From Minutocellus sp. GHC0000111 (Eukaryota): a DNA stretch of 64,000 nt. The position numbers and the translations under genes were made by a program. Under the pieces are notes generated by a model, which saw only the letters and a program-made list of their open reading frames with translations, was not told the DNA's origin and ran no database searches. The stretch covers positions 1,488,001-1,552,000 of the forward strand of contig OZ361258.1 in NCBI GenBank assembly GCA_977018835.1. The letters run 5' to 3'. Below, one piece after another: positions 1 to 64,000 of this stretch; position 1 is the first letter of the stretch, and each line of letters opens with the position of its first letter.

Positions 1-87
1 GTGGCTTGATACGCACAGCGTTTTATTTCATTATTTCTTCATAACTAGGATTACCTCGCCGAATGATGAACGGATCTACTTGCGAGG

Positions 88-1074
88 GTGCTGTGCTGGC
101 TGCTTTTCCCTTCGGTCTCTTCATCACGTGCCAATGCCAATGATGAAACTGCCCCCGAATCTCTGAGTGACGATTGCCTCTATCATATCTTGCTTCTCGC
201 CGGGCCAAGGGCATCGGTAACCCTTGGCCTTACATATTCGTATGCATACAACAAAGTGTTTTCGTCCCTCGTGACCAGCTCTCGAGTTTGGAAGGTGTTT
301 GCCAACCAGAGATGGGGTAAAGCATGTGCGCAATTTATATCGGACGCCGATATCAGTGATCCCGCCGCCACTGGCACTAGTAGAAATGCAGGCGAAGAAG
401 ACGACGCGCCCTCACCATCGTCAGCGTCGCCATGGTATGGCTACTACCGCCAGCGATGCTCGTCATTTCCAAACCGTCCAAAACAGATTTCGCACCTCGA
501 TCTCATCCAAGAGCACTATGCATCCGACCCGTATCGCCTCCTTACTGTATGCATTCTGTGCTCTCGAACCAGCGGTGGTTACCTTGTCAGAACCACCGCA
601 GGACAATTTCTGGAAAAATATCCGACGCCCACATCTGTGCTGGAAGAGGAGGATATGGATGCCATGGCGAAATTGCTTCATCCTCTGGGTCTGAACCGAG
701 AACGGACGATGAAGCGATTTGTACACGACTTCCTTGGTCCGTGGACCGATGTCAAGGAGCTGCATGGATGCGGCCTTTTTGCCAAGGCTAGCTTTGACGT
801 CTTTTGTCGAGGAGACTATAAGGCAGTTTTGAAGGACAAGAAAGCCGATCGGAATGTCAAGGCGTATGCTGCCTTCGTTAGGCGGCTGCTTGCCAATGGT
901 GGAGACGAGGAAGCCGGGGCGATGGAGGAGGCCGAAGCAATGGAGGAGGAGATGAAAAGGAAGGCGAAGGAGGCAAAGAAACGTAAGCCACCCCGAGATC
1001 GGAGCAAGCCGATACCGGCCAAGAAGAAGCAGAGAGCGGGGACACGGAAATCGCCTAGGAACTCTAAGAAATGA
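88..1074 (+). CDS. MBD4: MBD4-like HhH-GPD DNA glycosylase with N-terminal F-box-like segment; 5' end not resolved (no early in-frame ATG, upstream exon likely)
   Basis: LIQEHYASDPYRLLTVCILCSRTSG...YPTP...LHPLGL...ELHGCGLFAKASFDVFC...KADRNVKAY matches the MBD4 glycosylase domain. SLSDDCLYHILLL...W...WYGYYRQR is F-box-like. The C-terminal tail is basic and NLS-like. Confidence 0.8.
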   Translation: MLCWLLFPSVSSSRANANDETAPESLSDDCLYHILLLAGPRASVTLGLTYSYAYNKVFSSLVTSSRVWKVFANQRWGKACAQFISDADISDPAATGTSRNAGEEDDAPSPSSASPWYGYYRQRCSSFPNRPKQISHLDLIQEHYASDPYRLLTVCILCSRTSGGYLVRTTAGQFLEKYPTPTSVLEEEDMDAMAKLLHPLGLNRERTMKRFVHDFLGPWTDVKELHGCGLFAKASFDVFCRGDYKAVLKDKKADRNVKAYAAFVRRLLANGGDEEAGAMEEAEAMEEEMKRKAKEAKKRKPPRDRSKPIPAKKKQRAGTRKSPRNSKK

Positions 1075-1168
1075 ATAAGTTTATTCAAGTTTTACAAAAT
1101 TTTATGTTGCATAGCTCGCGCTTTAGCTTGTACATGGTGGATAATCTGGAATTTGGTTGACCAAATCC

Positions 1169-1606
1169 TCACATCACCACACATTTATTGCTGATTGTCT
1201 CCTGTTGTTTTCGTATTTCTACCTTCATCTTATTGATTGAGTTGCTCCGAAGTCGACCTAAACTCTGAAACGACGAGTCCAAATCAGTGGCAGCATCATC
1301 GGCATCACCTTCCGATTCATCCTTTTCGGTGAGAAATAACACCAGCTCCTTTTCATCACCCTGCAAGGTTTCATCAGGATCAACGCCCACGCATGCCTCC
1401 GATACCGGCAATTCGTCCTCGTCGAGCAGATATCCGTGCCAAAAGAGTCGATGATGGTCCAGCACAACCTCGATCGGTATTTCGCAGTGGGTGGCAATCA
1501 TGTGCTTCACATCTCCAATAGCTATTTTTTTAATGTCCTGCTCCCCAAGGTCGATGCTCCCATCTTGTAATATTGACAGTGCTGAGCGGACGTACAGTCG
1601 GGTCAT
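1169..1606 (-). CDS. Ubiquitin-like domain protein with C-terminal CaaX box (CVVM)
   Basis: RLYVRS...IGDVKHMIA...IP...HRLFWHGYLLDED is a ubiquitin beta-grasp pattern. The ORF ends ...NKCVVM-stop. Confidence 0.65.
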   Translation of the reverse strand: MTRLYVRSALSILQDGSIDLGEQDIKKIAIGDVKHMIATHCEIPIEVVLDHHRLFWHGYLLDEDELPVSEACVGVDPDETLQGDEKELVLFLTEKDESEGDADDAATDLDSSFQSLGRLRSNSINKMKVEIRKQQETISNKCVVM

Positions 1607-2234
1607 TTTTTGTTAGCCGCGGTGGTGGCGAGGTGATGGGGAATTGAATGAGAGCGAATGGCTGTAAGGCTCGAACGGACAAAACTGGTAAACGGTCACT
1701 TGCGGGTATCCTTTTCTTTGTCTCTGCAAAGCAACCTTTTCGCTCGGTATCCGTGCAGCGCTTCAACCGAGAGCAGCAGGAAGTAGAGAGGCACGTGATG
1801 TGTTGTGGTTTGAACCAGCCAGGTGGATGGCCGGGCGGTTTGAACTGCGGGCCGGCAGTCAAAAGTTTGCGGGATCAACTCTGGTCCCGCTTTTACTTCT
1901 CTGTACGTAGCTTCATCCTTGCCACATCATGCATGGCCACCGCACCGAACGGCCGGTCGAAAGTAACATTCGCTCGGTTCGGTTGTATCTCCCGTCGCCC
2001 GTCTTGGTAGCAGCAGCGCATTCATCGTGTTCCAGCCCTGCTGCGTGCTTTTCGATCGGGAGCTTCGACCAGTATCTGCTACGCACTTCTCGCTCTCTGT
2101 CGACTACTCACTTTCAATCTACAGAAAGCAGCACATCGGTCCAGGCACAAATTGTGTTCTTTTTGTGTCCGTGTTCTTTTCCAAACGCATTTAGCTAGCT
2201 TTCTTCTTTGATAATACGGCATTGCATCGAAACC

Positions 2235-3485
2235 ATGAGACGACCAGCCGATCAAGCCAAGCTGTTATTTCTGGCGTTGCTGCGCTCTTCGGCAGCTCTT
2301 GCGACCGGCAGTCGAGAGGGTACCAAGCTGGCCGCCGCCGCTGCCGCGACGGCCTCCCGAACGGCTGGAGTGTCTCCGTCAGCGGCCACGGCTGGTGCCG
2401 ACCGACTCCTCGATGGGCACATTGCTCTCCGCGTGGCGCGGCGGAGCGACGTGCCGCATATTCAGCAGTGCAACCTGGCAACATTGCCCGAAAACTATTC
2501 CGCCACCTTCTATCACAATCACATGCGTCAGTGGCCGGACCTGGCGCTCGTGGCCGAACACGTACCATCGGGATGCATGCCGTCTCGGCCAACTGCTGCC
2601 GATGCGGCTCCTGTTGGGTCTATCAGGGCAATGCATGGCTCGCCGAACTTTGGTGTGCGTGGAACTAGTGGTCGATACGACCCTCAGGAGCGAATCGATG
2701 AAAATCAGGACGAAAATCTGTCCGATGATGGCCGACGGATCGTCGGTTATGTCCTAGGAAAGGTCGAGCAGAATGTGTACACCTCCAGCCGCAACAACGT
2801 CAACAGCAACAACGGAAGGCCACGGAATGGAATTCTCCGCACCCTGCCCCCGTCAACGGTACTAGATGAAGACGACGAGCGAAGTCTCTTCGAGGCCATG
2901 TCGGCCAGCCTCCGACGGGAGACGGAGAACCTCGGTCATGTTACCAGCCTCGCCGTCCTCAAGGACTATCGGAGGATGGGACTGGCAGCCGAGTTGATGG
3001 AGCAGCTGCACTATCACATGAGACATGCCTACCAGGCCGATGCAGTTGGTCTGCACGTGAGGGTGTCCAACCGAGCCGCCACACGATTGTATGGCGACAT
3101 GCTGAATTATGACGTGCACGATATCATCCAGCACTACTATCAGGACGGAGAAGACGCCTACTTTATGCGCAAGGATCTGAACAAGGAGGATTCCAGACAA
3201 CAAATTCCTTCTCGTACCGACGATATCACCACCTACGGACGAGTATCGTCTCGGATTCGAAGTAAAATTGGTAATTTCGGTGCGTTCCGATCTCGAAACA
3301 GGCCCTTCTGGGAGGTTGGACCGGAGGAATTACGATTGCCTCGGCTCGTTGCCGACTTGGAGGCATCTTCCGCATCGGCAGGTAAGGTCATCGATGCACC
3401 GTCTGTGACGTCCACGGTCGCATCGGAGGATGCCGATCTTGAAGACATTGAAGAGGAGCAGCAAGTCATGTCGGGAGCCGTTTAA
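2235..3485 (+). CDS. NAA10: NAA10/ARD1-like N-alpha-acetyltransferase (GNAT) with N-terminal signal-peptide-like extension
   Basis: Motifs IQQCNLATLPENY...WPDLALVAE, IVGYVLGK, GHVTSLAVLKDYRRMGLA, LHVRVSNRAA, YYQDGEDAYFM. ATG at 2235, hydrophobic LLFLALLRSSAALA leader. Confidence 0.85.
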   Translation: MRRPADQAKLLFLALLRSSAALATGSREGTKLAAAAAATASRTAGVSPSAATAGADRLLDGHIALRVARRSDVPHIQQCNLATLPENYSATFYHNHMRQWPDLALVAEHVPSGCMPSRPTAADAAPVGSIRAMHGSPNFGVRGTSGRYDPQERIDENQDENLSDDGRRIVGYVLGKVEQNVYTSSRNNVNSNNGRPRNGILRTLPPSTVLDEDDERSLFEAMSASLRRETENLGHVTSLAVLKDYRRMGLAAELMEQLHYHMRHAYQADAVGLHVRVSNRAATRLYGDMLNYDVHDIIQHYYQDGEDAYFMRKDLNKEDSRQQIPSRTDDITTYGRVSSRIRSKIGNFGAFRSRNRPFWEVGPEELRLPRLVADLEASSASAGKVIDAPSVTSTVASEDADLEDIEEEQQVMSGAV

Positions 3486-3717
3486 AAGGAGCGACTCTCT
3501 TTTTTTGCCGCAACGTCTTTTATATCAAATCCATTGTGAATCATAGAGTACCACTATAACTTAACCAAGCACCAATTTTGATGATGCGATGCGCATCGTA
3601 TTCCTTCCAGCTAGCATGATATGCTAATATTGCACGCCGATTCAAAAGTTTCCTCGTCTTTGACTCTTTCTCAAATAATGCAAATGCCGATTGATTCGAA
3701 ATACTCCATCACCTGGT

Positions 3718-4550
3718 TTACTCCTTCTCAACTGCAGGGCCCAAAACCTCGAGAAGTTCAAGAGTGAAAACAAGGACAGCACCTCCGGGAATCTGAGCCC
3801 CCGCTCCGCGATCGCCATAGCCGAGCTCAGATGGGATGTAAAGCTCCCACTTGCCACCCTCGCGCATGAGCTGCATCGCCTGTGCGTATGGGAGGATAGC
3901 GATTTTGCAAGAGAGAATTATTAAATCGATAATATTCTTTCATATCACATGGAGTTATTGAAATTGCACAGATAAACGAGCTGGGGTTGGTAGATGTATA
4001 CTCACTTCTGTCCAGCCTTTGATAACCTGGTTGGGTGCAAAAGTCAGAGGCTGTCCGCGCTTGTAGGACGAGTCGAATTCGCTTCCATCAATTAATGTGC
4101 CAGAGTAGTGACACTTGCAAGGAGTTGATATCATAGGCGTCTTGCCTGTTCCTGGAGTAATTTCGCGGTAGCGCAAGCCAGATTCGAGCTTGACGACGCC
4201 CTCCTCCTGATCCTTCTTCGCCAGCCACGCGAGACCTTCGGCGGACGTACCAGCGAGGGCAGTCGAAGCCAGGAAGAGGATGCCAACGAAACCAGTGAAG
4301 ATCGTGCGGAACTAAAAATTTGATACATCGGATGAAGAGAAGCACAGGTGAGAAAACAACGATAATGCCGACGGTGAGTGGATAAAATACCGCCCAGTAC
4401 GAGTTGATAGATGTCCGTCCATTTATTTCATGATCCTCCACTTGGAGACACGCATCCTCGTGGGACACCAGAAGTAGCTAGATGCAGGCAAGATCACACA
4501 GAAGGTGCGAAACATAATGCAAACGATGGTGCGGCAGACGGCCGCACCAT
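3718..4550 (-). CDS. Secretory FKBP-type peptidyl-prolyl isomerase (Mip/FkpA-like), 3 exons: 4550-4548 (ATG only), 4311-4006, 3879-3718
   Basis: Spliced translation gives MFRTIFTGFVGILFLASTALA (signal)...SGLRYREI...CHYSGTLIDGSEFDSSYKRGQPLTFAPNQVIKGWTE/AMQLMREGGKWELYIPSELGYGDRGAGAQIPGGAVLVFTLELLEV. GT-AG introns at 4547-4312 and 4005-3880. The first micro-exon is inferred. Confidence 0.85.
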
Positions 4551-4638
4551 CGTTAGTACTACTTTCCGAGTGGGCTCACCATTGTGCTGAAGATTTATCA
4601 CGAGCGAGGAGCGAGGCGCGCCGGCGAGGGCTGTCTCG

Positions 4639-4852
4639 GGGACCGGGACCAGATGCTTCAAAAACGGGATCACGACACACGTGGATGGCGATCGCGAGAC
4701 CAGCCTCGAAGCCCCATGCCCATCCCATTTCATGAAAAACCCGACCAAAACCAAAAGGCCAAGCCATGCCTCGCTTTAGCGATCAGTGGGTCGTCGATCG
4801 GACCCTGTTCGAGTTCGCGACGGGTGGTTCCTGCGCCTGCTGCGGCTTCTCC
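4639..4852 (+). pseudogene. Truncated duplicate of the upstream region and first 29 codons of the gene at 20317
   Basis: Aligns with 20192-20403. ATG 4766 gives MPRFSDQWVVDRTLFEFATGGSCACCGFS, identical in protein, then diverges and stops at ~4885. Confidence 0.85.
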
Positions 4853-5479
4853 GCAACTTGTCTGCTGGCAATTTGTCGTCGCTAGAGAGTGCGATAAAAA
4901 CTGTGATAATCTGATCAGTTTTTGGTGCCATGGACGATCTGTCCGAAGAGGAGGGGGAAGGCGAGTTGAAGGGATGAAATCTCTGCATCTCAGCCTCTCA
5001 TGTATGTAGTGAATAAAAGGATACTAGTAATTGTGCATGCCTTCTTCTTGCGAACAGCTCCGTTGCTCTCTCTTTCTTCTCTTTTTTGGGCGCGATCGAT
5101 CTCTCCTGCTGCTGCTGGCCTCTCCTAATGGGTGTCAGTACTTTTTTGTGAGAAGTGATCGATAGATCTACATGTAGATCTCTATTACTTTTCCCACGCA
5201 TGCAGGCTGCGCGCTGGCCAGGCCTCCTGCTCGCAAGTAACAATGTCCATAGACTTGCTATAGTAGATCTATGTCTGATCACAGCCAGCCGCCCCCCTGG
5301 GGGGTCCTCGGGGCTTTACTAGCAGGAATTCCTAGTTTGAAGAGCAAACGATGCACCTAGGTTACATCTAGCGCGTGCCGTAGACTCTGCCGGTGGTCTT
5401 TCCGTTCGATGATCCAGAAAGATGATCTGATGAGAGGGATGAGGCAGAAATCTGATGATGAGAGAGGGATGAGGAGAGG

Positions 5480-5632
5480 AGGAGCAGACGCCGCCGTGGC
5501 AGACAACAGCTCCATTGCTAGTGCACGCACCTTGCCTGCGTCTTCCGGATTATCAAACGCACCAACTGTTGTTCTGTTCTTTCCACCACATTTGATTCTG
5601 GCATCAAAACTTTGTCGGCCGACCTTTTGCAC
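5480..5632 (-). pseudogene. AP2/ERF-like DNA-binding domain remnant in decayed repeat DNA
   Basis: FDARIKCGGKNRTTVGAFDNPEDAGKVRALA resembles the AP2 pattern. It is flanked by direct repeats GGCAGAAATCTGATGATGAGAGAGGGATGAG at ~5443 and ~5700. Confidence 0.35.
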
Positions 5633-6219
5633 CCCCCACCGGCAAGCTGCTAATGCGGTTCTTGGGGGCAGAATGCTTCTTGACCCTGCCTAGTCTAGAG
5701 GCAGAAATCTGATGATGAGAGAGAGGGATGAGACGGCGGCGTCTCATCCAAAAGGCCCACATGTGACGACGAAAAGACGCTCCATCAGGGAGTGCAATGA
5801 AGCAAGATGGGGCCGGGTGCCCTCCAAGACAGACTGTCGTCACCGCTTGGGGGGGGTGGGCGCGGCCCATCTAGCAATGAGAGGGTGTGAGTTTTTTTTG
5901 TTCCAATGTTATAGGTCGACGAATAAACACATGTTCCACGCTTATTTCCGTCGATTTTGTCGCTGCTTGCTCTCTCTCGCATTATTTTGTAGCAGAAAAA
6001 TCTGCAAAACACAGAGGCGATGCCAACAACTTGAACGGCTGGCTGTTGCAGGCAGATCGTGTTTCAGCCAAAAAGACTGGCAGGCTCGCCAAAACACTCG
6101 CCAAATGGTCCCGTTCTACTAAGTGGTGCAAGCAGGTGCTCCCCGCCGTCGAGTTTGGATTTGACTTACTTTTTAATTTAATAAAAAGGGAGTGCTTCTT
6201 CAGATTCAATGACGCGCTC

Positions 6220-6460
6220 CAGCATGTCAAACAACGGCTCTCCAGCATGTCAAACATCAAATGGTCGCCGAAAGTTCCAGCATTTCAACTCGATCCGCAG
6301 CACATCACAAAACGACCAGCATGTCAATCCGTGTAGCAGCAATCAAACCGCAGCGGCAGCACATCAAACCGCAGCGTCAAGATTGCGCATTTTTTCAATT
6401 GCGTGTCATTTCAGCTTTGTCAAGCAGTGCCGCAAAATCAGCATGTCAAACCTCACCATC
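6220..6460 (+). repeat. Degenerate minisatellite A (core CAGCATGTCAAACC), left flank of the Copia element
   Basis: Recurrent cagcatgtcaaac / cagcacatcaaacc units. The same motif occurs reverse-complemented at 11944-12240. Confidence 0.7.
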
Positions 6461-6643
6461 TGCTAAGAGGTCCTAAAGCTAAGCTAGATAGACATAGCTA
6501 GTAGAGGTTAATAGGACCTACGCAGATGAAAAATGGGCCATCGGAGATGTCGTTGGCCCATGGATCAACGGTCAGGAGAGGGCACTGAGTCAGTGGTCTG
6601 ATCACCGTACGTATGTATACGTACGTATCCCACGGCATCAACA
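6461..6643 (-). repeat. 3' LTR (183 bp, TGTTGATGCC...TCTTAGCA on the minus strand)
   Basis: Matches 12267-12465 with 4 substitutions and 3 small indels. Preceded by the PPT (6654-6644) and followed by GATGG (6460-6456). Confidence 0.92.
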
Positions 6644-6706
6644 CACCCTCGCAGATCAATGACTAGTGCCATTGAATCTACATGTAGAGTCCTAATTGGA
6701 ATCTGT

Positions 6707-9700
6707 CTACATGTAAGCAGACTGGTCGCATGTCGACATGGTAGCGGGCGGGATGGTGCTTTGTAAAATAATCGGCCAAATTTTTTCGCTCCTTTCCGCC
6801 AGCACACACCTGGAATTGTCGTTGCTCTGTGTGCGATCTTGGACCCAGTAGAATCTCATGTCCATAGCCTTAGACCGTCTTTGCTTGACGGTTTTATTGG
6901 CGATTCCAGATGCTGTAGAGTTGTCAACGACGATAGCAGTAGGGGGCTGCGGGTGACCCATTTCTTCTAGTGCTGCCCGGATTGGTGCTGCATCTTTCAT
7001 GTTGTTGAAAAATAGTCCTCCCAATTCGGCTTCAGCGGCTGAGGACATTGCATGCTTGATGACATTGGCATCATTGACGAGGATGGCTCCATTCATTGGT
7101 GGCATGGGATCACTTGAGTCAGGCTGGCGGTGCGGGTCCTTAGGTCGGGAGCTTAGGTAGAAGCACCCTCCGAGCTTGCTTCTTGATTTCGGGGCTGATA
7201 AGTAGGAGGCGTCGCTATGTGCATGTAGGATCATGTCTGACTTGACGCATCGAATGACTGCGTCGGGATGGGTTGCAAGGTAATCTAGAAGCTTCTTGGC
7301 ATCTTGTCGAGTGCGCTCGGTAGCTTTGGATTGTTCCGCTGAGATATGCTATTGAGCGCCGGTAAAATTGTTGAATCAATTGCTCGACCATAGCACAAGG
7401 AGCTGCCCACCACCTGTTGAATTTCGTTGATGCCTTTGGCGTCGAGTGGTGGTGAGTCGTCTTCCGGTTCTGGCAGCTGGGGTCCCGGGCCACACGTCGG
7501 ACGATTCCATCGATATGGCGCATGCTCGGGCCGTGAGGGGCGGTCGTGTTGGAACTTGTGGCGCATCTCCTTGACGTAGTTAGGCATAGATAGATCCACC
7601 CATTTGGCCTCGTAGTTCCACTCGAGTTGAACACCACAATGAAGTCGGCCTTCCCAATCGGTAGTGATCTTATACTTGGAGTTGAGGGCCTGAATGAGAT
7701 GGTCTGCATGCTCTTTCCCGACACACTTTACTCCAAAATCGTCAACGGTTAGGCAAAAGGCAATTGGGCGGGTTTTGTGCCTCCAAAGGCCGGCAGCACG
7801 CTTGCAAGGGAAACAGCCATGGGGTTTGAGATGCTTGACAAGTTGATCGTAGGCTAGGCGCCCTGCCTGGGGTAATCCATGCATTCCGCCATCGATTCTG
7901 ACCAACACTCGACCATTCTTTACTTTGTCGTGGAGGTCGTAGGCTTCCATGACTTCGTCGGGGATGAGAGCTACTGGCGCCCACATCCATTCTGGCTCTG
8001 GCATGGTGCTGTTGAGATGGAAGTCACTGATGTCAATTCCCATGAAACGAGCGTTGTCTGTAGAGATGACGCTGTTGAAAAGTAACTTTGCAGTCAACAT
8101 TTCAGCGGTCGGGGTCGAGACTGCAACAGGGTAATGAATTTTGTCGCCTCCTGCAGTCCATCGAACTCGATTGGGATTTGGTTTATGGGAGCGATAGTCG
8201 GCGACAATGCGGAGGTATGTGGCTTTTTTCCCCCGAGGCAGTTCGGACCAGTGGACGAAAGCCATTGTGTTGGAGGGAATGCTAGCATTGTTTCCAACTC
8301 GGCCGTCCGTTAGCCGTCCAATTTCATCGATGTTTGCTTGAATGAATTGGTCCCTCATGTTCGTTTTGAGGAGGTCGCGGTGTTCAAGCATTGCACCAGC
8401 ATCGGGATGGACGACGGCGTTAGCAAAGTGTTGGAGGTTTGGTAAAGGCGAGAAAGCTGCCATGTTGGCCACGTGGTGGGTGCTACGACGAGATGATGGC
8501 CGTGGGGGAGGGTTCCGATGTGGAATGTGCCCTCGCTGACGGCATGATCGTCGTCGAGGTGGTTTGGCGGTCGATGGTTTGGACTTGCTTGTCGATTTTG
8601 CTGGAGCTGGTAATGTTGGAGTGGCATCGATCGTTGGAGACTTGCGTTTACGTTGCCGACGGGAGGTGGGGGCATTGGAACTTTGATTGGATGTTGCGAC
8701 GGTTGCATCGTCGTCATGACTATCATCATCGTCGCCGTTGGGCTCGTCTGCTGCAGCCAAAGGATTGCAGTAGTTGGAAGAAACTGACGAGCGAGGTGGC
8801 GCGTTGGATCGACGTGATCGACGGTTTTTTGTGGTGGCTGCATCATGTGTGGAGGATTTTGCCACCCTCGGAGGTTGCTGGGGCTGAGGTAACGGAGCGT
8901 TGGGGTTGGAGACAAGGTGACGGCCTACTTCAGTCTCGTTCATCTCTTCTACGTCGTCGTCCTCGTATTTGATTTTGTAGTACTTATGCTTCTTGTCAAA
9001 TGCAACGACTCTACCCTTGTAATTGCGATCTCCAAACACTTTGGCGACGATGGTACCGAGGCGGAATCGTTGGGAGTCGTCATCGTTCTCCAGCACCCTC
9101 GGAGCTGCGGTTGTCTGCATCGTCTCATCAGAGGCGGAGGTGGCAGATTCTGCTGGGGTCGCGCTGTTGAAAATCTCGGAGAGCTTTTCTAAAGCTTGAC
9201 GATGCTCGTCTCGAAGGGGAGCAAGGGGTGCCGCTGGATGTGGATTCTGTAGAGCGTGCAGGAGTTCATGAGCTGCGACCATTGCTGCATCGGCCGACGA
9301 CGTTTTGGGCACCGGAATCACTTTGGGGAGCCAGACGAGTGTGTTGCCAGTGCGTTCCGCCCGAGTTTCCTCAATCCAAACCTTGTAACACCGGTAGTGT
9401 TCCATGGCTGGACCGACATAGTGCCCATCAACGCCATGCGGGGACCAAGAGCCGCGTGCCGAGGGCATCTCGTGAAAGATGACCTTGCATCCGAGGGGGC
9501 CGAGAGGCGTGCGATTGAAATCAAAGCCGCCATTGAGTTGCTCGTGCGCTGATAGTCGAGGGTTGACTCGGGATGCTCTCAGGAAATTGAGGGTCATTAC
9601 CGCCTGCTCCAGCAATTTATCCCACAAGATGAGGGGAAAGTCGGGATCGGTGCCACAGAGAATCGCAATGAAATGATTCTTAAAGGTTCGAATGGCTCGT

Positions 9701-10890
9701 TCGGCCGCATTTCGGCGGTGGGAGTGCGTTGGGGTCAATTGAAAATCTACATCCTTTTCTTCCATGAACTCCTTCAGCTCTCGACTCACTTCATTATCCA
9801 ATCGTTGCAATTTTGGGCGAAATCCTCGCTTGGAGAGGCATTCGAAAATAGTTTGGTGCGCTCGGCGCATTTCCGTTCCCGATCGGCTTTTCATTGGTTC
9901 GGCCAAGATGCTGTTGGAGTCATGGTCATAGGCGACCATTGTGCACTGGTGGCCAGAAATAGACGACACCAAGAAACGGCCGGGCTGATCTGAGAAGATC
10001 TGGCCCGTTGTGTCATGACAATCAGCAAAGACATAGTTGGTGCGCTGTTGGTGTTGTGCCGGGTGGAGATCCTGCTCGGTTTCGTCCACCCCAGGGAGAG
10101 ATTTTGGCGCAGCCATCGACCGTTTGGGCTTGGTCGACCTGATGTTCTTGCGCTGCTGGTCTAAGTGACCTTTAATCATCGGCATCGACTGTGGCATGTG
10201 CTTACGTACAAGCTTTGATGTGAGGCCTGACCAAGATCTATAAAATCCCGCATCGATTGCTTTGCACCAGGTAGATGGCTGAGGACTGCCAGCGCACCAA
10301 TGTAAAAAGGCTACACGTTCCGGAACCGTCTCCTGGGCAATTGCGGCGTTGGCAGCATGTTGGATGACGTTGGGGCCGGGGAGCGGCGACATGGTGGGCG
10401 AGCAATTAAGATCTACCATCCACAATTTCGTTGAGGGGTCTCGTTCACCTTGCAAAATGACGGTGTTGTCCTTGGCGATGACTACCGAATCCTTGTCGAA
10501 AGTGGCAATGCATCCATCGTCACACAGCTGCCCAATCGATAGGAGCGATGACGCCACATTATTGAAAATATAGGCCTTGCTAGCCGATGGGGAAACCCCA
10601 GGGAGGCGAAGCGTGGCCTCGTGGGTGTTCGTCATTGTGCTGTTATCCGGAAGGGTGACGCTGATAGGAATTGCTGTCTGTTGGACGTTGAAAATGGGGC
10701 CGTCGTGCGACAGGCATTGGGGCTTCTGGACAAAATGTCCCGTCGTTCCAGCATCTGCTGTGAGGACGATTGGCTCTTGAGTTGGAGGTTTGCTTTTTGA
10801 CGTAAGAAAAGCTAACGAAGGCGGGGAGGAGGTGGATTCAGACATGCCATCCTCTGTTTTACACTGATTAATGTCCACCGTCCCTCCCGC
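6707..10890 (-). pseudogene. Copia pol (protease, integrase, Tudor-like domain, RT, RNase H), frameshifted near 7340
   Basis: PR ADAGTTGHF; IN FSDQPGRF / QRLDNE / NAAERAIRTFKNHF; RT GMHGLPQAG / CLTVDDFGVK; RH HSDASYLS / SSAAEAELG / IVVDNSTA / KAMDMRFYW. Confidence 0.92.
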
Positions 10891-11867
10891 TCAGTTACGA
10901 CGCAAGCCACCACCGCAAGGATTGCACTTGGTGGCGTTGTCAACGTGGTTGGGCCCTTTGCAAGTGCATTCAAAGCTGGGGTGGTTGGACGAATAGCCGC
11001 ACGTGTGGCAATGATGGCCGCTGGGGAGGATCGACTGCAGTTCCCGCTTCTCCTGGCGGTTGAGGTTAGGACCTTGGCCTGGGAAGTGGCCGGCGCCGTT
11101 CTGCTGGCCACCGCCGCGGTAGCCTCCACTGCCACCAGCATGGTTGCGTCCCTCACGCAGAACGCGGTTCTCGGCCTTGAGTGAAGCTGTTTCTTGGCGA
11201 AGTTTGGCAATGGTATCATCCTTCTCGTTGCTCTTTTTGGCGAGGTTCGCCATCATGGCTTGGTTGGTCTTGAGGGCTTCGGTGGCATCAGCCAAAAGGA
11301 GATCGGCTCGAGAAAGAAATGGATCGTCCGAGGCCGATGAGGCCAAATTCGCGCCATGACATCCTGCCGCTTCGGTGGTGGTGTTGGCCATCTTCTTATC
11401 ACACCAATCGCGGAAGTCCGACTGCATGTTGGCCCACGTGCGTTCGGCCTCCGGTCTGTCGTCCCAGTCCTCGCATGCCTTCTTTGCCAATCAATGAGAA
11501 CCTGCGCACGGAGCGGTAGAACTTGGAGACCTTTTGCTTGTTGGTGAAGGGTTCGCCGGCCGTTTCAAACGCCTTGAAGACTTTGTTGAACATGGCGATG
11601 TGGGTGTCGATGGGTCCCCCGTCGTGCTGCTTCTCGAGCTGCTTCTCTAATTCCTCCTTCTCAGTCTCGTTGAATTTCAAGCAGCGATCGGCAATGCTGT
11701 CGATGATTTGGCGGATGGTGACTGGCTGGAAACCGAGCATGTCATCTTCGAGATGATTGATGTAGACGGCGTCGATCGAGTCGAGGAGGAGATTCTTGAG
11801 CGCCGTGTTGACTTGCTCGTACAAGTTGCAGTGGCCCTTTTCGATGTGATGTCCCCGGATTGCACGA
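10891..11867 (-). pseudogene. Copia gag, N-terminus missing, frameshift near 11490
   Basis: ALKNLLLDSIDAVYINHLEDDMLGF...ACEDWDDRPEAERTWANMQSDF...CHTCGYSSNHPSFEC...H zinc knuckle. Ends at a TGA in frame with pol. Confidence 0.85.
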
Positions 11868-11943
11868 ATGCAGGGGAGATGCATGCATTGTTTGATGGGC
11901 TGGTGCTGCAGGATGTGTTTTTTGACGGGCTGGTGCGGGTGGG

Positions 11944-12240
11944 GAGGTTTGACATGCTGAAGGTTTGCAACATGCTGTGGGCGAGGTTTGATGTGCTGAA
12001 TGTTTGATGCGCTGCTTCGGGTGGTGAGGTTTGATGTGCTGACTGAATGTTTGAGAATGTTTGATGCGCTGCTTCGGGTGTGAGGTTTGACATGCTGAAA
12101 ATGTTGTTTGCAACGTGCTTCGGGCGAGGTTTGATGTGCTGAAGGTTTGACATGCTGAAGGTTTGACTTGACTTGATGCGGGCGAGGTTTGACATGCTGA
12201 AGGTTTGCTGCTGCGGGCGGGTGAGGGCGAGGTTTGACAC
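11944..12240 (-). repeat. Degenerate minisatellite A, opposite orientation (GAGGTTTGACATGCTG units)
   Basis: Many gaggtttgacatgctg / gaggtttgatgtgctg units. These produce the spurious QHVKP-repeat ORF. Confidence 0.8.
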
Positions 12241-12266
12241 TAGGCCTAGCTAGCATGTGCTGATGG

Positions 12267-12465
12267 TGTTGACACCGTGGGATACGTACGTACGTATACA
12301 TACGTACGGTACGTACGGTGATCAGACCACTGACTCAGTGCCCTCTCCTGACCGTTGATCCATGGGCCAACGACATCTCCGATGGCCCATTTTTCATCTA
12401 CGTAGGTCCTATTAACCTCTACTAGCTATATCTATCTAGCTTAGCTTTAGGACCACCTCTTAGCA
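12267..12465 (+). repeat. 5' LTR (199 bp), now on the plus strand
   Basis: TGTTGACACC...TCTTAGCA, preceded by TSD GATGG (12262-12266) and followed by a putative primer site GACCTACGTGATG. Confidence 0.92.
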
Positions 12466-13096
12466 GACCTACGTGATGCATCTTTTCCACCCGTGCTCGC
12501 CCCATTTTGGCTCGCGCCTCACCGACCGGTTTGTGTCTTGGGTTCTCACTCGTCACGCAAGAAAAACCGACACATCTTCAATCGGCCAAAACGACCGTTT
12601 CTTTCGACAATATTGGAACGACGATCCAATCCCTTCCCCGAAAGTCCTGACCAGATCGACCCATCCAGTCGATCACGCTTCTCTGGATCGAACCTGCCTT
12701 CTGTCGATCGACCACACGTCTCGCACGATCGCGTTGGTCTAGATTGGCCACGGCGGGAATGGTGGGGCTGGGGCCAGGATTTGCCGGAGGCACATGTGGT
12801 CGGGGCCGTTACTTTTGGTGGTGTGTTCGGCATCGCTGACGATGAGGCCCAAATGGCCGAGGTTGTGGTCATTGCACCCCCTGCTGGAGTGCTGGCCGCC
12901 GCTTGTTGAAGCTCCTTGAGCGCTTTGGCAACACGCTCGCGTTGGAGAGGTTGTCCTGGGTCATTCATACGTGTGATTAACTTGGTGGGGAGAATCGGCG
13001 CTGCGCCGAGAGGTTGGCCAAAAACTGCGTCGGGATTCATGCTGGTGTTTCAGTCAGCGAAGAAGACAGGCAGCACGGCGGTGTGTTGCTGATCAA

Positions 13097-14115
13097 CAGC
13101 CCATCATCAGCCTGTCAAATAATGCATCCTGCATCAGCCCATCAAATAACACATCCTGCTTCAGCCCATCAAATAACACATCCTGCATCAGCCCGTCAAA
13201 CAATGCATCCTGCATCAGCCCGTCAAATAATGCATCCTGCATCAGCCCAGAGTTGGTCCCATTTTAGGTGAGCCACTCAGCAACATTCGGATTTTCACTA
13301 ACTTCGCTCGCGTTGTCGGACGACGGAAAGACCGATGCTCATCCATTTTTTCTCCCGAACGAAGCTCATCATGGTGACCCCCGCTCCTGGCTGCTACACA
13401 TTTTCAAGGTAAGATATGGGCATTCCCGAGGCTGGCCGATAACATTGCGCTACGTATGCGAAAGTTTCAGCTTGATTGGCATGCTATTGTATGAGAAAAT
13501 ATAAATCAAAACAATCAACCTGTGTTCGAGTACGCGAAAAAGGGCCGCGGATGAGACATGATACCAAGAGAGCCACAGTCGCCCAATCCACCCAGAATTG
13601 CAGAGATACGCGCCCAAGATATGTATGAAAATGATTATGTGGTTGATTGTTGTGTATTTTGTTTGTATCCGCCCCCGAATCGGCCGCCAATGAGAGAAAA
13701 AATTTCGTCCGGCGTCGTCGTTTTTCTCGCGAAACTTTGCCCCCACCAAACACATGTTGTGCTTGGAATTTTTGAGCTGCGCCTTCGATGCCACAGGGTG
13801 TCTAGATGTGTGGCATTTGCTCAGAATTCTCGATTCTCCCATTCATTCCAGAGATTCTTGGGGGCAAAGGTCGGCCGGTCGAGTGGCTCACCTAAAGCTG
13901 GACCTACTCCCCATCAAATAGTGCATCCTGCATCAGCCCTCTATGCGACACCCTCTCCTACAGCCCGTCAAATAATACATCCTGTATCAGCCCGTCAAAT
14001 AGCACATCCTGCATCAGCCCGTCAAATAATGCATCCTGCATTAGCCCGTCAAAAAACAAATCCTCTGCATCAGCCCGTCAAACAACATGTCCTGCTGCAT
14101 CAGCCCGTCAAACAC
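13097..14115 (+). repeat. 27-bp minisatellite B (CATCCTGCATCAGCCCGTCAAATAATG), split by a TIR element; further copies reverse-complemented at 11868-11940
   Basis: Tandem copies at 13097-13249 and 13910-14115. These give HPASARQIM repeats in the spurious ORFs. Confidence 0.9.
13250..13909. mobile_element. 660-bp non-autonomous DNA transposon (MITE-like), 29-bp TIRs, 4-bp TSD CCCA; Sola-like termini
   Basis: TIRs at 13250-13278 and 13881-13909 match at 25/29. CCCA at 13246-13249 and 13910-13913. Removing the element restores a satellite unit. Termini are GAG...CTC. Confidence 0.85.
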
Positions 14116-14599
14116 TCATGCAAAATGCACACACTACAACTTTGACATAGATCTAGACTCTAAAAAATCACACATTCCAGAAAAGAAAAGTTTGTGCATG
14201 TTACAAATGTAATGGGAACTACATGTAGCACGAGGTGCCGTAGCATTTCCTGAGAGAGAAAACTAGCACGAAGTGCCACAGTGTGTGTTGAATCTACATG
14301 TGCCTTCAAAAACCACTTTACGTGTCATGCACACACACAGAAACGCTTTCCGTTGCTTAGATTTTAACAACGCAACGTGCTTATGCTCCCATTCAACTCA
14401 TCGGGGCACCCGGGCCATCTGCTGTAGGGCAACTGTCCACACGAATTTGACTATGTGCCGGAACAAAGGAAATGCTAGCAAACTATCTCTAGTAGCTAGC
14501 ATGCGCGCAGATGGGCACCCCCTCCCTGAGCGTGCGTTAGCCACTAGAACATCATCGCACCAGCACTAAACACGCATTGAACGCGTGCTCAGGCTTTTT

Positions 14600-17500
14600 A
14601 TGCATACGCCGCCGCCCCAGCCAGGCGCGGCCGAGACCGAGAACAGGTCAGCCACAAACAGCCCATGTAGCACGCCACCTGCTGGGGCATCGTACAAATT
14701 TGGTCGCGGGAACAATGATCACCGAAGACGACGACGGCACGAGAGGGAAGAAGGGCGCCGAGAAGATGGCGATGGCTGCGGCATGGCGAGTCGACAGGTT
14801 GACGATGACAGTAGTACTGCGCAGTCGGTTTTGCAGCAGGAGCAGCAGTCGTCAGACAGACAAGTACACTTGCCTTGCGTTGAAGCAAGCCCAAGCAGCA
14901 GCTGCGCATGCGGTGGCGAGATTGCTGGGACATGCGTCGACCGCAGACTCAATAGGAAGGCAGCCGCCGGCGGCGCCGCCGCCGCCGTATCTGGGACCGC
15001 CACTTCTGAGAATGCTCGACGGGGCGGCAGTCCACATGCAGACCCGATGAGGCCGAGAGAGATTGAGCGCGAAGGACAGATATCCGTAAGATCCAGCGTC
15101 GGCGGTGGCGATCATCCGTCCGAGGCCGGAGGAGCCCAAGGTGGCAGTACCGGTACATCTACGTCTCCTGGCAGCCTGCCGTTTCAGGTGACTGCCATGT
15201 CAAGGGACGGTAGCGCACCGTCGAGGGTCCTCAGCCAGCCGGGAGCGTATCGGGTGAGGCCATACTTTCCTTCGGTCCCCACCACGACATTGGCAAGGTC
15301 GTCCGAGTATGTTGGCGAATCTGAACCGATGGACGCGCAGGTGCACGTCGTGGCCGATGCGGAAATTGTGATGGAGGGAGACGGTTCGACGGGTGCTGTC
15401 CTGCCTCCAGATGCGGTATCGGTATGGAGGGGGTCATCACTCGCGTTGGTGTCTGGAAGCCCGTCTGTTTCTGACGATGTGCGGCGGATCAGTGAGGTTA
15501 CTGCTGCGCTCATTAGTAGTGTCTGTGGCGGTGCTGTCAGAGAGGCCGTTCGGTCCTTGTTGGAGACGGTGGTGGAGTCTGGAGAGGCGCAGCAGCAGAG
15601 GGTATTTCCCCATGTAATGACAGTTCTGGTCGGTCCTGCTTCGTCTTCAACATTGCATCAACCAAGAACGATAGAAGCGGCAGTAGATGCCACGGAAGTG
15701 GCAAGTCACGTGGTGCACAAAGCGTCCGTGAGGGAAAAGTTTCACGACGGAGTGGCCTGGATATCCCTTGGGGAGTCCTCTTTGTCTGGGCGACGGACGC
15801 GGCGAAGACTAACGCCGATTGAGTATCGAGATGTACTACTTACGATATCTGAGCATATCACGTTGACGACTTACCAGGGCGATATTGATCATTTGACATC
15901 CGAGCTTTGGAGCTTTGCCTTTGAACAGATCGAGATCGAGGACGAGGACGAGGACGATTCATCCTCGAGGCGAAATGATATTGGCAGATTAAAGGCTTTG
16001 TTTGCACCTTTTATTGTCAGAAAGCACGCCTTGGTGGTTTTGGATGGTGTAGTGCACCGAGAAGACCTGGACCTGTTCTTCTTTGGTCAAGCTGAGTATC
16101 GCGTCCTTGCCACAACAACGTCGGGTGACTTTGATACTTCGGAGAACGTAGGAGCGGGCCAGTCTTCAGCAGCTTGCAATTTTCATGTCATACGTCTTGA
16201 CTTTCCGGGGAGTACATGTACGGACACTTTTCAAGACGAAACTGACGATGAAGATGAAGATGGCCCTTCTCCTTCTGACAACGGCATGCTCGAGGCACGT
16301 CCTGTTGGCGGATCTTTGCACCAGTCAACTTCTGTGGCGGCGATTCCATATGACGTTCCTGCTCCTCCTCGCGCTGTCCTTCATCTTGAGAGAATAGTGT
16401 CGGGTATCGTGAGCTCTCTTCTCAAGGTCCCCGAAGATGACGATGGCGATGGCAGCAGCAAATTAAACGAAGTGGTTGTAATAGGAGGAATGGGAGGCAT
16501 CGGCAAGACAACACAAGCTACTCTTGTTGTGCATAACTACGAAATACTGGAAGCCTTCCGTGGTGGCCTGGCGTGGGTATCGCTTGGAACCACAAAGCTT
16601 TCTCCAATCGATTATCGAGATAAGCTCCTCACCATATGTGCCCACGTATTACTTACGGATGCGAGACTTGCACATGCCGTCCAAAAATCTCTGGAAGGTT
16701 TCATATTTGGGTCATCACCATCCTCGGATCTTGCCAAACTGAAGGCCCTCTTTGCACCATTTATCGTCGAGAAGCGCATCCTTTTGGTCCTTGACAACGT
16801 GTGGCATCACGAGGACCTGGCGCTCTTTTCCTTCGGCACGATATATCAAGGATCCGGTGTATCACCGGCATACCGCATTCTCGCCACCACTCGTCAGCTT
16901 GATCTTTCGCGTAGATCTAATTTCATTCATCTTGATGTCTTGAGCGACTCCGAAGCGCTCCAGCTGCTGGAAAAGATTTCTGGTGTTGCTGGAATAGCAG
17001 ATGATCCCGATGCGACTGATCTCGTCGGTCTCTGTGGAAACATTCCATTGGCTATTGCGTCGACAGGAATGCTTCTCCGAAGCGAAGCATCGAATACAGC
17101 GGTTTCCGCTGACAGAGTAAAGGATTTGGTTTCTAGATGTCGATCTAGAATTCAAAGCGACGGCAAGAACTTCGATAGCAGCGGCTCTACTTGTTCCAGC
17201 ATCTTTGATTTTACCTTCAACATGCACGGAGAGAGCTCGGAGGTCCTTCGAACTTGTTTTGCAATGATATGTAGCTGCTTTACAAACGAGAAAGAAATAC
17301 GTCCCCGTATCCCTTCCGTTGCCGTCTTTGCCCTGGTCACCGACATAATTTCTGGCGATGAGTACCTTTCCAACCAACAAATCTTGACGATTCGAAAAGA
17401 TCTTCAGCTAACGGAAGAGCATATCATCAAGACTTTATTGTCGCTCGACTTCATCGAGGAGGTGGAGGATGCCGATTCGTCAAGTAGTATGCCTATGCTT

Positions 17501-19590
17501 CGAATTCACCACGATCTACAAGCTGACTATGGACTGAAGTGTGCTGCTGAAATTGAGAAGAACATGTGCCATCGTCAAGAGAAGGAGGTCAGTGCTCCAC
17601 GGAACACTTTGCAAGAGCTTCGCTTCCGTCTCGCCGAGTTATTGCTGCATCGGCTAACTTCAAAGGAGATTGAACTGCATGTGTTTCTTATTGTCTTCCT
17701 GCTAAATGAAGGAAGCGCAACAAGTCCACTCGATGATGCTAAGCGTACGAAGTTCGCCGAGCTCTATTTGACCGCCGCCACAAAAGCAATGAGCAGCTTT
17801 GCCTACGAGCAGGCGTTTCAACACGCAACAGGGGGCACCCGCCTGTTGCTTCCGGCCGAATCGTCGGAGACAAATATTACTTCCTTGCTGCTTCGCAAGC
17901 AAACATCGAATTTGGACTTGTGGATAAATCTTTTGTCAACTTTGGCAGAATCCTTATACTACACAGGTGATCATGCTACGGCGCAAAAGTACTGCAGGGA
18001 GGTGATATCCTGTGGAGAAATTCCGCTTCGAAAACAGATGCGCATGTACAAAATCTTGCTGGATTCTTTGAATGCCCAGGATCGTCCGGCTGAAGCCGAA
18101 GCTCTTTGCCTTGGTCTTTTGGAAAAGCTTGGGTGTCGATTTGCCTCTGGCAAGCGCCGGAGAGCATTTGTCACTGTGACTGGAATAATAAAAACCAAGA
18201 TGACTCTGGAGAAAACTTTACAGAGGATATCAAGGCAGCCTGTACTAGTTGATGAAACGAACGTTTGGTTATTGGCATCGCTGGATCAACTTCTTGCCTT
18301 CATGTATCACACGCAATCTGATCTCTTGCCGATCGCCGTTTTTCGGGGAATAAAATACTTGGCGGATTGGGGAATCACTGAAGTGGCACCAACGCTTGTC
18401 ACGTCAGTCGGCATTATCTTTTCAGGTGTTTTGGGTGACTTCAAGGCTGGCATGCTCTGTGCGAAAACGGCGATTGAGCTACTCGAGAAAGTTGACAACG
18501 CCAAGCGGGCTAGAGCTAAAACGCTTTTCTGTATCGGCTGGTTGCTCATGCACTATCAGGTGCCAGAGGAAGAGTGTAAAAAGTTACTGCTTGAAGCACA
18601 TGAAGTTGGCCTGTTGAGTGGCGACGTTGACCACGCAGCTTGGGCGGCAAATGGTTACCTTGAGATGTGTTTTTACACTGGAAACTCGCTCGTGTCCCTT
18701 GATAAGGAATTTGGCGTGTATTTGAGGCAACTGAAGGAGCTTGGCACTGACGCAGCATGTCAAAATATGACAATGATGCACCAAGCGATACGGAACATTA
18801 TGGGTCGAGACGAAGGCGACCATTCCATCCTCAAGGGGGCTATCTTTGACGCCGTTAAGGCCGAGGAGGACATGAAGCAACCGATTGCAGGTGCTTCTAA
18901 GACGACCACCACCACTTACACAAATATGAATCGTCTGAAAATTGAAGTGGCGTTTTGGGCTGGCGATTATTCTTCGGTGCTGCAGATCGCCTCAGAATGC
19001 AGAGCTCATAAAGGATCCTTCGAAAAAGAATTAATCGGAGTCTACTCTGTCGCAGGGCCATTGAATTTTCATATCTCACTCGCCGCGTTCGCTACTTACA
19101 GCAAAACGAAGGAAAAGAGGCATAAGAAGCTCGCGTATCATTTTGCAAAAAAGATCAAAGCTCTTTCTTCTCAAGGAGTGAGTTCATGATGTAGGAATTC
19201 CTACAATGCATGTCAGCAGTGTATTTTTTGTTTTAACCTCTGAATCATCCTCACAGTCGTTCGGTCACATCCTTTCAAATGAATGCTCGCTCGCAGGATC
19301 CCAACGTGATTCATTTCAACTATATCCTTTGTGCAGAGAAAGATTTGATCAAGAAGCGCTATGTGCAAGCCATCGAACACTACGAATTGGCCGCTAATCG
19401 ATGTCAAGAGACAAGTTGTACGAACTACGGAGCACTGACCCAAGAACGCTTGGGCGACTGCTACCAAAAGCAGGGCCTTATCCTCGACGCTCAGAAGCAT
19501 TACAAGACAGCCATTGAGTTGTATGACGAGTGGGGCGCTCGACATTGCTCAGCAAGACTTCGACCGTTGCTTTTGCTCCGTGGTAGATAG
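14600..19590 (+). CDS. NLR-like STAND protein: degenerate NB-ARC + intact NB-ARC + TPR-like helical region; intron 19178-19296
   Basis: P-loop GMGGIGKTT, FRGGLAWVSLG, ILLVLDNVW, ILATTR, CGNIPLAI, IHHDL (MHD-like). An upstream copy reads FHDGVAWISLG / LVVLDGV / YRVLATT. GGA|gtgagt...cag|GAT splices in frame to a final exon. Confidence 0.85.
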
Positions 19591-20316
19591 TAGCCATTCT
19601 TTTGCTGATTCATTTGTAATCGACAGTAGCATACATGTAGCAACAGGATCACTACTAGTAGCACTCTACCCCTTATTACTTTCCGCCTTCAGTGGTAGCG
19701 AGTCCCGAAGGAGCTGTCCGTTGGTAGAATGCGTCGTACGCATCCTCCTGCGATGACATGGTATCAAGTAGATTTGCGCCTGACCATTACCACTGCCGGT
19801 CTTTCCAATGGTACGGTTCGTTGCCTTTCTGCTGTCGGTCCTCAAATGTAAATAAGTCCAGCAGCCTATCTGTCCCCATGCTGTATTCATAGAATTGATT
19901 GCGAGAAGTCACAAAGCCCGGCTCATTTCCATTTTTGATGGTCGATTGGAGTCTCATAGTCTTCTCCTCAATGGCTCAATACAGAAAATCAGCCGGGGTT
20001 TTCGTCCGTCTGCCGTACGTAAGTAGATACGTCAGTGGCAACGGCTCGGATGGCTCATCTTTGTGAAGTATCGTTGCAACGGTATCCTTTGAGGACCGAC
20101 CGTTAGCTAAGTTATAGGGCTAGTTAGCCAAGTACAACTGTGTGTCATCGATAGCATTACGCCGCCGGCGAAGTTTCTGTATCTGCTGTGCGGGACCAGG
20201 ACCAGATGCTTCAAAACGGGATCAAGACACGTGGATGGATGGATGGAGACCGCGCGGGAACCGCGCGCGGGCCATCCCCATCCTATTTCACCCGACCAAA
20301 GCCAAAAGGCCAAGCC

Positions 20317-21321
20317 ATGCCCCGCTTTAGCGATCAGTGGGTCGTAGATCGTACCCTATTCGAGTTCGCGACGGGTGGCTCCTGCGCCTGCTGCGGCTTT
20401 TCCCACCTCTTCCTTCCCAACGGACTCAAAGGTCTGATCGACGAGGTCAGCGATCTGGAAACCGACGCCGCCAACAATGAGTTTGAGGCCGCTCAGAAAA
20501 GTCCGTGGCCACCGACCATGCGCGACCAGGTGTGGGCCGATCGGGTGCGGTTGCGCCATCTGATGAAGAAGGAGATGGGGCAGTATTCCGATTTTATGAC
20601 GGAAGTTGGCGGCACGGAGGGACTGAAACAATTTTTGATGAACGAGGTGGGACCGTCCAAATTGCGCCGCATCATACAAATGCCACGGACGGAGGTTACC
20701 GAGCGCGTTCGATCGCAGTACGGCATCCACTCGGCACTGGGCATTGTTATTTGTGCCGTCGTGGAACAGGTGGCCAACTTTGAGATGACAAAGTATCCTG
20801 CTGACGGTCGATCAGAGGCTGAGTTGGCCTTTGAGTCCATGCTCAAGTACGATCGACGAGGCGGCTTTATCCTGCCCATTGCCAGTCGGAACGAGGAGAC
20901 ACGAAAATTTGATATCATGAATGAAGACGCATTGGATGTGCTAGTTAAAATGGTGGAAAGCTTGGGCGGTCCCAAGTTGCTGCACCGAGCTCCGAAAAAG
21001 CCGAAGCCAAAAGCTGATGACGGTAGCGGCGATGAAGAAGATGACAGCGACGATGACGAAGGCGGTGCCGATGATGCCGATGAGGCCCCCGTCCCTGGAC
21101 AGACCGGTCCAAGCTTTAGATCAGATCGGCGTATCATTCGATTGCTAATTGCTCGGTATTGGGCCGACCAAATCATTCAGAAATACAAGACATTGAAAAA
21201 GGAGCAAGAAGTGGCTGCCAATGGCGACAAGGAGGACGGACAAGATCCAAAAGATACTAGCAAGAGCGAGGATGTAGTCGAAGCTGTGACGGCCGGAGTT
21301 GAGTCATTAAGTACATCATAA
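20317..21321 (+). CDS. Hypothetical protein with N-terminal CxCCG motif
   Basis: Long ORF with gene-like composition, ATG at 20317. Its 5' end is conserved synonymously in the copy at 4766. Confidence 0.75.
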   Translation: MPRFSDQWVVDRTLFEFATGGSCACCGFSHLFLPNGLKGLIDEVSDLETDAANNEFEAAQKSPWPPTMRDQVWADRVRLRHLMKKEMGQYSDFMTEVGGTEGLKQFLMNEVGPSKLRRIIQMPRTEVTERVRSQYGIHSALGIVICAVVEQVANFEMTKYPADGRSEAELAFESMLKYDRRGGFILPIASRNEETRKFDIMNEDALDVLVKMVESLGGPKLLHRAPKKPKPKADDGSGDEEDDSDDDEGGADDADEAPVPGQTGPSFRSDRRIIRLLIARYWADQIIQKYKTLKKEQEVAANGDKEDGQDPKDTSKSEDVVEAVTAGVESLSTS

Positions 21322-21739
21322 TGCATAAAAGCGTAGATAAAAATGAAGATTAGATCGAGAGCAAGCCGATCACCATATCATGCTAATCGTGCGTCTGCGT
21401 TTGTGTTTGTGAAGATCTCCAACATTTCGCGAAATCAACTCTCAGCATCCCCAATCCAGGTAGAAATGCTAAAGCCATATATCGGTGCAACACATCCGCC
21501 ACTTACTGCGCTCTTTTTTTATCAATATCAATCATTTGGAACCAATCTGGAACCACATTTGAAGTTCCACGGTGACGCACGCCCGACGCTCCACTCCCGA
21601 CGCTCTTCTGTTCACATGTAAATATTTATTGCATAGCCAAAAATCACACCATATCCCCCATCAGATTGTCCAAAAACAAAGCCTCCACCATTCGGCTTCG
21701 AATCAATTATTTGTTCTCATCTTTCGATTCATCCAGTAT

Positions 21740-21931
21740 TTACTCGGCATGTCCATCGAGGGAGAAACCCTTCTTGATGCGCTTGGCCTTCTCCTTGTCT
21801 TCGGTCTCGAAGCCGGAGAGAAGCACGTAGAACAATGCGAGCAGAGGCGACAAGGCGAAGAAAACCTTCACGGCGTTGATGGCCATCTGGGCCGGGGTGA
21901 GCGGCTCGTCCTCCTTTCCGACTGTTGGCAT
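21740..21931 (-). CDS. Small single-pass membrane protein (63 aa)
   Basis: MPTVGKEDEPLTPAQMAINAVKVFFALSPLLALFYVLLSGFETEDKEKAKRIKKGFSLDGHAE, with one hydrophobic helix and GC3-rich codons. Confidence 0.55.
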   Translation of the reverse strand: MPTVGKEDEPLTPAQMAINAVKVFFALSPLLALFYVLLSGFETEDKEKAKRIKKGFSLDGHAE

Positions 21932-22254
21932 GGTTGCTTGACGTCTGCTTGCGGATGACTGATACATGTAATGACAATGCATGCACCACGGAGATTTGCA
22001 GGCTCATATCCTATTGAGAATTGCCCACGTCATTCGGACATTGAGTCATCTCAGCAGTCGAATAAGCAAAATTGGACACGTCGACTTCTCGAACTTTCTC
22101 CGCCGTTTTTGCAGATCCACTCGTTCCAGTCGCCATTTTTCCATTCTTTGTTCTCTTGTGCTTCCGGAACTCCGACTGAAGAGGGAGTGCTCCTTTCCTT
22201 CAAGATTGAGCTGAGCCCCCACCTTGTATTCTATTGTGAAATATACATTACAGA

Positions 22255-24471
22255 ATGAGAATACCAGCCCTTACGGTGGCGGCTGCTCTGGCCAGCACAT
22301 CTTACTCGGGCACCAACAACAATGGCGTTTCTTCTTCTGGCGAGCCATCGACTTCCGGTATCGGCGGGATTGGAGGCCCTGCGTTGGGTGTGTCGGCGTT
22401 CGTTATTCCCCCGTCTAGCGCCACCGCCACGAGAAGGAGCCGGGTCCGACCGGCATCCTCGCAGACCAGCCGTGGCATTAGCAGCAGCGAGCAGTATCTG
22501 AACAGCCTGTCGCCGGTACCTACTACCGCGGGGCCATTGCACATGAGCACGGCGGCACCGCCGGAGAAGCCACCGACGGACGATGGTCTGGTTCCGTTGC
22601 CCGAAATGGACAAGGATGGTCTGTACAACATTGAAAATGCCGAACAACACAAGTGAGTTTGTATTGTGTCATTTCCCCTGCGGTGGTTTGGCACACGCTG
22701 CATGTACTTGTGACCTGAGGTGGAGACCCGAATCGTTTTACCACATTTTATTTTTTTTGTAATTTGCTTTGCATGCACGAAAGCTCACGCTTTGTTTTTC
22801 TTCTGAACCTTTCCAAAACGCAGAGCATTTCTGGCGGCGAATCCAGATAAAATCGTTGTCCTGAAATTTTACGCCCCATGGTGCCGTGCGTGCAAGGGCT
22901 TGGCTCCGAAATTCCTCGCCCTGAAAAATGACGAGAAGTACAAGGATCTTCCCATCCTCTGGTCGCAAATGTCCGTCCAGAACAACAAGGATTACATCAA
23001 ATCCCTCGGCGTTCTGGCCCTGCCCTCGGTGCTGTTCTACGCTGGCTCCGAAGGCCTCGTTGAGAACTTCCCCTGCGGCCCATCGAAGATTCCCATCTTC
23101 AAGAAGAAATTTGCCGATCTGCTCAACCGATCCATCGTTCCCGACACTCGCAAGCTCAAGACCGTGGACTGCACTCTGCCGGAATATGCCGAGGCTGAGC
23201 CGTGCGCCTCCCGGCCGGTCGTTGACAAGGGCCCTGTGGCCGAGCTGTCTGTTGGAGAGGCCGTCGTGAGCGAGGAGCAGTGGACGTACCTCCGAACGCA
23301 GATACCATATTTCAAGGACTTTTCCGACGAAGAGTTCAAAACGCTCATGAACAAGGCAACGCTAGAAACCTTTGAGCCGGGACAGATTATTATGAGGCAG
23401 GGCATGCCGGGAGAAAAGTTTTACGTTGTGGACAGCGGTGAGGTGGAGATCTTGGTCAAGAGTGCCTTTGAGGATCCGCTGACGACACCATCCAACTATC
23501 TGGGTGCTGTAGTGAACCGGTTTGGGCCGATGGAGTACTTTGGCGAGCGGGCCTTGATTACCAAGGATCCTCGGGCCGCTAGCATTCGGGCGTCGGAGAA
23601 GACTCGGTGCTTTGCCTTCCATCAGGATGATATCCCCTCCTCATCGGTGCTTAGCGGTAAGCAGGTCCCAACTCCTGAGCGCAAAGCACAGATCGACGAG
23701 AAGTATGCACTGGACTTTTATAATATTGACTTCATCAAAGAACAATTCAAAAAGGCCAACTCATCGAACCAAATGCGCGGAAGCGCCAATTCTCCCTACA
23801 AAATACCCGGTGTGGACACCGATGAGGATGCCGAGGAGGTCGTGGAAAAGGCCGCGCAATCGAAGCCGAGGGTTGCAGAGGATGTCAATGTGAATGGAAA
23901 TCAGGATATGATTGTGGCCCTCCTCATGAGATTCAAGCTGCTTCGACATGCGTCGAGATGTTTTGATTACATTATGGGCACGCAGCCAAAGTTCGGAAAT
24001 CTCGGAGAAGTTGGACGTCGATCACTACTGGTGTCGAAGCTCTCTCCGGCGCAGCGGGAGGAATTTCGCAATGTGTATGAGCTGATTGACGCCGATGGTG
24101 ACGGTTCGATCAGTGTAGTGGAGCTCAAGAGGGCATTGGATAGCGTTGGTACGGAGCGATCCGACGAAGAGCTCCTTGATATGATCAATAAGGCCAATCC
24201 AGCCATTGACGGAAACGTTGAAATCGAGATGAATGATTTCATGGGTGTGATGGCAGAAGCCGAATTCTACTATCTGTTCATGGAGACGTTCTCCTCTCTC
24301 GATAAGAACAATGTCGGCTTCTTGAAGGCCGGGGAGCTTGATCGAGTATTGTGTGGCATGCGCGACCTTGTCAGCAACGATCGAAAAAGCATCATTGACG
24401 TTGAGGACGAGGACATGCTTATCAACTACGAGCAATTCGCGAAAATGTTGCTAGGCGCAGATACATACTAA
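22255..24471 (+). CDS. Predicted plastid thioredoxin (WCRAC) - cyclic-nucleotide-binding - EF-hand fusion protein; intron 22653-22823
   Basis: Spliced KIVVLKFYAPWCRACKGLAPKF; cNMP cassette YFGERALITKDPRAASIRA; EF loop DADGDGSISVVEL plus degenerate EF-hands; signal plus VSAFVIP presequence. Confidence 0.85.
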
Positions 24472-24810
24472 AGCTCGGTGCATTTTCCACAGCTCCGTGC
24501 TTTAGGAGGGAGATAGACAAGGAGTGCGCGTTGTACTTTTCTGCGCAAATACATACAAAATAATTTATAGAGAGATATTATGAACAAAGATCATGTTGAA
24601 TTACCTGAGAACACATGACATAAGCCTCATCACAGGCTGAGCCTCTCGACTGAAATGGAAAAATCTCTGGCAGAGGGATCTTCTACACCCATGAGCGAGC
24701 AGTCAGGCGGCCTAAGTGCCTTCTAAGAGTCTCATTTGTCATAAAATAGGTTTTAAAATAGTAGGTGTCCTTAGCGGTTGTACACGGCGTAAGCTAAAAG
24801 GGCCAAACAT

Positions 24811-25708
24811 CTATCCTAGAACCAGAGAATTTCGCTTATTATCTTTCTTCTCCTTGTGATATTTCCGAGACAATTTGTTGTAACGGCTGAGGAGGCGTTC
24901 GACCTGTTCTTGTAGATTCCTCCTCTCATCGCCTTCTTCCATATCAGCAATTATTTTCTGAATACAAGCGGAAGAAAAGTATTTGTTGCGCCTGCGGTAG
25001 GAATTTACTCCCCACAACTCATGCATGGTGTTGATATCATGAGGGATGCCCTGGGCCGTGGTGGTTTCATAGGAAAGGAGGTAGAAGATACGCTGGAAGC
25101 CCGTCCAGAGTATGGACGATATGCACATGCAGCATGGTTCATGGGTGGAAAGAAAGATGCCGGACTGTGCCTTTGGGCCGCGCTCCGATGCTGGCGTTTT
25201 CTTGGACCTGCATGTTACAGTAAGCGGTAGGAACAATAAAGAGAACCCCAAAACGATGAGTTTGTGTTTTGGAAATCAATTGATTGGTCAAGGAGAGACA
25301 TGCTCCACAAAACGCACACAATTGAAAACACACCAATACTCTTGACTTTAATAGTACATACCAGTCATAGATGCATTTGACCTCGCCATGGAACAGTGGG
25401 CACTCTGTCTCGCAGTTGGTCGACGCCATGTCGCAGGAGAGGTCGTTCCTAAGAATTGCCGCCCCGAATACCTTATTCCCCTCTTGCACTCCGCATTCCG
25501 TCTGTGGCAGTATATCCCGCTCAATGACGTCCAGCATGTTCTTGATTTCGGCTGGCGTGGCCCGCAATGGTGGTTTCTCCATATCCAAGATTACGCCTTG
25601 GGTGCGATCGCCCGTGGTGGTGATGGGGGTCGGCGTCTCAGTCGTCGCTATGGCCTGCTTTACAATGTCCAGTGCGGATATCGTCGGCTTTGCTGATGAC
25701 TCGCACAT
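24811..25708 (-). CDS. Zinc-dependent nucleoside/nucleobase deaminase (cytidine deaminase fold, guanine-deaminase-like); intron 25361-25208
   Basis: GNKVFGAAIL...PLFHGEVKCIYDW/SKK...STHEPCCMCISSILW gives the HxE and PCxxC motifs. Confidence 0.85.
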
Positions 25709-26165
25709 ATATATCTCATTTTCCTATCGGTAAAATAGAATTTCTAATGAATGAATCGATTGATGAACCTTTTTTCCATGCAAAGTAAGAAGAACGACAG
25801 GCAACTCTGTGTGTACCTTTTCGCGGCGAAGGGATGATTGCCGGTTATAAAGCGCTTTTTCCCTTCTTCGAGTTGTTCCGTGGGAAAAGCCTCCGGCGAT
25901 CGCGACAGAAAAATGTTCGAAGGTAAATGCACAAATGACAATGGCTTTGTGTGGGGTGGCGATTTTCGCCGGCCCAGTTTGTGTGGGGTGGCCGCACCAC
26001 CATCCTGAGCGCCATCCCTTGTCCTGAGTGCGAGCCACGTCGGTACCATTAGGAATTCCTACTAGTATTCCTCCGCATCCCGCAAAAGGCCAGATTTTGT
26101 CTTCGTTTGTGTGGATGGCACGCACTTTCATGTGTTCAGGTATTATTAGTAGTTGACGAAAGAGT

Positions 26166-28688
26166 ATGAAGAAGAAGCGGCCACGTCCTGGTGGAGATGA
26201 CGCCGCTGCTGGGGCATCATCGTCATCCGCTCGGCAGCGCTCGTCGGCGGCCAGAGAATTTTTGAGGGAGCTCTTCGTCCCGGTGGGGCCGCAGCAAGCT
26301 TATCCGCCGGTCATTTCGTCGTACATAGAACGCTCGGGGCACAGCGCCGAAAGGAAGGATTCGATCGATGACGACGAGTGCCTTGAGAGGATGCGTCCGA
26401 AAAGCGATGCGGAAGTCCAGCGAGAAGAGAGCTGGAAGAAGCGACGAAGGGAGCGGCGGCCGTCTCTCACTCTTCCTCCCGCTGAGGCGCCGGTCTTTAC
26501 CCAAATGCTCCCGCCGCAGCGGAAGGAAGTGGACTTGGATTCTGGCGTGTATGTTTCTCCCAGTCTCGCTGGAGTGGCCGGCGATGCGTTACCAGCCCTG
26601 GTGCGGGCGATCAAACAGGACGAGCGTCGCAAGCGAGCAGAGACACCGCTCGCGGAAGGCGAGGATGAGCCAGGCCCGTGCTGCCAGAAGCTGAGCCCCT
26701 TCCGACGGCCTCGCACGTATTTGTTCGTCCTGACCTGCGTCTATGTGTTCTGGTATGCTGGTGCGTTCTTCGGCTATGGTCCGATGCAACTAATGCTCGA
26801 ACGGCAGGGCGCATTCTCATACCTATGTGATGACGCGGACCAGCCCGAAGAAACAGATGGAGCAACCACTACTTCGACGACAACATGTCCAGAACAAAAT
26901 GCCATGCTCCTGAATGTGCAATTCGTTGCTCAGCTGACAATGATTGCGTCGCCTCTCCTCGGGGCCTGGTGCGACAAGAACGGCCCGGCGGAGGTGGCAG
27001 GCGGACTCTTTGTGTCCGGAGCCCTTGGCATCCTCCTCCTTGCCATTGCCACGTCAAAACTCAGCGTCGACTGGCTCTTGTTCCCCTCCTTTTTATGTTC
27101 CGGTCTCATGGCGCAGATTGCTGGCCTAATGACCGTTCAGACTGGGTTAATATTCGAGGATCCTCGAACAAGGAATCGAGCCATCAGTTCCCTCAACGCG
27201 CTGTACGACGCAGGTGCCACCACGTACCTTATACTTTGGTACATCGATACTCACACTGTCCTCACGCTCCCCACAATATCCGCCCTCAACCTGGCATTGT
27301 TTGTATTCGTCGTCGGCTCGGCAATCAAATGCTGGTTCATGATCACCGATACGAAAGGTGAGGTCACCGAAGACGAAAGTAGAAGGCGAAGTAGCCAAGA
27401 TAACAGAGAGGAGTGGGACGACGAAGAATGCAAGGAGGAAATAAATGATGATATTACGCACACAAGCCATACCAAACAAACTCATCTGGCGACTGATTTT
27501 CCAGGTGTAGATGACGATGTTTTTGCCATGAATGGAGCAAACGATAATAGAGAGCCAGGTCCAAGGCAGAAACGAATTTCTTGGCGAGACGAGCTTTCAG
27601 ATTCCAGTGATGATGAGGCAGGAAATCAGGGTGAGCCTGTTGTCAAGGCCACCTCTGCACTAGACATTGCCAAAGCCTCGGCTTCAGACCTTGGCGGTGA
27701 CGACGAGGGTGCTCGCAATGACAGGAAAAATGACGAGAAACAAACTTCCGCATCGCCCCGTCGAACGTCAATGACTCGGCGAAGGTCTTCAGCAGGATCA
27801 ATTGCATCCATGATTCTGCGACGACTTTCATTTACAGGCAACAAGGATAAATCTGCTCCCGTGAGCAAGAAGACATCGATGACCTTCGGCCAATTCGATG
27901 ATGACGATGAAGACTTCGTCGAAGAACCAACACCAACTCCATCGAAACCGAGACAATACGTCCTGATAGCTAGTCGACCCGCCCTCGACCAGCTACGATC
28001 TTCCCAGTTCCTCACTCTTGCTGCTTTTTTTGCATTTCACCATTCCAGAAATACGTGGACTCTCACCACAACCAGAGATTTCCTCGCATACCTCGGCGAC
28101 GATGAAACAGGAAACAAGTACCTTGCCATTTTTACTCTATTGACACCTGCGTCCGTCCTTGGCTTGCCATTCGTAGACAAGATTGTCCATAAGTTCGGCT
28201 TTGCGGCAGGGCTACATGTCGTCAATGCCCTCGCCATTGGGCAGGGCATCATTCAAGTTTCATCTGACAATCTCAACGTGAAAGTTGTTGGTTTTGTGTT
28301 ATATTCCTTCTATAGATGTTTCTTATTTTCGGTTTGTTTCAGCGCCCTCCCTGCCTTTTTGGATGGCATCGTCCTCGGCAAAGGTTATGGTCTACTCATC
28401 CTCTCAGGCGGCGTCCTTTCACTGATGAATATCCCTCTCTCGAATGCAGCCGTTCAAAAACTGGGAGGAAATTTTTTCATTCCCAATTTGATCTATACCG
28501 TACTCTGCGGTCCTTGCATAATTTTGGTTTGGATGATTCATCGAGGATTTGTGAAAGAAGCAGAAGAAAAGAGGAGACTGAAAGAGGTGGGGCCAGAAGA
28601 AATTGTCAGAGAATCAATTGATGATAACATCGATGTTTCAAACGACGATAGCGATGCGGATGAAGTGGCTGAGGTGATAGAAGATTAA
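26166..28688 (+). CDS. MFS transporter, SLC43 (LAT3/LAT4)-like, with large central loop
   Basis: Two blocks of TM helices; AGAFFGYGPMQLMLERQGAFSYLC...CPEQNAML; GAWCDKNGP. Confidence 0.75.
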   Translation: MKKKRPRPGGDDAAAGASSSSARQRSSAAREFLRELFVPVGPQQAYPPVISSYIERSGHSAERKDSIDDDECLERMRPKSDAEVQREESWKKRRRERRPSLTLPPAEAPVFTQMLPPQRKEVDLDSGVYVSPSLAGVAGDALPALVRAIKQDERRKRAETPLAEGEDEPGPCCQKLSPFRRPRTYLFVLTCVYVFWYAGAFFGYGPMQLMLERQGAFSYLCDDADQPEETDGATTTSTTTCPEQNAMLLNVQFVAQLTMIASPLLGAWCDKNGPAEVAGGLFVSGALGILLLAIATSKLSVDWLLFPSFLCSGLMAQIAGLMTVQTGLIFEDPRTRNRAISSLNALYDAGATTYLILWYIDTHTVLTLPTISALNLALFVFVVGSAIKCWFMITDTKGEVTEDESRRRSSQDNREEWDDEECKEEINDDITHTSHTKQTHLATDFPGVDDDVFAMNGANDNREPGPRQKRISWRDELSDSSDDEAGNQGEPVVKATSALDIAKASASDLGGDDEGARNDRKNDEKQTSASPRRTSMTRRRSSAGSIASMILRRLSFTGNKDKSAPVSKKTSMTFGQFDDDDEDFVEEPTPTPSKPRQYVLIASRPALDQLRSSQFLTLAAFFAFHHSRNTWTLTTTRDFLAYLGDDETGNKYLAIFTLLTPASVLGLPFVDKIVHKFGFAAGLHVVNALAIGQGIIQVSSDNLNVKVVGFVLYSFYRCFLFSVCFSALPAFLDGIVLGKGYGLLILSGGVLSLMNIPLSNAAVQKLGGNFFIPNLIYTVLCGPCIILVWMIHRGFVKEAEEKRRLKEVGPEEIVRESIDDNIDVSNDDSDADEVAEVIED

Positions 28689-28854
28689 TTTATTATCTAG
28701 GTGCAGTAATAACACCTTCATCTTAGAAATCAAAGATCTTATAGTGTCCAGTGACGATGTGGCTGCATTTCTTGGTCGTCTACGATCGTACAAAGGAACA
28801 ATGAAAGTCAATATGCATTTCATTGCTAATTTGTAATGCAATCGTCATTTAGTA

Positions 28855-31800
28855 TTATAAATCAGAACTCACGCGGGGCATCTTTCTCATGACATGATCT
28901 GCCTTTCGAATCGAACCCCACGCCTCGTATAATTGCGCGGCCTGCTTTAGATAATTCGCAGCTTCGGTGAGATTCCCATTGTTCAAGAAAAACAGTCCCA
29001 TTCGTTCCGTAGCAAGTGCAAGGTCATTCGAAAAGGCGTGCTTCCTGGCATTATCTATAGATGCTTGGTATGCGGTGGTGGCAACTTCACTATCACCATC
29101 GACCGCAGCAAGCTCCGCTCTCATTAGGTCATATCGATGGCGGAAGTTCCACTCAGAATCCTTGTCTGCAAATTCTTTCATTGTAGCAATGGAATCGATG
29201 GCCACGGGTCGCCAAATACTTTCATCGCCGCCTTCTCTCAACATGACAGATGCAAGCAAACCGCTGTACAGCGTCACGCTGACAACTTCTACCGTGGGGA
29301 AGATTTGTCCGGATGCTGCGACCTCCTTATATAGCCTATACATCTCACACGCCATGTCGTATCTATGGAACAAGTACGACAAATACAATCTCAGATGAAA
29401 CATTTCTCTCTTGAGTGTGACAAGATTCATTTTCTCAAACACGGCGAGGGCATTGTCTTGGTCCATGGCTTCACCGGTGAGGACGGATGGATCGTCGCTG
29501 GGATCATCACTGGGACTGGCGTCGGCAATCAGATTTAGAACCGCCTGGAAGGAGAGCATAACAAAGTCCATCGAGAAGTGCCTGTAAGAGCTCCATTCCT
29601 GTATGTTGGATCGCATTTCAGATTCGACATCTTCCAATGTTTTTCCTCGTTCAACGACCCAAACATTGTTGAAGGCAATAAAGCCGATGGTGGCGATGCC
29701 CCACATGACATCTCCCGATGCTATTGCCAATCGGCCAGCTTGTCGGATCTGATCTACACATGCCTGCATCGGTTGCCGATATTGGTGAATAGAAAGACCA
29801 AGGATCAAAAGAACAACATGTTCGTATTGGCGGTCAAACTTTTTCAGAAGCGCAAGAGAAATATCTGCACAATGCGTAGCGAGAACGCGATGCCCGTGGT
29901 TGCATAATAAGAATGCAGCACTTGCAAAGGCGAACGCGGACTCAGGGCAAAGTCCATTCGTTAGGGAGATGTTGATCATGCGAAGAACTGGAAGCGAGAA
30001 GAAATTTTGGTTGGAGTTGTATGCGATGCGAGCTGTGACTGTGAGGAACTTCATGGCCGCAAGCTTGTTCTCGTCGGCCACAAGATCGGAATTGAGGATA
30101 TCATCCACCGATCTTCTACGGATGAGATCTTCCGTCTTTTCTAGTTCCTCCACGATGGTGCTACGGTCAATATCGGAAGGGAAGGATTCGCCCAGCTTCT
30201 CAAGAACTGCAAGACCTCGCTGCACGGCCTCGTTGAGATGGCCCTGCGCAATGAGAGCAAGCATGTACGCATGTTGAGCGCGCAATTGATCTTGAATAGT
30301 CTTGCCTTGCGACAGAACAGGCTCGAGCGATATCATAGCATTCTCATTGTCGCCATGAGCAACTTGAACCTCTCCCAAGGCCGTGTGCAATCGTAGGCTC
30401 AACTCATAATGCTCCTCCCAGCTCGTTTCGTCGTCGAGAAAGACACAACCTTGCAGTAAATAGATGGAAGCGGGCAAAAATGCACACGCAGCGGACGATT
30501 TCTCGCCGGCGACTAGGTTGAGCTCGGCAACTTTGAACCTCTCCACCGGATCCGTGACGAGAGTAGACCCTCGATTGATCTGGTCGACAATTGTAAAAAG
30601 CATATCCTCAAACACTTCTTCGCCGGCGGCGCTGGCACGGCGCAGCAGCTCTCGCCCAACCTCCATATGCATCATCTCCTGTTCTTCCGTGGGAGTAAGC
30701 GCATATGATGCCTCCCATATCTGGTCGTGAGCAAATTTGAACGAATCGCCTTCCGGAAGGAGGAGACCGTCGTCCACCAAGGCGTTCAGGTGTTCTTCTA
30801 CACCCTCGGGGTTATCGCCAATGCTAAGGTACAAAAGTTTGATGGTCCTCTCGTCAAATCGAGAGCCCAAGCACGACGCCACTCGGAGGACCCACTGGAC
30901 CTCGTCGCTGTGCGAGCGCATCATCTCCAGCATGAGGTCGACGGCATTGTCGGCGATGCCCTCCGCGCGGATGGCATCGATGTCCCATTCCCATCGTCGG
31001 CTGCTGGCCGAGTACTGAAGCAGATGGTCGTCATAAAGAGATTTGAGCAGCTGAACGACAAAGAGGGGATTGCCTCTCGTCTTGGCATGGAGGTTGGTCG
31101 ATAGGGACTGCGTCAGGTGCGGAGACAGGTGCAGAGTATCCGCGACGAAGTCATTCACGGCGGCCCAGTCCAACTCTCCGAGGTGGATCTCAGTGACGGG
31201 GATCTTGGCCTCGGCGATGTCCCCAAGAGTTTCCTCAAGGTCTTCGTTGGACTCATTTTCTCGATAACAACCGAGAAACAGGAGCGACTTGGTCTCGGCG
31301 TCGGTGATGAGCATGGCGATCAGGTCCAGGGCGGAGAGGTCGGCCCACTGCAGATCATCAAAGTGAACGATGATGGGGTGGTCCGGACTGGCGATGGCGC
31401 GGACGAATACCCGGAGGGAGTACACGATCCGATTGAAGGCTTCGGCGGTGACCTCCTCGTTCTGGTGGGCCGAGACGTCGGTAATGCCCAAGATGTTGGC
31501 CAGAGATGGGACGAGGCTGATGAGGGTAAGGTTGTCCTTGCCCGTTCCGAGGGCCCGGGTGATGTCGGTCCTGACGGAAGCGATGAGGTCATCGTTCCCG
31601 GTAGCTAGCAGCTCCCGGCAGTACTCCTCGAAGGCATAAAAGATGGTCGACATGGGCTGCACCTGCGGATCGAACTTGCACGATATGAAGATTCCGGTGC
31701 CGTCCGAGCTGCTCCCGGCGGCTGGATCGTCGGCATTGCTGTTGTTGTAACTGCCAATGTTGGCCAGGGGGTCACGGAGCTGATCGACCAGGGCCAACTT

Positions 31801-32763
31801 GCCGGAACCACTGAGGCCCTTGATGAGGACCAGGCCCTGATCGTTCTTGCGGTGGATGTTGGGCAACTTTTTTGCCGGGGCCGGCGGACACAGCACCCGT
31901 TGAAACACATCGAGGAGCTGGTCAGTCTCGGCCTCCCGACCGTACAGCTTGCCCTGCGGGAAGACGAGCTGTCCGCTCCCGGCGGCGGGATCCGTCGAAT
32001 CAAGGAGATACCGGTCCGGCCGGTCGACCATCCGTCGCAATTCGCCGCCGACATCGTCCAGGGTCCGAAAGCGGACCGTGCAGCTGTGGAAGGAGGCACT
32101 GGATCGGAAGCTGCTGCTGCTACCTGCACTGCCGTTACCGCGCTTATCGTCGCCTAAATGTAGGCTGAGCAAGTCATCTACAAGAAGCGAAATGCTGACC
32201 GGATATCCCACATCCTTGAGAGAGGGGATGCCACCGACACCGACAGCCTCGTTGCTGCCGATGACGAGAGATGCCGCCGAATCGCCCGCCGTCGTGCCCA
32301 GGCCCGTCCGGCTGCTGGACGCGGCCGTCAGTCCCCCCTCGATGCTGGCCTCCGACTGCGACCGGCTGCCGTGCGAGGCCTGCCGTCGCTTGGCCGGCCG
32401 GACGTCGGTCATCCGGAGCCGTTCCATGTCGGATATAGACTCCTCGATCGCGGCGTCGCCGTTGGACGAGGTCGCCGCTCCGTTTTGGGCGCCGTCGGTG
32501 TCCATGTTTGTATTATCGTCGGTAGTATTCGCCGCCGCATTAGCAGCAGCCTCACTGGGAGCCAGTCCCGTCAGAGACTCGTACAGGGCACAGCCCACCC
32601 GGTACAGCTCCCGCGTTTCCTGCTCCGCCGCCTCCGGCCCTTGCATTTGGCTCTGTGCGAGCGATTCCACCTCGGCCATGGCCGATCGGACTGCCTTGTC
32701 CAGTCTTACCCGCCGTGATTCGGGCGATGCCGCCGCTGCTTGTGCCGATGCCGAGTCCGACAT
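28855..32763 (-). CDS. Large STAND AAA-ATPase with kinase C-lobe-like remnant and TPR-like C-terminus
   Basis: LYGREAE, GLSGSGKLAL, CKFD, FDDLQWAD, KTRGNPLFV, FKFAHDQI. N-terminal LYRVGCALYESLTG. ATG at 32763. Confidence 0.85.
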   Translation of the reverse strand: MSDSASAQAAAASPESRRVRLDKAVRSAMAEVESLAQSQMQGPEAAEQETRELYRVGCALYESLTGLAPSEAAANAAANTTDDNTNMDTDGAQNGAATSSNGDAAIEESISDMERLRMTDVRPAKRRQASHGSRSQSEASIEGGLTAASSSRTGLGTTAGDSAASLVIGSNEAVGVGGIPSLKDVGYPVSISLLVDDLLSLHLGDDKRGNGSAGSSSSFRSSASFHSCTVRFRTLDDVGGELRRMVDRPDRYLLDSTDPAAGSGQLVFPQGKLYGREAETDQLLDVFQRVLCPPAPAKKLPNIHRKNDQGLVLIKGLSGSGKLALVDQLRDPLANIGSYNNSNADDPAAGSSSDGTGIFISCKFDPQVQPMSTIFYAFEEYCRELLATGNDDLIASVRTDITRALGTGKDNLTLISLVPSLANILGITDVSAHQNEEVTAEAFNRIVYSLRVFVRAIASPDHPIIVHFDDLQWADLSALDLIAMLITDAETKSLLFLGCYRENESNEDLEETLGDIAEAKIPVTEIHLGELDWAAVNDFVADTLHLSPHLTQSLSTNLHAKTRGNPLFVVQLLKSLYDDHLLQYSASSRRWEWDIDAIRAEGIADNAVDLMLEMMRSHSDEVQWVLRVASCLGSRFDERTIKLLYLSIGDNPEGVEEHLNALVDDGLLLPEGDSFKFAHDQIWEASYALTPTEEQEMMHMEVGRELLRRASAAGEEVFEDMLFTIVDQINRGSTLVTDPVERFKVAELNLVAGEKSSAACAFLPASIYLLQGCVFLDDETSWEEHYELSLRLHTALGEVQVAHGDNENAMISLEPVLSQGKTIQDQLRAQHAYMLALIAQGHLNEAVQRGLAVLEKLGESFPSDIDRSTIVEELEKTEDLIRRRSVDDILNSDLVADENKLAAMKFLTVTARIAYNSNQNFFSLPVLRMINISLTNGLCPESAFAFASAAFLLCNHGHRVLATHCADISLALLKKFDRQYEHVVLLILGLSIHQYRQPMQACVDQIRQAGRLAIASGDVMWGIATIGFIAFNNVWVVERGKTLEDVESEMRSNIQEWSSYRHFSMDFVMLSFQAVLNLIADASPSDDPSDDPSVLTGEAMDQDNALAVFEKMNLVTLKREMFHLRLYLSYLFHRYDMACEMYRLYKEVAASGQIFPTVEVVSVTLYSGLLASVMLREGGDESIWRPVAIDSIATMKEFADKDSEWNFRHRYDLMRAELAAVDGDSEVATTAYQASIDNARKHAFSNDLALATERMGLFFLNNGNLTEAANYLKQAAQLYEAWGSIRKADHVMRKMPRVSSDL

Positions 32764-33135
32764 TTTTATATGATGATGATAAATTAGTGTTCCGATACCG
32801 CCGAATCGAATCAAAGCGAAGGGGAGACGGTAGCCATGCGATGCGCTTCAACCGAATCCTTTTGCCCTCCACGCACGCACGAAGCGAGCAACCCAGTCAG
32901 ACGGTCCGTTCGAGCACAAGCGTTCGTCTCAGAGGATGGGAGGCGTTGAATTAATATTTGGAAGTGCCTGGTCGATATCAAGATGGCTGTGGCGTGAGAT
33001 TGCTTGAGACCACGGAGATCCGTGTTGAGACGGCCGTCCAATAAGGCCAAAGCGAAGAAGGAACACTGGCCTGCTGTTGATCAATAAATTGACAATTGGT
33101 GTATGATAAAATGGCAATTGGTGTATGATTCAAGC

Positions 33136-33620
33136 GGTAGGCCAGGTTGCCATGATGGCCGGCCGCCGAGCTCGCATTTCGGGCGAGTTTCTGAAAAAAA
33201 ACTGTACCATACTAGCTAAAAAGTTGGTTTTTCAAAAAAAATAATTCGGTGGCGTTTGATAGCTCACTGGATTCAGCTCGTCGAGAGGAGCTCAAATCCG
33301 GTGAGTTTTTGGAAATCTGAGGACTGGGGGAAAAGTTATGTGCGTTTTTGTAAGTTCAGTATACCTACTAGCTTCTACTAGCAATACTTTTACGCGGTGA
33401 AGTTAGTATTTCTTAATTGGGCAGTTTTAGAAATCGTCCGGCGATGCCCAAAAATCGAAGTACGGCCAAACTCATCGACGGCATGGAATTTTTCCGCCGT
33501 TCAAAATTTTCTCTTGCTCTCCTCATTGAGAGCTATCCAAAACTGTGCCGTTTGGGGCGTTTCGACGAATGCTCGTATGTTTGTAGCATTTCCTATTTTC
33601 AATTTCTTAATTTGACCTAT
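33136..33620. mobile_element. Possible non-autonomous DNA transposon remnant (AT-rich intergenic insert)
   Basis: Compositionally distinct. Internal inverted motif GATAGCTC (~33258) / GAGCTATC (~33530). Weak terminal inversion TAGGCCAGGTT / AATTTGACCTA. No TSD established. Confidence 0.3.
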
Positions 33621-33812
33621 TTACTCTACCGGTAGGAATTCCTACCAATAATTGGTACAGTCCGTCCCCACCGATCTATAACAATGTCAAATTGCTTAGG
33701 TGAGGGCTGAGATTCTGAGCATATTGCTTATTCTAAGAGCTACTTGGTACCTCATTCACATGTTATTCCTTAGATCTATTCCAAAATAAGCAATTTGAGG
33801 GCTGGGCTCCTA

Positions 33813-34487
33813 CTACAACAACGCAGACAGAGCCTTTGCAATACGCTGCATGTCTTCGACTTCCTTCTTTGATTTCTCGATATACACCGCGGGAGGAGTT
33901 GGCTTGCCCGATCCTCCCGCAAAGTTTGCACTGTATGCCATGGAATCAGCCGCTGCCAATCTCAACATAAACTCATCACTCTGCTCGGTAAATTCGACCA
34001 AATCTTCAGCTTCCTCTCGCAATGCCTTGAGGGCCTTATCGATCTGAAATAGCGGAGAGGTGGTTCCCTGCGTTCCAAGTTCCACGCGTATGGCATCGCC
34101 GCCCTTCTTTTCCAGACTGGACCAATCACTGAGCATGGCATCGATCACACCAACAGACTTCTTCCATTGATCTTTCGCTGCATCGGCAGACATCGCAAAT
34201 GCTGGCTTAGGTGTTGATGCCAAAGCCCCTGCGCAAATTCCAGCCCCCGTTAAAGTAACAGGTGCCTGAAAAAGCAAAGATCTTCGCGAAAGAGCTGACG
34301 CATGGTGCCCCTCGGGACTTTGCGACGACGCTTCAAGTCTCGATCGGCTCATCACTGTTCCTTCATGACGACACGCATGCGTATGCGATCGACGGGCACC
34401 AACAGCGACAACTCGCGGTTGCCAGCCAAAAACTGCCACCGGCGTCAGCAGAAGCATTGCCAGATAAATTGAATGCGCCTTATTCAT
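33813..34487 (-). CDS. Hypothetical thylakoid-lumen protein (tripartite presequence)
   Basis: Signal MNKAHSIYLAMLLLTPVAVFGW, twin-arginine SRRSLLF, hydrophobic stretch and AFA cleavage site, helical mature domain. Confidence 0.75.
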   Translation of the reverse strand: MNKAHSIYLAMLLLTPVAVFGWQPRVVAVGARRSHTHACRHEGTVMSRSRLEASSQSPEGHHASALSRRSLLFQAPVTLTGAGICAGALASTPKPAFAMSADAAKDQWKKSVGVIDAMLSDWSSLEKKGGDAIRVELGTQGTTSPLFQIDKALKALREEAEDLVEFTEQSDEFMLRLAAADSMAYSANFAGGSGKPTPPAVYIEKSKKEVEDMQRIAKALSALL

Positions 34488-34898
34488 GTTTTGCTCGGTC
34501 AATTGGAATGGAGACGCCTCCGAGTCAGTGGCACGGCAATACGAGTAGAGTAAGCGCAAGCCTCGCTCGTCTTGCGTCGAGAAAAATGAGTTGGCTTGCA
34601 CCGAGAGGGAATTGAAATAATAAAATAGGAAGCTCCCTTTTCTTTGGCATAGTTTCTGTTGCGTATTATCGACGCATGTGGCGCACTGACGAGGCACCAT
34701 ACCACACGAGTGACCACGCGCTCATGCCGGAACGCAACAACGCAACAACGCAAGCCAACGCAACGCCAACAGAAGCTGCCAACTGCGAGCTGCCAACAGA
34801 GGCGCAACGCAACGCGCAAGAAAGCAGGCGGAGCAGCCAGGCGAGAGGCGTACACGTAGGCGGCGTCGCACCGGCGCCCTCATTTTTGGTCTTGCACC

Positions 34899-36938
34899 AT
34901 GGCCAACGGTGACGGTGCTGGAGCCGGCGCCACTGCGGCAGCCCAGCCGGACGGCCAGGGAGCCGCCCAGCAGCCCAACTTCCTGCAAGATGTGGCAAAG
35001 ATGATGTTTTGGTTCATTTGCTTCCAGAATCTAGCTGGCTTGGCGCAGAAGAAGGGATGGCTCCCCAGCCCCGACATGCCCAAGCCACAAACACCCCAGG
35101 AGCGCTTCCAGCAGGGTCGCGACGATGCGGCATCGCCGGCGGGAGCTTCCCATCAGCAACACAACCAACAACAATTTGCAATGGGGCGACCAACCTGTCT
35201 TTGGTCGCCCGGTGCGGATATGAGCATCCACGTGTTTTTAAGTGATAGGGACACCTTCGATGTGCCGGCAAAATACAAATACAGCAATCGTCCCGACGAT
35301 ACTCCTGCAAAGCTTAAGGAGTCTCTTGCCGAATGGCACGAGGCGGGGCTTTCCTTGTATGATGCCGAAATGAAGCGTTCGGTCAACATTACTGTGCCCC
35401 TCTCGAGGACCATTCGATACAACGAAACACAGCTTTACGCTCACGTGCGGCTGGTTCGTCATCTCGGGGGGGATGGGGCTTCATCGGGCAAAGACAATGA
35501 TGGTAGCAAAGGCGGGGTCAGAATGGTTGATGTTCTGAGCAAACGATTCAATATTACCAAATATCGATTGCGGAGAAAGGTGCGGGATGAAAAGAGTCTG
35601 CTGGGTGGCAGCGATGCGGATGACAATACTCAAGCCAAGGAAGTGGATGAATCAGATGATTCACCTCTTACTCTGGCGGGGCGTGATACTGCAAACGATC
35701 AGTTGCTTCTGTATGCCACACCCTCGCTCACCCTGCAAGTGGTGGATATGGGCAAAACACCACAATTCCCGAACCGACAGAGCATCCCCAAGCAGTTTGG
35801 TGATCACATGAATTGGCTTGATGAGACATCCACCGGCTTCTACCCAATTCTGTATAGCAGTCAATTCTGGGTGACAAAATCCATGTTATATTCGATCAAT
35901 GGGTCAACTCCAGAAATCTCGCTCGAGATGGCATTAGAGCCCGTGAGTATGTGGAAATGGCAGCTAATGAGCCAGATGGAGCAAAGTTGGAAGCAGCAGG
36001 AAGATTTTATGGGAGATGAAGACGCTTCTGGTTCAGATATGTTCAGGACGATGCTATTGGAGACGAATCCATTCTTGCTAGCGGTCACGGCGATTGTGAG
36101 CATCATCCATACCGTGTTTGATATGCTGGCATTCAAAAATGATATTAGTTTCTTCAAGAACAAGAAGTCGATGGAGGGCCTTTCGATCCGATCCATGATT
36201 GTCAATGCGTCTTTCCAAGTCGTGATCCTGGCGTATCTGTATGACAATGAGACCTCAATGATGGTCTTGGTTAGCAATGGCCTTGGGCTTGTCATTGAAT
36301 TTTGGAAAATTAGCAAGGCAGTGACTGTGTCTTACGCCGATGGTAAAATCCAGTGGGAAGAAACCAAATCCTACACGCAGAGCAAAACCAAGGAATACGA
36401 TGAGATTGCAATGAATCATTTGCTTTATGTGACGTTCCCCCTGGTGGCAGGGTACGGATGTTATAGCTTGATCCACCAGCAGCACAAGGGGTGGTACTCG
36501 TGGATCCTGAATACTCTGGTTGGATTCATTTACATGTTTGGTTTTGTTACAATGACCCCTCAGCTATTCATCAATTGCAAGCTGAAGAGTGTTGCTCATC
36601 TCAACTGGCGTACCATGACGTACAAATCGATAAATACTTTCATTGATGATCTCTTTGCATTTGTCATAAAAATGCCCATTATGCATCGACTGGCATGGTT
36701 GAGAGACGATGTTATCTTCTTTATCTTTCTTTGGCAGCGATATAATTTTAGGACTGATTATTCGAGAGTGAATGAGTTTGGACAGTGTGCCGAGCCGACC
36801 GAGGAAATGATTCGAGAAATGGAAAAGGAAAAGGCTGAAAGTGAAGGAAATGCACAGGTCTCTGAGGCAGATCGAGAAGAAGAGGTACCGAAGTCCACGA
36901 CCATTCGGCAAAGACGTGGTGCTAGAGATAAAAGATAA
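34899..36938 (+). CDS. CLPTM1: CLPTM1-family membrane protein
   Basis: LLETNPFLL...FDMLAFKNDISFF, TKEYDEIAM, HKGWYSW, MTPQLFINCKLKSVAHL, NTFIDDLFAFVIKMP, RVNEFG. Confidence 0.92.
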   Translation: MANGDGAGAGATAAAQPDGQGAAQQPNFLQDVAKMMFWFICFQNLAGLAQKKGWLPSPDMPKPQTPQERFQQGRDDAASPAGASHQQHNQQQFAMGRPTCLWSPGADMSIHVFLSDRDTFDVPAKYKYSNRPDDTPAKLKESLAEWHEAGLSLYDAEMKRSVNITVPLSRTIRYNETQLYAHVRLVRHLGGDGASSGKDNDGSKGGVRMVDVLSKRFNITKYRLRRKVRDEKSLLGGSDADDNTQAKEVDESDDSPLTLAGRDTANDQLLLYATPSLTLQVVDMGKTPQFPNRQSIPKQFGDHMNWLDETSTGFYPILYSSQFWVTKSMLYSINGSTPEISLEMALEPVSMWKWQLMSQMEQSWKQQEDFMGDEDASGSDMFRTMLLETNPFLLAVTAIVSIIHTVFDMLAFKNDISFFKNKKSMEGLSIRSMIVNASFQVVILAYLYDNETSMMVLVSNGLGLVIEFWKISKAVTVSYADGKIQWEETKSYTQSKTKEYDEIAMNHLLYVTFPLVAGYGCYSLIHQQHKGWYSWILNTLVGFIYMFGFVTMTPQLFINCKLKSVAHLNWRTMTYKSINTFIDDLFAFVIKMPIMHRLAWLRDDVIFFIFLWQRYNFRTDYSRVNEFGQCAEPTEEMIREMEKEKAESEGNAQVSEADREEEVPKSTTIRQRRGARDKR

Positions 36939-36947
36939 AAATCAAGT

Positions 36948-37050
36948 GTGCATAGGTTCATTGTGGAGTCTACAAAACTCAGTGCATAGGTTCATTGTGG
37001 AGTCTACAAAACTCAGTGCATAGGTTCATTGTGGAGTCTACAAAAAAACT
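36948..37050 (+). repeat. Three near-perfect tandem copies of a 34-bp unit in the CLPTM1 3' region
   Basis: GTGCATAGGTTCATTGTGGAGTCTACAAAACTCA at 36948, 36982 and 37016, with no spacers. Confidence 0.9.
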
Positions 37051-37256
37051 CTGTACCGGTACCATTAGACTCTACCTCCAACCGGTGCAAGCCTCGCGCT
37101 CAGCCAGCCGCCGCCCGCAGCAGCAGCAGCATGCAGCCATGCTTGCTGCCGCCAAGCGGGTGGCGGCCAGACGCTTCCAAATAATAGGGCTGGATCGGAT
37201 GGCGGATGAGCAGACGATAAGATGTCAGTCAATGTGCAAATGAATGCAATAGCAGG

Positions 37257-39218
37257 ATGAGCGCCTCGGTGTCCGCCTCCGTCGCCCAGACGGCCAGAGA
37301 TGCGCTGAATGCCAAGTCATCTGCCCTATCTGTCGGCTATAAGCCCGTGTGGCCCCTTGCGGATCTGTACGGGAAGCTGATGGGCCGTGTCAACACTGCT
37401 CTCGCAGAGGACAACGATGCAAACGACACAAGCAAACGAGACCACAGGAACAAGGGCAAGAAAAGACCACCCTTCCGACGCCAAACCCCGTTGGTGAATG
37501 CCGGTTATGCGGCGAGAATGGCGGCGGTTAGTCATACTGTGGGTCGCTTTGTTCAGGCTCACCATGGCGACCTCCGTCGTGCCGACGGCGATTGCGCTGG
37601 TAGTGAGAATGACCGCAACCCAACTTCACAACCAAGACCAATCAATATCGTTCTAGTGGGTTGTGGCTTGGAAATTTTGGGCCTTTGGGCATCGGCATTG
37701 TCAACGTGTCCATCTCTAGTCTGCATATACGAAATTGATTGCGATGAAATATGCCAATTGAAACGCCGTCCTCTGATTGAGACCGGGCTCATAACTGGTG
37801 CTGAACGTCAGCGACCGGGAAGTGCCGTAGTTCTATCTGGGGCGACCAACTTTTATGCACTGAAACCATCTCAAAACCAAAAGAAGAAAGCAGAAGATGG
37901 TGATATACCGGCCGGCGGTTCCCACTATTCTCTCGTGTCGGCTGATTTGCGCAATGTATTTTCTGTTCGAAGAGCATTGCAAGAAGCCAAATTCGATGAC
38001 GGTTACCCTACCATGGTCATTTCGGAGCTGGTTATGGCATATCTTGGACAATCGTATGCGGATGAGTTCTTACAATATGTTGCCTCAGAGGTTTGCATTT
38101 GTAAGGAAAGTATGTTCTTTGCTTACGAGCCCATGGGAACAGAATCATCGGCGCCAGATCACCCTTCGGTATTGTCTGACTATGTCGACGACTATTGTAC
38201 CAAATTTCGAGAAAAGTTGAACCGCGGCCGTCACAACAAGGATTCTGAGCAAGGGGATGCCGATGCATGTGATGTTATAGGGTATGGAGGCAAGGATATT
38301 TTATCTCGTTCTGTCAAGTGTGACTTTGACGGCCCGATGGGCTCCTGCCCTGCCTTGATATCTGCGTCTCTTGCTTGTGAGGGCAGTATGGTAGCGAAGG
38401 AGCACTTCGACGAGCATGCGGACTTGGCCATGCATCTTCATTGCTATGGCACAGTGGTTGTATTCTCTTGTGGTACTGATAGACTATTTGCGCAATCCGT
38501 TTGCCCGTGGCTGAAAACTCCCGCTGCAACAACTCTCAATTGCCGACCAAGCGATGTATTTGAAACTATCGAGCTAAACGATGGTACTCGTATCGATATT
38601 TCGCCAATTAAGTGCAAAGACCAGGAGGAAGTCAGGAATATATTTCAGTCAACGTATGAATTCTTGTATGATGAATACCCAGCGGTACGAAAACTCGTGA
38701 AGAATTCGCTCAAGACGGATTTGAGCGGACGCCATTCTGATTTGGCAAACAGCATCAAAGGATCGTCTGCGATTAATGAGAGGTATGGTCGAGGTGGCGG
38801 AGGGTTTTGGGTGGCAACGACAGGAAAGGACCGAAAGGTAATTGGCTGCGTCGGCATTCGGCCATTTGCATCAAATAATGCCTGCGGCGCAGCACCAATC
38901 CGGGCTCATCTGTCATCGACAGAGCCGAAGACCAAGGAAGTGAGGAAATATGAAGTCCAGAGGCTCTTGGTTGACGCTGAGTATCGATCGAGGGGCATCG
39001 GAAAGGCCCTCATGAATTTCGCCGAGAATTTTGTAGCGATGAATGTTGCAGAGGTGGACGAGTGTAGGATGGTCGCTACAACATTCTCCGCCCTTGAAGA
39101 AGCGAATGCGTTTTACAAGGCAAGAAACTACAATTGTGTCGAGGAAAAGATGGTAGGCAAGATGCTTATGAATACATATGAAAAGGTAATCATCAAGCGC
39201 GATGTGAAAAATTCTTAG
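37257..39218 (+). CDS. Leucine carboxyl methyltransferase (LCMT/PPM-like) fused to a C-terminal GNAT acetyltransferase
   Basis: VAQTARDALNAKSSALSVGY, TPLVNAGYAARM, IVLVGCGLE, LVSADLR, PTMVISELVMAYL, EHFDEH; then FWVA...VIGCVGI...EVQRLLVDAEYRSRGIGKALM...ANAFYKARNY. Confidence 0.85.
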   Translation: MSASVSASVAQTARDALNAKSSALSVGYKPVWPLADLYGKLMGRVNTALAEDNDANDTSKRDHRNKGKKRPPFRRQTPLVNAGYAARMAAVSHTVGRFVQAHHGDLRRADGDCAGSENDRNPTSQPRPINIVLVGCGLEILGLWASALSTCPSLVCIYEIDCDEICQLKRRPLIETGLITGAERQRPGSAVVLSGATNFYALKPSQNQKKKAEDGDIPAGGSHYSLVSADLRNVFSVRRALQEAKFDDGYPTMVISELVMAYLGQSYADEFLQYVASEVCICKESMFFAYEPMGTESSAPDHPSVLSDYVDDYCTKFREKLNRGRHNKDSEQGDADACDVIGYGGKDILSRSVKCDFDGPMGSCPALISASLACEGSMVAKEHFDEHADLAMHLHCYGTVVVFSCGTDRLFAQSVCPWLKTPAATTLNCRPSDVFETIELNDGTRIDISPIKCKDQEEVRNIFQSTYEFLYDEYPAVRKLVKNSLKTDLSGRHSDLANSIKGSSAINERYGRGGGGFWVATTGKDRKVIGCVGIRPFASNNACGAAPIRAHLSSTEPKTKEVRKYEVQRLLVDAEYRSRGIGKALMNFAENFVAMNVAEVDECRMVATTFSALEEANAFYKARNYNCVEEKMVGKMLMNTYEKVIIKRDVKNS

Positions 39219-39289
39219 TTCAATAATGTGCAAAACATTTGTTTTAACGTAACGCAATGTTTAAACACTACCCCAGTGGCCATACCACA

Positions 39290-40736
39290 CTAAGACATGT
39301 TCTTGATGCGATCGTCAAGTGCGGCAACGTTGCTTTCAACGGCCGCTGCATTGGCCTTCCACCCATCCTCGACCTTGGACACAGCCTCCTCAACGCCGCG
39401 GAGCAGCCGCTCGGCTTCCCTGGTAGCGTTTTCCACTGATGTCAGACGAGTCGCAAAGGTCGATGCCTGCAGATGCAAAGCCGATAAATCCTGCAGACGC
39501 GACGTGATGGCTGGCAGATGAGACGATATACCCTCCAGATCTTGCAGCTGCGTGTGCAGGTCGGCAATCGTTTTGGCATCGCCGGCCGACAGAGTTGATA
39601 GGGCCGCCGATAACTTAGTCTTGGCCTTGGCGGCTGCCTCAAGATCGGCTCTGCGTGGCAAGGAAATTTATGAATAAAAATACCTTGAGAAGGTTGTGGA
39701 TAAATGAAAGGCCATGGCGGAACTTGGAACAAATAAATAAAGAAGACACACACTCTTACCTAATAACCTTGGCCCTGGCGGCGGCAGCATCCAACGCCTT
39801 GGCATCGACTCGACCGGCCATCTTCTCGGCCTCCTCCAACCGTTCCAGCACCGTCCGTCCCGAACTGACACCGCCACTAGAAACACCAGCTGCCATGGCA
39901 GCGGCGAGGGATGATTGGGACGCGCCTGTTCCACCGGCAGTGCTGCTGCCCACCGCCCTCTCGATCCGCCCCAGCCGTTCCTCGATGGACGCCTCCGATG
40001 CCGCGGTTGCCGCCGAGGTCGGTCCGACGTGGCCCGTAGACGACGAGGCGTACAGCTCGTAGACGATGCCACCACCACCACTGCCACCACTTTCGGATGC
40101 ACTGGCAGTATCGGAAGATGCCGCTGATGCCGAGGTCTGCTCCATCTTGGTGAGCTCTTCCCGAACAAGTCTGGTGAGGTTGTCACTCAACGTCTTGCCA
40201 CTACCGCCTGCTCCGGGGGCGATGCCGTGCTTATTGGACATGACCTCCAAGCGTGACGACAAATCTCTCGCCAGCTTGGCCAATTCCTCGTTGGACACGC
40301 CTGCTGCCGGGGAGCCTGCCCCTGCACCACCAGTAGCGGAGGAGGCGAGGTCGCGCTCCAGCTCGGTCAGCTCGGCCGACAGACGCGCCAACCGGACCAG
40401 AGGCGGCTCGACCGCCAAGCCGGCAGCAGCACCGCCGGCAGCGCTGCCGGCGACCAGATTCCCCGCGGCGGTAGCTGCAGCAGCCGAACCCGACCGACGG
40501 CTACCACCGGCGGGACGCAGATAGGCCCTGCCGCCAAACACCTCAAAAGCGTCGGTGGGGCTCATGGACTCCGAGTCGAGGATGGCATTACCATCGTCAT
40601 CTGGTGCTGGGACGTCCTGGCGTGATTTAATGGGAGGAATAGGGGCGGGAAGGGGCGGGAGGCCGTCGGACGAGTAGATGGCCTCGCCTCCCGCGGCATC
40701 GGCGCCGGAGGCGGCGGTATCCTTGCTGCTCGTCAT
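39290..40736 (-). CDS. DCTN2: Dynactin subunit 2 (dynamitin/p50)-like coiled-coil protein; intron 39759-39651
   Basis: EPPLVRLARLSAELTELE, IVYELY, IEERLGRIERAVG, LPAITSRLQDLSALH. The splice is in frame (VIR/ADLE). Confidence 0.75.
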
Positions 40737-40968
40737 GGTCAAACGAAAAAAATGAGCACATGGTGCAAATGGTATATGTTTCTGAACCTTGTAAAAAAGA
40801 AAGTGATGTGCCAAAATCACAACCATGGCCACTCATTGCGAACAAGCAGAGGTGAAGAGCGCGGTATTGACTACCAGCAAGGGGCCGAGGCCAGAGAGTG
40901 CGCAATTAACTGAGCACTGCGTGCATATCTGCCGTCTATGGTCTCTTTACTGCAAAGTGACACATAAC

Positions 40969-43900
40969 ATGTCACAGTCAGCAGACGACGGCGATGCTGA
41001 TGCCTCGCCTCCTGCCGCCGATGCCGCCGCTTCCCGCCGGCGCCACCGTCACCGACCGCGATACGAGCAGCTCGGAGCACCGACCCTCCTGCATCGGCAT
41101 GTGCCATCTTACACCTTCGATGCCAATAATGATCACATTATCCCACCCAAGCCGCAGTGGGAGGCCAAGGCACCGCTGGAGATCGCCCAGGCGCGATCCC
41201 AAAAGCTGGAGCAACGTCGGCACGCCCAGGCGCAAAGCTTTGTGGCCGATCGTGAACGCCTCGGTAGAGCCAAGATGCGTCATCACGCCGGGGCCATGCT
41301 CCAGCTGGCCGGCCGGTACGATGAGGAGCACTACAGAGAGCTGAATCAGTCGCAATCACAATCACAATCGCAATTGCAGCCATCCATAGTGACCGCGACG
41401 AAACGCCGTCGACGTCGAGACGAGGCATTACCAGAATATTGCGCCCCATTTGGAAACGATCTCGTCGCTTGGGGGGTGGAGGACGATCAACAGCAGCGAT
41501 TGTTGGTAGGTTCGACAGAGGAAGGAGGAATGCCAAAGAGCCGACTCAAATACTACGGCCTTGCGCGGAACGAGGCCGAGGAGGAGCTGATCGTTCCGTC
41601 CATTTGCAGAAAGGTTCCGCCATCTCCTGCCGATTATGGCAACTGTTTGCTGGTATTGCCATGTTGCTGTCCGTCATGCAAGAGTTCGCAGAAGAAACCT
41701 GGTGAAGAAGAAGAGGGAGAGAATGATAGTCATAACTGCCGGGGCTGGTTTGTTGTCCATCCAAGTGGGGATCGGTTGGATGCAATTGCGGTGACGAGGA
41801 TTGAACTGCCAAGACTTGCAAGTTCAGGAGGAAAACAAAACAAGAAGAAAGTTGAGGTACCCATCGGAGAGCGAATACTCCAGGCTGTGCAGTGCGGAAT
41901 GAACAAGGGTTGGAATGATGGGGAGGATGGTACCAATGGTCGCATTTTGCTGCTGCGGACCCAGTCTCGATGCCTCATGGTGAAATGCTCCTGGATTGAT
42001 TCAAGTGAGTCATCTGCTGATACTCAAGGCTGTTGTGGTGGTCATCTTTCGCTTTCGATAGCAACATCGTTGGACTATTTTGGAAATAGATCAAGACAAC
42101 AGGGAGTTCACGGATTTGCTCCAATCCACGTCGCTGCGAGTCCATATAGTACGGGAACAAGTACCTATGCGCCGGCAGTGTTTGCCATTCTTTCGCATTC
42201 TACATTGCCGACATCAATGGAAAGGCATGGCACTTTGTCCGAGTCGTCGGCTGAGCCAAAGCAGAATGTTGTTCATCGAGTCATTTCGAATGGCAATAAC
42301 TATCACTCAAGGCGGAGTGAAGAGCCTTCAATCCAGCTTCATACCATTGATAAGCTTTGTTTCATATCACAAGTTGAGTTCACTCGTTCCCACCCAATGG
42401 TACTCTGTGCATCGGGCCGATCAAGCGTGATGCACAAACCGGGCCTTTACCATCATGGAAAGGCTGCCAAAATGATGAAACGACCACTTTCGGGGCGGGG
42501 GACGAATCTTTATTCTGTCGATTTGCGGTCAAATGATGCGACTGTGGTTTTCAATCCATCTCACGCTGAGCGTATGGTTGATGGCTTGCATTCGATAAGC
42601 GCTGTACTTCCCGACCAATGCAGACAGCACAGAGTATTTGTTCAGAGTATTTCTGCTGGATCAAAGGTATGGGAAATCGATGATCGAATGCCAGGGAAAT
42701 CGCTGTGTAGCTGGTCCTTGCCGGGCTTGTGTGATGACTGGGGTGTTGCGGGAAGGCGCGGTGGTCTACATGGTTGGGGTACGTTGCTTTCTCAGCCCGT
42801 TGCATCCGTAGGCAGGTATGGCTCAGCAGCCGAATCAGATACTCATGACTTGCCACTTTTGGGTTTGAGCAAATCGTACGGAACAAGTCATTTGGGGATA
42901 TATCAGAGGCCTGAGGTTTATCCAAGATTTTGCACGCAGTCGTTCGAGGCTTCTTGCCATAATGCGTCCTCTGGGAGTTCCGGATTTGCCCTTGGATCCT
43001 CCTTTCCTTTGCCTGATGTTTCTGAGAATATATTCAATTGTGGCGTTGCAGCCTTCAAAACAAGTATTGGTTCTTTCCTCAAAACAACTGACATCGATAC
43101 TACTCTCGGCAAAGATTATCCGGGCGGCATTCACGACGAGGCGTTGTGTATCATTTCCTTGACGAGCAGAGGCGATCTTTATGGGCATGCACTCATCGAT
43201 TCTTACCACAGTAGACCACGCATCGCCCAGTCTTTCGGTGCAATCTGTCCTGGTGGCTGCGCCATTCCAGTTCCTGAAAAGGCTGCGGATGAAATTGGTG
43301 ACATAGGAGAGGACGCGCTCTCGATTAGCGGCGGGTTCCATTGGAGACTCTGCAATGATTTTCCGATTCAGAGCAGTGGGATTTTGCCGCAACCTAGATC
43401 AAAGGACGACGTTCGACCACCAATGACGTTTAGCCGACGCCTCATCTCTTCGAATACGGATAAGAGAAAGCTGTCGGTAAAGAAATTTAAGCCCATTGGT
43501 CTATCAGCTGAGGTTTCGGAGCTTTTGCCCTTGACTCAATACGAACGGGAGAAAAGTTCAGACATGGGAAACCAAGAACAAAAGTCTACCAGCAGAACAA
43601 CAAAGAAGATCAAGTTTACAGGCTCGGAGGGAACTTTGTCTCATTGTAGTGATTCGTCTTTGCTAGTGGCACAACCGGGCGTTGTGAATCCGTTCTCGAT
43701 CGATACAGCCCACACATCGCTTTCGGTCAACACTGAAAAGGCATGTTCAATAATATCTGGAAAGGCACAAAAAGATTCAGCCAGCGATGATGAGGAATCT
43801 GATGCCGAGTTCGACGAAGAAATGGAGTTTGGACAGACATCGCTTACTAAGTTCCGAGGCGATTGGGCACGTGGAGTCGCAATCAAGGGGAAAAGCAAGG

Positions 43901-44010
43901 CACAAATCGCGGAGGGGCTTCGTGGCCCTGGACGAAGGCTGCCAATGTCAAGCTATCGTCTTGCTGCTTCGACAGGATCTTCTGATGACGAACAGATCGG
44001 TTCGATTTAA
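40969..44010 (+). CDS. Large hypothetical protein, possibly TAF1C/RRN6-like beta-propeller (Pol I initiation factor)
   Basis: 1013-aa ORF with beta-rich middle (LYSVDLRSN, VWEIDDRMPGKSLCSWSL, IISLTSRGDLYGH). The family assignment is tentative. Confidence 0.6.
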   Translation: MSQSADDGDADASPPAADAAASRRRHRHRPRYEQLGAPTLLHRHVPSYTFDANNDHIIPPKPQWEAKAPLEIAQARSQKLEQRRHAQAQSFVADRERLGRAKMRHHAGAMLQLAGRYDEEHYRELNQSQSQSQSQLQPSIVTATKRRRRRDEALPEYCAPFGNDLVAWGVEDDQQQRLLVGSTEEGGMPKSRLKYYGLARNEAEEELIVPSICRKVPPSPADYGNCLLVLPCCCPSCKSSQKKPGEEEEGENDSHNCRGWFVVHPSGDRLDAIAVTRIELPRLASSGGKQNKKKVEVPIGERILQAVQCGMNKGWNDGEDGTNGRILLLRTQSRCLMVKCSWIDSSESSADTQGCCGGHLSLSIATSLDYFGNRSRQQGVHGFAPIHVAASPYSTGTSTYAPAVFAILSHSTLPTSMERHGTLSESSAEPKQNVVHRVISNGNNYHSRRSEEPSIQLHTIDKLCFISQVEFTRSHPMVLCASGRSSVMHKPGLYHHGKAAKMMKRPLSGRGTNLYSVDLRSNDATVVFNPSHAERMVDGLHSISAVLPDQCRQHRVFVQSISAGSKVWEIDDRMPGKSLCSWSLPGLCDDWGVAGRRGGLHGWGTLLSQPVASVGRYGSAAESDTHDLPLLGLSKSYGTSHLGIYQRPEVYPRFCTQSFEASCHNASSGSSGFALGSSFPLPDVSENIFNCGVAAFKTSIGSFLKTTDIDTTLGKDYPGGIHDEALCIISLTSRGDLYGHALIDSYHSRPRIAQSFGAICPGGCAIPVPEKAADEIGDIGEDALSISGGFHWRLCNDFPIQSSGILPQPRSKDDVRPPMTFSRRLISSNTDKRKLSVKKFKPIGLSAEVSELLPLTQYEREKSSDMGNQEQKSTSRTTKKIKFTGSEGTLSHCSDSSLLVAQPGVVNPFSIDTAHTSLSVNTEKACSIISGKAQKDSASDDEESDAEFDEEMEFGQTSLTKFRGDWARGVAIKGKSKAQIAEGLRGPGRRLPMSSYRLAASTGSSDDEQIGSI

Positions 44011-44087
44011 TAACCATCGAAGCTAAAAGAAAGAAGGTAGCTAGTGATAGCATTTGACTAACTTAATTAGGCTTTTGTTGCATTGAT

Positions 44088-47000
44088 TTATTCTTCTACA
44101 TTATCCACGCTAAGAATAAGATAAGCCAGAAAGTGTCCCAATTCCTTTGCCGTGCACTTGCTCAGCGCCTTGGATGTAATTTCGTCATCCGAGGCATTGG
44201 CCAATTCCTCAATCGATGTACTATCGCTCCTCTTCTTATCTACAAATACCAAAGCGCTTCCTCTGCTAATTCCAAAGTCTTGAAGCATTTCCTTGAATGT
44301 TTTTGTATAGAGTTTACAGGCTCCCTTGATACGAAGGTCAGACATTTCCACAAGAGCGTGCTGGATAAGGCTGAGCAAATGCTCTCCGCCTTCTTGAGCA
44401 GCATCTGTGTCGCTTTCTCTTTCGCCTTCTAAGACTAGGTCGGGTGGTGATACATCTGTGAGTGCTATGGGCTTTGTAGCGGTGTGGAGCGCGGCTTGTG
44501 TGTCGGTAGCCAAGGCTGTGCTACCATTGGTGCTTGGGGAGGTCGAAGCTTCGCGTTCTGGGCGATATCCCTCGGGAACCTTGTAGCTTTTGGCGAAATG
44601 GCCCGGTAGGTTTTCTCCAGCCATGGAGTATTTGATGCCGTAATCGTCACTCCAACTGATACTGTCGCTCTTTTTGCCGCGGCGATTTACCTTTGTTTTA
44701 GGCATGAGCTCTCGTAGAAATCGGCTCGGCTTCGCCTGGCTTGAAATATGCTTTCTTCGACCGCCTGGACCAATGTGAGGAACCCTTTCAGTAGTCGGAT
44801 AAGTGATGACTGCGCGCTGCCTGGCGCGAGTCAGTGCAACATAGGCAAGGCGTCGTTCTTCGTCAAGTCTTCCAGCGGATACTGCTGAAGGATGTGGGAA
44901 GGTACCCTCGGCCCAACCACAAAGATAAACATCGTCAAACTCATCTCCTTTGCATCGGTGCATGGTTATAAGCTTTACTGGCTTGATGTGCATGGGAGCA
45001 TCCTTTCCTCTTGGTTTGAGCGGTGCTATCTTGTTGTCAACGCGCGATGAGGTAGACATAATTCGCGCATCTTTGTCGTCATAGGGGATACCGTGGCTCA
45101 ACAACATTTCTTGAATAATATTGAGCTCCGATGACGATCGAACGACAATGGCAACATCCGTAGGGTCGAACAACGACCACTCTTCTCCAGCACTGGGCGA
45201 AGATCTGACACGAGCGTCAACAAGTTGGGCGAGAGCCTTGGAACATCGTTGGATCCTTTCCTTGGACCGCTTTCTAATGGATGCAGCAATGAATTTGGCT
45301 TCTTCTCGGGAATCCCAGAGCTCTTGTATGGAGATGGTGCTGCAGGACTCGGATAATATTTTCTTCAGGGCTAATTCTTCCTCTTTTGGACCCACATCAA
45401 GTGGGCGTGATAGCCCGGGCTGTTGCAATATTTTGGACGCCATTGCAGTGCTAGCAGCTGGACTTACGACAAACGTTGTCATAGAGTCCACTTCTTCCTC
45501 CTCGCTGTCGTGTTTGTTGTTGGCCGAAATGAGTTTACTCGCCGCCTCCATGATGCTCCGGGGCAATCGATAGTTGGTTCCCAAAGGAATGAGCACTCCC
45601 TGGGGATAGTCTTCCAGGAATTTATCAACTGTGAGCGACGGCTCTGCTCCCCGCCAGCCATACAATGACTGGTTGGAGTCGCCGGCACAAAATAGACGCG
45701 GGACATCGTAGCATATGGGCTGCGTTTTTGGTCTACGTCCCTTGTCAGAACGAGGTTGCTTCGTCGATTCCTCCTCGCGCCCACGAAGCACGAGTCGAAG
45801 AAGTGCGTGTTGCGATACACTGACATCCTGATATTCGTCGAGTATAACATGCTTCAGCTTTGCCCGTAAGGCAGATAAGGAGTCAGGATTGGCAACCAAA
45901 AAGTCACGAGCCAACGACGCAAGGTCCGAAGGATCAGCTGTGCCAGCTTCCGCGTGGGCGTTCTGATACTCCGGGTATACATCCAGTGCCAGAATCGCAG
46001 TACTTTGGGGCACTCCCCATCTCACAGCCATTTCTACGCAATTTTGCCGCATTTGGTTGGTTTTGTCAGTTGTGTCTTTGCTTTGCATTTGACTTTTTGC
46101 CGAAATATTGTGCCCGGCTCTACCACTGTATGGTAGCGCCGGCAAGAGCAGCCCAGATTCCTTCCAGAGATCAATACATCGAACAACATTCGCAACAACC
46201 ACTCTCATATTCTGATTGGAAACCTCCATTGCCGCATTGAACCGATGACGGTATGTTTTCATTGCATTTTCGTTCGATATTGTCAAAGATGATCGTCTCC
46301 TCCCATCGGTGTTATCACCAGATCCAACAATACTCGTTATGCTGGCCTTCACCATCTTATGCATATCCTTGGCAGCCACAATTCGTGGACTTCCACCCTT
46401 TTGACGAGCATATTTTTTCAGAATACCCGAGGCAAAGGCATGCACGGTGCCAGACCAAAGTTTGTTTCCGAGTTCCTTCCTCCTTTGGGTCGCAGATGCA
46501 GAAATACCTCCCGCATTTGGTATTTGTACCACCTTCCCGCTATCAGTTGCATTCTCGTCACTCTTTGTCGGATACAACAGCTCCAAAGCCCGTTCTTTGA
46601 TTGCCGCGGCATCTCGATTGGTAAAGCTAAGAATAACCATATTTTCCGCTTCGGTTTGACCACTCTGAAGGAGATAGGCGATTCTGGCTGCCAAGACACT
46701 GGATTTGCCTGTCCCAGGTCCGGATTGCAACAAAACCGCAGGAGCGTTGGCACTTATTGAGTTGAGTTGCTCCTCGTCCTCGATACGACCTGCGCTTATA
46801 CCGAAATGCTTTGGTGGCTGTTGAAGCAAATCCCTTTCTTTGCTTTCTCCCCTTTTTGTTGATTGAAAATTGATGGTGCCATTGTTGGCATCATCGTCGA
46901 CATTCGCCACCTCGGGCGTCGGAACGGGCGTGAAAAGGTCATTCTGATCATCCAGCCGCTGGAGACGCTGCAGCCGACGTGTCATGCTATCCAGCAGCGG

Positions 47001-47219
47001 CGCAATGTATGGATCCCGGCCATCTTCTCGCGACTCCCGTTCGCTTCCCGATGCGGCCGATGCCGATAATTGTGGAGCCACCACCGCTGACGTCGGCTGG
47101 TGCCAGCGTATCCGAGACAGCTTCGTCGTGTCATAACCTGTTGGTTGGTCGAGAAAGGATCTGCCAGGTTGCGGCAGAGATAATAGAACCAACACGTGCA
47201 GCGGTATTGAGAGCCTCAT
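44088..47219 (-). CDS. uvrD: UvrD/Rep/PcrA-family SF1 helicase, probable plastid targeting
   Basis: SGPGTGKS, ILSFTN, TVHAF, ILDEYQD, GDSNQSLYGWRGA, NYR, TMHRCKGDEFD, EERRLAYVALTRAR. Signal MRLSIPLHVLVLLSLPQPGRSFL. Confidence 0.9.
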   Translation of the reverse strand: MRLSIPLHVLVLLSLPQPGRSFLDQPTGYDTTKLSRIRWHQPTSAVVAPQLSASAASGSERESREDGRDPYIAPLLDSMTRRLQRLQRLDDQNDLFTPVPTPEVANVDDDANNGTINFQSTKRGESKERDLLQQPPKHFGISAGRIEDEEQLNSISANAPAVLLQSGPGTGKSSVLAARIAYLLQSGQTEAENMVILSFTNRDAAAIKERALELLYPTKSDENATDSGKVVQIPNAGGISASATQRRKELGNKLWSGTVHAFASGILKKYARQKGGSPRIVAAKDMHKMVKASITSIVGSGDNTDGRRRSSLTISNENAMKTYRHRFNAAMEVSNQNMRVVVANVVRCIDLWKESGLLLPALPYSGRAGHNISAKSQMQSKDTTDKTNQMRQNCVEMAVRWGVPQSTAILALDVYPEYQNAHAEAGTADPSDLASLARDFLVANPDSLSALRAKLKHVILDEYQDVSVSQHALLRLVLRGREEESTKQPRSDKGRRPKTQPICYDVPRLFCAGDSNQSLYGWRGAEPSLTVDKFLEDYPQGVLIPLGTNYRLPRSIMEAASKLISANNKHDSEEEEVDSMTTFVVSPAASTAMASKILQQPGLSRPLDVGPKEEELALKKILSESCSTISIQELWDSREEAKFIAASIRKRSKERIQRCSKALAQLVDARVRSSPSAGEEWSLFDPTDVAIVVRSSSELNIIQEMLLSHGIPYDDKDARIMSTSSRVDNKIAPLKPRGKDAPMHIKPVKLITMHRCKGDEFDDVYLCGWAEGTFPHPSAVSAGRLDEERRLAYVALTRARQRAVITYPTTERVPHIGPGGRRKHISSQAKPSRFLRELMPKTKVNRRGKKSDSISWSDDYGIKYSMAGENLPGHFAKSYKVPEGYRPEREASTSPSTNGSTALATDTQAALHTATKPIALTDVSPPDLVLEGERESDTDAAQEGGEHLLSLIQHALVEMSDLRIKGACKLYTKTFKEMLQDFGISRGSALVFVDKKRSDSTSIEELANASDDEITSKALSKCTAKELGHFLAYLILSVDNVEE

Positions 47220-47603
47220 CTGTGACCATGATGCGGCGGGGAAAGCAAGTTCGACGTCGTAGCAGAGGTGCCTGCTTACCGGTATCTTCGACCGAATGAC
47301 TGTGACGACCGAGCAGGAGGCGGGTGGAGCTGAGCTAAGCGGTGGGCGTGAGCTGAGCGAGGTGACGGCAAGACGCCAATGTGATGGATAGACGGACAGA
47401 CGAAGACTACAGAGCGCGAGCGAAGATGATCCGTGATCCGTGTCCATCCCCTGCGACCTTGCCTTGCCACACTGCCTGGCTGGCAAAGAAGGACGAAACA
47501 CGAACATAAAGAAAGAACAGAAGAGAGCTCAACGCTACATATTAGAGCTCCTTATATCAACAGCCCTGGATCTACCTGTAGTCTTAGAGGGGTTCTTATC
47601 TCT

Positions 47604-48425
47604 CTACTTTTCAGCATCAGGCACGCTGCCGTCATCGCTGACCGACAGTGCCAGACTCTTGGCAAGGTGTTCCTCCACTATTTTGCGCGTCCGTTCCTTC
47701 ACCTCGAGGATCTTTCGTACCATGACGAACTTTCTCCCGCCGGCGTACTTGTACTGACATCGGGCCTTCATAACTTCGAATTCTCGGCACTCGTTGCCGA
47801 CGGTAATTTCGATCAGATCTCCGCAATTTGTGGTCTTGTCCAGCTGGTAGCTGCCCAATATCTTGTGGAAGGATCCATCGTCCTGCTGCACCTTGATACT
47901 GGATGCAATTCCATCGCTATTGTTCACTCCTGCCAGCCGATGCTTCGAGGACACCTTCCCTTGCTGACCCTTGTTGCCCAACTTGTGCTTCTTCTTTTCC
48001 ATATCTCGTCTGGTATTCTTTTTCGCCTCGCTCTTCATCTTCTCCTTGGGCGTGTAGGGGTCAGGAGTGCTCACTGATACGATGAACAGAAGCTCATCTC
48101 GATTGTCAATGACTTTGTATCCCTTGTACCCGTTCTTCTTCCTGCGCTTCACCGAGGCTTCTCCCTCCCCATTCTCGAGGAATTCGGCAAAGTCCTTCAT
48201 TTTCTTGGTGCCGTCCCCGTTGTTCTTGTCGTCATCTGACAGCCATCCATCAGCGTCTTCAATCTTCATACCATTCAGTGACGTGCAGTGGGACGCCGAG
48301 CAGCGCATCTGGGATGAGCAGGAGGGGGCAGGTACAAACGCATGGACCGATGGAGCTGCGAGCAATGCCGATATCGACAGTGCAGCAGCGGCGGTAACCG
48401 CTACAGAAGGCTGTGGACGCCGCAT
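47604..48425 (-). CDS. Hypothetical plastid-targeted protein
   Basis: Bipartite presequence ...ALLAAPSVHAFVPAPS. Folded-looking C-terminal domain (TNCGDLIEI...ARCQYKYAGG). Confidence 0.7.
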   Translation of the reverse strand: MRRPQPSVAVTAAAALSISALLAAPSVHAFVPAPSCSSQMRCSASHCTSLNGMKIEDADGWLSDDDKNNGDGTKKMKDFAEFLENGEGEASVKRRKKNGYKGYKVIDNRDELLFIVSVSTPDPYTPKEKMKSEAKKNTRRDMEKKKHKLGNKGQQGKVSSKHRLAGVNNSDGIASSIKVQQDDGSFHKILGSYQLDKTTNCGDLIEITVGNECREFEVMKARCQYKYAGGRKFVMVRKILEVKERTRKIVEEHLAKSLALSVSDDGSVPDAEK

Positions 48426-48782
48426 TGGCCGCGGTCGTGCCGATCTTGGCGGATTGGAATCAGCTGAGAAAGACATGCCGTCGTGGGGATTGCGATGAAT
48501 GGATGGACGGGTGAATAAGTTTCGAGAGATGGCGGAGCGGCGAGGTACTACGGACCGTAGTAAGTGATCCCATTGTGTCGAGTCAGCCGAATTCTTTGCT
48601 GTTGCGCTGTTGCGCTGTTGCGTTGCCGACGTGGTCGCAGCCGTACGTAGCATTGACCTCGTACGAGCCCCTGCGTTGACGGTCATCATTGCATGATTCC
48701 TCGTAGATGGCGCATTGACTTCCGCAAGTTGCCGTCGGTGCGTTGTACATGCACTGGGGCGCGCCAGGTTAGGCTTGGCACC

Positions 48783-49694
48783 ATGCTTGGTCTCCATCGC
48801 GGCTTGCCCGTAGCTACCGCTGCTGCTTTTGCAGTGCTCTTTGCAACGTGTCGATCGGCTTCGGCTTGGGCCCCAGGCGCAAATTGCAACATCGCTCTAA
48901 AACCACTGACTGCGTTACGTGCTACAACTGAGCAAAGTAACGATGAGAACGAAGATACAATTGTCATTCGGAGGCGAGATGCAAATTGCGGCATCGCTCC
49001 GAAACCACTGATCGCACTACGTGCTACAACTGAACAAAGTACAGATGGGAACGAAGATACAATTGTCATTCGGAGGCGAGATGTGTTGCGTGGATTGGCA
49101 TCGGCAGCTTTGGCACCAGTTGCAATCGTCCCCGTTACGGCATCGGCCAAATGCACAGATATCGAAACCTGTCGAGAAATTGGAGATCGCAAAGTTGACG
49201 AAGACATGAAGGCCAATCCAACCACCGCGCTTCCGAGTGGAGTGCGGTACAAGGTGCTAAGACCTCCTACTGGGCGCAATTCCGACGTGCAAGCCAAAGA
49301 TGGTTCCACAGTGGACATTGCCTTTAGTATCGGTGCGAACGGAGCATACATGTACTCGAAAGGTTTTGGATTCGAGAAGATTAACGTAGATGGGAAGAAG
49401 CAGAGTGATTTGGGATTGGACAGTCTAAGAGTCAAGATTGGTAACGAGCGCAGAGATGTTCCACTGGGCATTGAACAGGCCCTCATGGGCATGACGCGTG
49501 GCGAACGGAGAAGGATTGAGCTGCCTCCAAATGTTGGCTTTGAAACGTCCCAGTGGAGACCAGAACCAGTAACGAAGAGAGGGAAGGCAAGCATTGCATC
49601 ATACAAGCGAATATTGGAAGGAGGGCCAAACCAGCCAGCATTTCCGGCGGTGACTTACTGGGACGTTGAAGTGCTGAGGATCAAGGATACATAG
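48783..49694 (+). CDS. Thylakoid-lumen FKBP-type PPIase-like protein
   Basis: Signal+ASAWAP, IRRRDVL twin-arginine, ASA cleavage; LPSGVRYKVL, VPLGIEQALMGMTRGERRRIELPPNVGF, WDVEVLRI. Confidence 0.85.
   Translation: MLGLHRGLPVATAAAFAVLFATCRSASAWAPGANCNIALKPLTALRATTEQSNDENEDTIVIRRRDANCGIAPKPLIALRATTEQSTDGNEDTIVIRRRDVLRGLASAALAPVAIVPVTASAKCTDIETCREIGDRKVDEDMKANPTTALPSGVRYKVLRPPTGRNSDVQAKDGSTVDIAFSIGANGAYMYSKGFGFEKINVDGKKQSDLGLDSLRVKIGNERRDVPLGIEQALMGMTRGERRRIELPPNVGFETSQWRPEPVTKRGKASIASYKRILEGGPNQPAFPAVTYWDVEVLRIKDT
48879..49082 (+). repeat. 102-bp tandem duplication inside the FKBP transit peptide
   Basis: ANCNIALKPLTALRATTEQSNDENEDTIVIRRRD followed by ANCGIAPKPLIALRATTEQSTDGNEDTIVIRRRD. Confidence 0.9.
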
Positions 49695-49753
49695 TATTGG
49701 TGCGGCATAAAAAATAACTGTATGATCGTACTACGACTGATATGTAGGAAATA

Positions 49754-52212
49754 TTAACGGCGTATTTTTGCGTTCCTACTCCATTCTGCTGGAAAATCTT
49801 TGACCGATACATCTTCTCCACCACTGGCCCGCCTGCCGACCAGATTCTCAAATACTTCCCGCGGAGAGTTGCGACGCAAGTTTTGCAATATCCAATCGTT
49901 AAGGACCCCGTCTTCGCAGCAGAATTTGAATATCTCCGTAACAAGTTTGGCATACTCTTTTCCCTTCGACGCATTGGCAATTGTAATGAAGAGCGGATCA
50001 TACATCATTGGATCAGCACTTGCCAGTTGAGATGACCTTCGCAGCTTGTCAAAGGCTTCCAGAGCAACTCGAAGAGCTTTTCGCTTCGCTTGATTGTTCC
50101 CAGGTGCTCGAGCGCACGCCTTCATCACTGCACTATATGTGATAGATGTTGGAGCGACGTCCCTGTTTCCCTTATTTGCCATATTCTCCATTTCAAGCAA
50201 GATATCAAATGCCTTTGTGGCCTTGTCGGTCACGGAACTGACCGCGAGAGCGTTGATGAGAGAACTGTATGTCACGGAATTGGGCTCTGCAGCTTTCCCC
50301 ATCGATTGCATTTGCTGAAAAAGCTTCGAGGCGTGCTCATAAGCATTCTTATCTCCGCTCTTTGCCCAAGCGTCGATTACTGCAGTGAAGCTTGTTGTAT
50401 TTGGCCGGCATTCCTCTCGTCCGCCCTCGTATAGCTCCAGCATGTGACTTAGTATCGCCTCGGCTCTCTGAGCAGCGCCCTTTTCTCGACTCTTGGCCCA
50501 TGCATTCATTACTGCACTGTAGCTGATTGTGTTGGGGCAAGCATCTTCATTTCCCTGTCGGTACAGCTCTTCCATCTTTTTGAGAAGTGCCTCTGCCCTC
50601 CGCGGTGCATCGGCATCTCGACTTCTCGCCCACGCATCGATTACTGCAGTAAAGCTTGTTGTATTTGGACGACATTCCTCTCGACCAGCTTCTTGCAGCT
50701 TCAACATGCGGTTTAGTATCCCATCCGCTCTCTGCGCCGCTCCCTTCTTTCGACTCTTTGCCCACGCATTGATAACGGCGCTGTAGCAAATGGTACAAGG
50801 GCGAACATCAGCATTTCCTTGTCGGTACAGCTCTTCCATCTTTTCGAGAAGTGTCTCGGCTCTTCCTGGTGCAGCAGAATCTTTGCTTCTCGCCCAGGCG
50901 TCGATTGCTGCAGTGAAGCTTGTTGTGTTTGGACGACATTCCTCTCGACCATCTTCTTGCAGCTTCAGCATATGATTCAATATCGTCTCCGCTCTCTCCG
51001 CAGCCCCTTTCTCTCGACTCTTTGCCCATGCGTTGATGACAGAGCTGTAGCTGATTGTATCAGGGCAAACATCTTTATTTCCTTGTCGGTACAGCTCTTC
51101 CATCTTTTCGAGAAGTGTCTCGGCTCTTTCTGGTGCATCGACATCTCTGCTTCTGGCCCACGCATCGATTACTGCAGTAAAGCTTATAGCATTTGGACGG
51201 CATTCCTCTCGTCCGCCCTCGTATAGCTCCAGCATATGATTCAATATCGCCTCGGCTCTCTTAGCAGCGCCCTTTTCTCGGCTCTTGGCCCATGCGTTGA
51301 TGACGGCACTGTAGCCGATAACACCAGGCCCAACATCTTCATGACCTTGTTCGCTGAGCAGCTCCATGTGCTGCAATATTGCCTCTGCTCGCTGTGGTGC
51401 ATCCCTGATCTCACTTTTGGCCCATGCATCAAGCACCGCGCCGTAAAGGATTGTGTTTGGCTTCACCTTTTCGTTTCCAGACATCCACAGCTTCTCCAAT
51501 CGCAACAGCACTGCCTCTGCGCTTTGAGGCTCACCTATCTTGGCGAATGCATCTACTACCATCGTGTAGGACTTGGTGTCTGGTGATAAGACAGGGTCTT
51601 GGCTGTATGCTTGCTCGGCAAATGCAAGCAAGTCGTCGGCCTTCTTTGCGAATGTCGCATCCGGTCTTCGTTTTCCTCCTCTCCACGCCTGCTCGGCGGC
51701 CTTCTCACTAAGGACTCGGTGTGAGTTGAGTGTGCCGTGATGAGTTCTGCGTCCAGGCCAACGAATTTGTTTCCTGCGACTTGTTCCTCTATCAATTGTC
51801 TGAGCAGTTGGTCTGCATCGGCGACTCCCCTTGGTGTCATTCGGGAGCATCCAATGGCGATTTCCTTTTTCATTTGCTCAATCTCTTCGGCATCAAGAAG
51901 GCTGCTTCGAGACGGTGACGACGAGGAAGACAGCTGTCGACAACTACCGATTGTGGCAATGTGGCGCTGAAGACTAGATGCAGGGTGCAGAGAGGTATAA
52001 TCATACTTGCAAGCCACAAGCCCATTGGCCGTGGCATCTGACGATGATGAGTGGAGTGGAGAGGAGAAACTTACAGACGCACCCGCCGAAGATGGCCTGG
52101 TATACCTGGACCTCCTGACCCCGCCTTCTACGGTCCGACCGACGACGAATAGAGACCCTACCTCCTGTGACAGGGCACAAGGGCCGCGTAGAGCTAACAG
52201 TCGACGCACCAT
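49754..52212 (-). CDS. Pentatricopeptide-repeat-like protein with 44-aa repeats and organellar presequence; 1-bp frameshift near 51735 (pseudogene or sequence error)
   Basis: Repeats PNTTSFTAVIDAWARS / PDTISYSSVINAWAKS. ORF 52212-51556 joins ORF 51850-49754 at ELITA|LNSHRV. Confidence 0.85.
50300..51340 (-). repeat. ~4 tandem 264-bp units, each encoding a pair of 44-aa PPR-like repeats
   Basis: GATT(A/G)CTGCAGT recurs at 50375, 50639, 50903 and 51167. Confidence 0.9.
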
Positions 52213-52991
52213 CGTGATGATGGTACCACCTCTGACTCGAACGGAGTTGCAGAGTGAGTTTCATGGCACACAGCCCCATCTCGTCTTGTTTCGCCGGTCG
52301 GATGAAGCGTTTTTCGGCAGAAGACGAACACGTCACGAAGAAACCCACCAAAACCCAATCTCGTTCGTCACCCATTCTTTGACCGTCCAACACCATGGTG
52401 GTCCGTCGGCGTTGCGCCGGCGTGTAACTATATTTTCGTACCAAATACGCATTCATTATCATGTTTGGATATAGTTGAAGCTTACTGTATCCTCAGATTG
52501 GCCTCCGCTGCGTATCAACGCCACGAACCATCGGCCTACTTTTCCTCCATCTGTCGGCCGTTCGTTTCTCTGGGGTGGTGCCATTGCTCCGTCTTTGTGC
52601 TCGTCGTGCTCCCGTTGTGATGCCCCAGACCCTCTGGTACTTTCCCACGTTGTTGTTGATGATAAACTGCCGGGATTGCGCCGCACCCCCCGTATGACCG
52701 ACTCTCGCTGATCCCGACCGATCGCATCCCCACTCGACCTCCCGGAATTCCGACAATAATTTTGTGCGCCCGAGGAGAGACAGACAGTGTTGGGATAAGT
52801 TTATGCAACAATCAACCCGACAAAGGGACTTTTTGGTCTGGGAGATAAATGGGTGAGTTAAAAAGGACGTGATGTGTTTGTTTGGGTGTACTATTTGCTT
52901 TTTTGCTCAATCGCGAGATGCTGTTTGTAAAAGTTGGATTATGCAATTCATTTGCTGTTGTGTAGTAGCAGTGCAATTTCATTTTCTAATT

Positions 52992-54634
52992 TTATGCATG
53001 CCCTGCTCCCATCTCTACATCCTCATCTCCATCGGTGGCCATCATGATCATTTGTTGGCGCTTGTCATCAGTTTCTGCTTTAACAGCTTCGGTCCTTGTC
53101 CTTTTCCTTGTTCTTGCCACCCGAGAGTTTCGCTCCCGCCTCTCCTCGACCTTTGGATTGGATGCCCTCTCCTCAGCCTTGAACTGCGCCGTCTGTTGGG
53201 CCTCATGTCCCTTGACGCCCTGAGTCCGACGATCTTCCTTAACGCCCTCTTGGTGGGCTCGCTCTACAAACGATTCGTCGAGCCAATAGATGCCGCCGCC
53301 CCATCCATTCTTCACTAGCCAAATGTGTTGGTCCAAGATGTGATCTTCGAGTAAGTGCCACTTGGGCGTCATGCTAATGCCGATTGCCCGTGCTTGCTTG
53401 AGGGCACTTGCAATCAATGCTTCAAGCTCTCTCACAGCCTTCTTTGCCTCATCATCCCATTTCATGTACCATTTCAGAAACCTGGAATGTGTTGCGTCAA
53501 GAGTGTGGAGCAAATTAGAGCAAGCTTTGCAGAGCTCTTTGATGTCATCATCCGTCATGCCATCTTCCTCGCGATTGTGCTCTAGGAGAGTTCCTTTGGT
53601 GGAGGTGTTATGGTGGATGAACTCTATTGTCCTTGGTTTCTTCTCTCTTGTTGTTGCCATCAGAAATGTTAATAGACAAAGCTCTCCAGCATTCTGCCAG
53701 CACTGCCCTTATTTTACCTGAGTCGGCCGCCTCAATGCCGGCCTTTTTCAGGAAATGGAAGTGAGGGGCATCGTCATCCTCGGCATCATCGACAGCTCCC
53801 ATCTCTGGCTCGCCATCACCGTGCTTCTGACGATTCTTCTCAAAGTGCTGCTGCATGTGTGCTTCATCATGTGTAGCGTCCTCTCTTGCAATGTCAGCTT
53901 CGTCCTCATAACAGGGCACATAGTCCTCGTCTTCGTCGTCATCGTCCTCACTGATCTCGCCGGCCTCCGTCGTGGTCAGGGTGCCCACCGTCCCAACATC
54001 GTCGTCATTGTCCCACCCATCGTCCTGGCCATTGCACCCACCAGGGAACTTCTGGGCCTCGAGCAACATCTGCCTGTTGATTTCGTAGTCCATCGCCGCA
54101 CATCCCACCGATATATGTGGTGCGACCGACTTGAGGAATGCATCACATGCCTTCGTCAAATTGAGCCGCGGCGGCGGCATTTCGAGGCGAAATTGTTGCT
54201 CGACCGTGACCATCCATGTCGAAAGCCATCCATCCATCATCATGGAGAGCGTCGGCTGCACGAGGATTGATAGAACCGAGGCGAACAAATATTCTCTTTT
54301 TGTATGGGGTTCGCTGAACGTCGTCGGCAAGGCAGTGTCTTGATACCATTTCATCCCATCCATTCTGGTTGTCTGTCCTCACAAAAAACACGTCGCAGTC
54401 TTCGTGTTTCTTCTTCTTCAAACCCAAGATGCCCGCAGTGCACATGACGGCGCCGTACATGATGGGACTGCATCCCAACACATTCATCAAGGAGTCGTTG
54501 TTGTTGCCGATGAAATTGTAGTAATGAAGTTCCTTTCTGCGAAGACGGACGAGTAGTTCAGCCAGGGCGTCCTGCACCGCAACTCTGTCTGCGGTGTTGA
54601 CCGCGGGATTGCGGCCGTTATTTTTTTTGCTCAT
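52992..54634 (-). pseudogene. RAG1/Transib/Chapaev-like transposase remnant: frameshifted (~54205, ~53665) and internally deleted (~53583)
   Basis: C-terminal GISMTPKWHLLEDHILDQ...GIYWLDESFVERAHQEG matches the TPKxHxxxxH...ExxExxH signature. The N-terminal part plus acidic tract is present, but the DD core is not visible. Confidence 0.65.
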
Positions 54635-55108
54635 GGAGAATTATGGATCGAGACCAACGGGAATATCACCAGGATGTCGGGAGTACCTGGTTGGTCTCGT
54701 GCCGTAATTCTCCCACACCAGCGCGAGATATCGCCTTCGTTCTGCACGTAGCGGCGGCAATTTGAATTTTTGCCGCCATGGTGGCTCGCGTTGGGCGCGC
54801 CGGTCGGTTGCTTCGCGCGCCGGCCGGCCACCGAAAGTGCGACCAAAAGTATGCGAGTCATCCGGCTGGCAGATGGTGCTGTGGGCATGGCGTTGACTTG
54901 AAAGCAGCGAGCAGCGCAGGTGCAACGGCCAGACGTGTCTCATTTTTTGCGCCTTGCTTCCGAACTTTACCCGGGTGTTTCGGGGGGATTCCTGGGTAAA
55001 GTTTGGCTCGCATGTTTGCTGCGAGAAGACTTCAAGATTTTCCCGCGATGCCAAGCACCAACTGAAAGCGCATCTTGGCTGCGAGCCAAAATAAAAAACA
55101 GAAGTCTT
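54635..55108. other. Array of adjacent inverted repeats (hairpins) filling the divergent spacer
   Basis: Stems: 54635-58/54690-713 (21/24 bp), 54753-60/54770-77, 54780-85/54827-32, 54960-75/54991-55006, 55007-12/55020-25, and 55026-33/55101-08 with inner 55050-55/55074-79. Confidence 0.8.
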
Positions 55109-55116
55109 TTGACACC

Positions 55117-57477
55117 ATGGCCGCCGCTACTACTGCTGCTACCGCCGCCACGAACGCCACCGCCGGCCTTCGCCGCACGGCAGTCCCAAGGGCACCACCC
55201 GAGTTATCATCGTACAAGACCCGATTCAATGCATATCTTCAGCATATCGGTCTTCCCTTTGTCGACGACTTGACGCCCGAAGACGTCGCATCGCCCGGCG
55301 ACATCGAATCAATTATGTGCTCTTGGGCCGAGTACATGTCGACGAACCCTCCGAGGTACATGAACAACCGGGACAAGCTCCTCAAGGCTGACGGCGTCGG
55401 CAACGGCTTCGGCCTCATCAAGGAGTACCTGAAGGACCGGTTCGGCCGCCACGTCGACTGGACCGACGAGACCTGGTTCACCCTCTCCAAGGGCGCGCTC
55501 GTCAAGAAGCTGGAGAGAGACAGCGTCCGTGGCACATCTGGTGTCGACGAAGTACCCGGCAAGATCGGCATCGTTCGCCTCAACCCCGATGCTGGTGTTA
55601 TTGAAGGACACGACGGTGTCAGCACCAGTCCATTTGCCGACGATGTTCCCGACATGGTCACCATCAATCGCAAGCTACTGAAAACCAGCAAGCTCGGCGA
55701 CAAGCACCAGCGACGCCTTGCTCTCAACTTGACATATGCCGCCGATGGCCGGTCCGGGGAGGTGAAATATCTCAACTACCAGGGCATGACATATGATCCC
55801 GTCGGTAATTGTGCTGCTGCTGACTGGAAGGACTTGAAGAATGGCACGACCAGGCCGACTACCTTCTGTACAGATTATGACCGGTGGGAGACTTGTGTGT
55901 TTGATGCCCTTGGTGACCACTGGAGCGTCGATGGTGGCCTCTCTCGTACCTGCAACTCCTCTGGCAATATAGGTTTTCTCCAGGCCTTTGTTGTACCGAT
56001 GTGCCAGGCTCGAAGCGATTCCTGGACTTCCAAGACCCTCACCGAAACCTTGCGAGATGATCTGCCGGATTCAATACGGGACAGCATATCTGGTCGAAGC
56101 ATGCGATACGGCGGCACTACCCACCTTCACGAAGATCCGTCGGTGAATCATCCAGAGCTCACGGCACGATCAGGCCACGCTCCTGCTGATAACACCAGGC
56201 ACTACGTGCTATCTCGGCGGGCGATGCAACATGTGCCAATGAGGTCTCTTGCTGGCCATCCCTCTCCTCGGAAGTCCCACCGTCCTCCTCGGCTCATTGC
56301 CATCAGCACTTTGCCTGACGACATGGCTCTTTTGGATCGGTTTGCAGACAAATTATATCCAATGACAATGCCTGATTTCAAGGCTGGAGGGAGGCTACGG
56401 CAGCTGGTACGGGAGGTGCTGGCCACCAACATTATGAATTTTTCGACGAAGCTGTCTTTTCTTGGAGTTGCAGGCCCTGCCGTTCGTCGGATGATGAATG
56501 TGGGGGACGAGCTCGGTATTGATCTGTCTCAATTGAAGGGGTGGTCAAGGAAGGTGGCAGATGATTTCAAGGCCATCAATGCACCGTATTCATCCGCTGA
56601 GGAGGAGCTTGCTACTGTGGTAGCTGAAAACAATCGTTTAGTATCAGATTTGCGGAAGGAGATTGCCGATTTGAAGGCTTTGGCAGCAACCAACGCAAGA
56701 ACAATATGTCACCTTGAGACTCAGCTACAAAAATCGGATGCAAGGGCGCTAAATGGAACATCGGTGCCATTGATTGCTTCTGGTGGTGTTGATTCGGCGG
56801 TTGCTGGTACCAGTAGACCTGCCGGTGGCACCATCCGACGAAGAGAGCCATCCCCACCGCGATCCCCTGGCCGAAACGTGCGGCAGCGCACCGCTGGAGG
56901 TTCTGGCATTATCGGCACCGCAATATCTGCCATTGCAGTATCGCCGGTTGCCATAGCAAGGAGAATGGTTGGAGGAGCGCCACCGCTACCGACGGCTCTT
57001 CGGCCTCCACCGCTACCAACGACGGAGCAGTTGTCAACTGTCAGCAGCGCTGGGGGCAAAAAGAAGAATAAGTGGCCGCTCATGAGCGAAATAGTAATAG
57101 AATTGGCTCGATCTGGAAAGCTGAAGTCAGGGTCGTCGCATGAATCCATGCCTCCGCCGCTGGCAATACTTCCCAGGGCTTTTGATCGCAATGAAAAGAC
57201 AAAATATAAGTTGGCAATGCGTGTGGTTGATGCAGCTGTCACAAAAGATCAGGATGATGTGTTTAGAGCAGCCGAGATCGATGAGGCCGAACTAGTGGCA
57301 AAAGGAAAGGCTTTAGATCTTGAAGTCCGTCGGTGGTTGGCAAGCAAGATGAATAAGAATCTCACCAAAAGCAGGTTGACAGCGCAGGTGCTAGGAGTGG
57401 GAGCGAATGCCCAGAAATTACCAGACAATGCATGGCCGAGGTCCAATGGGGGTCTTTTTGGGATGTTTCGTAAATAA
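55117..57477 (+). CDS. Crypton-like tyrosine recombinase, intact intronless ORF
   Basis: Catalytic-order residues R (DGRSGEV), K (WKDLKNG), xxxR (SGRSMRYGG), H (RSGH), Y (NTRHY), followed by a helical domain, a coiled coil and a low-complexity region. Confidence 0.8.
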   Translation: MAAATTAATAATNATAGLRRTAVPRAPPELSSYKTRFNAYLQHIGLPFVDDLTPEDVASPGDIESIMCSWAEYMSTNPPRYMNNRDKLLKADGVGNGFGLIKEYLKDRFGRHVDWTDETWFTLSKGALVKKLERDSVRGTSGVDEVPGKIGIVRLNPDAGVIEGHDGVSTSPFADDVPDMVTINRKLLKTSKLGDKHQRRLALNLTYAADGRSGEVKYLNYQGMTYDPVGNCAAADWKDLKNGTTRPTTFCTDYDRWETCVFDALGDHWSVDGGLSRTCNSSGNIGFLQAFVVPMCQARSDSWTSKTLTETLRDDLPDSIRDSISGRSMRYGGTTHLHEDPSVNHPELTARSGHAPADNTRHYVLSRRAMQHVPMRSLAGHPSPRKSHRPPRLIAISTLPDDMALLDRFADKLYPMTMPDFKAGGRLRQLVREVLATNIMNFSTKLSFLGVAGPAVRRMMNVGDELGIDLSQLKGWSRKVADDFKAINAPYSSAEEELATVVAENNRLVSDLRKEIADLKALAATNARTICHLETQLQKSDARALNGTSVPLIASGGVDSAVAGTSRPAGGTIRRREPSPPRSPGRNVRQRTAGGSGIIGTAISAIAVSPVAIARRMVGGAPPLPTALRPPPLPTTEQLSTVSSAGGKKKNKWPLMSEIVIELARSGKLKSGSSHESMPPPLAILPRAFDRNEKTKYKLAMRVVDAAVTKDQDDVFRAAEIDEAELVAKGKALDLEVRRWLASKMNKNLTKSRLTAQVLGVGANAQKLPDNAWPRSNGGLFGMFRK

Positions 57478-57509
57478 GTAATCATTCATTACCAACACAT
57501 GTAGTAAAC

Positions 57510-60500
57510 ATGAAGTTACCGGTAGTTACATGTAGACTCGCCGCCGCCGCCGCCGCCTCTGCGCAACAAGACACAAATGCCAACAACAACACGAGCCGCT
57601 TTTACGTCGGATGCAAGGTGGCCAAGGACTTTGATGGGACAATTTATCGTGGGGCCATTACAAAGTACACCGCCGCCGCTAGTGATATCAATGCCGATGG
57701 CAATAGCCGCGATGATGTCAATGACGAGGACAATTCCGAAGCCCTCTGGCATGTGCAATATGACGACGGTGACGAGGAAGATTACAATCGACAGGAACTC
57801 TTGGACGCCATGGCGCTTTACGACCAGCAGAAGGGCATCACTGGTACAAGTGGCACTGGCGCAGCCGGTTGCGTGGTAAACATCGACAGCAGCGTCGATG
57901 CGTGCCAAGATGTGGAGGTGGAAGTACCCTCCGATTTCTTCTGCGCGGAGGACCATCACAATGTCAAAGCCAGACACCTGCCCTACAAATATGGCACCCG
58001 AGGAGGTCGGACGGTACCCATGCTCTCGGAATTAGAGGCAACGATGTGGACTCAGAGGCATGCAGCTCACGCAGCCGCTCAGCGACGTTTTCCAATGGAG
58101 GCCGTGAGACTGCTGGGGAGCATCACCCTCTATTTCGAGGAGAGGAGCGAGAAGGAAGCATTGGACAAGGTGGGGCTCTTGGCCATGTCGCACAAAGCTT
58201 CCAAGCTGCATCGGTCGCGACAAACGTCTCGCTTTGGTATACCTCGCAAGCCCAAGGCGTGCTATGATAAGTTTACCAAGGACATAACGCCAAAGCAGGC
58301 GCTGACGGAGGCCATGATTGAAATGGATATTGAGGAGGGAACCTCCCTGGATTTGCTCCCAGACGATGTTCGGGAGCGTTTGGAAAAGCGCTCGACGGAG
58401 ATTAGATGCTCATGGAAGCCCATCAAGAATTCACCGCCTCTACGGGAATGCTGGCACCCCTATTCTGGCGATTTTGTCAAAGAGGCGCTTGGAGATGACG
58501 TCTCAGATGCTGAATCTCACATCCTCATCGAAACGCTTGCGTCGTGGGCTAAAAATGAAAACGGCAGCACAGGAGTTACAGTGATTGACCGAGCAGAAGG
58601 GCGGACTGCTTCTCTTTACAACGGACTCCGTCATGTTCGGACTGACGCCGTTTCTATATTGGATGCTCTCCTCGACCTCAGCCACACGACCTCACTGTAC
58701 GAAATCCCATTGATCACTCCTGTGTCGGTGGCACGCACTGTGAAAACGATTGGTGATAACAGACGCACTTGGAAGATTCGAATCGGCGTGTACATGAATC
58801 GTCTATTGCCGGAGGTACTGACAGCGTCGACGCTTCATGTTATTATGTCTGCGCTTGATGAGGGATCATTCATTGTCAGCGAGGCATTGCACACTCCGCC
58901 GATGAGAGATCCAAATGATCCTGTTTTTGTGTCGGCAAAATACCCCATTGTTCGCGTCCCGGGCAAAGATGAGATTATCGAAATCTTATCTGATATCGAT
59001 GAAGACGATATGTCTGTTGAGGAAGAAAAGAAGACCGAAGATACTGACCGTATTGTGGATGCTGCCATGATGGGAGCATCGAGGGACTCCCGTACCATCA
59101 GCCCATTTACCACCAGTGGCCTTCTGAAGCTGTTGGAGAGCCAGGGTAATGTTACAACCGATTGGCCGGACATTGCCGAGTCGCTTCAGCCATTCCTTCA
59201 GCTAGATTTAATGCTTCACCAACAACACGCCGTGTGCTGGATGAGACAAATGGAATCTCTCGGAGGCCTCGGCATCAATTCCATACTCTGGGAAGAAAGA
59301 AAATTTTTGGATGGAGGCTGTTACTATTATTCTCCAGCCCTTGGACAAATCCGTTTGGGCAAGCCACCGAGCACGGTCGGAGGAATCTTGAGTGACATGA
59401 TGGGGCTGGGAAAGACTCTGGAAGTGCTTTGTCTCATTGCTAGTACTCTGGAGCAGCTCAAGGCCGAAGCTAGGGAAGGGGGCGGTGACTGTACTCATGC
59501 CACGCTCCTTATTCTCCCGCCAGCTCTTGTCGCTCAGTGGCGCAAGGAGATTGAAAAATCATGTGGCGACACACTAAAGGTCGACGTACTCGATGCCCAT
59601 GCAAAGATTATAGATGAAGATATTGTCCAAGACCAAGGCAATGGACCGGACATTCTCATTACAACATATGGTGCTCTGGAGACCACGAAAACGAGTAAAT
59701 TTCTTGCTTCGTGGCAATGGGGACGCATCGTTTTGGATGAAATGTGAGTGCTATTTGTTTGATTACATATTCTACTCTCTTCCTGCCTCTATTGCTCGAC
59801 AACTGTGTACCTGGATATATGTAGAGCTCTTTCGGGGCTCCTAGTGAGAGATAAATAAATTTGCTCTAGGTACATGCTTCTCACAAAACAACACCGTTTT
59901 CATCTTTGCATTTTATTCATATGTTTACATAATACACAGGCAAGAAATTCGGTCCAGCACTACAAAGATTGCAAAGAATTGCGATGGTCTTGTCTGCACT
60001 CGGCGCTGGCTGGTGTCTGGTACGCCTATATTTGAAGGCATTTCCGACCTGCGTGGAGAGCTCAATTTTTTGCGCCTCGAACCTTATGCTGCCAAGCTGG
60101 AGGATGGTTTCTTTGATTTCTCGATCACAAATCACTGGAACACGCACTCAGAACATGGCCTGGAAACCTTGAAAATCCTTGGTCTGCTCATGCTTCGCCG
60201 CTCGAAAGACATGACGATTGCGGGTACCGGGCGATCTATAATGGAGCAAAAGAAACTCACGGTGGAATTCGTCCCTGTCAGCCAGGAGCCATCTGAGCGT
60301 GCTCTTTATTTCTGGATGGAACACATTGTGTCCGAGGAGCTCAAGCAAAAGTTCGATGGAAGCAAGGATCTCAAGTCTCGGGATCTATGCCTTCGAATGC
60401 TCAGGGAATTGTGCTTTACGCCCTGCCTTCTGAACGGGGGGATGGGAGTGTCATCCCAACTCAAGACACTCAACACTCTCATGGTGAGGGCCAATCGCCG

Positions 60501-61590
60501 TGCTCACTCCGGAGCCCTCCACACCAGCAACCAGATGAGCGCTGACAACGACGATCGTCCCCGCAAGAGACGCGAGACGATTCGGATCATGAGCTGCGAC
60601 GAGGCCCTACGTTTCTTGACGCAGGTTCGGTCAGAAGCCAATGTTGGGGACGAATTTGTGAGCGATGTCCGCTTTCCATTGATGTGCCCGTTGGTGTCAG
60701 CAGAAGGGCCCATCCCGTTCATACGGCGCTACCTCGAGATGTCCTTGCACATCTCCGGGCGGCTACCGGGATGGACTTGGACTGTCATCGCTCGGTGATT
60801 CCCCAGAGAAATGAGTACGGGTTGTCAAGCAAAGTCCGAACTCTATTGAAGGATCTTCCGGAGGGAGAGGCATCTGTTGTTTTTGCCACTTCGAAAGAAG
60901 GAGTTGCTCATATATCGGCTGTACTTCGAGTCAAGAATGTACTGCATAAAACTTTGTTTGTTGGCCAAGATACTATTACATCAGCGGAAGCGGTCACCGC
61001 TTGGGAACAAATGGATTGCGAGGCGAGCATGACCGGGCCAGTCCTAGTCGTTCAAGCTGGTGCAGCCGCTAGTGGTCTAACTTTGACGGCTGCTTCAAAA
61101 TTATTTCTCGTCGAACCATTTTCGAGACAAGAAGAGGAAACGCAGGCATATGCTCGTTGTCATCGCTACGGCCAAAAGAACAATGTCCATGTCAAGGTAT
61201 ATTATGTGCCAGTGACCGTTGAGAGTCGTCTTTTGGAATGGCGGAGCCGCGAGTAAAATGGCGGGTACTTCCTCAGGATCTAACGCGACCTATGTCTTTA
61301 CGGAGTTATTTGATGAGGAGGATTCCGACGATGAGAGCTCTGATGATGGTGTTATCGACATGACGGATAAGGGCTTATCGGGCGAGGGAAGCGGAGATGA
61401 GGGCAGCGGAAAGTCCACGGGCGATGCCGAATCAAGCGAAGACCACAGAAGGACAAAATTCTTATTGGGTTTGGTGGATGCGGATGGCAATCCCATTGGC
61501 ACTCATAATGGCGATGAAGGCGATGATAATGACGGTGGCGACAATGACGACGACCGCAAGATATCCGCTCGTCGGTTTGTTCTCGATTGA
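57510..61590 (+). pseudogene. SNF2-family (RAD5/RAD16-like) ATPase with N-terminal Tudor-like domain; intron 59744-59939; frameshifts near 60675 and 61245
   Basis: LMLHQQHAVCWM, GGILSDMMGLGKT, TLLILPPALVAQW, RIVLDEM/QEI, LVSGTP, SSKVRTL, GLTLTAASKLFLVEP, QAYARCHRYGQ. The expected RING insert is not visible at the first frameshift. Confidence 0.8.
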
Positions 61591-61710
61591 GTATCGTTTG
61601 ATTACATTCACCAGAAAGGACTTCAACAGTTAGCTAGTTGGCAAGAAAATTAATTAGCTAGTACATCTCCATTGATATGGATACCAACCTGCTGTAATAT
61701 TGAACACTCA

Positions 61711-62649
61711 TTACTTTTCCTTCAAGAACTCAAGGTCAAAATCTTTCCACTCCGTCGTAAACCAGAACCAGTGGCTGGGCTCCCGAAAGAACTGTTTCAA
61801 CGTAAATCGCTCCTTCCGCGATATGAATGGAAACAATGTCTCTGCTACTACATCCTTCTGATACTCCTCCCCACGCTTGACTCGCCAGTACTCTGACAGA
61901 AAGTGAACCTGCCTCAATCCAACCACAACATCCAGGGGCGGAGGTAGCAAAGCCCACCATTCGTATAACATACGTCCATCACCCTCCAAATCCAGCTCAT
62001 CCTTGACCTCCTCTGTGAGTTCATTGACTCTGCGATACAGGTTGACTTGACTGGCCAGAATCCAGAACGCTGCTGCGTTGAGAATGGTCTCACCGCCAGG
62101 TATGTGCAGAACAGATAGTGGGAATCCAATAATGATACCGTAAACGAATGGAAACAAAGTGCCATAGCCACCGCAGCCGGTCACTCGACCCTCGGTCTGT
62201 AACTCATGCTGATACAACTCCTCCTCAACCGAGAACTTGTAATATCCATACCATCCTAAAGCGGTGGGAACAGACCCAAGGATTGTGAGCCAGACAGGGC
62301 GAGGGATGCCAGGCACCTCCGGAGGCGCGGTGAGCTTGGCAAGCGGATCGGACGGCGCCGAGCCGCCCGGTCGAACCTCGACGTACTCCCTCACCGGTAA
62401 AATCACCAACTTCTTCCAGAATTCGTTTGTGCCCCGGCAAAACTCATCGATGCGCTTGGCCGACTGTTCTTCCTTTTCTTTGGAGGCTGGCGTGGCCAAC
62501 AAAGGGATGGTGGCACTTGGTCTTCTTTGAGCCAAGGGCGCTGCTTGTTGCTGAACGAATGCATCGCATGGCGAAAGCAAAAGAGTGGTGATAAGCAAAA
62601 GGATTACCTGCACGAAATGTGCCGTCTTTGGCACAAATGGAGATCTCAT
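61711..62649 (-). CDS. Hypothetical plastid membrane protein
   Basis: Signal ...LLLSPCDAFVQ and several hydrophobic segments in a single ORF. Confidence 0.75.
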   Translation of the reverse strand: MRSPFVPKTAHFVQVILLLITTLLLSPCDAFVQQQAAPLAQRRPSATIPLLATPASKEKEEQSAKRIDEFCRGTNEFWKKLVILPVREYVEVRPGGSAPSDPLAKLTAPPEVPGIPRPVWLTILGSVPTALGWYGYYKFSVEEELYQHELQTEGRVTGCGGYGTLFPFVYGIIIGFPLSVLHIPGGETILNAAAFWILASQVNLYRRVNELTEEVKDELDLEGDGRMLYEWWALLPPPLDVVVGLRQVHFLSEYWRVKRGEEYQKDVVAETLFPFISRKERFTLKQFFREPSHWFWFTTEWKDFDLEFLKEK

Positions 62650-62887
62650 TGTTCCGGTTATCACGGCAACAATTAGGAATTCCTACCACAGGCCACAGGC
62701 GGGTAAATGAGGTGGTCGGCGAAGGATGAGCAAAAATGCAGGCAGGCGGATGAGGCAAACTGAGCCACAACCCAGCCACAAGCATCCATGATGATGCCCG
62801 CCCTTCGACATTGAAGGTTCAGAGTGGCCTCCAAAGTCAGTAGATCTACTACTACGTAGCTACAGAAGTAGCGCTACTAGGCCGGCG

Positions 62888-64000
62888 ATGCCCTCTACCC
62901 GGCGCCTTGCCATTTCCATCGCCGTTGCCGCCGCGTGTGATGCCTTTGTGCCTCCACCACCCTGCTTCCCGAACAGCGGCTTCAGCCGCTCTACCAATAC
63001 CATGCGCACCACCCAAAGAAGACCACTCGTGCTGAGGAGTGGCAGCACCGATGTCATAACCGACATAATTGCCGACGATATACTCCCACGCATGATATCA
63101 TTCTTTGCTCTGGACATGGTGGATTCGACAACAAATCGGTTTTATTACATCTGTCGTCCCCCAACGGGAGAGCGCGAACATCGGCACATGCCCATACGTG
63201 ACATAGCGGCGGCTTGGGATGCTACCAAGGCATTGTTGTTTCTGGAAACATACAGCAGCTACGATGGACAGAGTGACTTTAATGATAAAACTCAAACCGC
63301 TGAATTAATGCGGCAAAATTTGCGGGCGGCAGTGTGTTCCACTCTCGAGGCATACCAACCGTTGACGCCAATGGTAGCAGCTGGAACTGAATTCGCAGAC
63401 CAACAGCGTTCCGCATTGACTCTTGCTGCCAGCATACTCCACGAGACCGCCAATATTGCTCACTCGGCTTTGCTGATAATGGCAACTGCAAATGCTCAAA
63501 GATTATCCATTTGTCCAGACTCCGATATTCATAAAATTATCAGTGGCTTACTTCAAGGCATCCTCTCCAGACAACGACCCGATGGTGCATTCCGAGTAGA
63601 ATTTCCGAGTAACGGGCAGAATGATTGCGGCGATGTGTACACGGGCATCGACTTCTTTCCAGGCGAGGCAATGCTGGCCTTGATGGATGTTTATGATTTA
63701 TCTGAAAAATTTGGGAGTGTTGTAGATGAAGCGGTCAGAGAATCCATCGTATCAAGCATGGAGAGAGCCTACATATTTTACTGCGACTATTATCACCAAG
63801 AGAGACCCGATGTGAACTTCAATATTTGGCAAATCATGAGCCTTTCTCGTTTTTACGACATACTTGGGCGACGGGGTAGGTTGGATCAAGCTACCTTTGT
63901 GGCACAGCATGTATTGGACATGTGTCGGGACATTGTGCATTCGAGGGCGTGGAAAGAGCTGAAGCAGGGTCAGCGATTCTATCCAAATCTGAATACTGTG
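62888..64000 (+). CDS. Plastid-targeted protein, probable alpha/alpha-barrel fold; runs off the window
   Basis: MPSTRRLAISIAVAAACDAFVP presequence. The frame appears open to the window end. QRPDGAF and DFFPGEAMLAL motifs. Confidence 0.7.
   Translation, partial: MPSTRRLAISIAVAAACDAFVPPPPCFPNSGFSRSTNTMRTTQRRPLVLRSGSTDVITDIIADDILPRMISFFALDMVDSTTNRFYYICRPPTGEREHRHMPIRDIAAAWDATKALLFLETYSSYDGQSDFNDKTQTAELMRQNLRAAVCSTLEAYQPLTPMVAAGTEFADQQRSALTLAASILHETANIAHSALLIMATANAQRLSICPDSDIHKIISGLLQGILSRQRPDGAFRVEFPSNGQNDCGDVYTGIDFFPGEAMLALMDVYDLSEKFGSVVDEAVRESIVSSMERAYIFYCDYYHQERPDVNFNIWQIMSLSRFYDILGRRGRLDQATFVAQHVLDMCRDIVHSRAWKELKQGQRFYPNLNTV

Follow-up and report, generated by a model that had tools for sequence, protein, structure and literature searches.

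TpA-directed A:T-to-G:C hypermutation of transposon copies in a diatom genome

A rearranged Ty1/copia copy and its neighbours

The window analysed here (the whole stretch of 64,000 nucleotides) comes from a Cymatosiraceae-like diatom and carries towards its left end a Ty1/copia LTR retrotransposon whose pol region (6700..10890, minus strand) comprises protease, integrase, a Tudor-like domain (PF21743, E 6e-12), reverse transcriptase (RVT_2) and RNase H, in the order PR-IN-RT-RH, and can be aligned end to end with intact relatives. The RVT_2 matches lie below the curated cut-off (E 7e-4, weak), and the PR, IN, RT and RNase H domains are assigned by their motifs. Frameshifts interrupt pol near 7345 and within its RNase H part, and the C-terminal part of gag (10891..11867, minus strand) near 11490. 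The 3' LTR (6461..6643, minus strand), running TG...CA on that strand, is preceded by a purine-rich tract (about 6644-6652) and abuts the 3' copy of a target-site duplication, GATGG (6456..6460, minus strand), read directly from the sequence. Outside this LTR a 17-bp satellite array resumes (about 6190-6455), within a left flank (4500..6460, no strand assigned) that is as TAY-poor as the element itself (TAY observed/expected 0.36).

The 5' end of the element is disarranged. An inverted host flank of 27-bp and 17-bp satellite units (11870..12261, plus strand) is followed by the 5' copy of GATGG, again evident in the sequence (12262..12266, plus strand), by the 5' LTR, inverted with respect to the coding region (12267..12465, plus strand), and by the start of the 5' leader, inverted together with the LTR (12466..12695, plus strand); the remaining leader and the frameshifted N-terminal part of gag, the latter supported by translation, occupy 12723..13084 on the minus strand. 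Contigs contain a joint between 6460 and 12257 and loose ends at 12267, and in other copies (runs X1 and X9) the leader runs on after 12695 into 13084 downwards and 12723 is joined directly to 11861. Since these joints in other copies give the normal order, the inverted, not direct, orientation of the LTRs is a rearrangement of the assembled window copy at its 5' end and not a trait of the family. A new inverted-repeat class of Copia elements was considered and dismissed: both LTRs run TG...CA with GATGG at each outer end, and the target-site duplication and joints are those of an ordinary element, rearranged. The empty site of the window insertion persists in other samples, and a scan of viral contigs for relatives of the element found none. 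In its PR-IN-RT-RH order, TG...CA LTRs, short target-site duplication and filled and empty haplotypes, the element resembles the CoDi (Copia of diatoms) elements as described in PMC2806351, and it departs from that description in its frameshifts, its inverted 5' LTR and the Tudor-like insert in pol.

Towards its other end the window holds a second repeat family, unrelated to the Copia element and represented by a deleted copy (52900..54700, minus strand). An intact ORF (55117..57477, plus strand) belongs to a further family, young and multicopy; it bears the label YR from the original prediction and has no match in Pfam.

Tyrosine loss and the spectrum of changes

Thirteen motifs of the retrotransposon, with Cys or His in place of conserved tyrosines or reading DAG or KHAM, had been attributed to transitions at TpA. 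All 13 are found where they should be, and in each the codon can be traced to a TpA-containing codon by a single transition. At the 12 motifs of pol and RNase H the intact relatives P0001, P0149 and P0003 read Tyr, Thr or Val, which contradicts the refuting outcome named in the original prediction, that the family or its active copies already had Cys and His; the gag motif AAGCHG is a putative further case. An unbiased set of test columns is provided by the positions at which all three relatives have Tyr. At these 39 columns the window copy has 19 Y, 11 H and 9 C, whereas it has kept the other fixed residues: Phe (26/26), Trp (14/14), Lys (34/34), Asn (27/27), Cys (10/10), Gly (53/54), His (28/29) and Asp (44/46). 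Among scorable TpA targets of its pol, 38/175 are changed. The same replacement pervades 17 sister proteins, in which 350 fixed-Tyr observations include 153 His or Cys and 0 Arg, and at 21 of 41 Tyr sites some copies have Cys and others His. An intact TpA is required: Tyr>Arg was seen 0 times in 414, where 17.6 cases would be expected were two hits independent. At the GMHG site His is the most frequent state among sister copies, and at the IRC site Tyr is retained by none of the 9 copies listed, so some sites are near-saturated or partly inherited. Of 3286 conserved-Tyr observations in a further 149 relatives, 31 are His and 3 are Cys, and a single candidate emerges, P0093, in which 4/19 conserved tyrosines are replaced; this set is skewed to intact, mostly short-contig sequences and is therefore uninformative on taxonomic range.

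The spectrum of changes across the family was inferred from protein alignments of the copies, polarised by majority and three-relative rules, so that silent and stop-creating changes are invisible to it. It comprises 312 A:T>G:C changes out of 373, with 35 C:G>T:A and 26 transversions, and thus has the predicted direction, TpA to TpG or CpA, opposite to that of RIP. A:T>G:C changes affect 246/1739 TpA site-copies (14%) versus 66/10543 elsewhere (0.6%), or 171/1535 versus 61/10607 when polarised by majority only, an excess in odds of 22- to 26-fold over other A:T>G:C changes, contrary to the other refuting outcome of the original prediction, in which TpA would show no such excess; the C:G>T:A rate is 0.29%. 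TpA accounts for 246 of the 312 (79%), and for up to 279 (89%) if one adds the 33 of 66 non-TpA events at which a silent change in the window copy may conceal an original TpA; the remainder lies at background level. The effect is graded by the flanking bases, from RTAY (131/461, 28%) through YTAY (84/533, 16%) and RTAR (30/593, 5%) to YTAR (1/152, 0.7%), and GA is the least-affected context (8/4009).

The depletion of TpA that had been anticipated is mild in bulk (observed/expected 0.44 in the element vs 0.58-0.63 in genes) and becomes clear for TAY/RTA (0.40 vs 0.72-0.76). Per kilobase the ratio is too noisy to delimit the element, and the T3-A1 codon-boundary ratio does not separate the element (0.48) from host genes (0.39-0.90).

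Strand symmetry, independence of copies and sparing of single-copy DNA

Both strands change at equal rates (RTAY 0.30 and 0.26; YTAY 0.16 and 0.15), and TpA changes have been gained separately by each copy, with 242 derived alleles shared between copies vs 270 under independence. Between the two LTRs of the window insertion, the two TA/CA differences (TA/TG when read on the opposite strand) and the single CA/TG doublet of the original prediction recur; beyond these there are three indels but no further substitution. All the substituted sites are compatible with TA, but the doublet is ambiguous, as it also fits CpG decay. These data bear on a set of accounts that are largely refuted and which we regard as highly improbable. 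A-to-I editing of RNA or reverse transcriptase error before integration could appeal to the preference of ADAR-type editing for U before A, noted by Mettrop et al. (10.64898/2026.01.13.699255), but such editing should confine A>G to the sense strand and fix it before integration, yet both strands are hit equally and the LTRs of this single insertion differ; a family without sign of reverse transcriptase is affected, as is satellite-adjacent DNA. CpG decay read in reverse fits the LTR doublet and some satellite sites (satellite variants were excluded as evidence, several being equally compatible with it), but the ancestral TA is set by the intact relatives and Arg is never seen. Assembly error, finally, does not explain why contigs of other runs give alternative TG/CA states at identical sites; Logan contigs from four public runs have the TA letter where the window reads TG or CA, 23 of the 40 listed rows being of TA type.

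Strand-coordinated clusters were sought and none were seen (same-strand neighbours 0.44 vs 0.52 +/- 0.035), and the spacing of changes gave a similar answer (0.325 vs 0.292 +/- 0.024). The TA load per copy spans 3-33% and is uncorrelated with other divergence (Spearman 0.05, 15 copies). It is rather unlikely, in our estimation, that targeting is the same but the mutations stem from a Y-family polymerase resembling Pol eta that, in error-prone filling of gaps while methylated or damaged transposon DNA is repaired, pairs the T of TA with G. Pol eta is described as mutating A at WA motifs in non-canonical mismatch repair, and its action in immunoglobulin somatic hypermutation shares with our data the mutation of A at TA (PMC6423074). 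C>T at CpG is raised 3-fold in the Copia family (23/3105 vs 22/9116), so T:G mismatches exist as possible triggers of repair, and CoDi elements are reported to be CG-methylated in the diatom Phaeodactylum (PMC9998398). However, WA includes AA, which is changed at 0.65% against 14.1% for TA (22-fold colder), the strand bias described for Pol eta (PMC6423074) is replaced here by equal strands, only 16 of the 328 changes at A:T are transversions, and the changes show no clustering of the kind left by repair patches.

Three repeat families bear the signature, and all affected families are multicopy. In the second family of the window TAY targets are changed in 32/137, 38/134 and 15/111 cases per copy (13-28% across copies). 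The prediction that host genes and YR keep their tyrosines holds for the YR copy in the window (0/92 TA targets changed), which belongs, though, to a multicopy family and is not a host gene. That family is lightly affected (10/686 vs 2/6822), most full-length copies being unhit. The suggestion of repeat targeting thus stands insofar as the effect is restricted to transposon-type DNA, but the YR family of 72 members, whose window copy lies 600 bp away from a mutated element, is mostly untouched, which implies that repetition alone is insufficient or that the effect needs time.

Single-copy DNA is spared. We therefore consider very unlikely a genome-wide TpA bias that surfaces in dead transposons only through relaxed selection, for which one may cite the low TpA ratio throughout the window, genes included, and one Tyr>Cys in the host gene CLPTM1 (21/23 conserved tyrosines kept). 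Single-copy differences are of TA type in only 1 of the 18 listed rows, a small host sample from a comparison with 203 further rows, with 8 transversions; coding PPR repeats have 8/54 and 5/64 TA-type mismatches; genes lack selective loss of TAY (0.72-0.76 vs TAR 0.44-0.50 observed/expected); copy loads vary over their whole range whatever the other divergence; and the background of Bigelowiella natans, as given by Mettrop et al. (10.64898/2026.01.13.699255), is AT-biased.

A candidate mechanism and its relation to known systems

The pattern likely reflects a host process that mutates DNA. Deaminases characteristically act on one base in a single context and change it almost exclusively by transition. 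TadA and adenine base editors (ABE) may prefer YA or YAC, though three reviews contained no passage in support of this. With a probability of roughly one half, we propose that TpA hypermutation strikes each copy after insertion through a host adenine deaminase acting on transposon-marked DNA. A:T-to-G:C transitions would then arise at intact TpA on either strand, mainly at TAY, likely once the element has inserted. A candidate enzyme, probably of the TadA/ADAT fold, would deaminate the adenine of TA to hypoxanthine, adenine deamination being our best guess, and replication would fix this as G. Since strand-coordinated clusters are absent, hits presumably accrue singly across many cell divisions. 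What directs the targeting may be less repetition as such than a mark of silencing, for example CG methylation, and the loss of tyrosines would cripple the elements, with a possible role in defence.

Several observations sit uneasily with an adenine deaminase. Deaminases acting on long single-stranded tracts are expected to leave the strand-coordinated clusters that we did not see. Repeats at 13.1-14.6 kb have TA-type changes in only 5/22 rows and the D3 repeat pair in 1/7, the window YR copy and most of its full-length relatives are unhit, and TA load is unrelated to other divergence. Contigs from RNA libraries (runs X1 and X9) bear TA changes of their own, so that the mutated copies need not be silent. 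Amphioxus ADAT2/3 offers candidate chemistry by a tRNA-editing enzyme, natural A-to-I conversion in DNA, but it is described as preferring GAA, TCG and hairpin loops, not TAY, and as deaminating C too (PMC10354150), whereas GA is the coldest context here.

The sequence fits either A or T as the damaged base, and oxidised thymine marks repeats in dinoflagellates and kinetoplastids. The thymine of TA might thus itself be modified, for instance as a 5-hydroxymethyl- or 5-formyluracil repeat mark mispairing with G, the motif on the other strand being R-T*-A(-Y). 5-formyluracil does mispair, but it also yields transversions, which are rare here, and we know of no modified thymine in diatoms; we hold this reading to be quite unlikely.

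The closest known case to the process proposed here is that of B. natans, in which integrated NCLDV and virophage DNA is hypermutated at TpA, with a de novo rate of about 6e-7, about 1000-fold above background, active in some lines only; its TpA-depleted coding sequences include transposase and reverse transcriptase domains, and ADAT2-like A-deamination is proposed there, unproven (Mettrop et al., 10.64898/2026.01.13.699255). Judging from that preprint, both systems share A:T>G:C change at TpA to TpG/CpA, confined to foreign or mobile DNA with host genes spared, and an uneven load, there among lines and here among copies. They differ in that B. natans is a rhizarian with single-copy viral inserts, while ours is a stramenopile diatom with multicopy transposons, and the preprint's main text gives no context such as the graded series from RTAY to YTAR. 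Diatoms are not mentioned in that main text. As described in PMC12543289, ascomycete RIP likewise acts on repeats once they have inserted, makes transitions with a dinucleotide bias on both strands, and may affect flanks; it proceeds from C to T and requires the cytosine methyltransferases Rid1 or Dim2, whereas here A:T>G:C changes destroy TpA, and YR, a young family of many copies, is mostly unhit.

Our literature search found no diatom report of TpA hypermutation, the B. natans preprint being the single match; because of this match, the diatom case is not categorically new. As far as we found, published accounts of an A:T-to-G:C mutator specific to TpA are limited to a single rhizarian alga and to viral inserts. 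More tentatively, and with some doubt, one may envisage a dedicated, natural, RTAY-preferring DNA adenine deaminase in diatoms, directed to silenced transposons whatever their class and killing them by erasing tyrosines, an adenine-based counterpart of RIP and APOBEC that would extend SAR-wide with Bigelowiella; such an enzyme, if real, would offer nature's own model for the design of adenine base editors. The four-base context is a substrate for testing candidate enzymes. Dating by LTR pairs and analyses of GC content and codons in diatom repeats may mislead, since a copy whose empty site survives elsewhere already has about 1/5 of its scorable TA targets changed. More generally, the occurrence of the signature on three transposon families of a diatom suggests that mobile DNA is subject to such a process more widely among eukaryotes.

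Tyrosine loss and its mutational spectrum

The original prediction held that the Copia LTR retrotransposon at 6461-12465 had lost conserved tyrosines through directional change at TpA, and all 13 of the Cys/His and other motifs that it named are found in the window. At the 39 columns that are tyrosine in all three intact relatives (P0001, P0149 and P0003), the window copy presents 19 Tyr, 11 His and 9 Cys, and the other conserved residues of its pol are almost fully retained with respect to the same relatives. Sister copies were taken from protein clusters (15 listed of the 113 members of the P0008 cluster and two close copies from the P0001 cluster), and these 17 proteins, on contigs of 0.3-3.3 Mb with several lengths shared across families, likely come from the window's own assembly. 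Their 350 observations at conserved-tyrosine columns comprise 195 Tyr, 88 Cys, 65 His and 2 Asn. They contain no Arg. Tyrosine never turns into Arg across the family, against 17.6 cases expected, and hence the target is lost at the first hit. At 21 of 41 tyrosine sites, Cys and His are both found, in different copies. Since His is the most frequent state among copies in the GMHG motif, and none of the copies listed keeps Tyr in the IRC motif, inheritance or saturation may account for some changes. Among 3286 such observations in the 149 other relatives, a set biased toward intact sequences, Cys occurs 3 times and His 31 times. At 19 conserved tyrosines the more distantly related P0093 has 2 Cys and 2 His; it may stem from another genome in which the same process operates.

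The mutation spectrum was derived by projecting amino-acid differences on window codons over 1275 positions, with gap edges and low-identity stretches masked, and with 18 non-one-step differences and 3 ambiguous sites set aside. The 373 one-step events are 312 A:T>G:C, 35 C:G>T:A and 26 transversions. Per site-copy, A:T>G:C changes amount to 246/1739 at TpA versus 66/10543 elsewhere (171/1535 versus 61/10607 under majority-only polarisation). For half of the non-TpA events, silent changes in the window could have masked a TpA site, and paired rows from run contigs at 8846, 10184, 10558, 10716 and 11012 provide five examples of such hidden sites. The rates follow a gradient of four-base context, from RTAY (28%, 24-33) through YTAY (16%) and RTAR (5%) to YTAR (0.7%), and are similar on the two strands. 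Individual loads range from 3% to 33% (38/175 in the window copy), unrelated to other divergence among copies. Copies have derived alleles in common no more often than chance predicts (242 versus 270), so no descendant lineages of heavily mutated copies are visible. In the Copia family C>T at CpG is raised threefold, in line with CG methylation, which has been reported for the CoDi elements of Phaeodactylum (PMC9998398).

The insertion and its genomic setting

The element lies on the minus strand in the order gag-protease-integrase-Tudor-RT-RNase H and is frameshifted, its pol aligning full length to intact relatives of 1350-1400 aa. The PTM/DIR17-like Tudor domain (PF21743, about 8920-9060, between integrase and RT) is present in the family and its close relatives, is missing from more distant ones, and may serve to target chromatin; a weak match to the same domain family occurs in a host SNF2 gene at 57474. 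The LTRs (6461-6643 and 12267-12465) are inverted relative to each other, each with GATGG at its outer end. At 11870-13084, the 5' LTR, part of the leader and upstream host satellite are all inverted within gag, as if by two inversions (a candidate rearrangement or assembly error), and contigs of other copies show the joints 11861->12723 and 12695->13084. In public runs X2 and X5, 6460 is followed directly by 12257, the expected empty site to within four bases. We read the element as one ordinary insertion in a satellite array, lacking in some haplotypes, with its 5' end rearranged afterwards. Contigs from the RNA libraries X1 and X9 (two studies) stop in the same flank at the LTR (6461) and have TA changes in common (e.g. 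9796 and 10184), which suggests that one other copy dominates both.

Between the two LTRs the differences are two TA/CA sites, one CA/TG doublet and three indels. At sites where TG or CA stands in the window, contigs of four public runs carry the TA letter, and they have further TG/CA states at other positions. Among the rows listed, TA-type differences (TA versus TG or CA) make up 23/40 in the element (113 further rows exist) and 1/18, with 8 transversions, in single-copy DNA (203 further rows), which X2 and X5 reproduce with hardly any difference. The figure for other repeats, at 13.1-14.6 kb, is only 5/22, and differences in the high-copy repeats at 13300-13700 and 14430-14560 (high summed depth) are mostly not TA-type. 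Observed/expected TAY/RTA values are 0.40 for the element, 0.36 for its left flank and 0.41 for 52.9-54.7 kb; genes and the YR ORF have 0.72-0.76. In satellite arrays of 27-bp and 17-bp units (6190-6455, 11870-12250, 13040-13250, 13920-14125), some sites vary among TA, TG and CA from unit to unit and others among CG, TG and CA, a pattern in which TpA loss and CpG decay may both have a part.

The host CLPTM1 gene (34860-36938) keeps 21 of 23 conserved tyrosines. A genome-wide bias is an unlikely explanation of the pattern, the case against it being built on a small host sample. The named clusters closest to CLPTM1 hold Minutocellus polymorphus, with a cluster representative 78% identical, and Extubocellulus spinifer, at 62%, so a Cymatosiraceae-like diatom is the most likely host. 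Public runs containing window DNA are mostly sponge and marine metagenomes. Two long host ORFs (14570-19189 and 28855-32847) carry NB-ARC and AAA_16 (STAND-type) ATPase domains. For a 388-aa ORF (20632-21324) with no Pfam match, X1 and X5 carry a diverged allele or paralogue (27-28 differences), in otherwise near-identical DNA.

Other repeat families

An unrelated multicopy family with no Pfam match (clusters of 30, 14, 57, 23 and 9) accounts for the degenerate ORFs at 52.9-54.7 kb; its copies have TAY rates of 32/137, 38/134 and 15/111 versus 0.2-1.1% at non-TA adenines. The stretch at 52900-54700 is an internally deleted copy (longest relative seen P0357, 920 aa), and the family's PKWHLLEDH...ESFVERAH motif resembles, we presume, DNA-transposase RNase H folds. 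The YR ORF (55117-57477; 786 aa, intact, no Pfam match), which we take to be a tyrosine-recombinase (Crypton-like) element of a young family, was expected to have kept its tyrosines. It has done so, with 0/92 TA targets hit in the window copy, but it is itself multicopy, its cluster comprising 72 members and one protein identical on 10 contigs. Across 14 listed members and the window, TAY changes stand at 10/686 versus 2/6822 elsewhere, with six TA hits in a single copy. Given that the second family is heavily and the YR family lightly hit, the process reaches different classes of transposon. Young copies largely escape it, even at a distance of 600 bp from a mutated element.

Mechanism and relation to known processes

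Equal strands, differing LTRs and an affected family without sign of RT point to changes made in DNA, after insertion. The near-pure transition and short context suggest base deamination, for which adenine to hypoxanthine would be the simplest route, at roughly even odds. Modification of thymine, argued from general chemistry, is improbable and ranks below a Pol eta-like route (compare PMC6423074), itself unlikely and fitting less well than deamination in that AA is 22-fold colder than TA. Counting against adenine deamination, neither strand coordination nor clear clustering of TA hits was seen among copies, and amphioxus ADAT2, which deaminates DNA adenine, prefers GAA (PMC10354150). Conserved residues are lost and daughter lineages are lacking, from which we infer that TA mutation may serve as a defence. 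This reading is weakened in that copies are also broken by frameshifts, and the same picture would arise if the changes were a by-product of silent chromatin; RNA-library contigs (X1 and X9) bear TA changes of their own.

RIP, being C-to-T (PMC12543289), is ruled out for this locus. The diatom locus behaves instead like two viral inserts of B. natans, in which Mettrop et al. (10.64898/2026.01.13.699255) report 230/231 mutations as A:T>G:C, all at TpA, at about 1000-fold over background and with an ADAT2-like candidate; change is A:T>G:C, confined to TpA and local to foreign or mobile DNA in both. The main text of that study mentions neither diatoms, nor the word retrotransposon, nor trinucleotides, and its supplement may have context data. 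No published diatom report of a TpA process was found in the literature searched, where most subscription papers fall outside coverage. As a pattern, the change at TpA is real and well supported.
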